From contig OZ024743.1 in assembly GCA_964016885.1 (NCBI GenBank), positions 237,274,001 through 237,338,000 on the forward strand: a DNA stretch of 64,000 nucleotides. The letters are read 5' to 3'. Positions 1 through 64,000 of the stretch are shown piece by piece; within the stretch, counting starts at the first letter, position 1, and every line of letters starts with the position of its first letter. The notes below the pieces were generated by a model that ran no database searches, was not told where the DNA came from, and was given only the letters and a program-made list of their open reading frames with translations. This stretch comes from Eledone cirrhosa (lineage: Eukaryota). The position numbers and the translations under genes are program-made.

Positions 1-185
1 ATTGAGCCAAATCAAGTTGAGTTGAACCAAGCCAAGCTGAGCTGTGTATATATAAATTCTGTGGTACTATGTAATATTTAAGTCCTGGGTTACTCTATAT
101 ATATTATAGTACAGTCTTACTTAGTAGTACTATATTTTGTATGTTGTATATATATATCATCATCATTATTTAACGTCCATCCAAG

Positions 186-375
186 GGCGGTGGATTGGCA
201 TTATCAGTGGAGAGTCGGACGCCATGCTTTCCAGCATAGTTACGTCCCTTTACGGTCTGAGTTCAAATCCCGCCGAGGTTAACTTTGCCTTTCATCCTTA
301 CGGGGTCGATAAAATAAAGTACCAGTAATGTACTGGGTAATTGCTGGTCTTGTGCCAAAAGTAAAAACAATTATT
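186..375 (+). mobile_element. tRNA-derived SINE (dispersed family; other copies ~24155-24335 -, 28712-28902 +, 35290-35580 -, 51606-51685 +, 52948-53140 +, 61630-61690 -, 62875-62930 -)
   Basis: B-box-like gagttcaaatccc; shared core ttgcctttcatccttacggggtcgataaaataaagtacc (resembles a MetaSINE-type central domain, from memory); AT-rich tail. Confidence 0.75.
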
Positions 376-770
376 TAACGTCCATCTTCCATGCTACACA
401 ATGATGATGTTGATGATGATGATATATATATATATATGTGTGTGTGTGTTCAGTAAAAGTTGTTTTGGTAAAAAACAGGAGTATGTTTGTATATATTGAT
501 ATATACATATATGTATGTATTTATGTGTGTATGTATATATAAATGTATGTATATATGTATGTATATATGTATGTATGTGTGTGTGTATATATATATGTGT
601 GTGTATGTGAGAGTGTATAAGTATATATGTATAGATATAGCCAGTTCTGCAGGAGCAGGATTCAATCATCTGACCCAACTTGCCTCAAATAGGACAACCC
701 GTCTGACCCATGCTAATGTGGAAGGTGGACGTTAAATGACAATGATAATGATGATATGTATGTATATTTT

Positions 771-821
<51 letters not shown>

Positions 822-909
822 ATAATAATAAATGCGAAGACTAAATTCCAAAGAGGGCTCAATAAGGATAAATATATATCAAATATATAAGAATCCTAGA
901 GCAAATTTT

Positions 910-1045
910 TATTAAAATAACAGATTAAAGTTTAAGCAAAGAATCGCTGCTTTCACCCTTAACGGGATCTTCTGAAACTTTCAGAAGATCCCGTTAAGGG
1001 TGAAAGCAGCGTTCTTTGCTTAAACTTTAATCTGTTATTTTAATA
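910..1045. repeat. near-perfect hairpin of two PLE-type 3' ends (family also at 14521 and 44076)
   Basis: ~68-bp arms ttaaaataacagatt...cttctgaaa and their reverse complement; right end in (TA)n. Confidence 0.85.
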
Positions 1046-1063
1046 TATATATATATATATATA

Positions 1064-1506
1064 TATAAATTACACAAGTATCAAAGTTATGTTCAAATCA
1101 TTTAATCGCTGACAATTGTTCTTCCAAACTTTAGCATTATCAATGTTTGTACATATAATTAACCTCCTATTCAACTGAACAATCATATAGATACATATAT
1201 ATTGATGTTGTGAACAACAGTTTAGTATATATAGGGTGTAATGGATGTGACATACATGCTTAATCTTAATTTGAATTATTGTACAATTCTCGTATAATAT
1301 ATGTCGCATCCATTACACCCTATATATACTAAACTGTTGTTCACAACATCAATATATATGTATCTATATGATTGTTCAGTTGAATAGGAGGTTAATTATA
1401 TGTACAAACATTGATAATGCTCCGATGACTCCAAACTAAAGTTTGGAAGAAACAATTGTCAGCAATAAAATGATTTGAACATAACTTTGATACTTGTGTA
1501 ATTTAT
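1064..1506. repeat. fold-back element with hammerhead motif
   Basis: arms ~1064-1257 and ~1300-1506 are reverse complements; region bounded by (TA)n. Confidence 0.85.
1418..1464 (+). ncRNA. minimal type-I hammerhead ribozyme motif (U4C variant)
   Basis: tgct-CCGATGA-c-tccaaac/taaa/gtttgga-a-GAAAC-aatt-GTC-agca: stems I and II, palindromic stem III, then AATAAA. Confidence 0.75.
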
Positions 1507-1650
1507 ATTCCTGCTCTGTAAAACACCTGATGTTCTTACATTGAGCTATTTCTCTTACTGGTAATAAGGTAGTAGGAAATTACTGACCTTTCCTGTTTAT
1601 AGTTATTTATAGTATAGTATATACATAACTATAAATAGTATCTTTATTAT

Positions 1651-1727
<77 letters not shown>

Positions 1728-1730
<3 letters not shown>

Positions 1731-2595
1731 GGTGCAGACGATATTTGTTTGCAATTTTCAACTGCTAATTTTATGCAAATTTTTTTTACTTCCGTTGTCA
1801 CTCTTGTCTTCATAAAAACAGTGACTATATTTCCATTATTTATTTTCAGAATAATTGATTATGAATAACTTTGAACCTCCAAATTTGTGGAAGAGACACA
1901 GAGTTTTTTTTGGAATCCGCGCCGGGAGGACAAATAAGGACCAGAAGATCAACTCCCAGAACAACAGGTGGCTCGCTGTCTCATCCAAAGACGTGCCTAG
2001 AGTCATGCAGACAAAGTTTCCAACTACAACATTGGTCTTAGGTGTCGTCAGCAGTCACTTCTTCCCTGAGGGCCTCAAGCTGAACACCGATGGCTACATC
2101 CGCGTTCTGAGCAAGGTAGTAAAGCCCTGGATCGACCAGGTAGCTGCAGGTAGGCCGTATGTGTGGCAGCAAGACTCAACGCCCTGCCATACCAGCCGAA
2201 AGACCCAAGCCTGGCTGTCAGAGAACTTCGTCGACCACACTTCACCTGACATCTGGCCTCCCAGCTCGCCTGACTGCAACCTCCTCGACTTCTTTGTGTG
2301 GGCGCAGTGGAACGAGACACCAACAGATCTAGCTGCAATACGAAAAATTATCTGAAGGCCAGGATCACCAGTGCCTTTAGGGGCTTAAGTCGGGGGACAG
2401 TGACGACGGCCTGTAGCCGGTTCCGAGGCCGCCTTGAGGCTGTCATCAAAGCCAATGGCGGGTTTATCGAGTGAGATCGAAAGAACAAGTCATGAAGACA
2501 AACTGACCCAAGTTTGATAAATATATCTTAAAAAATAAAACTACTGTGTTATTTTTTCCTAGACAGTAATCTTGCGAACAAATATCGTCCGCACC

Positions 2596-2598
<3 letters not shown>
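1728..2598 (+). mobile_element. internally deleted Tc1/mariner DD37D (maT) transposon
   Basis: TIRs cagggtgcagacgatatttgtt / aacaaatatcgtccgcaccctg within (TA)n; ORF 1855-2355 WQQDSTPCH...WPPSSPDCNLLD with 37 residues between the last two Asp. Confidence 0.88.
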
Positions 2599-2662
<64 letters not shown>

Positions 2663-2682
2663 TATATATGTGTGTGTGTGTA

Positions 2683-2755
<73 letters not shown>

Positions 2756-2773
2756 ATATATGATCATGTCTGA

Positions 2774-2934
2774 TCACAGAGGTACTTTTTCTTTGTTATG
2801 TTTGCAATAAAATAAAAATGGCTGTGAAAATAACATTTCTGTTTCCTCCAGTTTCTTGCCTTTAGTCTCCGGTAGGTAGAGATACCAGAAGATGAGGCCT
2901 AGGATTGTGGTGCAGACCATCAGGAAGTAGGTAC
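2774..2934 (-). CDS. SLC2A13: SLC2A13-like exon 9 (last coding exon)
   Basis: acceptor (ct)n-tag|; TYFLMVCTTILGLIFWYLYLPETKGKKLEETEMLF...VPL* (PETKG motif); TGA at 2776-2774; total CDS 1728 nt, divisible by 3. Confidence 0.93.
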
Positions 2935-3306
2935 CTAGAGAGAGAGAGAAACAAGTTCATCATCGTCATAATCATTGTCACTGTCCTCATCACCATCATA
3001 ATCATCATCACCACCACCACCACTGCCACCACCACCGCCACCACCACCACCACCATCATCATAATCCTCATCCTTATCATCACCATCATCGTTGTCATCA
3101 TCCACATCATCAAGTTCATCACCATCGCCATCAACATTATCATCATCATCATCGCCATCATCATTATCATCACCATCATCATCATCATTATCATCATCAT
3201 CATTGCCATCATCATCACCACTGTTATCACCATCATTACCATTGACAGCATCATTGTCATCATTATTGTTGCCACCACCACCACTACCACCACCACCGCT
3301 AAAGAA

Positions 3307-4990
3307 GTGTACCTATTGTAAACCAGGTACTCACAAGGATACAGTGTACCTATTGTAAACCAGGTACACACAGGGATACAGTGTACCTATTGTAAACCAG
3401 GTACACACAGGGATACAGTGTACCTATTGTAAACCAGGTACTCACAAGGATACAGTGTACCTATTGTAAACCAGGTACACACAGGGATACAGTGTACCTA
3501 TTGTAAACCAGGTACTCACAAGGATACAGTGTACCTATTGTAAACCAGGTATAGGGATACAGTGTACTTATTGTAAACCAGGTACTCACAAGGATACAGT
3601 GTACCTATTGTAAACCAGGTACACACAGGGATACAGTGTACCTATTGTAAACCAGGTACACACAGGGATACAGTGTACCTATTGTAAACCAGGTACTCAC
3701 AAGGATACAGTGTACCTATTGTAAACCAGGTACACACAGGGATACAGTGTACCTATTGTAAACCAGGTACTCACAAGGATACAGTGTACCTATTGTAAAC
3801 CAGGTATAGGGATACAGTGTACTTATTGTAAACCAGGTACTCACAAGGATACAGTGTACCTATTGTAAACCAGGTACACACAGGGATACAGTGTACCTAT
3901 TGTAAACCAGGTACACACAGGGATACAGTGTACCTATTGTAAACCAGGTACTCACAAGGATACAGTGTACCTATTGTAAACCAGGTACACACAGGGATAC
4001 AGTGTACCTATTGTAAACCAGGTACACACAGGGATACAGTGTACCTATTGTAAACCAGGTACTCACAAGGATACAGTGTATCTATTGTAAACCAGGTACA
4101 CACAGGGATACAGTGTACCTATTGTAAACCAGGTACTCACAGGGATACAGTGTACCTATTGTAAACCAGGTACACACAGGGATACAGTGTGCCTATTGTA
4201 AACCAGGTACACACAGGGATACAGTGTACCTATTGTAAACCAGATATACACAGGGATACAGTATACCTATTGTAAACCAGATACACACAGAGATACAGTG
4301 TACCTATTGTAAACCAGATAGACACAGGGAAACAGTGTACCTATTGTAAACCAGATACACACAGGGATACAGTGTACCTATTATAAACCAGATACACACA
4401 GGGATACAGTGTACCTATTGTAAACCAGATACACACAGGGATACAGTGTACCTATTGTAAACTGGGTATACACAGGGATACAGTGTACCTATTGTAAACC
4501 TGTTATACACAGGGATACAGTGTACCTATTGTAAACCAGATAGACACAGGGATACAGTGTACCTATTGTAAACCAGATAGATGCAGGGATACAGTGTACC
4601 TATTGTAAACTGGGTATACCCAGGGATAGAGTGTACCTATTGTAAACCAGATACACACAGAGATACAGTGTACCTATTGTAAACCAGATAGACACAGGGA
4701 TACAGTGTACCTATTGTAAACCAGATAGACACAGGGATACAGTGTACCTATTGTAAACCAGATAGACACAGGGATACAGTGTACCTATTGTAAACCAGAT
4801 ACACACAGGGATACAGTGTACCTATTGTAAACCAGATACACACAGGGATACAGTGTACCTATTGTAAGCCAGATGTAGGGATAGAGGGTACCTATTGTAA
4901 ACCAGATATACACATGGATACAGTGTACTTGTTGTAAGCCAGATGTAGGGATACAGTGTACCTATTCGACACACTGGGATAATGTGTACC
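3307..4990. repeat. 37-bp minisatellite, ~45 copies (intron 8)
   Basis: unit gtgtacctattgtaaaccaggtacacacagggataca. Confidence 0.95.
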
Positions 4991-5048
4991 TATTCTAAAC
5001 TGAATACATAAATTGTAAACTGTGAATGGTATATAAATCTATACAAAC

Positions 5049-5201
5049 CAAATGATGTGATTTCCTGTGACAAAGTAAGAAAACTTCCAGTGAGTAACCA
5101 ACTGAACAACCACATAACTCCAACAACAAAGGCATTACATTGGCTACGAGCCCAGGTGGGGTAGACCTCTGCACATATTGTCCATGGTAGGGACCCTAAT
5201 C
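5049..5201 (-). CDS. SLC2A13: SLC2A13-like exon 8
   Basis: acceptor ttctgattccag|; LGSLPWTICAEVYPTWARSQCNA...SFLTLSQEITSFG; donor G|GTTTGT; 153 nt. Confidence 0.92.
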
Positions 5202-5554
5202 CTGGAATCAGAAAGAATGAAGATTATTTATGTTTGAATGTTTGGTATAAACTTAAGGTAGATATACACTTTTGAATTAGCAACCTTATCTGTGAAGTGT
5301 AAACCCTTTCAACTATTTCTCTGTACACAGAAAGACATAAGAGATTATTATCCTTATGCATTTCAGACATTATTGTGGCCTTGTCTGAGAATTACTACTC
5401 TTATAATTCTGTGTATGGAAGAATATTGCTATAACAACGCTATATCTGTCAAACAGGGTATAACAATGACCTGACATGACCAACTTAACTTGCATAACAC
5501 ATGGTTTTAACATTCTCTAATAAACAACAAATTGGCAGCACTTTGTGTTCTGCT

Positions 5555-6215
5555 GTTGTGAGATAGTGGATCAATAGTGATACAGTGGATCTGTTGTGAG
5601 ATAGAGTGGATCTATTGTGATAGTGGATCTGTTGTGAGATAGAGGGGATTTATTGTGAGATAGTGGATCTATTGTGATAGTGGATCTGTTGTGAGATAGA
5701 GGGATTTATTGTGAGATAGTGGATCTGTTGTGAGATAGTGGGGATTTATTGTAAGATAGTGGATCTATTGTGAGATAGAGGGGATTTATTGTAAGATAGT
5801 GGGGATTTATTGTGATAGTAGATCTAATGTGATAGTGGATCTGTTGTGAGATAGCGGGGATTTATTGTAAGATAGTGGGCATTTATTGTGAGATAGTGGG
5901 GATCTATTGTGATAGTGGATCTGTTGTGACATGGTGGGGATTTATTGTAAGATAGTGGATGTATTGTGAGATAGAGGGGATTTATTGTAAGATAGGGGGA
6001 ATTTATTGTGATAGTGGATCTATTATGATAGTGGATCTGTTGTGAGATAGTGGGGATTTATTGTAAGATAGTGGATCTATTGTGATACAATGGATCTGTT
6101 GTGAGATAGTGGGGATATATTAGTGGATCTATTGTGATAGTGGATCTGTTGTGATAGTGGATCTGTTGTGAGATAGAGGGGATTTATTGTGAGATAGTGG
6201 ATCTGTTGTGAGACA
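5555..6215. repeat. ~19-23-bp degenerate minisatellite
   Basis: gatagtggatct(a/g)ttgtga units. Confidence 0.9.
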
Positions 6216-6376
6216 CATTTGTTGTAAGAGACATCAAGATTCAATATATATACACCCCACCCTCCCGCACCAAAATTAGACTTATCGTCCCTTACTTTTG
6301 CTCTTTACTCTCTTTACTCTTTGTTCTTGAATGTTTGGTTGGTAGAGTCCATAACACCAATCAAACCCCTTTTATA

Positions 6377-6421
6377 GCTCTGACGAATCCTACGGTTACG
6401 TAAGGAAGAAACATTGTAAGC
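6377..6421 (+). ncRNA. minimal type-I hammerhead ribozyme motif, canonical core
   Basis: gct-CTGACGA-a-tcctacg/gtta/cgtaagga-a-GAAAC-att-GTA-agc, then AATAAA and (TA)n. Confidence 0.8.
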
Positions 6422-6480
6422 CAATAAAAATCTTTTGATGTTGTAGACGCTCTTGTGTTCTTTTTCATATATATATATAT

Positions 6481-7186
6481 ATATAAAATTGCAAGTTTGA
6501 AGAATTATTAGATAAAATATACACAGTCTTTCCTCTCCCTAGACTGTAGAAATCAACCATATAAATAATCATTTAAACGGAGCTATAAGTTCAAAATGTA
6601 ACTATGAAGAAATAATAGATAAATGATACAAACTATTCCCTGCGAGGAACAGTCAGATAAAATTTACCCAGTCTTTCCTCTTAGCCCGTAGAATTAACTA
6701 GACAAATAATCAACTAAACAGAGCTAGGTCTAAAATATAAGTTAGAAGAAAAAATGCATATAAACTTTACCAAAATTCCTCTAGTCCCGACTATCGATAG
6801 TTTTGCTCCTACTTTGTGGATATGTCCAATCTTGGTATTTTCCATGAGGCTTAGAGCTTATCAAAAGACTCCCTCAAGTTTGGACTAAAATTTCTACAGT
6901 GATCACTGCCAGAAATGAATTCAAAAATGGCTAAGAATCATAACGTGGCCAGTGGTGAAAGTAGAAGGTTGTGAATGGTGGCCAGGTGGCAGGTAGGCTG
7001 GCTGCTAGAAAGAGCAGTTAGATACTGCCTAAAGTTTTAATCTACCAAATGGGAGTATATATTAAATTCATAGGGATAGCTCCGTTTAAATGATTATTTA
7101 TCTAGTTGATTTCTACGGACTAAGGAGAAGAAAGACTGGAAAATATTTTATCTACTAATTCTTCAAACTTGCAATTTTATATATAT
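6481..7186. repeat. fold-back element with minus-strand hammerhead motif (6783-6870, U3-A8 core)
   Basis: arms 6481-6585 / 7076-7186; minus strand agtctt-TTGATAA-gctc...gagc-AAAAC-tatcgata-GTC-gggact (G12 lost). Confidence 0.7.
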
Positions 7187-7377
7187 TATTTGCTTAATTA
7201 AATTTTTCATTGAGCCACACTGTGAAAGGTAGCCACACTCATTAATGTATCTGTGACTATGTCTAAATATAGCCATATATCCCTATGAATTTAATATATA
7301 TATATATATATATTTAATATATATATATACATATATATATATATACATATATATATATACATGCATATATGTATATA

Positions 7378-7446
<69 letters not shown>

Positions 7447-8672
7447 AGTGTAAGTTTCTACACAAAACGAAGGTTATAGAGAAAATTGAGGTTGGTAATG
7501 GCACATGGAATATATAAGAGACAGAATACTTTTTTGTGAAAAAACATATAATTTTATAAGGTAAGGAAATAATAAAGGGTATAAAAAATGACCGGTTTCG
7601 ATGGGGCTGCAAAAGCCATCTTTTCAAATGTTGATTAATATTAAGAAAATTAATAATAAGAAGAGTTAAAATTTGAGATTTGAAAATTCAAGTATAAAAT
7701 TCAGTGTGGGATTTCATAGTAGTTTTCATCTTGGTAGCAGCAAGTTGACTGCTGTGTGCCTTTCTGGTAGTGAATGAGGAGTTATTTGGGGGAGTGGGTT
7801 ATTTTATAAAGGTCAGATTTAGCAATGGCCAGATGGCCAGCTGCTGGTCAGTGAGGGGGTGGAAGCAATATACATACATATATCTCCCTGTGGTCGGTAG
7901 GAGAGGGGAGAGTGATAGAAAGGGATTTAGTGCACTTACACCTATATATACACACATACCCTCATCCACACACACATACATATACATATACATATATATA
8001 TATATATATATATACATATATATACATATACACACATACATACACACACACATACATATACACACACATATACACATACACACACACACACATACACACA
8101 CACACACATATATACATACATACACACATACAAACACACACACACACATATATACACATACACACATATATACACACACACACATATATATACACATACA
8201 CATACATCCAGATACACACACACACAATACATACACATACATACATCCACATGCACACACATACACACACACATACATATACATACACCCACACACATAG
8301 AGAAATGGCCTCCAAATATATATATATATACATACATACACATATATTTTTTCCATAATATAAGAAGTTAGGACAGTGAAATTAAAATACAAGTCATTCT
8401 GATCACATTGAGTTCTTCATGTAGATTGGGCCCCGCAACCGACAGTGGTGAATTCTGTGTGCGCATATATATATGTGGATATATGTGTGTGCACGTGCAG
8501 GGTTTAACATGGATGTGTTGGTCACACAAAGGCATGGTCTGTCAACGAATAAACCTGATTCTACAGAATTGGTCTCTGGTCTTTAATAGTAGTGATAATT
8601 ATATACATGCACACATACACACACATATATCTGTCACTCCGTGCGTATGTGTGTTTATATTTTATGACAATT

Positions 8673-9960
8673 CTATTGGGGTGATAACCCGTTTAGTTTT
8701 GGTTTAAATTTGTTAAGGAATAGATTTTCTTTGTTTATTCTTTGTTGCTGTGTGAACGAATCTGAGCACTTGTAGAAGGGGAAGATTTTAAAGTTGGGTA
8801 GTGTCATTCCTGCGCAGTTCGCAATATGGCTGCTCAAGGGGATTTTTCTTGTGTTAGCGTCCCGGATTTGTTGGCGGTGGATGGTCATTCTTTTGCGTAA
8901 TGAGGTGCCCGTCTGTCCTATGTAGTTGTGTTTGCACCCACCGCAAGTTATTGCGTAAATCAAGTTCTCCGAGTTAGGTGAAATTTTTTTTACTGTAAAT
9001 GTTTGGCCATCTTTAAATGTAAATTTGTGTCCTTCAGTGAGGTAGAGGCACGTTCCACAGTTTGTTCTACCACATTTGGTAACTGTAGGGTTGAGGATTG
9101 GTTTGGGTATATTTGGTCCAGTGAGAATGCGTTTTAGTGATTTGGGTTGTCTTTTACTTTTAAGGATCTTGTGTGTTTCAAGAATAGACTTCATTTTTAC
9201 ATCTTTAAGTAGGATGGGGAGGTTTTTGTGTAGGTGATCAAACATTTCGGTATTTCTGGGGTTGAAAGTGGATACATATGGCAGGGTGTTGAGTGTGGTT
9301 TTCTGTTTGGGATTGTTAAGTTGATGGGGATTTAGGTGTTTTGCCCTGTCTATTCCATTGTTGATTATTTCAAGTGGAAAGGCTCTTAAGATAAGGGTGT
9401 CTTTTAGTTCCTTTAGTCTTTGCTCCCGTTTAGGTGGATCTAATACTATGGTACATATACATTTGGCCAAATTGTAAGGAATGTTAAGTTTTGTATGTTT
9501 TGGGTGACTTGATGTGAAAAAGAGGTATTGCTTGGAATCTGTGGGTTTATAGAATATATCTGTATCTAATTTCCCGTCTATTACAGAGATGAGAATATCC
9601 AAGAAGGCTAACTCCTTGGGATTGGATTCCATTGTGAATTGTATGTTATTATCTATGTTGTTTATCATGTTTTTAAACATAGTAAGTGAGTTCATGTCTT
9701 CTTGCCATAGGATAAAGCAGTCGTCTAGATATCTTTTCCAATTGGCTTTGAGGTGTGTGTGGAAAGAGTCTCCAAATAAGAGAAGGGACTGACTGTATAT
9801 TTGTTGTTCATGGAATCCCATGACTAGGTTGGCATATGTGGGTGCTACTTTCGTGCCCATTGCAGTACCTGATACTTGTCTGTATGTTGAACCATTGAAT
9901 GTGAAGTAGTTATTTTGTAGGATAAAGCGGAGTCCGTCAGTGATAAAATCTTTGTTGATG
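8673..9960 (-). pseudogene. PLE ORF remnant: RT (GTAMG..APTYANL, RYLDD), thumb, Cys knuckle, GIY-YIG endonuclease
   Basis: ORF 8673-9860, extending upstream in frame (NNYFTFNG..YRQVSGTAMG); KCGRTNCGTC linker and LIYAITCGGCKHNYIGQTG with internal CxxC, typical of Neptune-clade PLEs; N-terminal RT missing. Confidence 0.9.
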
Positions 9961-10264
9961 CGGTGTTGGTGTCGTTGTGGAAGAATTCTGTTAGTCGCAG
10001 CTTTCGGCAGTATTCCATGATGTCATCCTTCATTTCGGGGAAGTTTGGTTTACGTGTGTGTATGTATGTGTGTATCTGGATGTATGCGTATGTGTATATA
10101 TATGTGTGTGTGTGTGTGTATATATGTGTGTGTGTGTGTTTGTATGTGTGTATGTATGTATATATGTGTGTGTGTGTATGTATGTGTGTGTGTGTGTATG
10201 TGTGTGTGTGTGTGTGTGTGTATGTATATGTATGTGTGTGTGTATGTATGTGTGTATATGTATA

Positions 10265-10309
<45 letters not shown>

Positions 10310-10672
10310 GTATGTATATGTATATGTATGTGTGTGTGGATGAGGGTATGTGTGTATATATAGGTGTAAGTGCACTAAATCCCTTTCTATCACTCTCCCC
10401 TCTCCTACCGACCACAGGGAGATATATGTATGTATATTGCTTCCACCCCCTCACTGACCAGCAGCTGGCCATCTGGCCATTGCTAAATCTGACCTTTATA
10501 AAATAACCCACTCCCCCAAATAACTCCTCATTCACTACCAGAAAGGCACACAGCAGTCAACTTGCTGCTACCAAGATGAAAACTACTATGAAATCCCACA
10601 CTGAATTTTACACTTGAATTTTCAAATCTCAAATTTTAACTCTTCTTATTATTAATTTTCTTAATATTAATC

Positions 10673-10720
10673 AACATTTGAAAAGATGGCTTTTACAGAC
10701 CCATCGAAACCGGTCATTTT
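10673..10720 (+). ncRNA. hammerhead motif in PLE 3' repeat (U3-A8 variant; mirrored at ~7585-7632 - and in both arms of the 55280 element)
   Basis: TTGAAAA-gatgg...ccatc-GAAAC-cg-GTC; palindromic ACCGGT stem III; weak stem I. Confidence 0.65.
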
Positions 10721-10859
10721 TTATACCCTTTATTATTTCCTTACCTTATAAAATTATATGTTTTTTCACAAAAAAGTATTCTGTCTCTTATATATTCCAT
10801 GTGCCATTACCAACCTCAATTTTCTCTCTATATATATATATACATATATATATATATAC

Positions 10860-10894
<35 letters not shown>

Positions 10895-10914
10895 CATATA
10901 TATATACATATACA

Positions 10915-11138
<224 letters not shown>

Positions 11139-11144
11139 CACATA

Positions 11145-12162
<1,018 letters not shown>

Positions 12163-12164
12163 GT

Positions 12165-12375
<211 letters not shown>

Positions 12376-12460
12376 GGAGGTGAGTTTTATTGTAGTACAA
12401 TAAAGCAATGCAGATATCGGATAAGAAGCACTCTACAGTTTGTGGGACTGGAGTATGCAT

Positions 12461-14505
<2,045 letters not shown>

Positions 14506-14520
14506 ATATATATATATATT

Positions 14521-15680
14521 TATTAAAATAACAGATTAAAGTTTAAGCAAAGAATCGCTGCTTTCACCCTTAACGGGATCTTCTGAAACTAACAAAGTCA
14601 ATCTGTAAATGCAGAAGTGGATATTTAAAAAAACGTTGCAACCGGAGGAAGACAGGAAGACGATACTTTGGTTCGTGGAAACGTTCCCTGGCAAAGAACG
14701 GGAAAAAACGAATATAATACGTCATTGATAGGAGCGGTGAAGAACAATTACACGCAAAGACAGAACCACGTTTATGGTATAAAAGAAGTCGTAGACTAAT
14801 GTTCTCTGAGGTGGTTCATAGAGACGTTCTCTGGCAATGAATGGAAAAAACGAAGATAATACGTCATATGTGGAGCGTGGAGAACAATTGCACGCAAAGA
14901 CAAAACCACATAAATGGTATAGCTGAAGTCGTAGACTAAAATTCTAACTAGAAAACCGAAAGAATCTCCGCTTCAGAGTTAAGAATAAAGTAAATAAAAT
15001 AAAATACAGAAGTAATAGAAATTAAATAAATACATACACGCATGCAAATACGTACATACACAAGCATACGCGAAAACATTTGCCATAGGTATACAAAACC
15101 ACGCACATATAAATATGTGTGCGTGTGTGCATGTGTACAAATAAATAAATAAATACGTATATAACAATCGCACACACATACCTACATGTAAATACACAAA
15201 TGTACGGATACGTACGTCAACCAAAACATGAAGTGCACATATACACACACCCTACATACGTACGAACCTGCATACTCACACAGACGCAAAACTCCCGTAT
15301 ACACATAACCAAACCATATGTACCAGAATATATAAAATTATACGCCATAACATATACAATCAAATATACATACGAGAAAGTATACGTACCTTCACAAAAC
15401 ATACAGGTAATATATACTTACCTATGCAAATAAGTAATGGTATAAACATAACATATACTTAGCTACCACATCAAGACGTAAAATATCCACGTATAGATCG
15501 TACTATCCGTTAGGGTATAACGTGGGGCTGTAATACAGGAAAGTTTTGTGCAATTTATGTTTACAAGCCGAAATTGCCTCCGATGTTTTGTTTAAGATGT
15601 GGTCTGTGGCGTAGAGTATTTCCAGGGCCTCAGCGGCAAAGGTGTAGAAATGAGATGATAGGACTGGGTCCCTATCATTC
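14521..15680 (-). mobile_element. 3' remnant of a second PLE family
   Basis: terminus identical to the 910-1045 hairpin arms; minus-strand ORF tail EALEIL...LNKTSEAISACKH resembles the LNKRSE..S.CRH C-terminus of PLE endonucleases (from memory). Confidence 0.55.
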
Positions 15681-16060
15681 CACTGCAAAGTGATTGTGGA
15701 GGTACCACGGCAAAAAAAGCACCCAGCCCACACTGTAAAGTGGATGTGTAGGCGCCACGGAAAAAAAGCACCCAGCACTCACTATAAATGAGGTTGGTGT
15801 TAGGAAGGGCATCCAGCTGTAGAAATCAAGCCAGAATCAGTTCCCATATGAGCAAGACAAGGTCAGCCGACCGGACACTGCCCACAACAGGACAACCCGT
15901 CTAACCCATGCTAGCATGGAAGAACGGACATAAAACGGTGATGATGATGATGATGATATATGTATATATATATACATATATGTATATATATATGTATATA
16001 TATATATATATTTTTTTTTTATACATATATATATATATATATATATTTTTTTTTTATACA

Positions 16061-16102
<42 letters not shown>

Positions 16103-16187
16103 TATTATATTTATATATATATATATATGTATATTGTATTTATATATATATATTATACTATATATATATATATTATATTTATATACA

Positions 16188-16243
<56 letters not shown>

Positions 16244-16249
16244 TATACA

Positions 16250-17040
16250 TATTACGAACAGCGATGTTACATGGCAGTCAGACATGGGCCTTGTGTGCAG
16301 AGGATCTACGCAGACTGGAGAGGAACGAAGCTTGCATGCTCCGTTGGATGTGTAATAGTAATATACGCGAATGGCAAAGCATAAACGAACTAAGTGAGAA
16401 ATTAGGAATAAGAGGGATCAGATGCTGTTTACTCGAGAGAAGACTACGTTGGTATGGTCACGTGATGCGCATGAAAGGTGACAGCTGTATAAAAAAGTGC
16501 AGGGCGATCAATATAGACGGTAGCTACGGAGTAGGCAGACCGAGAAAAACCTGGGACGACTTGATAAAATCCGACCTCACACATACCTCTCCAAGACAAT
16601 GTCACTGGACCAAGATCTTTGGTGCTATGTAGTAATACAGAAGACCCGCCTTGCCTAAGTACAAAGCGAAACCTACAGTCAGAAGGCACCTCTTAACCAA
16701 AATACAACCCCCGTCCCACTAACCCTACCCCCACTGCCATCTACACCATCCCTTTCAATGTAAAGCTATGTTGGTACCACAACATCCAGTCCTAAATAAA
16801 TGAGGTCATGTAGGTGTCACGACAAAAAAACACACAGTCCATGCTGTAATGTGGCCGTGTAGGTAACACGGTAAAACCCTCCCAGTCCACACTGTAAACG
16901 TGGTTGGTGTTAGGAAGGGCATCCAGCCGTAGAAAACCCGCCAGACAGTCCTGAGCAAGACAACCAATCTTGCCTCAAGTGGGACAATTCCCATCTAGAC
17001 CCAAATGGAAAATGGACGTTAAACGATGATAATGATGATG
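16250..17040 (+). mobile_element. RTE-clade LINE 3' fragment with 3' UTR and (GAT)n tail
   Basis: MLHGSQTW...[13 protein letters not shown]...[12 protein letters not shown]...GRPRKTW; tail aaacgatgataatgatgat. Confidence 0.88.
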
Positions 17041-17120
17041 ATATAAATGTGAAGTTTGAAGGACACGACAATGCGAAATGGATGGCAAGAAATTAAAACG
17101 AAACAAGATGTTATCTGTTC

Positions 17121-17326
17121 TGTTACCTTATTTATTTATCTGTCCTGATATTTTGAGATAAAATCTCTTCTTCAGAGGAATATAAGAAGTGACCACTCCG
17201 GATTCGGTAAACACGTGTTACCTTATAAACATGTGTTTACCGAAACTGGACTGGTCACTTGTTATATTCCTCTGAAGATGAAATTTTATCTCAAAATATC
17301 AGGACAGATAAATAAATAAGGTAATA
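17121..17326. repeat. fold-back element with decayed hammerhead in each arm
   Basis: ~97-bp arms; cct-CTGAAGA-(gagat/atctc)-AAAAT-ATC-agg, then AATAAA. Confidence 0.75.
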
Positions 17327-17806
17327 CACAATAAATATATATATCATCATCACCATCATCATCGTTTAACGTCCATCTTCCACACTAGCATGGGTTAGAC
17401 AGTTTTGTTCCATTTGATGTGGGAATGGTTGGGAGACTGTGTCTCACTCGTATGGAAGTGTCTCTGGCAGGTTTTTTACAGCTGGATGCCCTTCCTAACA
17501 CCAACCACATTTACAGTGTGGACTGGGAGCCATTTTTACCATGTCTCCTACACGGCCACCTTACAGTGTAGACTGTTGTGTCATTGACACAGTGGACAGA
17601 ACGGTATAATGGGGTAGGGTGTATGGGGTGGGGTGTACAATAGGTTAAGAGGTGCCTACTGACTGTAGGTTTGTATGCAATAGCAGTCAGGTCTTCTGTA
17701 CAACTGCATGACACCAAAGCTCTCTGATACACCAAAGCTAGATTATGTATCAGAATAAAACAGGCAATAAAAATGTCTTAGAGATTTTATGAGAAAGTTT
17801 ACTTAC

Positions 17807-18057
17807 CTGAGGCAAAACATGCAATATATAACACCTGTCCTATTAATATCCAGAATATTAGGTTAGAAGGACATACCCCATGTGACCAGAATACTGATGG
17901 GTTTTGTCCCTTGATTGAGGTGCTATTACAGCGCCCTCTTGTTGTAAATGGCTTCCCCTCAAAGGCTGGGAGACAGGATCCATTGATGACACCTAAAGAA
18001 GGGTCATTCACATAACAGAAGCCACATTGTTGGTCTGATATACAGTCGAGACAGGAC
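17807..18057 (-). CDS. SLC2A13: SLC2A13-like exon 7 (Cys-rich extracellular loop + TM10)
   Basis: acceptor tctctggcag|; SCLDCISDQQCGFCY...GSCLP...GRC...FWSHGVCP...LYIACFASG, matching the HMIT loop Cys pattern; donor G|GTAAGT; 251 nt. Confidence 0.93.
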
Positions 18058-18184
18058 CTGCCAGAGATAAAGGGTTCTAATTAAGGAACAAAGAGAGCAA
18101 ATACGTGGGAAGTGGAAAGTTTATTACTCTTGGGACCCAAATAATAGGTGTGGGGGTAAAATAAGTGGGGTGAGAAACAGATAT

Positions 18185-20635
18185 TGTGCAAACAAGGTGC
18201 AAACGATTTCCTTGAACTAGTGCTGGACTCAAACTGGTCACAAGTAGTCACCTCTCCAACAAGAGGTGACAACACTTTGGACCTGATCTTCACCACTACT
18301 CCTGAAGTGGTTATCAGTTGTACTACTGAGGAACCTCTAGGCGACTCTGATCATGCTATGATCATTGCCAATCTGGCACTTGCGGGCAGCAACAGAAACC
18401 AGAGCCATCTCCAATCTGCTTGCTTTGATTGGAAGAAAGCAGATTTGAACTTGTACTGCACTGAGCTACAGCGCCCAAACTGGCATGAGATGTATAACTC
18501 TGGAGATGTGAACACTATACTCCAGAGCATCCTGGACTCAATATGGATAGCGTGTGCAGCATCGGTGCCACGTAAGCAGAAAAAAAAAACACCCCAAAAG
18601 TGCAATTTGGGAAACTTCAGCGGTCCGACTTGCCAGGAAAGAACGTCAGAACGCTGAACGGGAATATAAACTGCATAAATCAGATGCCAACAGAAAAAAG
18701 CGGAATAAATCTTCTAACCATCTCAAGCAAGTGACAAAGAAGACAGTGCTTGAATTTTAACAGTGCATAGCAACCAATCCTGACAGTAAGGTGTTCTGGA
18801 AATATGTTCATTCAAAGCAGAGACCTCACTCTCCTGTTGGTCCTCTTCGCAATCCCCACACAAGCCAGATCACTGACGATCCCAAAGAATGCGCAGAACT
18901 CATTGCTGAGTGCTATGCAAGTATTTTTACTGTTGAAAACCAGAATGTACCATCTCCACCATCTCTAACATCAAATTCCATAACAACTATGGAATTTACA
19001 CCTGCAATGTTGCGACGTCACCTTAAGAATAAGCGCAACTATGCCTCCCCTGGTCTTAATGGTGTTACATACCTGCTTCTCAAATGTGGCGGGTATTTCC
19101 TTTTGCGCCAACAATGGTGCTACTCCGGAGCAGTGGAAAACTGCCAGTGTCATTCCCCTGTTCAAAAAGGGCAACCGCATGTCACCTGTCAACTATCGTC
19201 CAGTCAGTCTTACTAGCTGTATGGCCAAACTGATGGAATCCTGTGTCAGAGAAACACTTTGGAACTTCTGGAGCTCTCACAGCCTCATCCGGCCCTCACA
19301 GTTTGGATTTATCCCTAACTCCAGCTGCTGTGATCAGCTTATCGAGTTCCTTGAAGACATCATCCGGATCACTGACAGCGGCTCATGGGTGGATGTTGTT
19401 TACCTTGACTTTGCTAAGGCTTTTAATTCTGTGCCACACAAAAGACTTATGGCAAAACTCTCTGCAATGGGTGTGAGGGATGATCTTTTTGACTGGTTGA
19501 AATCCTTCATTCTCAGCCGAAAAGAAGTAGTCACGGTTCTAGGACAGCATTCTTCACCATATGAGATGTCATCTGGTGTACCACAGGGATCTGTTCTTGG
19601 TCCCCTTTTGTTTGTGGCATATATTAATGACATAGATGCCAACTTACAGAATGCCATGGTACTGAAATATGCAGATGACATCAAGCTGTACCTTGAAATC
19701 AAAAGGACTGATCATGAAATCTACAACTCTTTCCTACAATCAGACCTGGACACAATGCAGCAATGGATCACAGACTGCAACTGAAGCTGGCTGTGGACAA
19801 GTGTACCACCATGCATTTTGGGAGGAAAAATCCAGCGTCCACATACTCGCTCCACAACACTGATATCAAGAAGTCCTCTTGTGAACGTGACCTGGGCATT
19901 ACTGTCAGCAGCGATTTGCGTTGGACAAAGCATGTCTCTAAGATTGTCAAGAAGGCTGAGGGTGTCTTGGCATCACTCAGCAAGACCTTTGTTAGCCGCT
20001 CCCCAGCCATCTATTTAAAACTGTATACAGCTATGGTACGACCACACTTGGAATTCGCATCATCAGTCTGGAACCCCTATCTTGCTCAGAACATTGACCT
20101 CCTGGAAACTGTTCAGAGACGTGCAACCAAGCGCATACCCTCCATCAGACACCTACCATACTCTGAACGCCTTGCTTCCCTGGGCATGGATTCATTGAAG
20201 CTCTGACGTCTGGCAATGGACTTGGTAAATACCCACAAAGTTATTAACCATCTCGCCAATTGCAACCCTGAGCACCTTTTTGATCTCCATGTGTCTAACA
20301 CACGTGGAAATGCTTACAAAATCAGAAAACAGCACAGCTCCCATGACTTTCGTAAACATTTTTTCATGCTCAGAGTTGCTGAAGCATGGAACAAACTGCC
20401 TGCATCAGCTGTTAGCTGTCGAGACACTGCATCCTTTAAGACACTCATGCTTCCCGAAATACGCCAAAACTACACCTGATGTACCCCTTCCATACACATG
20501 CACACATGTGTGTATCATGACTCATGCACTGTTCATTTTCCTGATGTTTGTACATTACCCTATGTACTATACATACACTTTTTGATGAGTTGTAGTGCAC
20601 CTGAGCACTGTACACAATATTTCATTATTATTATC
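18185..20635 (+). mobile_element. CR1-clade LINE, 5'-truncated ORF2, frameshifted (intron 6, antisense to gene)
   Basis: APE end (PTRGDNTLDLIF, LGDSDH), NYRPVSLTS, VYLDFAKAF, SGVPQGSVLGPLLF, YADD, VRPHLEFASSVWNPY, RVAEAWNKLP; (ATT)n tail. Confidence 0.92.
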
Positions 20636-20636
20636 A

Positions 20637-20902
20637 TACTTTGGGAGGGTCATGCTACCAATAAAAACACACATATGTTGGATTTCTCTTCAAGATGATG
20701 TAGGACAGAACAAAGAGAGGCACTAAATAACAACAAAGATAGCCACTGAGGAGGTCACAGAATGTGTGACGAAAGAGCTTTGACGATCAACAACTAAACA
20801 ACCATCAGTTATTAAACTAATCAACTAGGAGTTTATAATAAATTGAAATGAAAACCAAGAGATGCATGTGTTTTTGTTGGCAGCATGATTCTCCCAAAAT
20901 AT
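20637..20902. repeat. fold-back with hammerhead-like motif at ~20746-20783; related hairpin at 52072-52155
   Basis: inverted ends atactttgggagggtcatgc / gcatgattctcccaaaatat; CTGAGGA-g-gtcaca..tgtgac-GAAA-gagctt. Confidence 0.6.
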
Positions 20903-21512
20903 GTTTCAGTGACTGCATTTTTTAGTGCTATCCTTATTTAAACTGGTAGGATATGGTGGGAGGCTTAATATTTTACATGTTTCCACCAGTTACCTTTAAA
21001 AATCATATGAAATTCAAGCAAACATTGTCTATATCATCCTAAGATTTTGATCAACAATTCTTATTGAAGTTACCTCCCTGTGTATTTCTAAGAATGTGGT
21101 GGTGGTATTGTGGTGGTGGTGGTGGTGGTGATGTTGCTGGTGGTGGTTGTCATGGTGGTGGTGGTGATGTTGCTGGTGGTGGTTGTCATGGTGGTGGTAT
21201 TGTGGTGGTGCTGGCGGTGATGTTGCTGGTGGTGGTATTGAGGTGCTGGTGGTGGCAGTGGGGATGGTAGTAGTGGTAAAGGTGGTGCTGGTGGTGATGG
21301 TTGTGATGGTGGTAGTGGTGGACATGGTGGTGGGGTTGAGGTGGTGCTGGGAGCTGTGCTGTTGCTGGTATTGGTGAAGTTGGTGCTGAACTCCCTTGTG
21401 AGTTATCTCCCTGTGTATTTCTATGATGGTGGTGGCAGTAGTGGTGGTGGTGGTTACCTCCCTTGTAAGTTATCTCCCTGTGTATTTCTACGATGATGGT
21501 GGTGGTAGTGAG

Positions 21513-21671
<159 letters not shown>

Positions 21672-21719
21672 GGTAGTAGTAGTAGTAGTGCTGATAATTA
21701 TGATATTGTTGACACTTAC

Positions 21720-21834
21720 GTATATTTAACACAGTGTGAAGTGTTTGCTATGTCTTCATACACAGTGACAGGATAAGACTGTTGCTCTGTCCTCCAGTAG
21801 ATCATCGCCATGAAGAATAATGATACAATCACAC
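21720..21834 (-). CDS. SLC2A13: SLC2A13-like exon 6
   Basis: acceptor ctctctgtag|; VIVSLFFMAMIYWRTEQQSYPVTVYEDIANTSHCVKYT; donor AC|GTAAGT; 115 nt. Confidence 0.88.
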
Positions 21835-21840
21835 CTACAG

Positions 21841-22295
21841 AGAGGATCAGAGAGAATGAGAGAGGATCAGAGAGAATGAGAGAGGATCAGAGAGAGTGAG
21901 AGAGGATCAGAGAGAATGAGAGAGGATCAGAGAGAATGAGAGAGGATCAGAGAGAATGAGAGAGGATCAGAGAGAGTGAGAGAGGATCAGAGAGAATGAG
22001 AGAGGATCAGAGAGAGTGAGAGAGGATCAGAGAGAATGAGAGAGGATCAGAGAGAGTGAGAGAGGATCAGAGAGAATGAGAGAGGATCAGAGAGAGTGAG
22101 AGAGGATCAGAGAGAATGAGAGAGGATCAGAGGGAGTGAGAGAGGATCAGAGAGAGTGGGAGAGAATCAGAGAGAATGAGAGAGGATCAGAGAGAGTGAG
22201 AGAGGATCAGAGAGAGTGAGAGAGGATCAGAAAGAGTGAGAGAGAATCAGAGAGAGTGAGAGAGGATCAGAGAGAGTGAGAGAAGTTCAGAGAGA
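21841..22295. repeat. 20-bp purine-rich minisatellite
   Basis: agaggatcagagaga(a/g)tgag x~22, abutting the exon 6 acceptor. Confidence 0.95.
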
Positions 22296-22644
22296 GAGTC
22301 AAGCTTTTGAAAAACACATAACATGACAAACCATTCAAATTGTTTAACCCTTTCCTTACTATATTTCTAATGAAATAACTGTATTGGAATTAAAGAAGAA
22401 TTTAGAATGATTCACTAAAATCATTAATTATTTTATCATGACATCAGCACTAGAGAGGTTGTCATGCCTTTGACACATCTGAATTGTTCTGCTAAACCTT
22501 TGTTTGGCAATATTTCTACAGCTGGATGTCCTTATAACACCAACTACTTTGACAGCAGATACTGTGTGTGTTTATTGTGTGGGTGACAACACTAGTAAGA
22601 CTGTCCTTGACACAACTGTGTCTAATGCTCTCACACTCACACAT

Positions 22645-23703
22645 TCACTTCTGTATGACTGTGTAGCGCCAAAGATCTCTGTCCAGTGACATTGTCTTGG
22701 AGAGGTGTAAGTGTGTGAGGTCGGAATTTATCAAGTCATCCCAGGTTTTTCTGGGTCTGCCTACTCCGTGGCTAGCGTCTATTTTTATCGCCCTGCACTT
22801 TTTTATACAGCTGTCATCTTTCATGCGCATCACATGACCGTACCAACGTAGTCTTCTCTCGAGTAAACAACATCTGATCCCTCTTATTCCTAATTTCTCC
22901 CTTAGTTCGTTTATGCTTTGCCGTTCACGTATATTACTATTACACATCCAGCGGAGCATGCAAGCTTTGTACCTCTCTAGTCTGCATATATCCTCTGCAC
23001 ACAATGCCCATGTCTCACTGCCATGTAACATTGCTGTTCGTATGCAGGCATCATACAGCCTGCCTTTCATTTTTAGAGAGAACCCTTTAGCGGCCAATAG
23101 TGGTATAAGCTCTCTGAACTTTTTCCATCCCGTTCTGACTCTAGCTACTGTACTTTCAGAGCACCCTCCCCCACTGCTGATTTTGTCACCCAGGTAACGG
23201 AAGGTGTCCACTATTTCTATAGAACCATCTGTGCAATGGCATGAGCTAGTATTCTGTGGGCACTTGCTGCTACTTATTGCACCAGAGCACTGGCCACATA
23301 TAAAATCTATATTCTTAGTTAGCTTACCTGTGATCCCACTACATCTTTTATGCACCCATACTTTGCATTTGAGACATAAAATGGAGTTTCTGTCTACTCC
23401 TTTCCTACACACTGAGCATGGCCATTTGCCAGATGGGACCGGTGCCCTATTTTCCTTCCTACAAACTAGAACTTTAGTCTTAGACAAGTTAACTTTAAGG
23501 CCTTTTGATTCTAGGCCATGCTTCCATGTTTGGAATTTCTTCTCTAGTTCAGCCATTGATTCAGCTATGAGCAGTAGATCATCTGCATATAGGAGTTCCC
23601 ATGGGCAGCCGGTCTTGAACTCCTCTGTTATAGCCTGAAGGGCAATAATAAATAGTAGGGGGCTAAGAACGGAGCCCTGATGAACACCAACTTTTACGCT
23701 GGT
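22645..23703 (-). mobile_element. RTE-clade LINE fragment (RT C-half with Cys/His finger)
   Basis: GVHQGSVLSPLLF, LLYADD, CSVC...CLKCKVWVHKRC...[17 protein letters not shown]; open frame. Confidence 0.92.
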
Positions 23704-23722
23704 GTATATATATATATATATA

Positions 23723-23769
<47 letters not shown>

Positions 23770-24337
23770 TTTACGCCCAGTTTTCCATGCTTGCATGGGT
23801 TATATATATATATATATAATCCTGTAATTCAATGAGCTCAAAGGAAAGAGTTTTCCTGGGCACTTTAAAATACAACACGCTGAAACAATCTCTTAGTGAG
23901 TTTGTACATGTGCGATTTAGTTCTGAGGTAGGTTTTTCATTTTAATTTATCCTTTTAATTATGTTTCTCCTATACCTCTCTTAGCTTATATACTCTTCAC
24001 GCTGGTGGTTTACAATCCTGTAAATGTAAACACACTCTCCTGCGTTTTTCGTCTCTATATTGTATTTTAAAGTTACTGTAGGTTCACCAGAGTGGGCATA
24101 AGATGTGTAGTTTCCAGTAGGTATAGAGATGTATTACTAAGCAGAGTGTAATAATTGTTTCTACTTTTGGCACAAGGCCAGCAATTACCCAATACATTAC
24201 TGGTACTTTATTTTATTGACCCCGTAAGGATGAAAGGCAAAGTTGACCTTGGCGGGATTTGAACTCAGAATGGAAAGGGCCGTAACTCTATGCGTCAAAT
24301 CATGACGCCCGACTCTCTACCAATACTGCCAATCCAA

Positions 24338-24614
24338 TAATGATAAAAAAGACAATTTATTATGTTTTCATTATGTCTATTGAGTAGTGACGTGCGTTTT
24401 GCTATTGATCAGCTCAAGGTTCAATCTGTATTGATCTAGCCCAACTCTGGAATCAAAAGCTCGTCGGACATTTGTTGTGGTAATGACAGAGGTCCAATAA
24501 GCTTTTGATTCCAGAGTCGGGCTAGGTCAATACAGATTGAACCTTGAGCTGACCAATAGCGAAACGCACGTCACTACTCAATAAACGTAATGAAGACATA
24601 ACAAATTGTTCTTT

Positions 24615-24625
<11 letters not shown>
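24338..24625. repeat. fold-back element with partial hammerhead-like 3' half
   Basis: ~122-bp diverged arms; gct..agc-GAAAC-gcac-GTC, then AATAAA. Confidence 0.75.
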
Positions 24626-24654
<29 letters not shown>

Positions 24655-24851
24655 TCTTCATCATCATCATCGTTTAACGTCTATCTTCCACGCTAGCATG
24701 GGTTTAGATGGGAATTGTCCCACTTGAGGCAAGATTGGTTGTCTTGCTCGTATAGGACTGTCTGGCAGGTTTTCAACGGTTGGATGCCCTTCCTATATAT
24801 ACATATACATACATACAGAAACACACACATACATACATATATATGTATATA

Positions 24852-24892
<41 letters not shown>

Positions 24893-25321
24893 TTATATAT
24901 ATATATATAATCAAAAGCAATGAGAACCATTCAACAAAATATTAAGTGGAAAGATATGTGTGATAATGTTTCGAGAGGTTAAGAGATCAATTCACTTGAA
25001 GAGGAGAAGAGGTGATTAGATATAGGAGATACATATGATCCTTGATCCTATTTACAGTAAATAAGGAGGAGGTTTGGTGAGTCGGGAGGTTGTTTCTACA
25101 GCCAAGGGTTCAATGAAATATCAACATGAGTGGAGGAAGAAGTGATTAGGTTGAGAATACATGATTCTAAAGCACAACAGGTGTCTTTGGTATTAATATA
25201 GTCATTGGTTTATTATTTAACAGAGATTATGTTTTATATTATCAAGTCATTGAATAATTGGGTGGAGGACAAGAGTAGAAGTTAAAGATATAAGATATAA
25301 CAACTGGGAACTAGGACACAT

Positions 25322-26110
25322 TACATGGCTGTGTTGAAAAGTTCCTGGTATGGGTAAAATAAAATAAAGTAGGATTGATTTAAAAGAAAGTACAGGAGGA
25401 ATGATTTAAAAGAAAGTACAGGAGGATTAGTTAGAAGAAAATACAGGAGGATCAGTTAAAATACAGGAGGATTAGTTAGAAGAAAATACAGGAAGATCAG
25501 TTAAAATACAGGAGGATCAGTTAAAATACTGGAGGATCAGTTAAAAGAAATACTGGAGGATCAGTTAAAATACAGGAGGATCAGTTAAAATACAGGAGGA
25601 TCAGTTAAAATACAGGAAGATCAGTTAAAATACAGGAGGATCAGTTAAAATACTGGAGGATCAGTTAAAATACAGGGGGATTAGTTAAAAGTATATACAG
25701 GAGGATCAGTTAAAATACTGGAGGATCAGTTAAAATACAGGAGGATCAGTTAAAATACAGGAGGATCAGTTAAAATACAGGAGGATCAGTTAAAATACTG
25801 GAGGATCAGTTAAAATACAGGAGGATCAGTTTAAATACAGGAGGATCAGTGAAAATACAGGAGGATCAGTGAAAATACAGGAGGATCAGTTAAAATACTG
25901 GAGGATCAGTTAAAATACAGGGGGATTAGTTAAAATACAGGAAGATCAGTTAAAAGAACATACAGAAGGTTCAGTTGATTATAATTTTATCAATATATTC
26001 CCCTCTCAGATTCACACACTTATTGCAATAGTTCTACCTCCTCTGTAAAATTAATAGCTCTACCCTTTTGTTTATACTCATAAGCCAAGGACTTTTCAAC
26101 AGTCCCTAGT
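25322..26110. mobile_element. mariner-derived MITE with internal 20-bp minisatellite
   Basis: TIR-like ends gttgaaaagttcctgg / ccaaggacttttcaac with TA flanks; minus-strand NKCVNLRGEY mariner C-terminus remnant; (ggaggatcagttaaaataca)n at 25390-25975. Confidence 0.7.
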
Positions 26111-26212
26111 ATATTACAGAAGATACAACTCCATTATATTGTAATAAAACAATTGTGTTAGTATGAAATTGGTAAAACAGCGTGATGACATGAAATAACA
26201 AAGATATCTCAC

Positions 26213-26373
26213 CTATTGTTGAGAGGAAAAGCAATTTACGGCGTCCAATTCGTTCTATTAGGTAGAGACCAACAAAAGTGAAAAGAAAGTTTGCAAAGAT
26301 TGGTATGGCTGATAACCATAATGCTAACGATTCATCACTGATTTGAGTCTTTAGGAAGAGACCACTGTAGAAT
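26213..26373 (-). CDS. SLC2A13: SLC2A13-like exon 5
   Basis: acceptor tttttctccccag|; FYSGLFLKTQ...FTFVGLYLIERIGRRKLLFLSTIG (GRR motif); donor G|GTGAGA; 161 nt. Confidence 0.92.
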
Positions 26374-26412
26374 CTGGGGAGAAAAATAAGTCTTTTAATA
26401 CATAACTACCTC

Positions 26413-26674
26413 CAGGGTTGGATTTAGACCTTAGGGGCTTGGGGCATTTCAGGTTGGTGGGGGCACACACCCCAAAAATTACAATACACAGCAAAGCCTC
26501 CAATTTTACATAATAAAGTTAGCTTGGCACAAATAATTGGAACTGAAAAGTTATACATACAGGTATTAAATTCAAAAATTCTAACCATCCTAAAACTAAA
26601 AAGCCCAGCTGACGGCACAAATAAATTGCTACAGCCATCTCTAGTGGGGTCCCCTCCTGTTAAATCCGGACCTG
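26413..26674. mobile_element. hAT-like MITE
   Basis: TIRs cagggttggattta / taaatccggacctg; 8-bp TSD actacctc / actatctc. Confidence 0.7.
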
Positions 26675-27269
26675 ACTATCTCCATTTGTAACCCTTCAAA
26701 ATATAACTGCTGGCATTACAATAGAAAATGTAAAGCCTGATCAAAACACTGCACAATTGATGCACGGAATTGCATTTGGGTGTGCAGTGAGAGATCAGAA
26801 TAAGGAAGCAATCATCATCATCATCATCATCATCAGGTTTAGCGTCCGTGTTCCACGCTTGCATGGGTTTGGACGGGGGTTTTCCCACTTGAGGCAAGAG
26901 TGGTTGTCTTGCTCGCATAGGACTGTCTGGCGGGTTTTCTACAGTTGGATGCCCTTCCTAACACCAACCACATTTACAGTGTGGGGCTGGGAGGTTTTTA
27001 CCGTGTTGCCTACACGGCCACATTACAGCGTGGACTGTCTGGCGGGTTTTCTACAGCTGGATGCCCTTCCTAACACCAACCACATTTACAGTGTGGGGCT
27101 GGGAGGTTTTTACCGTGTTGCCTACACGGCCACATTTACAGCGTGGACTGTGTGTTTTTTGTCGTGACACCTACACGATCTCATTTGTTTCGGCCTGGAT
27201 GTTGTGGGACCAACATAACTTTACAATGGTTTTATCTTTCCATTGCTGTTACTATTTGGCAGTTGCATC

Positions 27270-27805
27270 TCCCTGAGCAAGGTGGTCAGATAACATCCAT
27301 GAGCTTGGTTGGTCTCACTTGGGGATCCAGCTGGATTAGTTGGAGACAGTTGCTTTTGACAGGACCTGCTGGAAGGAGTGTTTGAGAACTCTTCCTCCAT
27401 GACCTTCTTGTGACAAAGAAGAAGAAGAAGAAAACTCTTCTTCTTCACCCACTTATTCCTGAAAAGTCGTGGGGTCATAGTCCTCAAACACTCCTTCCAG
27501 CAGGTCCTGTCAGAAGCAACCATCTCTGATCCGGCTGGATCCCCAAGTGAGACCAGCCAAGCTCTTGGATGTTATCTAACCATCTTGCTCAGGGCCTACC
27601 CCTGGATCTCATGCTGGTTGATTTTGCTCATAAAAATCTGTCCAATGATTCTTTCCTGAGACATTCTAACCACATGCCCATAGTATCAGAGCTATGATAT
27701 CTTAATTCAGGGAAGTAACAGCTCTACCTGGTGTGACTCTCTGATCTCCGAGTTACCACAAAGACCCTATGGAGGACCCCCATTTTGGCTGCTTGTATTC
27801 ACAAT
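27270..27805. mobile_element. two RTE (Expander/Rex3-like) 3' ends, tail-to-tail
   Basis: (GAA)n tail meets (TTC)n at ~27435; homologous to the 53860-54235 copy. Confidence 0.75.
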
Positions 27806-27889
27806 CATATTCTTGATAACAACTGAGATAAATCTGAGTCAAGAATTTGATTTTGGAGATGCTATGATTTACTAAAAGCATAGGTGTCA

Positions 27890-28480
27890 TGATAAAAAGC
27901 ACCCCGTCCACACTCTAATGTGGTCATGTTTGTGTCACAACAAAAAGCACCCAGTCCACACTGTAAAGTGGTCATGTAGGTGTCACAATGAAAAGCATCC
28001 AGTCCAGACTGTAACGTGTCATGTTGGTGTCAACAAAAACCACCCAGTCCGCACTGTAAAGTGGTCATGCAGGTATCACGGCAAAAACCACCCAGTCCAC
28101 ACTGTAAAGTAGTCATGTAGATGTCATGACAAAAAGCACCCAGTCCACACTGTAAACTGGTCATGTAGATGTCATAACAAAAAGTGCCCAGTCCACACTG
28201 TACAGTGGTCATGTAGATGTCACGACAAAAATCACCCAGTCCACACTGTACAGTGGTCATGTAGATGTCATGACAAAAAGTGCCCAGTCCACACTGTACA
28301 GTGGTCATGTAGATGTCATGACAAAAAGTGCCCAGTCCACACTGTATAGTGGTCATGTAGGTGTCACGACAAAAAGCACCCAGTCCACACTGTAAAGTAG
28401 ACATGTAGGTGTCATGACAAAAAGTGCCCAGTCCACATTGTAAAGTAGACATGTAGGTGTCATGACAAAAGGTGCCCAGT
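27890..28480. repeat. 48-bp tandem array amplified from the RTE 3' UTR
   Basis: aaaaagtgcccagtccacactgtacagtggtcatgtagatgtcatgac x~12, followed by the rest of the RTE tail to ~28640. Confidence 0.85.
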
Positions 28481-28911
28481 ACTCAGAGTAAATGTGGTTG
28501 GCGTTAGGAAGGGCATCAAGCCAAAGAAACCAAACCATAATCAGTTCTGTATGAGCATGACATAGTCATCTGACATTGACTAGCCTCAAATAGGACAACC
28601 CGTCTAACCCATGCTAAATGGACATTAAATGGTGATAAAGACAAGCCCCAAGCATGGTCGAATGTCTTAAACTAATAAAATAATAAAGTATATAGCACGA
28701 AAGGTGTGCATTGGTGGATTGGCAGTATCGGTAGAGGATCGGACGCCATGCTTTGCAGCAAAGAGTTACGGCCCTTTATAGTCTGAGTTCAAAATCCCGC
28801 CAAGGTTAACTTTGCCTTTCATCCTTACGGGGTCGATAAAATAAAGTACCAGTAATACACTGGGTAATTGCTGGCCTTATGCCAAAGGTAGAAACAATTA
28901 TTACTACTTAC

Positions 28912-29029
28912 ACAATGACATTGATGCCAGACAATTGTGCAATAATATGCAAGGAACAACAAATGACAAGGGCTCGCTGCACTGATGGGGTCTTTGTAAT
29001 TCTCTTCCAAACATGGAACATTGATGTCT
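28912..29029 (-). CDS. SLC2A13: SLC2A13-like exon 4
   Basis: acceptor tctctccatag|; TSMFHVWKRITKTPSVQRALVICCSLHIIAQLSGINVIV (TM7); donor GT|GTAAGT; 118 nt; not in the ORF track in this frame. Confidence 0.9.
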
Positions 29030-29074
29030 CTATGGAGAGAAATATACAACACAGTCTGGCTAGTTTACATAATT

Positions 29075-30761
29075 GTTGATGATGATGGTGGTGGTGGTGG
29101 TGGTGGTGGTGGTGGTGGTGGCAGTGGTCGTGGTGGTGGTGGTGGTGGTGGTGATGGTGGTGGTGGTGGTGGTGGTCGTGGTGGTGGTGGTGGTTGTGGT
29201 GGTGGTGGTAGTGGTGGTGGTGGTGGTGGTGGTGGTGGTGGTGGTGGTGATGGTGGTGGTGGTGGTGGTGTTGGTGGTGTTGGTGGTGTTGGTGGTGGTA
29301 GTGGTAGTGGTGGTGGTGGTAGTGGTGGTGGTGGTAGTGGTAGTGTTGGTGGTGGTGGTGGTGGTGATGGTAGTGGTAGTGGTGGTGGTGGTGGTAGTGA
29401 TGGTGGTGGTGATGGTGGTCGTGGTGGTGGTCGTGGTGGTGGTGGTGGTGGTGGTGGTCATGGTGGTGGTGGTGATGGTGGTGGTGGTGGTGGTCGTGGT
29501 GGTGGTGGTAGTGGTGGTGGTGGTGGTGGTGGTGGTGGTGGTTGTGGTGGTGGTGGTAGTGGTGGTGGTGGTGGTGGTGGTGGTGGTGGTAGTGGTGGTG
29601 GTGATGGTGGTGGTGGTGGTGGTGTTGGTGGTGGTAGTGGTAGTGGTGGTGATGGTAGTGGTGGTGGTGGTAGTGGTAGTGTTGGTGGTGGTGGTGGTGG
29701 TGATGGTAGTGGTAGTGGTGGTGGTGGTGGTAGTGATGGTGGTGGTGATGGTGGTCGTGGTGGTGGTCGTGGTCGTGGTCGTGGTGGTGGTGGTGGTCAT
29801 GGTGGTGGTGGTGATGGTGGTGGTGGTGGTGGTGGTGGTGGTGGTGGTGTTGGTGGTGTTGGTGGTGGTGGTGGTGTTGGTGGTGGTAGTGGTAGTGGTG
29901 GTGGTGGTCGTGGTCGTGGTGGTGGTCGTGGTCGTGGTCGTGGTGGTGGTGGTCGTGGTGGTCATGGTGGTGGTGGTGATGGTGGTGGTGGTGGTGGTGG
30001 TGGTGGTCGTGGTAGTGGTGGTGGTGATGGTGGTGGTGGTGGTGGTGGTCGTGGTAGTGGTGGTGGTGATGGTGGCGGTGGTGGTGGTGTTGGTGGTGGT
30101 GGTGGTGTTGGTGGTGGTAGTGGTAGTGGTGGTGGTGGTAGTGGTGGTGGTGGTAGTGGTAGTGTTGGTGGTGGTGGTGGTGGTGATGGTAGTGGTAGTG
30201 GTGGTGGTGGTGGTGGTGGTGATGGTAGTGGTAGTGGTGGTGGTAGTGGTGGTGGTAGTGATGGTGGTGGTGATAGGGGTGGTGATGGTGGTAGTGGTGG
30301 TGATGATGGTGGTGATGATGGTGGTGATGGTGGTGGTGGTGGTGTTGATGGTGATGGTGGTAGTGGTGGTGATGATGGTGGTGGTAGCAGTCATGGTGAT
30401 GATGGAGGTGGTGGTGGTAATGGTGATGGTGGTAGTGGTGGTGGTGATGGTGATGATGGTGGTGGTGGTGGTGGTAATGGTGGTGGTGGTGGTAATGGTG
30501 GTGGTGGTGGTGATGGTGGTGATGGTGGTGGTGGTGGTGATGGTGGTGGTGGTGGAGGTGTTGATGGTGATGGTGGTAATGGTGGTGGTGGTGATGATGG
30601 TGGTGGTGGTAATGGTGGTGGTGGTGGTGATGGTGGTGGTGATGGTGGTGGTGTTGATGGTGATGGTGGTGGTGGTTGTGGTGGTAGCAGTGATGGTGAT
30701 GGTGGTAGTGGATGCGGCAGTGAAGTTAATGGTGGAGGCGGAGGTGGAGTAGTAGTATGTA

Positions 30762-30796
<35 letters not shown>

Positions 30797-30912
30797 ATAG
30801 TAGTAGTAGTAGTAGTAGTAGTAGCAGCAGCAGCAGTAGTAGTAGAAGTAGCAGCAGCAGCAACAGCAGTAGTAGTAGTAGTAGCACAAGCAGCAGCAGT
30901 AGTAGTAGAAGT

Positions 30913-30962
<50 letters not shown>

Positions 30963-31105
30963 CAGCAGCAGCAGCAGCAACACCGCCACAATCACAACAA
31001 CAACAACAACAACCACCACAACAACCACAACAACCATAACAACCACAACAACAACCACAACAACAACCACAACAACAACCACAACCACAACAACAACAAC
31101 ACAAC
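29075..31105. repeat. 2-kb compound trinucleotide tract (GGT, AGT/AGC, ACA) filling intron 3
   Basis: direct reading; lies between exons 4 and 3. Confidence 0.95.
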
Positions 31106-31118
31106 AGAAGAAACTTAC

Positions 31119-31270
31119 TTTGCCCGTCATTGGTAGACTCTGGTGAAATGTCCAGTTGTGTTTGTTTGTCAGTTTTACCAATTTGTAGCAAATATCGAGG
31201 GCTTTCAGGTAACCAGAGAAATCCTAGAAACTGGAACACTGATGGGATCACAGCAAACCCCATCAAATAG
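31119..31270 (-). CDS. SLC2A13: SLC2A13-like exon 3
   Basis: acceptor ctatttctag|; YLMGFAVIPSVFQFLGFLWLPESPRYLL (PESPR motif); donor A|GTAAGT; 152 nt. Confidence 0.92.
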
Positions 31271-31485
31271 CTAGAAATAGAGGGAGAATTGAGGGTTGAG
31301 GGATCTGTGTCACTTTGGCCAAATATAGTCATCAGCATCATTGTCATCAGCAATATCATTATTGTTGTCACCTTCATTATTGTCATCATAGTCATCATCA
31401 TAGCCATCATCATCATCATCATCATAATCATCATCATAATCATCATCATAGCCATCATCATCATCATCATCATAATCATCATAGC

Positions 31486-31530
<45 letters not shown>

Positions 31531-31723
31531 AATCATCATCATCATTGGCATCATCACCATCACCATCATCAACACCATCATCATCATCATCATGATTGAT
31601 ATCATCATCATCACCACTACTATCATAATCACCATCTCCAGCTTCACTGCTATCATTGTTGGTATGGTGGTGGTGGTATGGTGGTGGTGGTGGTGGTGGT
31701 AATGATAATGTTACACATGTATG

Positions 31724-33190
31724 GGCATAAAACTGATGGATCAAGTTATGAAAATGATAGAAAGAATGCTAGCACAACTAATTAGAGAAAGGGTCAAATT
31801 AGATGAGGTGCTGTTTGGTTTTGTGCCTGAGAAAAGTACAACAGATGCCCTCTTCTTAGTGAGACAACTACAAGAGAGATCTTAGAGAAGAATACACCAC
31901 TATACTTAGCTTTTGTTGACCTAGAGAAGGCCTTTGATAGGGTACCTCGATCTGTCATCTGGTGGTCCCTAAGGAAACTAGGTGTAGAGGAATGGCTTGT
32001 GAGGACAGTGCAAGCTATGTACAGAGGTACTGTCAGTAAAGTGAGAGTAGGAATGGAGTTTAGTGAAGAATTCCAGATACAAGTAAGAGTGCATCAGGGT
32101 TCGGTCCTCAGCCCACTCTTGTTCCTTATAGTTATCCATGCCATAACAGAGGAGTTTAAGACTGGATGCCCATGGGAACTTCTCTATGCTGACAATCTGG
32201 TACTTATAGCAGAATCAGTAGAGAAGCTAGAGAATAAATTCTGGCTATGGAAACAGCAGTTGGAAGCAAGAGGACTGAGAGTGAACCCAACTGAGACTAA
32301 AGTGTTGATAAGTAGGAAAGAGGACAAAACTCTGATTCCATCAGGGAAATGACCATGTTCAATATGTAGGAAAGGAGTTGGCATAAATTCTATAAAATGT
32401 ACAGAATGCAGATCTTGGGTACACAAGAGATGTAGTGGAATAGCAGGCAACCTAACAGGTAGAGAAAACTACATATGCAGTAGATGTTCAGGGAAATTTG
32501 ATAGTAGAAGTGGCAGTGATAGACACACTTTTCAAATGCAGGTAGGTTCTATAGAGGTGGTTGTTAGCTTCCGATACCTAGGTGATCAGATTAACAAGGG
32601 AGGAGGGTGCTCCGAGGCCATAGTATCTAGAATAAGGACGGGTTGGAAGAAGTTTAGGGAGCTGCTTCCGCTGTTGACAAAGAAGAGTTTCTTCCTACGA
32701 ATGATAGGCCGGTTATATGATGATTGTGTGAGATGCGCAATGATGCTGCATGGTAGTGAGATATGGGCAGCAACTGTGGAGGATATGCGACGGCTAGAGA
32801 GAAATGAAGCAAGCCTGTTCCGATGGATGTGCAATGTCAATATGCGTGAACAACCAAGCATGGACGAGTTGAGAGAGAAACTGTGTATAAGAGGGATAAA
32901 CTGTTGTGTGTGGGAGAGGAGATTGCGATGGAATGGACATGTGATGAGCATGAAGGATGACCGCTGGGTAAAGAAGTGTCAAGAAATCCCGGTGGAAGGA
33001 AGAAATAGTAGAGGAAGATCACGAAAAACATGGGCAGTGGTGGTGAGAGATGACCTTAGATCGCTGAAGCTCACAGAGAAGATGACGAAGGACTGTGACA
33101 AGTGGAGAGATGCTGTGCTGAAAAGGACCAGTCCCACCCTTGCAAGCAAGGAAAAGTGGACGTAAAATGATGTTGGTGATAATGATGATG
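31724..33190 (+). mobile_element. RTE-clade LINE, 5'-truncated, decayed, with TSD
   Basis: AFVDLEKAFDRVP, VHQGSVLSPLLF, Cys finger, RWMCNV; (GAT)n-like tail; TSD ttacacat(g/a)tatg at 31711-31723 and 33191-33203. Confidence 0.9.
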
Positions 33191-33233
33191 TTACACATAT
33201 ATGATAGGAAGATTATCGATTGCCCGAACTTAC

Positions 33234-33393
33234 CGCCAACTTTCATGTTTCACATAGCTGAAGGCTGCAGCTGAAAGAATAGAGAACAATTGACCAAACA
33301 ATAATGCTGCTTGGTTAAGCATCATGACATAACCTCTTTGATTTGGAGAACTGTTTTCAGCCAAATAGACTGGCACCACCACTGATGACAGAC
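33234..33393 (-). CDS. SLC2A13: SLC2A13-like exon 2
   Basis: acceptor cttacctgcag|; GLSSVVVPVYLAENSSPNQRGYVMMLNQ...ESWR; donor CG|GTAAGT; 160 nt. Confidence 0.93.
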
Positions 33394-33473
33394 CTGCAGG
33401 TAAGAAAAGCTGACAGTTAAAATAATCTAAGTACAACAACAAATAAAAAATATTAGTCACAGCCACTCCTAAC

Positions 33474-33962
33474 TTAACCCTTTAATATCTAAACCAGCCA
33501 TATCTGGCCAGAATTGTCTCACTTCTTTCTGTTCACACAGATCACAACTGGCCGCTCATTCCAACATTAGTGTATTGTTCTCAAAATAAATATCAAAATC
33601 TCATAGATTCAATATTATGTGAGATAATTATGAGATGTAAAGCCTTTTATGTGAAAATACAATAGTAAATATAGAGTAATGTGAATGCTAAAGGGTTAAC
33701 CCTTTAGTTACCAACCCTACCAAAACCAGCTCCGGTTTTATGTAAATAAAGCCACCCATTTTAAAGGTTTCCAATTTAAATTAAAATCTTCCAACATAAT
33801 TTTATATAAGAACCTTACATTAAGTTACTATATTAGTAATGGGCTATAACTATGCTGTAAATCATGTAGTCTGATGCTCAACGGATATTGCCAATCCACA
33901 TTAATTAAGTCCCTCCAAATTCTTCATGAACTAATTAAAAATACAAGCAATGAAGGGGTTAA
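33474..33962. mobile_element. two adjacent TTAA-flanked piggyBac-like MITEs sharing one TTAA
   Basis: ttaa-ccct...aggg-ttaa(33696-99)-ccct...gggg-ttaa. Confidence 0.6.
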
Positions 33963-34016
33963 GACAGTGTTTCCATTAGACATTTCTTCATTCCAATAAT
34001 TAATTTATTACAATAA

Positions 34017-34890
34017 TCTATATATTAATACGGTTGTACCGTACGTCCAACCGTGTGTGTCACACTTTCAGTAATATAAATAAAAGTCGAATGGCGTCCG
34101 TGAGACATGCTAAAACAATGGAAGTGGGGTAGTAAACAATCTATGACAATCTACGGCAAAAGAAAATCAAAGAGTGTTGAAAGGAGAGGGAGGGGGGTTA
34201 TAATATATTTAGAGAGGGGATTATACTATATTTAAAGAGAGGGGGTTATAATATAGAGAAAGGGATGGGTTATTATATATATAGAGAAAGGGGGTTATAA
34301 TATATATAGAGAGAGTGGGTTATACTATATTTAAAGAGAAGGGGTTAAAATATAGAGAGAGGGATGGGTTATAATATATAGAGAGAGGGGGGTTATAATA
34401 TATAGAGAGGGGGGGTTAATATATTTAGAGAGAGGGGTGTTATAATATAGAGAAAGGGATGGATTATATATATAGAGAGAGGGGGTTATAATATATATAG
34501 AGAGAGAGGGGGTTATACTATATTTAAAGAGGGGGTTATAATATAGAGAAAGGGATGGGTTACAATATAGAGAGAGAGGGGGGTTATAATATATAGAGAG
34601 GGGGGTTTAATATATTTAGAGAGAGGGTTATAATATAGAGAGAGGGGCTTATAATATAGAGAGGGGGGTTATAATATAGAGAAAGGAGGGTTAAAATATA
34701 TATAGAGAGAAGGGGTTAAATATATATATAGAGAGAGAGGGTGTTATAATATATAGAGAGGGTGGTTTTAATAGAGAAAGGGATGGGTTTATATATAGAG
34801 AGAGTGGGGGGGGGTTTAATATATTTAGACAGAGGGGGTTATAATATAGAGAGAGGGGTTATCTGTGAATTTTTTCATGGGTCCAGCTAG
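34017..34890 (+). mobile_element. non-autonomous Helitron-like element with internal GA/TA-rich tandem repeats
   Basis: 5' tctatatattaata, 3' ...gggtccagCTAG|t. Confidence 0.5.
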
Positions 34891-36386
34891 TGATAATTAA
34901 TTTACTACAACAATGATATTTGATAACATTTCATTTTATCGACTGTCCCCTTTCTTTCAACTTACATTGTTAAACCAAACTGTCAGATAAACCAAACTGT
35001 CAGATAATACTGACAACATCCATGTAGAGTTTTAAAAGTTCCAATTATGTTGGTCATTTTATATTTCCCCCCAAAAGAGATCAATACTGGATATTTGACA
35101 GTTGACATTTAACCATTGACATTTGATAGTTGACATTTAACCATTGACATTTGATAGTTGCTAGTTGACAGCTGATAGTTGACAGTTGACAGCTGATAGT
35201 TGACATTTGATAGTTGACAGCTGATAATTGACAGTTGGCAATTGATAATTGACATTTGATACAAACCATATATTAAGTTACTATCTTAATAATTGTTTCT
35301 ACCTTTGGCACAAAGTCAGCAATTACCCAGTACATTACTGGTACTTTATTTTATCGACCCCATAAGGATGAAAGGCAATCTTAATAATGGTTTCTGATTT
35401 AGGCACAAGGCCAACAATTTTAGTGGGGTGGGAAACGTCGATTAAATCAACCCGTGCATTATTGGTACTTAATTGGTACCCCGTAAGGATGAAAGTGAAA
35501 GCTAACCACAGTGGGATTTGAACTCAGAACATTAGAATGTCATAACTAAATAATACAAAGTTTTGGCTGGCACTCTACTGATTCTTTAATTAATTGGAAT
35601 ACAACATTGAAAATTCAATCATAAAAGGGTTAAGAAAAATATTTCAGCATCGTTTGTAGTTATCTCTAAGTATCATGTACAAACACTGACAGACAGATGA
35701 GATGAGATGAGATGTAGTTATCTAACACTGACAGATGAGATGAGATGAGATGTAGTTATCTAATACTGACAGATGAGGTGAGATGTAGTTATCTAACACT
35801 GACAGATGAGATGAGATGTAGTTATCTAACACTGACAGATGAGATATAATTTAAATTGAACTTTGGTTTGAGAGTAATCTTACGATAGAATATCTCAAGC
35901 AAGAAGAGTTATTGTGACCTCATCACGTGACATCAATGTGATTTGTGATTGGCTGGTTCACAGTTTCATATCATGACCTCATCAGAACAACTGAACTTTT
36001 TGGCGGGTGGGCCAACACCTGACATTTGTATAAGAAATGGAAATATACATAAATTGATACAATAATACTTGCTTAGAGAGAGTCGAGGAGGGGGTAGAGG
36101 ACGAGGAGGAGGAGGGGGGGGGGAGAAGAAGAAGAAGAAGAAGAAGAAGAAGAAGAAGAAGAAGAAGAAGAAGAAGAAGAAGAAGAAGAATCGATCCGAC
36201 TATGGAACTGGTACTTTATTTTACAGATCCCTTGAAATTATGAAAGGCAAAGTTGGTATCAGTGAGATTTGCAGAAGGTCAGGAAGAATACCCCAAACTA
36301 TCTGACTTTCTAATGTCTCTGCCAAGTTGTAGAGTTTACGACCCTTATATAAAGGTTCCTAGTTTTACCAAACAAAATGTACTTAC

Positions 36387-36843
36387 CAAATGCAAGGCTG
36401 ACAAAGATCCTGCCAGGTAGAGTATGATATACTCCAACCGTCTGGAGAATGGAGCCGATGATGTGAAGGACACCCGATGTTAAAATGGTTTTCTTTCGTC
36501 CAATATTATCGGAGAGTTGACCACACAAGACGGAACCAAACATAGCTGCACCGCTGGTAACACCAACCAAAAGTTCTTTCCAGTATGTTGACTTGGGAAA
36601 ATCTTTCTTTAGCAAGAGGAAACCCGACACAGCCAGCATCTGGTATCCCATCAGGAATGAATAACTGAGACTGCAGAACAACATTGCATAAAATCTCAGA
36701 GTTAATTTACTTTCGTATATTTCCACTTTGGAACAATCATCCACTGGCTTTTCAAACTCCAGTGATTTCCGATCCATGCCCAAAGAATCTAGAATCATTT
36801 CGTTTTCAGATGAAGACGGAGACATTTCCTCAACAGGTGGCAT
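36387..36843 (-). CDS. SLC2A13: SLC2A13/HMIT-like sugar porter (MFS), coding exon 1 of 9
   Basis: ATG at 36843; MPPVEE...SFLMGYQMLAVSG (TM1)...GQLSDNIGRKKTIL (sugar-porter motif A)...GRIFVSLAFG; donor G|GTAAGT; 457 nt, ends phase 1. Symbol reflects family resemblance; may be a divergent paralog. Confidence 0.9.
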
Positions 36844-37074
36844 GGTGTTGTTTGTAATTACCGAGTTAGATGTCTCGTCGGCGTTTTTATAGTTGGTTTT
36901 TGTTATGTAAGTCGCTGCTCAAGCTGTTTATGGAGAACTGAAAAGAAACGTAAATAAACTCATAGTTTGACTAATCATAGATGTGGAAACTGTAGATAAA
37001 GAGAGCGAGAAGGTGAGGGGGTGAGGAGCAGAGAGAAAGTGGTGGGGTGAGTGAGAGGAGATAGAGTGAGAGAG

Positions 37075-37340
37075 TGGGGGTGAGAAACAAATAAGAGTGC
37101 AGGGAGGGGGAGACATAGAGAGGGGAAGGGGGTGAGAAACAAATAAGAGTGCAGGGAGGGGGAGACATAGAGAGGGGAAGGGGGTGAGAAACAAATAAGA
37201 GTGCAGGGAGGGGGAGACATAGAGAGGGGGTGAGAAACAAATAAGAGTGCAGGGAGGGGGAGACATAGAGAGAGGAAGGGGTGAGAAACAAATAAGAGCG
37301 CAGGGAGGGGGAGACATAGAGAGGGGGGTGAGAAACAAAG
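37075..37340. repeat. ~50-bp G-rich tandem repeat 230-500 bp upstream of the start codon
   Basis: ggggtgagaaacaaataagagtgcagggagggggagacatagagagg x5. Confidence 0.9.
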
Positions 37341-37524
37341 AAAAACGCCAGGTGGAGGAGACAGAGAGAGGGGGGCATAAAAGGAGGAAGGGAAGAAAAG
37401 AGTGGGATGAGGGGTGTTAAAACAAAAACCAACCAAAATAAATGTTATACCCTCACACACAAAATACATAACTAGCGACCCCCAGGTCTCGAATAATCGC
37501 CAGACCTCTTCCGTTTATTAAATC

Positions 37525-37739
37525 TTACTAATCTATCTCCGGTGAAACTTTATGTTAAGTGGTAGCATTCCTGTGACAATTCAAGTTCTTTAGATATTAA
37601 AAAACATGTATATATGTTTATGGGATTTCTAGTAATGTACTTTTTTGTTATGTTCAATGTTTTTTAATATCTAAAGAAATTGAATTGTTGCAGGAATGCT
37701 ACCACTTAACATAAAATTTCACCGGAAATAGATTAGTAA
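37525..37739. repeat. fold-back element, ~85-bp arms
   Basis: ttactaatctat...aaaaaacat and its reverse complement; no hammerhead seen. Confidence 0.8.
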
Positions 37740-37744
37740 CATTG

Positions 37745-38337
37745 TAGTTCCTGTTTGTTTGTTCCCGAACTCCTCCTATGGTTTTGGAGATAGACCCCCC
37801 ACAACCATATATATCCTGAAACTACATTACCCAAGGTACTTGGATAAGTATATTTTATTTTAATCAAAGGGTTCCCCGGGAGCACAAACCCCCGCTGAAA
37901 GTTTTTTCCCTTCGATTTATATGAAATTTAAACCATAGGTAAATGACAAGATATGATGCCTATTCACAAAATGTCAGCAAATTTCAATAATATTAAGACA
38001 CCCTAATGGGGGTTAAACCCCCTATAGTGAAAATTTTGGAAGCCCATAACTTGAGTATTGGAACTTCTATTATCACGGGCTTTTTCTATTAATTAAACGT
38101 AAATCAACAAAAACAGCACCTTTCTTTTATAGTAAAATTTGGCTAGTTTAGACATTTTATCTATGGCAAAACATCTCTAGAATTATGACAACAAAAATTA
38201 TTAGTTAATGCCTCTACTTTTTTTAGCATTTTCCCTTTATTTTTTTCTCCATAAATTATATCACTGATTTAAAATCAATCATCATTTTCTTACAAAAAAA
38301 TGTGTGAAACGCAGGAAGACGCGGGTAATTCTGCTAG
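37745..38337 (+). mobile_element. non-autonomous Helitron-like element
   Basis: (gttt)n near the 5' end; 3' GC hairpin, then CTAG|t. Confidence 0.45.
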
Positions 38338-38925
38338 TATGTTATAAAATAAATAGGATGGGTTGGGGTAAACTAAACGACTAATTCTGGATCATCAAGC
38401 GAGAATGGTTGGTTTTGCCTGTAAAATCTGTCCAGCGATTCTTTCTTTAATTCACAAAATTGAAGGCGGTGCTCTAACATGACTGCTGTCTCTTGACTAA
38501 AAACATTTCTAAAAATTAGAACTTAAAAAATATTTTATATTTAAGTTTACAATATTAGGTAATATTGTAAACACAATGAATTGTTTCTCACCTTCAAGAC
38601 TCCCACCCAATATATAAACTATTGCTCCATCTTGTGAGTTGGGAAACCTATGTTTAGAATTACATATCTTCTCATATTTAAGAGACCACGCCAATGGTTA
38701 TTTTTTGGAATTTGTGACCTGTTGTTGTTGTTGTTGTTGTTGTTGTTATCGTTACAGCTCATATCTCAGGAGGTTGGAAGGATTTCTGAATTGGGTGGTG
38801 GTGCAAATTGAGTCAATTTAGTTGTAATGATTAGTTTAGCTCTTTGCACTCTAAAAAGGTCATAAAATGCAATTTGACTCCAAGCAGTTATCAAATATCA
38901 ACCAAGGTTAACATAATATATTACA

Positions 38926-40889
38926 CTTTAGCAGGGTAGTAAAATGATTGGTCGTGAGTTGACAGTATGGTAAAATGATAGTATCCTCGTTGGATTAAAT
39001 ATCGATATAGACGTGAGGGAAGGTCCTTCGCCTATTTACCATCTTTGTATTTACAATATTCCTTTCGTCAGGTCACCAATTCCAGCAGCATGGATTATAG
39101 ATGTTATTGAGACACGAGTAACATAATAATGATTTCAACAGCAGAAATTAGAGATGAAATGTATGTTTATTTTTAATGTAGCACAAACAATGTTTGTTAA
39201 CTTATAAAAAGAGGTTACAAAAGGGAATGTGCCATTGCGCCGGAAAGCCGGCGAGGCTAGGGTGCAAAATTTCACCGTTACATTATGCGTGTTGCTGGTT
39301 CGAAGTTCCCGGTACAAGAGAAAGATTCTTCAAATCTTCGCAGGGAATTTCTTCCTCGGGGCGCGTAGGGATACATCCTCTTCTACTGGCGCTGATTGGC
39401 TGAACTGAGCCAAATCACGCACAGAGAATGTATGTGAGCCCGCGGAATGTAGGTCACTACAATACCTCCGAGCAGATTTTTAGCCGAAAATCGTAAACGA
39501 AGAAGCCAAGGACCCACAAGGAAGTCGATACAGATTATTGAATCAGCAAGAACAAATGCTGAAAGAGCACATCAGTTTAAAAAAATAATTGGGCAGAAGG
39601 CTGTATGCAAGAAAAAAAATGAGGCGCTACGGGCCGTGTTGAACCGCTGTGTCAAATGACCAGCCGTTTTGTTGTTTATACGTGACCAGTAAAGGTCTAA
39701 CAAAAACGGATAGAGTCTGACATGGGCGAAGTTGCTGTTCTTGCATTAAATGTTAATGGTAAGTGTTGCACCAGTAGCTGTGGACGAAGCTATTATGGTA
39801 GTTTACCAGTTCTGGCAAGAAGATGATGGGTAGGCGAGAAAATGTTGGCCTCCCAGATGTATTGCCGAATGTGCTAGGGAGCCATGAAAAAAAATGGCTG
39901 GTTGCTTTGAAAAGAAAAAAAGCAAGTTTAATCTGTAGGTGGGTTGCAGTGTAAATTCCATAATTCGGGCGAATCCACAGAAGTGGTAGAAATGCTGACA
40001 AGTCCAGTTCAATTTGCCGTTTTCCCAGCGAGTCGGGCAAAAACAGCAAGACGAAGGCCGTCATGGACGATCAGTGTGCAACGAGATGCAAAACTGTTTG
40101 AGCTCAGCTGCAATTAGTATTCTCGTGTTGCGGTGCCTGTTTGAATCCAAGTGGATTAAGCTCTGTGAGCTGCTAGCATGTGACAGCATCTCAACCAGGT
40201 GAAAAGGGACTCGCAGAATATTATGTTTGAAGAACATATACCAAGAACAACATGTTGGTGTGTGACAAAAAAATGTGTGCATATGCAGGCATGTAAAACA
40301 GCAAAGTATGTGAATGAACAAAAACCATCAGCAAGCAAATGGCAAATGAGCACAAAACAAGTAAATGCATTCTACAAAGAAATATGTGAATGTAACAAAC
40401 TGATAATTCAATGTCAATCTAAGGGAGCAGAGAAATCGCTCAATGAAAAGTTCAAAGTTTTTCAAAGTCAAATAGTTCACACGTCACCAGTGTACAGACT
40501 TTCTGACACTAGTTCTATCCGAAAACTGAAAAAGAAGTTTGTTAATGCCGTTAGGGGTTAGATGTATGGTGTTTTTGAGAGTTTTCGTGGCCATTTTACC
40601 GTCCTGCCACCTTGTGTGACATAAGGTTGTGTTGCTTGTTGTTAAAGCAAAGTCAATGAATCTTCTGTAGAGTAGCAGTTACCAACATGGCAGCCACGTC
40701 TGACGCCATAATGGTGAGAAAACTACTATCTCAATTTCTCGAGTCCCTGTGGTAACGAGACAGAAGGTATTGTGGTTGCGTCGGTAAAGTTACAAGCCGT
40801 TTTGAAATTTCCGATGTGTGGTGGTTTGCGTCGGTAAGGCTATGAAGCTGCCATCTCACCATTCCCTGTCGTTGGTCAGTGGCTAAACA

Positions 40890-40925
<36 letters not shown>

Positions 40926-41613
40926 TCGTTGTTGTTGTCGAGTGTAGCCAGGACTTGTCGGTAGCCATCTTGAAATTTCCTCGTGGCGAAAAGTTTTTGA
41001 AATACTGCTAATTTTTCAAAAAAATTTTGAAAGGAATATATTGTATTTTCGCAAGTTGCGAAAAGGCCGGCAACGCAGCAATAAAAGTTCAACTGTATAA
41101 AAAAGAAGGCTGCGCTAAATTCTTACGTCGGTCACCACTTTAGCAGTGTAGCAGTATGAATGGTCGTGAGTTGACAGTGTGGTAAAATGATAGTATCCTC
41201 GTTGGATTAAATATCGATATAGACGTGAGGGAAGGTCCCTCGCCTATTTACCATCTTTGTATTTACAATATTCCTTTCGTCAGGTCGCCAATTCCAGCAG
41301 CATGGATTATAGATGTTATTGAGACACGAGTAACATAATAATGATTTCAACAGCAGAAATTATTATTATGTTTCTCGTGTCTCAATAACATCTATAATCC
41401 ATGCTGCTGGAATTGGCGACCTGACGAAAGGAATATTGTAAATACAAAGATGGTAAATAGGCGAGGGACCTTCCCTCACATCTATATCGATATTTAATCC
41501 AACGAGGATACTATCACTTTACCACACTGTGACCACTGGCCACAGCTACACTGGACACTGCCACACTAACGACCTTCATTCATCTACCCTGCTAAAGTGG
41601 TGACCCCGACGTG
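38926..41613 (-). mobile_element. non-autonomous Gypsy-like LTR element: full 3' LTR (39461->38926), truncated 5' LTR (41362->41138), PBS, plus inverted LTR end + PBS (41362-41613 +)
   Basis: ~225-bp direct repeat; TGTAG LTR start after weak PPT ggaggtat; PBS tggtgacc(cc)gacgt complementary to the eukaryotic tRNA-Trp 3' end; U5-like motif shared with the solo LTR at 54348. Confidence 0.72.
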
Positions 41614-42621
41614 TTATCAAATATCAACCAAGGTTAACATAATATATTACAGTTATCAAATATCAACCAAGGTTAACATAATATATCAAATATCAACCAA
41701 AATAAAACTTTGATATCTGATAAAGATATGTACATAAATTGTAGCGTATTAACAAATAGATGTGTGTTTTGGTAGTTTGGGGAGAAAAGTATAATTGGAG
41801 GGTAGGGACAGTTCCACCACCCCTGTACCTATGTAGGTTTAACTGGTCCCTGACGAGGTTGCGTCCCGTCGGTTTATTAAAGATAGAAGCCTCAGTTATA
41901 GGCATGCATGACTCCGTCACTCCAGAGGGAATCGTAGGAGCACCATGTTGACAGACGGCGTTATAGAGCATTTTTAACCTGGTGGAGCCCTCTCCAGGTC
42001 TGAATACAGCAGAGAGAATAGAAGTGATAAAGAGATGTAGACGAAGAATCGATCCCAGTACTTGACTGCGTCTCATAGGAGATTTCTTTCGTTTTTAATG
42101 ATACGAGCCTCAGTCATATAACACGTACATATATGTATGTTGTTACAGCTCAGACAGGTTTAGCTGGCTTCTTGCAAAGTTGCATCTCATAGGAGGTATC
42201 CCGATTGCTTAAATGATAAGGTCCCCAGTCATATCAAGTTGTGGTTACACCTCACATCTATGTAGGTTTAGCTAACATCATACAAAGTTGCATTTCATAG
42301 AAGGATTCTCGTATGGTTTAATAATAGGGGTTCTAGTCCTATTAGGATGTTGTTACAGCTCACACATATTTAGGTTTACCTGGTTTCCTACAAGGTTGCT
42401 TTCATAGGGGTTTTCTCGCGGGATTTAATGATAGGGCTCCCAGTCGTATTATGACCTGTTGCAGATCAAATAAAAGAAGGAAGCAATAATTCTATATTTT
42501 TCTATATTTCTGTGTTCAAAACTGCGAAGAGTGACAGTAAATATTGTTTTACCCACTGGGTGTCAAATACAAACTTACTTGGAAACACGTCACGCCTCAA
42601 TAAATGTAATGAAGCTCTAAC

Positions 42622-42901
42622 CAGTAGCGTGCACAGGTGTGTGGGGTGTGTGTGGGGGGTTGGGGTGAATTGACCCCGGACATCCTTTGGATGGGAACAT
42701 CATTTGGGGAAAAGAACTTAATAAATTTGATTGATTTATATTAAAATCGAATAAAGTGTTTATTTCATATTTCATCTGTGTTTATATATTCAAAATGTTT
42801 TCCTTTCTCATATTTCTCAGTATATTAGGCCTTGTACTTGAGTCTTTGGGACATATAATCAAGATTTTCTCCAGGCATCACCAGAGCTCTGCACACCCCT
42901 A
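42622..42901. mobile_element. hAT-like MITE
   Basis: perfect 8-bp TSD gctctaac (42614-21, 42902-09); imperfect 15-bp TIRs. Confidence 0.65.
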
Positions 42902-43766
42902 GCTCTAACACCTCGTTCTTTTTATTATATACTAGCTGAGGTACCCAACTTCGCCAAGGTTAACAAATGATAAGAGAAGACCGGCAGAAGAGAAAACGTC
43001 TGTATTGAATGCATTGTCTTGTTTACAGTGTGTGTGTATTGTGTGTGTGTGTGTATGTTTGTGTGTATATATATATATGTGTGTGTGAGTGTTCGTGTGT
43101 GTGTGAGTATAATATATATATATATGTGTGTGTGTATATATATATATGTGTGTGTGTGTGTGCCTGTGTGAATGTTCGTGTGTGTGCGTGTGCGTGTGTA
43201 ATCCACCGTTGGAATCGGAGACAGGCCGCGAAACACGATCATCACTGACAACGAATTCGCAGAGAGAATCCCTTATGGTTGATGCCCAACCTGCTAGAAA
43301 TAGCAGTCAGGTTGGTTAGCATACGTGGTATGTCTTTCTTTTTCTTTGGTGTTATAAAATTAGTATAAAAAAACTTTCCTGGATATACTCTTATCCCAAT
43401 CCTGTACGTACTTTCCGATTGTCACTTTTCGTTTTTTTTCGTGTGATACGCGAAGGAACCAACCAACAAACATCTCTCTTTTATATCTCTTTTATTGGTT
43501 CATTCAAAATATTTTTCAGCTAATTCTGTCGAACAATATACATCAGCAATCGTTATCTAATGTTTAAAACATGAATAGCTGCTATATATGCACCATATCA
43601 ATCAAAAACGATATGAGAATTGAATACCATACTAAAGCGCCAATAAGCTTGCTAAGAACCTGCAGATAGAAATGTTAATAAATACAACATTTGGCTTGGG
43701 TAAACTTTAAAATGTTCTTTCATTGTAGGTTTCTTTTCTCCTTCCTCTCCTTTTCCTTAGCTCACC

Positions 43767-43875
43767 CTAGAGCATCTTACATACATTTGACCATGATTTT
43801 CCCAGATGAAGGCCAGCCACTTTTAGGGTTTGACCCTGAGCTTTGGTGATGGTAATCACGAAGCTTAGTCTCTCT
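43767..43875 (-). pseudogene. Helitron PIF1-helicase remnant
   Basis: RLSFVITITKAQGQTLKVAGL...HGQMYV (frameshifted), helicase motifs V-VI. Confidence 0.75.
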
Positions 43876-44559
43876 GTTCTTCTAGTAACATTTTTTTCTT
43901 TTGGAAAATCTGATCTTGCGGCCAGGCTAGGACTTTTTGGGTGGCATATCGGCAGTAACAATGACGATAAGCCGTCTGTGCTTTCGTGAAATAAGTACGT
44001 TTGTTTATATTTTGTTTTTGTGTATGCAAAAATATCTGTACACGAATATATAATTATATATATATATATATATATATTAAAATAACAGATTAAAGTTTAA
44101 GCAAAGAATCGCTGCTTTCACCCTTAACGTGATCTTCTGAAACTAAAAAAATCAATCTGTGAACGCATAAGTAAATATTTCGAAAAACGTTGCAACCGAA
44201 AGAAAACAGGAAGATGATACTTTGGTTCGTGAAGACGTTAGGAATGTCGTATAACCGGAAGTGTTGACATTTGAAATTTTAAAGAAGTGAATATTTAAAT
44301 AATGTCTTTAATCTTTTAACAAAATACAGTAGACAAAAATACCCTCACTTTCTTACTTGGAAAAAGTTACATCTATGGTGTAAATTTGGTGCCGTTTGGT
44401 CCAGCCGCTTGGCGGAAAGTTTGTTACTTACATATGGCCTTCAGCTTTATAGTATATATATATATATACATACAAAAATAAAATAAGAATTTTATTTCTC
44501 GATCTAGCACAGCTGATACATAAAAGTAAGTATGCATACGTACACACACATGCATATAC

Positions 44560-44616
<57 letters not shown>

Positions 44617-44685
44617 ATGGTAGCTATGATGCTTCCATAGGCGGTATGCCGGTTGAGCACTCTGTTCTTACAGAGCAGAGTGTGA

Positions 44686-44920
44686 TATAATATAAAACGA
44701 AACATCAGTGATGGATCTGAACTCAATTTATTGTGTGTTACAATTGTTTCGCCGGCAGACAGCTCGAGACACGATCATTGTGTTGATCTGACGAACCTGC
44801 AGATCCAGAATCAGACAGATCCACACAATGATCGTGTTTCGAGCTGTCTGCGGGCGAAACAATTGTAACACACAATAAATTGAGTTCAGATGCATCACTG
44901 ATTTTTCGTTTTATATTATA
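44686..44920. repeat. fold-back element with degenerate hammerhead
   Basis: ~105-bp arms; gtgt...ggc-GAAAC-aatt-GTA-acac, then AATAAA. Confidence 0.8.
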
Positions 44921-45791
44921 CTAGCATTAAAGCCCAGCGTTGCTCGGGGTCAGTAAGTTACCAAAGTTAGGTTGCACCACCCATTTTATGGCAGCACTTT
45001 TTTGTCTGCCAGGTACTGGGTGAATGAATTGCAGACCTGGACTGCCGAAGCAGGAGCTGCGCCAGCAGTGACAATTGTAGTTTCGCCTATGGATATTATC
45101 TCTGTGCGAAGAAGTGTTGAAATTTATTGTTTCACAGTACTTGCGCAACACGCGCGTAGACGATGCCAGCCGAACAACAGAGCTGCGATGGAGTTGTTCT
45201 GCATGGTTGTCTAATGTGTGTTTTCTAAATTTAAGACAGTAGGGAGGGGTGTGATATGGGAGAGAGTTAGCTGCTGTTTCTAGCAGGTTTAGTGACCACA
45301 TAGAGGATATTACTGTGTATAGTAAATGAACTGATACTTCTTTCTTCCACGTTCGTTGATAGATGTTTTAAAAAAGATTTATTGCTATTTTTTTTTTTGT
45401 TGTTTAATAAATTTATCTGTTGCTTTTGAATAATTGTTGTTTCGTATGAAATGTAATAAGTTCTCTTTGTCATTGAAGTAAATAAATATTTGACCGTTCC
45501 ACACTCAAAAACAAACGTTCTCTCTCTCTCTTAAAGTTTAAGGGGAGTAGAGAGAGGGTATCTGATTGTATTAGAGGGGTAAAGCGTCATGTATTTAGTT
45601 TTATCGATTATTTCCGTAATTGTGGGTGAGTATGAATGAAATAAATAGTCGTTGTTCTAAGTTACACCATTTACAACATTCTTACAGACTTTGAGTCGAA
45701 TCGGTTTGAAATTGTGCAAATGTATAAACATGGAACATGCACACACACACACACACACACAACAACAACAACAATCTGCCTTTTATAGATA

Positions 45792-45795
<4 letters not shown>
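44921..45795 (-). mobile_element. non-autonomous Helitron-like element (similar end at 42932)
   Basis: CTAG end with adjacent GC hairpin cccagcgttgctcggg; tatatctataaaagg-like 5' end on the minus strand. Confidence 0.5.
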
Positions 45796-45842
<47 letters not shown>

Positions 45843-45848
<6 letters not shown>

Positions 45849-46469
45849 GAAGAGAGAAGAAACATTTAGATATAATTAGTAATAAAATGTATCATACCTA
45901 AACTGCTCCTAGATTCCTCGACTACGTAGTTTCGTGGCATAAACAAAAACAATACATCATAAAGATATATATAACGGTCGAGAAACAGAGCTAAGCCTCT
46001 TATAACCCCGAAGAAAATACCACGGAGGCGGAGGGGGTATTCATATCGAAGCCGTAGAAGAGGTGGTGAAGGAGGCGAGAAGTATGAGTAATGGAAGCTT
46101 TCCTTACTCATACTTCTCGCCTCCTTCACCACCTCTTCTACGGCTTCGATATGAATACCCCCTCCGCCTCCGTGGTATTTTCTTCGGGGTTATAAGAGGC
46201 TTAGCTCTGTTTCTCGACCGTTATATCGCGTGACTATCTCCCCCTCCGCCTTTTGGGATTCTTTCTCACGTCGTGTAGACGCGTTCTTGAGACTAGTAAA
46301 ATGAGGTATCCTCTTGATAAGTCGGCAGACCTCGCAAGGACTCTATATCTTTATGATGTATTGTTTTTGTTTATGCCACGAAACTACGTAGTCGAGGAAT
46401 CTAGGAGCAGTTTAGGTATGATACATTTTATTACTAATTATATCTAAATGTTTCTTCTCTCTTCATAAT
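45843..46469. repeat. fold-back with internally deleted left arm; hammerhead at 46310-46397 (+), U3-A8 core
   Basis: outer arms 45843-45968/46344-46469, inner arms 45968-46092/46103-46226; cctc-TTGATAA-gt.ggc...gccac-GAAAC-tacgta-GTC-gagg. Confidence 0.85.
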
Positions 46470-46626
46470 GTATTTTTAACTCTGATACTGGTTCAGTCTA
46501 GTTCAACCGGATTGGTCTGTCCCAGTCATTCATTGAGCAACATCTGTGAAGTTGGCACCCTTAACTCACGGTTGGGTGCGGGTGCATTCATGTATATGTG
46601 TGTGTCCGCATGTATCTGTGTGTTTC

Positions 46627-46679
<53 letters not shown>

Positions 46680-46691
<12 letters not shown>

Positions 46692-47787
46692 GAGGATGTC
46701 TGTCTGTCTGTCTGTCTGTCTAAATCCCTAAGACTCGAGAAGTACCCGACCGATTTTTTTTCAAACTTTACACATGCGTTACTTATATTTCTTGATGTGC
46801 AATGGGCTGAAAAATTTTAAACTTTTTCTGCCTTTGGGCGAAAAGCCGCATTTTTAGGCATAAATTAAAGATAATCCAGCCGATTTCCTCGAAATTTGCA
46901 GCACACATTAGTTAGTCCCCTCGCATTGCTGTGGACAAAAAAAAATTCCGATTCCATTAATGGTTTCTAGGAATTTACGAATTAGTATTGGGCATTACAT
47001 GCCATTTTCATTTTCAATATAAACGCTACTTAAACATGGTAAGTAGCGTATGATATTTCGTTAAAAATTTGGTTTATTTAACAGAGGACACAACACTTAC
47101 TTTTAAGCAGGGCCATTTTCGGGAGATTGGGGAAATGAGGACCTTAACATTTTTGTCGGCTCCCTGTTGACGCTTCGTGCTTTCATCCCGCGAAAATCCG
47201 GCCCCCGTGTACGTTGGCGTGTTATTGACACCGTAAAACTCACGTCTGTGCTACTTCTATTAAGATCCCTTTTGTTGCACCTACACCGCAGTATGAACGC
47301 CCTGCGCAAGTATGCCGAACAGCGGTTGTGCTAATTCCGCGGTGACTCCTTTTGTCGCACCTTTGTTGCTGTATAAACGCAGTGCAACCAGTGCCGCCCA
47401 GTGTTTGTGTTAATTGCACTATGATTTCGTCATCTCAATATCCCTACTTAAACGTACACCCCTACTTGGTTTTCACACAATTGACTACGTCGCTCCTTCA
47501 GACTGACGTGTGTTCCCCATCTGTGACGTAATTCGTGAACAGACTTACGACATACATCGCCCCACAAGACTTACTTACTCATTTCGCATGCAGGATTTCC
47601 GCAATCAGCCCACTGACACTGCTACTACTGGATTCGGCCTGCTGGTGTTCTTCGTTTCCAGTAGATGAACACTCATTCCCTGAGAATAAGGGAATTCAAA
47701 AAGTACACAGCTACATTCCTCAATCTTTGCATATGCGTGTTGCTATTTCACGGTTCCTACCCCGTGCAACGCCGGGTCCTGGTGCTA

Positions 47788-47788
<1 letters not shown>
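46680..47788 (+). mobile_element. non-autonomous Helitron-like element in (TA)n
   Basis: (tctg)n near the 5' end; 3' hairpin ccccgtgcaacgccggg, then CTAG|t. Confidence 0.65.
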
Positions 47789-47861
<73 letters not shown>

Positions 47862-47862
<1 letters not shown>

Positions 47863-48049
47863 TAAGTTATTCCGGGTTGAATCGGAGGTAACCACAGTAA
47901 GTAAGGTACTCAATACATAGCAGAGTATAAAAGTTTTAATATAGATGAGATTCTACAGGACTAGAACTGTTTCATTCTTTAGAAATCATCAGCCAGATTC
48001 CTGATGATTTCTAAAGAATGAAACAGTTCTAGTCCTGTAGAATCTCATC

Positions 48050-48054
<5 letters not shown>
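47862..48054. repeat. hairpin whose arms are a hammerhead core + tail; family fragment also at ~63200-63244
   Basis: arms 47939-47992/48001-48054; CTGATGA-t-ttc/taaa/gaa-t-GAAAC...GTC. Confidence 0.8.
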
Positions 48055-48086
<32 letters not shown>

Positions 48087-48102
48087 AAAAGGTAAACAGA
48101 AA

Positions 48103-48304
48103 TAACAACACAATCGGTACAGTATATGGAAGGTATATGTTAGGTTAACGCTTGATATAGCAGGAAGAGGGTCTTAACATTTCGGACGCTAGTCCCTCAT
48201 CAGAAGAAAGAATGAGAAATAAAATAGATTAAGTGGACGGGCGGGATGGAATTGGAAAAAAGTCTTTAGATAAAAATAACAGGTCCATTCATGTTGACAT
48301 CTCT

Positions 48305-48340
<36 letters not shown>

Positions 48341-48492
48341 GACTCAACTCACCTCCCCAATTTCTCTAATACCCCGTCCATTATCACATCCCTCGAGTCC
48401 TATCGCTTTCTCTTTGCTCATAGCTTCGTACTTACATGCACACACTCTTTTACTCACATATACACACATATCTCTTAGCTTCGTACGGACCT

Positions 48493-48556
<64 letters not shown>

Positions 48557-48884
48557 CTTACGCACGTGTTCAAGTATAGCTCTTTTTACAAAACGATTTT
48601 TTTTCCATTTCAGGTAGACGCACTCCATCATCCACTTTTCTAAAAGATAAATCATACACAAAACGCCAGCACCAAGTTTTCCAAGAGATGTCAACATGAA
48701 TGGACCTGTTATTTTTAGCTAAAGACATTTTTTCCAATTCCAACCCGCCCGTCCCCTCAATCTATTTTATTTATCATTCTTTCTTCTGATGAAGGACTAG
48801 CGTCCGAAACGTTAAGACCCTCTTCCTGTTATATCAAGCGTTAACCTAATATATACCTTCCATATACTGTACCTATTGTGTTGT
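48103..48884. repeat. fold-back, ~200-bp arms; hammerhead at 48782-48817 (+) and mirror at ~48172-48207 (-)
   Basis: tctt-CTGATGA-a-ggac/tagc/gtcc-GAAACGTT-aaga. Confidence 0.85.
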
Positions 48885-49874
48885 CTCAGGGTCGCCCTCT
48901 TTGGTCGTAGAGATGAAGAGTTTCTCCACTATGTCGACTGCTGCTTCGTCTCAGGGTCGCCTTCTTTGGTCGTAGAGATGAAGAGCTTTTTCACTATGTC
49001 GACTGCTGCTTTGTCTCAGGGTCGCCTTCTTTGGTCGTAGAGACGAAGAGCTTTTCCACTATGTCGACTACTGCTTCGTCTCAGGGTCGTACTTGTAGAC
49101 CCAACTCACGTCACCAGAGATGATCCTCGACATGAAGGATGGGTCACCAGTGGCACACTGACTGAGATCTTGAGAGACTTTGATGCAATGTTCTTTCTGC
49201 TCAGTGTTCATCAGGCGGAGGACAAACTAGGCAGGACACGCCGCATGTTCAATTCAGACATTAGGTTTGCCTGTACGGACCCATACGTCAGACCAACAAC
49301 ATCAGTAATATCGTTGATTGCCCTCCAACGATCCTCTTGCAGAAACTGATTAATTTTCTCCACTTTTCTGCGAGTGACGCTCATAACAGGTCTTCTAGAT
49401 CGCTCGTCATCTTCCAGGGACGTTCTTCCGCTTTTGAAGTGCTCATGCCACTCAAAACATAGCATACGACCCATTGCCCCTCGCCATAAGCTTGCCGAAA
49501 CATACTCAATGTCTCTGTAGCAGACTTCCCAAGTTGAATCCAAAATTTCACGTTGGCTCTTTGTTCCAACTTCCTATTCATGACAAATCGCAGGCTACAA
49601 CATAGACGTGATCACAAAAACACAAATTTCACAACTTGTGAAATGAACACAGTGATGTCACTCGGCATACTGGCGCATGAAGGTCCCTGCTAGTTCTCAC
49701 TGTGATGTCACTCGGTACACTGGTGTATGAAGGTCCCTGCTAGCTCTCACTACGATGTCACTCAGTATACTGGCGCATGAAGGTCCCTGCTAGTTCTGAC
49801 TGCACGTGCAACCATGTGCTGCCATCTGTTGGCGCGCTACAGAACTAGTCCGGAAATCTTTTGATACCACCTCG
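48883..49874 (-). mobile_element. 3'-truncated mariner transposon relic
   Basis: TIR ta-cgaggtggtatcaaaagatttccggact; EQRANVKF...GKSATET, FKSGRTSLEDDERS, WVYKYDPETK; three 65-bp tandem copies at the broken end. Confidence 0.88.
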
Positions 49875-50171
49875 TATATTGATAAATTATTCACGCGGAG
49901 AAATATTAAAATATATTAAACTTAAGCCAAAATCTCATTTTGGTATGATTCAATACTTCTTTGAGTGGATGATTTATTAATATATCTTGTCCTTTCATTG
50001 AGATATTTACCTGTTAGAAACAGTTAACTTTATAGTTATAATATTGATATTGACTGTTACATGATTGTTCAGCTGATTTAGACGGTTTTGGCTGTTATTT
50101 CCAACGTCAATATAAGCTTGACGTATTGTCCTAATACATTAAGTAGGAAATATTCATACAGTAACTCAGTG

Positions 50172-50578
50172 TTGTAACACGTTGTCTCACCATGTGGTCT
50201 ACTGGTGCCATAGTATATATATTTGTAACACGTTGTCTCACCATGTGGTCTACTGGTGCCATGGTATATATATTTGTAACACGTTGTCTCACCATGTGGT
50301 CTACTGGTGCCATGGTATATATATTTGTAACACGTTGTCTCACCATGTGGTCTACTGGTGCCATAGTATATATATTTTTAACACGTTATCTCACCATGTG
50401 GTCTACTGGTGCCATGGTATATATATTTGTAACACGTTGTCTCACCATGTGGTCTACTGGTGCCATGGTATATATATTTGTAACACGTTGACTCACCATG
50501 TGGTCTACTGGTGCCATGGTATATATATTTGTAACACGTTGTTCCACCATTTGGTCTACTGGTGCCATGGTATATATA
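50172..50578. repeat. 51-bp minisatellite x8
   Basis: tgtaacacgttgtctcaccatgtggtctactggtgccatggtatatatatt. Confidence 0.95.
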
Positions 50579-50919
50579 TCCAACTTGTCAATTTGGGTGG
50601 AATATATTGATATAGTAATTCAACTATACAACACCTCGTTCTCCGTGTGGCCTAGCAACGAAATGGTATGTATGATATATTTTTAACTTATCCCCTTATT
50701 TCTAAGAAGAATTCACCCGCTGATGAAGGAACTTAAATTCTTCCAATATTGGTTACTCCAATGTTTTGGAGTCCCTGATGTTGTATCTTCAGTTCCAGAC
50801 ACCATGGTCGGTTTATTATATAAATTACAGACGATTTCTTTAGCCGACTTGGGGTGTATACACCCAAAATGAGATTTTAACTTAAGTTTAATATATTATG
50901 TATTATATATATATATATC

Positions 50920-51387
50920 TTGGTTGCCCATCGTAAACGATGATGACATCTTCTTTATTTTAGTTCTCGTCTGTCGTGGGCACGAAGGTGGCTGTGGAGG
51001 CCGATCCTTGACTTGCAGGTACGGGGACAGGGCTTTGGGAGTGCACACTAAAGAAGAAACCTGTGCGGGAAAGGTTTATAGTGGGAGGGCCAGTGCACAG
51101 TGACGGTCTCACTCACTCGGCCGCAGAAGCCAGAATCCGGTGGTACGGAGGACCGTCACGACCAGGGACTTCCTTGGCTGCAGTGGATGGCCACGACGTC
51201 TGTAGTGCCTTGCCGTGCCCTAGCGCTCCACACCGCTTGCTGTCGCCGCCTTCGTGACCGTTGGGACGATATTGTCCTCCTCCACTCACTCCGCCGGGTC
51301 CAGTCTTCGCATGCAGGGGCAGGCATCCCCTATCCTGAGGCCACAGGTGAGAGCTGAGTGTCAGGTGGGACCCAATGCAGGACGAGC

Positions 51388-51390
<3 letters not shown>
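50920..51390 (-). mobile_element. GC-rich short insertion in (TA)n, possibly a non-autonomous RTE derivative
   Basis: sharp GC-rich block between TA tracts; minus-strand end atcatcgtttacgatgggcaacc resembles RTE 3' ends. Confidence 0.35.
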
Positions 51391-51461
<71 letters not shown>

Positions 51462-51862
51462 GGAACTATTATAGGTACCCGTTTACGTGTGTTGTATTGA
51501 AGCGAATAACTATGTGTATACTCTGGGAATGTATTCTACATTACCTATTGAGTACGCTGAGATACAACCGATCCTGACATTGATAAATATGCTGGGTCCG
51601 TCAACTCCTTACGGGGTCGATAAAATAAAGTACCAATAATACACTGGGTAATTGCTGGCCTTATGCCAAAAGTAGAAACAATTATATATATATATATATT
51701 TAATTATATCTCATAAAATAATACAACTGGTTTTTCCACATTATACATATTGTTAGCACCCCAAACACTTAAATTGGGTTTATATTTAAATATAACCTAA
51801 TGTTTGTTGAGTGAGATGGTTACCAGTCAGAGTTTAGCTTTAAACTATCTCTGTTATTGTAT

Positions 51863-51937
<75 letters not shown>

Positions 51938-52493
51938 CTGTCGAAACGGCCGGAGCTCAGCCGTCTTTTCCTATTACCCACTCTACTACCCAAAGTATCA
52001 AGTACTCTGGTGCGTTATGGTCCACCTGGTTTCTTATCACACTTTCTTTGTTATATATATATATATATATATATTGTTATACTTTGGGAGGTTCATGTTG
52101 CTAATAAGAAACACACGCACCAGTTGCAGCATGACACTCCCAAAGTATAACAATATCGGTTTCAACACACGTTTTTAGATAAAGAATCTTGCTAAACAAA
52201 TTCAGAAACGAAATATATATATATATATATATAGATATATATATAAAGTGTCTCTCTCGGGGACATAAGGCATCGCTCGGTCTAGCAATCGAAATCACAA
52301 TCTCACGTTGACGACGTGCCATATATATATGTATATATACACATTTAAATTTGGTGGTTTACCACTGGGTAGAATTGGTCATGCTGCAATGTTAATCATG
52401 ACGTAATATGAAAAAAGCACTCGACGCTATGCTACTCATCAATCTTTAATGTTGAATCATGTTGGTGGTGTGGGAATGGCGCCAAATGTATTA

Positions 52494-52933
52494 AAAAGTA
52501 AAATGACAGGGGATCAAATATGTTGAATTTCCTTAATTATTTATTTCTGCAAACACTATACATATTTCAGTGGCCACGTTGTGTAAGAACCTGGTGACAT
52601 CTTCAGGTGTAAATTTCGTAATAGATGTATACCAACGGAATGATGGTAAACATATTCCAAGAGGATTTAAGGAAAAACGCGGGGCATTATAACAACATGC
52701 TGCTCCGATCGTCTCTGGGTCAAAAACAAACACTTTTTTTTTCTTCTATGTTTTTTCTTTGCTTGTTTCCTTAAAGTTTACCATCATTCCGTTGGTATAC
52801 ATCTATTACGAAATTTACACCTGATGATGTCACCAGGTTCTTACACAATCTGGCCACTGAAATGTGCATAGTCTTTGCAGGAATAAATAATTAAAGAAAT
52901 TCAACATATTTGCCCCCCTGTCATTTTACTTTA
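52494..52933. repeat. fold-back, ~157-bp arms; hammerhead-like motif at ~52821-52873 (+) and mirror
   Basis: CTGATGA...GAAAT-gtgcat-AGTC, then AATAAA; left arm reads CTGAAGA on the minus strand. Confidence 0.8.
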
Positions 52934-53859
52934 TTATTATATATATGTGGATGGATTGGCAGTATCGGTAGAGGGTCGGTCACCATGCTTTTCAGCAAAG
53001 AGTTACGGCCCTTTATGGTCTGAGTTCAAATCCCACCGAGGTTAACTTTGCCTTTCATTCTTATGGGGTCGATAAAATAAAGTACCAGTAATGTACTGGG
53101 TAATTGCTGGCCTTGTGCCAAAAATAGAAACAAGTATTATTATATATATAAGGTGCGTCGCCAATGGTGAGGTTGTGAGTTCGATTCCCAGACCGGGCAA
53201 TGCGTTATGTCCGTGAGCAAGACACTTTATTTCACGTTGCTTCTTCTACCTGTAGTTGCAACCGATAGATAGTATTAGCAATTGGAAAGACCAATGGAAA
53301 CATTGTTTCCTCGGTCCGATTTGACGAACTCCACCCCACTCGTTAAATGAATGAGGTCTGGGATCTTATCGATCAATTATCGATATATATACATATAACT
53401 ATTATATTCTTATTGATTTTTTCTTGTTTTTAATTGAACGTTAATCAATTTCAACGATGTCTTCTTGATGTTCGATTAACGAAACGGCATACACGTGAAA
53501 TGTTCCAGTGACCGAGCATCCTCCATATATATGTACCCTTAGTGTAGTTGTCAGGGAGATTCAGTGTATGTCAGTGTGTGACAATGCTGATACTTTGAAT
53601 TATAGGTATAAACCATCCTGTACTACAGTGTAAATGGCTGAGGATTCCACAGACATGTGTATCCTTAACGTAATTCTCAGGAAGATTCAGTATAATAATT
53701 TGTGTTAAGGCTGGCCCTTTAAATTACAGATAAGCCAATCAGACCAGCTTCCGGACAGTTTCCGTTTATACAATTTTATTTTAAAGGCCCATCATACGAC
53801 ACCGCAAGGACATTAAATATTTCGTCACGTTGGTTATCAATAAGCATAAGGAATCTCCA

Positions 53860-54235
53860 TGAATCTTGGGTAATGACCGAAAGAACACGTTCGCTAATAC
53901 AAGCGGCCGAAATGGGGTTCCTCCGAAGGGTCTTTGGAGTAACGTTACTCGATAAAGTGTATAGCTCAGAAATCAGAGAATCACTCCAGGTAGAGCCCCC
54001 ACTTCTCTGAATTGAGGGATCACAGCTCTGATATTATGGACATATGGTTAGAATGTCTTAGGAAAGAATCGCTGGACAGATTTCACGGGCAAAACCAACC
54101 GACAGGAGACCCAGAGGTAGACCCCGAGCAAGATGGTTGGATAACATCTATGAGGTTGGCTCGTCTCGCTGTTACCAATTGATTCAGCCGGATCAATTGG
54201 AGACAGTTGCTTCTGATAAGAAGAAAAACCATTCT
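53860..54235 (+). mobile_element. RTE (Expander/Rex3-like) LINE 3' fragment
   Basis: WVMTERTRSLIQAAEMGFLRRV...YYGHMVRM...RPRGRPRARW with stops. Confidence 0.85.
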
Positions 54236-54347
54236 GTTTGATTAACATAATGTTACTGGCAGAAGTTAACGTTTTATGGAGAAAGAATTGGATGGAATTC
54301 TATAATACAAAATTGCGTAAAATTTGCGATGTTGTTATTGATAGAGT

Positions 54348-54804
54348 TGTAGTAAGACGCCTTACGCCCCCTAGCGGATAATGGATCAGGCCTAGTTGTC
54401 TCCCCCTGGTGGAGAACACCGAGGTAACCAGCAGACAGCCACGGGAAAGCAGACGGTATACACGCCACAGAAAACAGCCTCTGTACCACGAAACGATAAA
54501 CAGCCATCGGGAACAGCAAACACCACAATACCTTTGTAATTGTAATACTTCCCTTCACCACATCTGGATCACGTATATATTTGGTATGTTTCATTTGTAA
54601 TATAATAAACACATATAAACAAAATAAACATCACCATTATTTACATTTGTTGAATATAACTCTCGTTGTGGTTATTGTCTTGTTTACGCACACACCCACT
54701 CACTTTGTTATAATTCTCACTTACAAAAATGGTAAATAGACGAGAGACCTTCCCTCACGTCTATGTCGATACACAATCCAACTAGGATACTACATTTTAC
54801 CACA
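54348..54804 (+). mobile_element. solo LTR (Gypsy-like)
   Basis: TGTAGTAA...TTACCACA termini, 4-bp TSD gagt on both sides, internal AATAAA; 457 bp. Confidence 0.8.
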
Positions 54805-55198
54805 GAGTTAAACCATTCTGTTAGGAAAGCACTGTTATTCCACAAAGGAAGAGAGATTATATTTCTATTCTAAAGTTGAAGATGTATTTGCTAACTAAAC
54901 CCAACTCGCTTTTATCAGAATTAATTCACGTACATTTGTTACTAATAAAATTGTCTTGTTGATCTTTAAATATCTGGCTTATATGACACTCTGTCTTCTA
55001 TTTTGAATATAAAGATAAACCCTAGTAGCAACTATGAAGATGGCACATGCCTCATTATTTTTACGAGGTTTGCAATGAAGGTATTCAGTTTGACAGAGTC
55101 ATTTAGAGAGTTCGTTATAAGTTTTTTCTAAAGTCACGGTTTTCGTGTTCCTGTCCAGTATGGGTAATTCTCCTTTTTAAGGTTTTCTAGTAGGGTGA

Positions 55199-55279
<81 letters not shown>

Positions 55280-55285
<6 letters not shown>

Positions 55286-55887
55286 AGTGTAAGTTTCTAC
55301 ACAAAACGAAGGTTATAGAGAAAATTGAGGTTGGTAATGGCACATGGAATATATAAGAGACAGAATACTTTTTTGTGAAAAAACATATAATTTTATAAGG
55401 TAAGGAAAGAATAAAGGGTATAAAAATTGACCGGTTTCGATGGGTCTGCAAAAGCCATCTTTTCAAATGTTGATTAATATTAAGAAAAATTAATAATAAG
55501 AAGAGTTAAAATTTGAGATTTGAAAATTCAAGTATAAAATTCAGTGTGGGATTTCATAGTAGTTTTCATCTTGGTAGCAGCAAGTTGACTGCTGTGTGCC
55601 TTTCACTACCAGAAAGGCACACAGCAGTCAACTTGCTGCTACCAAGATGAAAACTACTATGAAATCCCACACTGAATTTTATACTTGAATTTTCAAATCT
55701 CAAATTTTAACTCTTCTTATTATTAATTTTTCTTAATATTAATCAACATTTGAAAAGATGGCTTTTGCAGACCCATCGAAACCGGTCAATTTTTATACCC
55801 TTTATTCTTTCCTTATCTTATAAAATTGTTTTTTCACAAAAAAGTATTCTGTCTCTTATATATTCCATGTGCCATTACCAACCTCAA

Positions 55888-55897
<10 letters not shown>
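55280..55897. mobile_element. ORF-less palindromic derivative of the Neptune PLE 3' end
   Basis: near-identical to 7441-7765 and 10531-10827; arms joined at TTC microhomology (~55602); (TA)n/(CT)n flanks. Confidence 0.92.
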
Positions 55898-55949
<52 letters not shown>

Positions 55950-56164
55950 GGGATAACAAGTTATCGTTTTAGGTAATCCAGTTAGAGGTTGTGAGTACTC
56001 TGTACTATGGATAATTTTAATGTACGGCGTTGTTTGACTCAACAAGAGGTTTCCTTAGTTAGGTAGCGAGTTTGGGAGAATTCCCATGCAGGTTATTCTT
56101 GGAGTAATAGTAGTGAAAGAGTGAAGAATAACATGGTCGGCTGTACAAAAAGGGTTTTATTTAC

Positions 56165-56825
56165 AGTATTAACAATTGTTTCATTGATCAGGTGAGTCTA
56201 AAGGCCACTAATCACTCGAAATTGCGTCACTCGACCTTAAATACAGTGTATGTCCCTGATCAAATCATCGCAATAATCTTCACTCTTTCACTATATATAT
56301 ATATGGACCCTCAAATTCGTCGGATTCCTACATTGGATTTTTACTCGAACTCTATTTGAACTTCACTTGGATATCTTTTCGGATCACTGGATTTTCTGAT
56401 AGCTTTTTGCTTTACACCAACATACAAAGACTCACAACCACTTTTTCCACCACTTTTCTCTTCCTACTACTCCCTTCTCCTCAATCTTTCTATTTCTTCT
56501 TTAATTTCTCATTCTATTTTCTGATGAAGGACCAGCGTCCAAACGTCAAGAATTTTTGGTACTATATATAAACTAATAATATATTTTTACATTGTACTGT
56601 GTGGTTTGCTTTATTTCTGTTCGTCTTTTGCATACACACACACACACACAGGCAGACACGCACACACACACACACACCGACTTAATACGCACGTGTTTTT
56701 TCTCCCCAATTTTTTTCTCATTCTCCCCGTTCCTTCCTCTCAACACTCTTTACTTTCTATTCATCTTCTATTTCTAACTCTAACTTCCGATGAAGTACTA
56801 GTGTCCGAAACGTTAAAACTCGCTT
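56165..56825. ncRNA. cluster of three hammerhead-like motifs (~56167-56275 -, 56518-56550 +, 56784-56817 +)
   Basis: CGATGA-tttgatcagg...cctgatcaat-GAAACAATTGTT; CTGATGAaggaccagcgtccAAACGTC; CCGATGAagtactagtgtccGAAACGTT. Confidence 0.6.
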
Positions 56826-56921
56826 CCTGCTATTTCAAGCGTTAAAAAAAACTCTAATATATTTCTTCCCTGTACTGTGCCGTTTGTTTTTTATCTTTTA
56901 TTATTACTTTTACCTACCCAT

Positions 56922-56983
<62 letters not shown>

Positions 56984-57711
56984 GAATAAACAAGAGAGAT
57001 GAACACTAATATAAACATACATGTGTCCGAATCGTAAGGACTAGGTTTGCTAGGGTGAAAAAATACTAACTACAGCAATATGGTTTGCCAGACTTAATTT
57101 AAAGTAGTAAATTAAGAAAAATAATAACAAACCTATATTGGGCAACTGCTAGACAATTATGGAAACTGTTTCGCAAAATCATATTAAGCGAAGTCATCAC
57201 CATTTCTCTGCTAATCAGTAGGTGTTGAGAAATTAGCGTTCCTTCCACTTCTAAAAATATTAGAAGACTGAATTGCGTGCGATATGAAATATTACTTTGA
57301 GTTTCTAACTCAGTATATATTTGTCGGCTCATGTAGAGCTAATTTTAATGTCGTGTTAACCAGGCTGCTATTTTTAGCGGCATAGGTTTTCGAGACAAGC
57401 TAGGCTCCGAAGACATGTGCGTTATTTCATATCGCACACAATTCAGTCTTCTAATATTTTTAGAAGTGTGTGTATATTATATGTGTATATATTACCCAGT
57501 GTGTGTATGTGTATATATTACCCAGTGTGTGTATGTGTACATGTTACCCAGTATGTGTATGTGTACATGTTACCCAGTATGTGTATGTGTACTCGTGATC
57601 TTGTCAATGGACAACAACTAAAGTCTATGTCAAAAAACAGGTGAACAATTGTATAGTTTTAAAGACCTGCTTCCTAGCTATGTTTGTCTCATACAACAGT
57701 GTCTGATGTTA

Positions 57712-59985
57712 CCCCCATCACAGTCCTCTCCCCCTACTGGGGCTCTAGTCCCCTCATCACAGTCCTCTCCTCTCTACTAGGGCTCTAGTCCTCACATCAC
57801 AGTCCTCTCCCCCCTAATAGGGCACTACTGCCCACATCACAGTCCTCTCCCCTCTACTAGGGCTCTAGTCCTCACATCACAGTCCTCTCCCCCCGAACTA
57901 GATCTCTAGTCCCCACATCACAGTCCTCTCCCGACAACTAGGGCTCTAGTCGCCGCATCACAGATCCTCTCCCCTCAACTAGGGCTCTAGTCCCTACATG
58001 ACAGTCCTCTCCCGCCAACTAGCGCTCTAGTCCCCACATCACAGTCCTCTCCCTCCTACTGGGGCTCTAGTCCCCACATCACAGTCCTCTCCCTCCTACT
58101 GGGGCTCTAGTCCCCACATCACAGTCCTCTCCCCCCTTCTAGGGCTCTAGTCCTCTCCCCCCTACTAGGGCTCTAGTTCCCGCATCACAGTCCTCTCACC
58201 CCAACTAAGGCTCTAATCCCCACATCACAGTCCTCTCCTCGCGACTAGGGCTCTAGTCCTCACATCACACTCCTCTCCCCCCTACTGGGGCTCTAGTCCT
58301 CTCCCCTCTACTAGGGCTCTAGTCCTCACATCACAGTCCTCTCCCCCCTACTAGGGCTCTAGTCCCCACATCACAGTCTCCCCCCCCAACTAGGGCTCTA
58401 GTTCCCACACCACAGTCCTCTCGCCCCCCCGACTGGGGCTCTAGTCCCCACATCTCAGTCCTCTCCCCCCTACTGGAGCTATAGTCCTCACATCACAGTC
58501 CTCTCCCTCCTACTAGGACTCTAGTCCCCACATCACATTCCTCTCGCCCCAATTAGGGGTCTAGTCCCTACATCACAGTCCTCCCCCCCCAATTAGGGCT
58601 CTAGTCCCCATATCACAGTCCTCTCCCTCGAATTAGGGCTCTAGTCTCCACATCAGTCCTCTCCCCTCTACTAGGGCTCTAGTCCCCACATCACAGTCCT
58701 CTCACCCCGAACTAGATCTCTAGTCCCCGCATCACAGTCCTCTCCCCCCAACTAGGGCTCTAGTCGCCGCATCACAGTCCTCTCCCCCAAACTAAGGCTC
58801 TAGTCCCCACATCAGAGTCCTCTCCCCTCAACTAGGACTCTAGTCCCTACATGACAGTCCTCTCCCGCCAACTAGGGCTTTAGTCCCCACATCACAGTCC
58901 TCTCCCCCTACTAGGGCTCTAGTCCCGCATCACACTCCTCTCCCCCCAACTAGGGCTCTAGTCGCGACATCACAGTCCTCTCCCTCCAACTAGGGCTCTA
59001 GTCCCCACATCACAGTCCTCTCCCCCCCTACTGGGGCTCTAGTCCCCATATCACAGTCCTCTCCCTCCTACTGGGGCTCTAATCCTCACATCATAGTCCT
59101 CTACTCTCTACTAGGGCTCTAGTCCTCTCCTCTCTACTAGGGCTCTAGTCCTCACATCACAGTCCTCTCCCCCCGAACTAGATCTCTAGTCCCCACATCA
59201 CAGTCCTCTCCCCACAACTAGGGCTCTAGTCGCCGCATCACCGTCCTCTCCCCCAAACTAGGGCTCTAGTCCCCACATCACAGTCCTCTCCCCTCAACTA
59301 GGGCTCTAGTCCCCACATCACAGTCCTCTCCCGCCAACTAGGGCTCTAGGCCCCACATCACAGTCCTCTCCCCCCTACTAGGGCTCTAGTCCCCACATCA
59401 CAGTCCTCTCCCCCTACTAGGGCTCTAGTCCCCACATCACAGTCCTCTCCCCCTACTAGGGCTCTAGTCCCCACATCACAGTCCTCTCCCCCCTACTAGG
59501 GCTCTAGTCCCCACATCACAGTCCTCTCCCCCTACTAGGGCTCTAGTCCCCACATCACAGTCCTCTCCCCCCTACTAGGGCTCTAGTCCCCACATCACAG
59601 TCCTCTCCCCCTACTAGGGCTCTAGTCCCCACATCACAGTCCTCTCCCCCCTACTAGGGCTCTAGTCCCCACATCACAGTCCTCTCCCCCTACTAGGACT
59701 CTAGTCCTCACATCACAGTCCTCTCTCTCCTACTAGGGCTTTAGTCCCCGCATCACCGTCCTCTCTCTCCTACTAGGGCTTTAGTCCTCACATCACAGTC
59801 CTCTCCTCCTATTAGGGCTCTAGTCTCCACATCACAGTCCTCACCCCCTACTAGGGCTCTAGTCTCCACATCACAGTCCCCCCCCCCCCTTTCTAGGGCT
59901 CTAGTCCTCGCATCACAGTCTTCTCAAACCCCCCCCCCCCTACTAGGGCTCTAGTCCCCACATCACAGTCCTCCCTCCGCTACTG
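57712..59985. repeat. ~39-40-bp C-rich minisatellite, ~2.3 kb
   Basis: cacatcacagtcctctccccctactagggctctagtccc. Confidence 0.95.
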
Positions 59986-60264
59986 ACAACGAGGGCTTTA
60001 GTCCTGATAATTACTTTAATCCCCATTAAATGAAGATCTAATAAATACAAAGAAAGAAAAGAGAAAGGAGAGAGGAGAGGGGGAGAGGAGGAGAGGAAAT
60101 GAGAGAGGAGAGGTGTGAGGGGAGGGGCCAGGAGAGGAGAGGTGAGGGAGAGAGGAGGAGGAGGATGTGAGGGGAGAGGAGGGGCCAGGAAAGGAGAGAG
60201 GAGGAGGAAAGAGGTGAGGAGAGGGGAGAAGGAGAGGAGAAGTTTGTCCTTCCCCCTCTGTCAT

Positions 60265-61145
60265 GTCACCAGGCAGGTTCCCCCAACACGCCACTTTCAA
60301 CGACATATTGAGAAGGAGCCTGGAGCCAGCAGGCCTAGACCGCAGAGACGGCAAGCACTCCAACGGAGTTACCCTCTTCCCGTTCGAAGGAGCTAGATCC
60401 CTGGGACGCCACCTGCTGCGACACCTTCTCCGCCTCCAACTTAGTAGCTTCGGCCACAAACCCCGGTACTACGGCCCACAATGCAGAGGAAAGGAAGACG
60501 AACAAATTGCGGAGATTGTCCGGCCGCTTCCTCTTCGCATCGGTCACCATCGAGACCTCAGGTGTACTTGGACCCCGTACTGCCGAGCTCCTCCGCAAGA
60601 TCGGAATGTCAGAAGCCCGTCTGAGGAAGGAACTCCGCCAGGTGGGGTGGCTGTTACAGCGGCTGCTGATGGCCATTCATCATCATCATCATTTAACATC
60701 TATCTTCCACGCTAGCATGGGTTAGACGGGAATGGTCTCACTTGAGGCAAGGTTGGTCGGGTGACCATGTCTCGCTCGTATAGGTCTATCTGGCATGTTT
60801 TCTACGGCTGGATGCCCTTCCTAACACCAACCGCATTTACAGTGTGGACTGGGAACCTTTTACCGTGTTACCTACACGACCACATTACAGCGTGGACTGT
60901 GTGTTTTTGTCGTGACACCTACACGACCTCATTTATTTAGGACTGGATGTTGTACCAACATAACTTTACAGAGAGAGGGGTGGTGTTGGTGGGAGTGTGG
61001 GGGGAGTAAGGGTAGTGGATTGGGGTGTATATTTGGTTAAGAGGTGCCTACTGACTGTAGGTTTCGCTTTGTACATAGGCAAGGCGTGTCTTCTCTATTA
61101 CTGCGTGGCCATTGTCCACGGAAATGCTTTTGCGGTCTTGTCCGC
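60265..61145 (+). mobile_element. CRE-like (restriction-like endonuclease) non-LTR relic interrupted by an RTE 3' end
   Basis: HATFNDILRRSL...GL.R.DGK..NGVTLFPF...WDATCCDT...IETSGVLG...LLQRL..AI / VHGNA; frameshifted. Confidence 0.7.
60678..61105 (-). mobile_element. RTE 3' end (ORF end + complete 3' UTR) with TSD; fragments of this UTR recur at ~650-750, 15690-15955, 17345-17690, 24660-24795, 26815-27220
   Basis: 8-bp TSD tggccatt (60670-77, 61106-13); (CAT)n tail; matches 16630-17040. Confidence 0.85.
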
Positions 61146-61830
61146 CCATCATCCCCTCCCTTACTCCTCTCATTATTTTCTGACCCCACAACCTTTGCCC
61201 ATCCCTTCATTTTCTGTTGTTATATGAAATAGATTTGTTTATGATTTTATAATTTTTATTGATAAAACGTTTTCTAATTACCAGTTATGTACTGGTGTAT
61301 ATATTTGATGGGGGCGACGTCGTCATCTCCCTCTTTCTGTCACACACACACACACACACACTCTCTCTCTCTCACACACACACACACACTCTCTCTGTCA
61401 CACATACCACACACTCTCTCTCTCACACACACACACACTCTCTCTCACACACACACACACTCTCTCTCTCTCACACACACACCACACACTCTCTCTCTCA
61501 CACACACACCACACACTCTCTCTCTAAACAAATGGTATTCCATGTATCTATGTACATCTCTCTCACTTGGTGCCCCCTCTCTCTATATAAAGTGAGCGTG
61601 ACTGACAGACAGACAGCGCTCTTATAATGATTTCTGACACAAGGCCAGCAATTTTTTTGGGGGGGGGGGGGGGGGGGTCGATTAAATCGACGGCTGAGCT
61701 CTTGCCGTTTCGACAGCTAATATCCAGCTGTCGGGCCTCGAATCATATATATATATATTAGAAAGTGAGTTTTTTTTTACAAAATGAAAAATAACTGAGG
61801 TGTCCTACACGAGTGAAAGTATAAAGAAAA

Positions 61831-62107
61831 AAAGATGAAATCGAAAATGCAACTGGAGTCTTATTTTAAAAAAAATATATATATTTATTTGGTTCCTTTA
61901 CCGGTTTCGCAGTTCTTCTGCTTTTCAAAAGTAGAGTTGAGATGGAGGGTCTGTGGTTTTTCTCACAGTTGAGATGTGAGAAAAACCACAGACCCTCCAT
62001 CTCAACTCTACTTTTGAAAAGCAGAAGAACTGCGAAACCGGTAAAGGAACCAAATAAATATATATATTTTTTTTAAAATAAGACTCCAGTTGCATTTTCG
62101 ATTTCAT

Positions 62108-62111
<4 letters not shown>
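61831..62111. repeat. near-perfect 137-bp-arm fold-back; hammerhead at 62011-62046 (+) and mirror (U3-A8)
   Basis: ctt-TTGAAAA-gcag/aagaa/ctgc-GAAAC-cg-GTA-aag, then AATAAA and (TA)n. Confidence 0.88.
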
Positions 62112-62166
<55 letters not shown>

Positions 62167-62605
62167 ACGTCAAGACGGGCGGTCTCAAAAGTGAAACTAA
62201 TTTTACGATTGTGAATTTGTTTGTTTTTTTACAACAGGTCTCAATAGTGAAAGTATAATGCAGACACGCGCAATTGTATGGATTTCTTAATATATATATA
62301 TGTGTGGGTGTGTATATGTGTGTATATATATGTGTTTGTATATATATATGTGTTTGTGTCATCATCATCGTTTAACGTCTATCTTCCACGCAAGCATGGG
62401 TTTAGACGTATATATGTTTGTGTGTATATATGTGTTTGTGTGTATATATATGTGTGTTTGTGTGTATATATATGTGGCCACATACACATATATATATATA
62501 CAGACACATATATATACACACAAACACACATATATATACACACAAACACATATATACACACAAACATATATATACGTCTAAACCCATGCTTGCGTGGGTT
62601 TAGAC

Positions 62606-62639
<34 letters not shown>

Positions 62640-63039
62640 AGAAGAACTTTATGAAACGGAAATGCGGGTATAAAGAATTTTTATACCCGCATTTCCGTTT
62701 CATAAACTTCTCCATATTTTCTCCGGATTTTAAAACACACTTTATTATACGTTGAGTAATCTCTGACGTCGGTTGACTCCATCCAATGCAACTACTTAGT
62801 AACATTGGAATACAAATTTACTAATTATATATATATATATATATAAAATAATATATGTACTAATAAACACATATAATTGTTTCTACTTTAGGCACAAGGC
62901 CAGCAATTACTCAGTGCATTACTGGTATAATGCTCAGTATTTATACTTTGAGCCTCTTAATGACAGGGTATCAATATGAGTTATTAACTCTGCATTTTAT
63001 TTATATATATATATATATATGGTATTAAGATTGGTACTC

Positions 63040-63198
<159 letters not shown>

Positions 63199-63514
63199 GA
63201 CCTTACTTACTGTGGTTACCTCCGATTCAACCCGGAATAACTTATATATATATATATTATTCAAAATATTAACAAATGAAAAATATTCTCATAATCAAAA
63301 TATATACTTTATTATATATATTTCAAAGGTACTGTGTTGTTTTCTCAGTACGTTCTCATCAGACAAAATATATGATTTGATATATGACATATATATATAT
63401 ATATATATATATAGTGGTACAACACTGGAAGGTAATACCCGTAGTGGTAGAGCACTCAGTCCATGGGACGAGTTAGATAGAAATGGTTACACAACAGTTA
63501 GTTCACCATACCGA

Positions 63515-63627
63515 GAACAATTGTTTCACCTTAGCGGATCCTCAGGAATAACAAAAATAACGAAACAAACGGATATATATATATATATATATATATATCC
63601 GTTTGTTTCGATATTTTTGTTATTCCT
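63515..63627. repeat. minus-strand hammerhead-like motif (63515-63548) plus inverted repeat enclosing (TA)n
   Basis: minus strand CTGAGGA-t-cc/gctaa/gg-t-GAAAC-aatt-GTTC; arms 63544-63572/63598-63627. Confidence 0.6.
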
Positions 63628-63956
63628 GTTTACCTTTTACAGACACACACACGCTGAGAGTGTGTGTGTACGTGTGTAATATATACATATTGCAGCAATA
63701 CTATCAACCTATTGACTTATCTCTAAATTAGAGTGAAACCCCAGCGTCCTTTCTTCAGATGTGTCAATCAATCCACCTTCTCCTTCACATCTTATTCCAA
63801 ACTCTTTTCTTCCTTATTATTCTTCCACTTTTTCTTCTTTATTTATTAAGACTACATACATCTGTGTTCATACTCGTTATAGGAAGTGTTTACACGCACA
63901 TACATACATACATACATACATACATACATACATACATACATACATACATACATACA

Positions 63957-63989
<33 letters not shown>

Positions 63990-64000
63990 GATGGCTGCCA

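What the first reader, a model, noticed from the sequence alone, without database searches (positions are those of the whole stretch)
55280..55897. Parent-derivative pair links the palindromes to a Neptune PLE, with reproducible asymmetric ends
Seen: this ORF-less palindrome consists of the same 3' end as the RT/GIY-YIG element at 7441-10827. In both insertions one arm runs to ...acttacacttttca(TA)n, while the other stops ~37 nt earlier at ...ttttctct, where the element continues with ata. The arms meet at a TTC microhomology. Long/short arm asymmetry recurs at 1064, 45843, 47862 and 61831. Inference: both ends of a break in (TA)n were primed on element RNA (one at the tail, one at an internal TA microhomology), and the two cDNAs were joined head-to-head.
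Basis: partly seen in the sequence, partly recalled or inferred. Interest (0 to 1): 0.8.

Follow-up and report, generated by a model that had tools for sequence, protein, structure and literature searches.

The report
Penelope retroelement primed from both ends
This 614-base palindrome is a truncated, back-to-back insertion of a Penelope-like jumping gene into a TA repeat, and its uneven ends are the known Penelope 'tail'; copies across the genome suggest that it likely forms when both sides of a DNA break each start copying the element's RNA at a different fixed site and the two copies are then joined.

Summary
The palindrome at 55282-55895 is the terminal repeat (pLTR) of a Neptune-type Penelope-like element (PLE) with 2417 exact arm matches in this genome. 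The 37-nt asymmetry is the published PLE 'tail'; a tail at one end of an inverted copy, and two RT start sites bounding it, are in print. What the copies add: 100 arms end at only two sites, both internal to the element and both with TA microhomology. All 35 inverted insertions with both ends visible pair one long with one short end (16 of 16 in a second family). Inner junctions vary, are microhomology-rich, and either arm can be longer, so neither a MITE nor simple fold-back fits. Both arms come from the same source copy. Extra (CT)n occurs only at short ends (748 vs 0 genome-wide), probably RT stutter. Inner ends cluster about 30 nt downstream of a TATA box in three families, so ORF-less palindromes are likely paired run-off cDNAs ending at the RNA 5' end. 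The element at 7441-10827 is a defective sibling, not the parent. Verdict: new member of a known kind, with useful genomic evidence on an open mechanism.

The parts
55202..55281 (.). (TA)n target, left side
55282..55604 (-). Long arm: pLTR plus 37-nt tail (tail about 55282-55316)
55602..55604 (.). TTC microhomology at the inner junction; 7-nt spacer 55605-55611 belongs to the short arm
55602..55895 (+). Short arm, starting about 2 nt after the predicted transcription start and ending at the short site
55896..55927 (+). 16 extra CT units at the short end, likely RT stutter
55928..55949 (.). (AT)n target, right side; followed by a different high-copy repeat
55750..55787 (+). Minimal hammerhead-like motif (U3-A8 core variant, palindromic stem III), read by eye; Rfam did not detect it in the sibling element
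55429..55466 (-). Same hammerhead-like motif in the long arm
7443..10054 (-). Sibling insertion, long arm, carrying a 5'-truncated and internally deleted ORF2
8673..10022 (-). Open frame of 449 aa: RT C-terminal part, CX4CxxC linker, GIY-YIG endonuclease
10051..10827 (+). Sibling insertion, short arm (about 760 nt)
10497..10530 (+). TATA box and predicted transcription start inside the pLTR
1063..1650 (.). Family D inverted insertion (Hydra-like PLE), ends about 140 nt apart
45846..46640 (.). Family E inverted insertion (non-coding, about 592-bp tandem unit with a hammerhead motif at 46308-46399), ends about 165 nt apart
47862..48054 (.). Family C palindrome (Hydra-type PLE), tail about 65-77 nt
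61760..62112 (.). Family B palindrome (second Neptune-type PLE), tail about 62 nt

Best explanation
The palindrome is an inverted, 5'-truncated insertion of a Neptune-type Penelope-like element in (TA)n, likely made when the two 3' ends of one target break each primed reverse transcription at one of two fixed internal sites 37 nt apart and the two cDNAs were joined head-to-head. Shown: element identity, two fixed outer ends, one long plus one short end per inverted insertion, microhomology or templated inserts at junctions, same-source arms, CT additions only at short ends, clustering of inner ends 30-33 nt after a TATA box. Inferred: the element's GIY-YIG nuclease cuts both strands of (TA)n; each end pairs with a short TA stretch in the RNA (7 nt at the long site, 4 nt at the short site), but protein or RNA structure picks the sites; the RT slips on CUCU at the short site and adds (GA)n; both cDNAs probably copy one RNA, the trailing RT displacing the leading cDNA; they stop early or run off the RNA 5' end inside the pLTR; microhomology-mediated end joining links them. 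For this copy the short cDNA reached the predicted 5' end and its terminal GAA annealed to TTC ten bases inside the other cDNA. If only one end is extended, a single arm flanked by TA on both sides results.
For: Outer ends: of the first 100 matches on contig C1, 40 short, 54 long, 6 read through into ORF1, no other class. Pairing: 36 of 73 regions are inverted insertions; all 35 with both ends fetched have one long and one short end, one of them 5 nt inside the usual site; chance for 34 such pairs 3e-11. Family B 16 of 16 contiguous pairs, family C 7 of 7 close pairs. Either arm may be longer: long 18, short 12 (9 by more than 100 nt), equal 3 of 33. Microhomology in 24 scored junctions: 16 of 2 nt or more, 12 of 3 nt or more, against 17% and 6% at random, p 5e-9; 7 more carry inserts, 5 of them locally templated by eye. 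Arms of one insertion differ by 0.9-1.2% against 3.0-3.6% between insertions and share rare variants. Stutter: 34 of 40 short ends have 1-30 extra CT units; 748 arms genome-wide with two or more extra units, 0 with extra CT followed by the tail. Inner ends at TATA+30: 17 of 30 arms in family B, 11 of 30 in C, 4 of 100 in this family; genome-wide 17 loci join TA there against 4 at a control site. In vitro precedent: a Poseidon PLE cuts and extends both strands, starts RT at two internal sites bounding the tail, and is predicted to be a dimer (PMC11167929).
Against: No empty site or target duplication could be seen, so the break geometry is untested. In the in vitro work the start sites were not homologous to the target and did not differ between strands, so strict long-short pairing is not reproduced there. 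Same-source arms and the excess of near-symmetric pairs (10 of 33, 1.7 on shuffling) also fit fold-back copying or later gene conversion. The TATA+30 cluster is weak in this family's own sample (4 of 100) and no RNA data confirm the start. CT length rises with arm divergence (rho 0.48, p 0.03, n 20), so part of it grew after insertion; one family D copy (L217) has a CT run where its template has none. About half of the regions hold a single arm or other layouts.
Confidence: 0.68

Rival explanations
1. Fold-back (self-priming): one cDNA is primed at the target, its 3' end snaps back at a short inverted match, and DNA synthesis copies it to make the second arm, as proposed in general terms for PLE palindromic junctions (PMC3846280).
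For: Arms share subfamily and rare variants; 10 of 33 pairs are near-symmetric; three junctions are perfect palindromes at self-complementary hexamers; this copy's TTC...GAA could form a 3-bp hairpin.
Against: A copy cannot be longer than its template: the short-ended arm exceeds the long-ended one by more than 100 nt in 9 of 33, and a short-ended cDNA cannot supply the tail. In this copy the spacer belongs to the short arm. A copying polymerase would meet a longer TA run first, yet ends there number 1. It can still act as a later step after two primings.
Confidence: 0.14
2. The tail comes from staggered endonuclease resolution of a DNA intermediate (hairpin, circle or tandem), which is then joined to the target, as suggested in PMC8557442.
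For: A fixed stagger would give exactly one long and one short end per insertion; the short site lies in a predicted stem in one fold (z -2.3).
Against: It does not explain CT additions at one site only, TA microhomology at both sites, or single arms with either end. In vitro the two tail boundaries are RT start sites.
Confidence: 0.12
3. Two independent insertions at one TA site, or later recombination between neighbours.
For: PLE families here often land in each other's TA flanks; L245 is such a case.
Against: No TA run between the arms in the 24 scored junctions; strict pairing and shared rare variants would not be expected.
Confidence: 0.03
4. The palindrome moves as a DNA MITE with long inverted repeats.
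For: One other locus has the same junction; L106 and L121 share a centre; three family B copies share one.
Against: 2 junction matches among about 2400 arms; L134 lacks this copy's variants; termini are asymmetric and vary in CT length; recurrences sit at the predicted RNA 5' end or at a palindromic hexamer.
Confidence: 0.02

Closest known systems
Neptune clade of EN+ Penelope-like elements (Craig et al. 2021, PMC8557442; passages, section 11 and supplement part 54 seen)
   Same: RT followed by C-terminal GIY-YIG; CX2-5CxxC linker with Neptune-length spacer; CCHH; (TA)n target; partial tandems; inverted 5'-truncated copy; 30-40 bp tail often at one end only.
   Different: The paper ascribes the tail to endonuclease resolution and gives no counts of end pairing, stutter or junction position in what I saw. 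No tree could be built against named references here.
PAc, Poseidon element of the green anole (Frangieh et al. 2024, PMC11167929; parts 1-3 of 4 of the main text read, 3 supplementary text files searched, figures not held)
   Same: Two internal RT start sites bounding the tail; both target strands cut and extended; AT-rich target; predicted dimer; hammerhead not required.
   Different: There the sites lie inside the ORF and are not homologous to the target, and strands did not differ; inverted insertions are not discussed in the text read. Here the sites lie upstream of ORF1, both have TA microhomology, and the ends pair long with short.
Adineta vaga and Drosophila virilis Penelope elements (PMC3846280, PMC2377424; passages seen)
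   Same: Inverted pLTRs, optional 31-37 bp tail on one of them, TATA box and start site inside the pLTR.
   Different: Self-priming was proposed for the inverted junctions; pLTR regeneration was left unexplained.
Inverted minimal-hammerhead pairs in Schistosoma mansoni PLEs (Cervera and de la Pena 2014, PMC4209133; passages seen)
   Same: Two pLTR hammerheads 100-700 bp apart on opposite strands; U3-A8 core variant.
   Different: Noted as truncated PLEs without a mechanism in the passages seen.
L1 twin priming, and LTR-element strong-stop DNA (both recalled; twin priming seen only in a search listing)
   Same: Both target ends prime on element RNA and the cDNAs are joined by microhomology; a short cDNA primed near the RNA 5' end runs off it.
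   Different: In L1 the second site is variable and the two segments do not overlap; here both sites are fixed and the arms overlap, giving a palindrome. No tRNA primer or integrase here.

Membership tests
EN+ Penelope-like element | RT with C-terminal GIY-YIG endonuclease | tested here: met
   Pfam GIY-YIG E 6e-6 above cutoff, RVT_1 E 0.003 below cutoff on the truncated frame; 777-aa ORF2 in L094; 1588 homologs at E 1e-30, mostly unnamed
EN+ Penelope-like element | pLTRs from partial tandems, plus inverted truncated copies | tested here: met
   Tandems of about 4.9 kb in L075, L094, L105, L104, L118; 36 inverted insertions in 73 regions
EN+ Penelope-like element | Optional 30-40 bp tail equal to the sequence following the 5' pLTR | tested here: met
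   37 nt, continues into ORF1 in 6 of 100 arms
EN+ Penelope-like element | Hammerhead motif in the pLTR | tested here: inconclusive
   U3-A8 minimal motif by eye; none in Rfam at E up to 10 on 7400-10900; not the minimum-energy fold
Neptune clade | CX2-5CxxC linker with long spacer before GIY (short in Nematis, absent in Poseidon) | tested here: met
   CX4CxxC then about 24 residues to the next Cys, as in Neptune rows of Fig. S2; compared by eye
Neptune clade | CCHH motif in EN; GxKF and DKG motifs; Neptune-like RT3 and RT4 | tested here: met
   Seen in ORF2 and compared by eye with Fig. S1-S2 rows
Neptune clade | (TA)n target preference | tested here: met
   All 94 terminal arms are followed by TA-rich runs
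Neptune clade | Placement in an RT phylogeny with named references | not testable with these tools
   No named reference set in the data folder; Neptune is itself paraphyletic in PMC8557442
Naiad or Hydra clade | N-terminal EN (Naiad); RWK, DKT and no CCHH (Hydra) | tested here: not met
   This family has C-terminal EN, DKG and CCHH. Family C does show RWR and DKT; family D is 40-48% identical to it
MITE / DNA transposon | Fixed unit with symmetric termini and one shared interior | tested here: not met
   Junction in 2 places only; asymmetric ends; variable interiors
TPRT insertion | Target-site duplication or defined empty site | tested here: inconclusive
   Hidden by (TA)n; public contigs break at the repeats

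The most novel reading that the evidence does not exclude
TA-targeting PLEs (Neptune and Hydra) integrate by obligate two-site twin priming: one dimeric RNP on one RNA assigns one break end to each tail boundary, the RT adds repeats by telomerase-like slippage on a 4-nt template at the short site, and priming in the 5' pLTR yields paired strong-stop-like cDNAs. Their joining makes the many short palindromes of this genome, and their transfer to a 3' pLTR could regenerate pLTRs and tandems.
Probability: 0.4. Interest if true: 0.72.

Novelty: new member of a known kind. Interest (0 to 1): 0.48.

Why it matters
How PLEs build their tandem and inverted ends is named as open in PMC8557442 and PMC2377424, and the only full-length in vitro study did not address inverted insertions in the text read. 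The counts here turn it into sharp predictions: one long and one short start per break, repeat addition at one site, run-off at a mapped start. PLE RTs are the sister group of telomerase, so in vivo traces of repeat addition would be of interest. Practically, thousands of short palindromes in this genome would be mis-annotated as MITEs. The structure itself is known, which caps the score.

Tried and rejected
Empty-site comparison: four contig runs from at most two samples were laid on 54600-56900; no piece spans the insertion and the tool skipped the repeats; no relatives are held for this genome. Target duplications marked by interruptions in TA runs: not readable in 24 flank pairs. Rfam: only simple-repeat noise. 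Tail structure: one fold has z -3.5, another -2.3, with different pairings, and the common variants do not covary, so no structure is claimed. Frameshift stimulator: no stable fold (z 0.06). Protein search gave no clade names. Tiny partner arms at the 5' side of single-arm insertions: none seen in 35 junctions printed. CT runs as pre-existing target: rejected because the opposite flank is pure TA. Earlier-findings searches returned nothing. Literature searches showed no paper reporting strict long-short pairing, CT stutter or start-site clustering for PLEs; most subscription papers are not in that library, and Arkhipova 2006, Evgen'ev and Arkhipova 2005, the 2017 Terminon paper and Pyatkov 2004 (not held) were not seen and may hold part of this. 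Also opened without bearing: PMC9977147, PMC5408684 and bioRxiv 10.64898/2026.07.22.740005 (passages only).

Full report
Observation. The window holds a palindrome with a long arm at 55282-55604 and a short arm at 55602-55895, flanked by TA runs. Both arms are 96.7-98.8% identical to the two ends of the insertion at 7443-10827, which encodes part of an RT and a GIY-YIG endonuclease on the minus strand. Both insertions have one end after ...CACTTTTCA and the other 37 nt earlier after ...TTTTCTCT. The arms of the palindrome share TTC.

What the family is. A 27-mer just inside the short end has 2417 exact matches in the 3.0-Gb genome, the reversed control none. I fetched the first 100 matches on contig C1 as 73 regions. 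Three of them give a whole unit of about 4.9 kb between two pLTRs. The unit has ORF1 (421 aa, no Pfam match in the 327 aa scanned) and a 777-aa RT-EN frame that overlaps it in the -1 frame at a T6A heptamer kept in 14 of 15 element reads over that site (overlapping loci are counted twice). ORF2 has GxKF, DKG, a CX4CxxC linker with a spacer of about 24 residues and CCHH, which by eye match the Neptune rows and not the Nematis, Poseidon, Naiad or Hydra rows of Figs. S1-S2 of PMC8557442. No tree was built. The window's element lacks ORF1 and ORF2 residues 87-347 and lacks two variants found in both palindrome arms: a defective sibling of the same subfamily, not the parent.

Outer ends. Of the 100 arms, 40 end at the short site, 54 at the long site and 6 read on into ORF1. 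The read-through shows that the long site is internal too, with ATATATA matching the target; the short site has TATA. The sample requires the 27-mer, so ends further upstream would be missed. I tested the best candidate, a longer TA run 38 nt upstream: 1 end genome-wide. One partner arm (L084) ends 5 nt inside the short site. So microhomology is present but does not select the site. This 37-nt piece is the PLE tail: 34-37 bp in D. virilis, 31 bp in A. vaga, 30-40 bp and often at one end only in PMC8557442, and bounded by two RT start sites in vitro in PMC11167929.

Pairing. 36 of the 73 regions are inverted insertions. L110 was set aside because its far end was not fetched; the other 35 all have one long and one short end (classified by me from these outputs). 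Independent ends would give this for 34 pairs with probability 3e-11. For family B (61831; 10949 matches; ORF2 56% and ORF1 47% identical to this family) I fetched 19 candidate pairs: 16 contiguous insertions are all long plus short (the script mislabelled L261 by taking an outer arm; read by eye), L245 is long-long but has TA runs and other elements between the arms, and L262 and L263 are over 9 kb apart. Family C (47862; 16581 matches; Hydra-type ORF with RWR and DKT) gives 7 of 7 close pairs, with more than one short site. Family D (1064; 67 matches; Hydra-like) and family E (45843; 7786 matches; non-coding tandem unit of about 592 bp with a hammerhead motif) show two ends about 140 and 165 nt apart.

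Inner junctions. Of 36, I scored 24; 7 with inserted bases and 5 in low-complexity sequence were left out. Exact microhomology, hand-checked against the printed alignments, is 2 nt or more in 16 and 3 nt or more in 12, against 17% and 6% for random positions. Five inserts copy nearby sequence, a pattern I recall as typical of polymerase theta end joining. The finding's junction exists in 2 places; the other (L134) has different flanks and variants. In 33 pairs the long-ended arm is longer in 18, the short-ended in 12, equal in 3 (L075, L094, L110 left out). This excludes pure fold-back from one cDNA. Against a simple picture, 10 of 33 pairs are within 30 nt of symmetry (1.7 on shuffling), and the two arms of an insertion differ by 0.9-1.2% against 3.0-3.6% between insertions (35 pairs including the two window insertions and L134). 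One source RNA, fold-back of part of an arm, or later conversion would each give that.

Inner ends and the promoter. In three families the inner ends cluster 30-33 nt after a TATA box in the pLTR: 17 of 30 arms in B, 11 of 30 in C, 4 of 100 here. Genome-wide, 17 distinct loci of this family join TA directly at that place, against 4 at a control site that more arms cross (29 and 6 raw matches). The finding's short arm starts there. The simplest reading, inferred and without RNA data, is that this is the RNA 5' end and that ORF-less palindromes are two run-off cDNAs primed in the 5' pLTR. It accounts for recurring junctions without a moving unit. A start inside the pLTR is in print for other PLEs.

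CT additions. 34 of 40 short ends carry 1-30 extra CT units before the TA run; 748 arms genome-wide have two or more; none has extra CT followed by the tail; the CA next to TA at 54 long ends never expands. Four of seven pairs with identical arms already have extra units (8, 8, 5, 1), but length rises with divergence (rho 0.48, n 20), so some growth is later. RT slippage on CUCU at priming is the likely origin; repair-polymerase slippage is not excluded, and L217 in family D has a CT run without such a template. Stutter at the long site would add TA and be invisible.

Mechanism and verdict. The best reading is two-site priming at both ends of a break in (TA)n, probably on one RNA, followed by end joining (0.68). 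Fold-back (0.14) and staggered resolution of a DNA intermediate (0.12) remain; double insertion and MITE are unlikely. Roughly half of the regions are single arms, mostly with TA on both sides by eye, or tandems and internal inversions, so two productive primings are common, not universal. Empty sites could not be read. The structure is known, and so are the two start sites; the pairing rule, stutter and start-site clustering were not found in eight searches of an open-access library, with several key papers unseen and figures not held. New member of a known kind; interest 0.48.

Noticed in passing
L094:3845-3929 (- strand); also L023, L029, L075, L105: ORF1 and the RT-EN frame overlap in the -1 frame at a conserved T6A heptamer, a likely programmed frameshift. 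Family B (L250) has a homologous ORF1 and overlap. The Fig. 1 legend of PMC8557442 mentions a frameshifted ORF1 in some PLEs; which clade could not be seen.
   Followed up: partly
window 1063-1650, 45846-46640, 47862-48054, 61760-62112: Tails of about 140, 165, 65-77 and 62 nt, longer than the 30-40 bp given in the papers seen.
   Followed up: partly
window 45846-46640; L221-L244: Family E is a non-coding tandem unit of about 592 bp with a U3-A8 hammerhead, two fixed ends and inverted pairs: a retrozyme-like, likely non-autonomous PLE with 7786 matches. Its driver is unknown.
   Followed up: partly
window 820-1045, 11285-11547, 24336-24625, 37521-37743, 41174-41530, 44686-44920, 62634-62717, 63543-63628: Further short palindromes; 820-1045 has one arm about 90 nt longer and a hammerhead-like core by eye.
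   Followed up: no
L134, L125, L070, L095, L245; window 55950 onward: Different PLE families sit in each other's TA flanks, building nested clusters.
   Followed up: no
L114, L124, L096, L112: Insertions with internal inversions that lack a second terminal end, resembling classical twin priming at variable sites.
   Followed up: no
window 7935-8360 and 10051-10350: The 3' UTR holds a long TA/CA-rich tract that varies in length between copies.
   Followed up: no
window 1855-2355; 15934-16632, 22645-23799, 31831-33165; 18160-20206; 36310-36918: By eye, names recalled: a Tc1/mariner transposase fragment, RTE-like and CR1/L2-like RT fragments, and an exon of a sugar-transporter-like membrane protein.
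   Followed up: no
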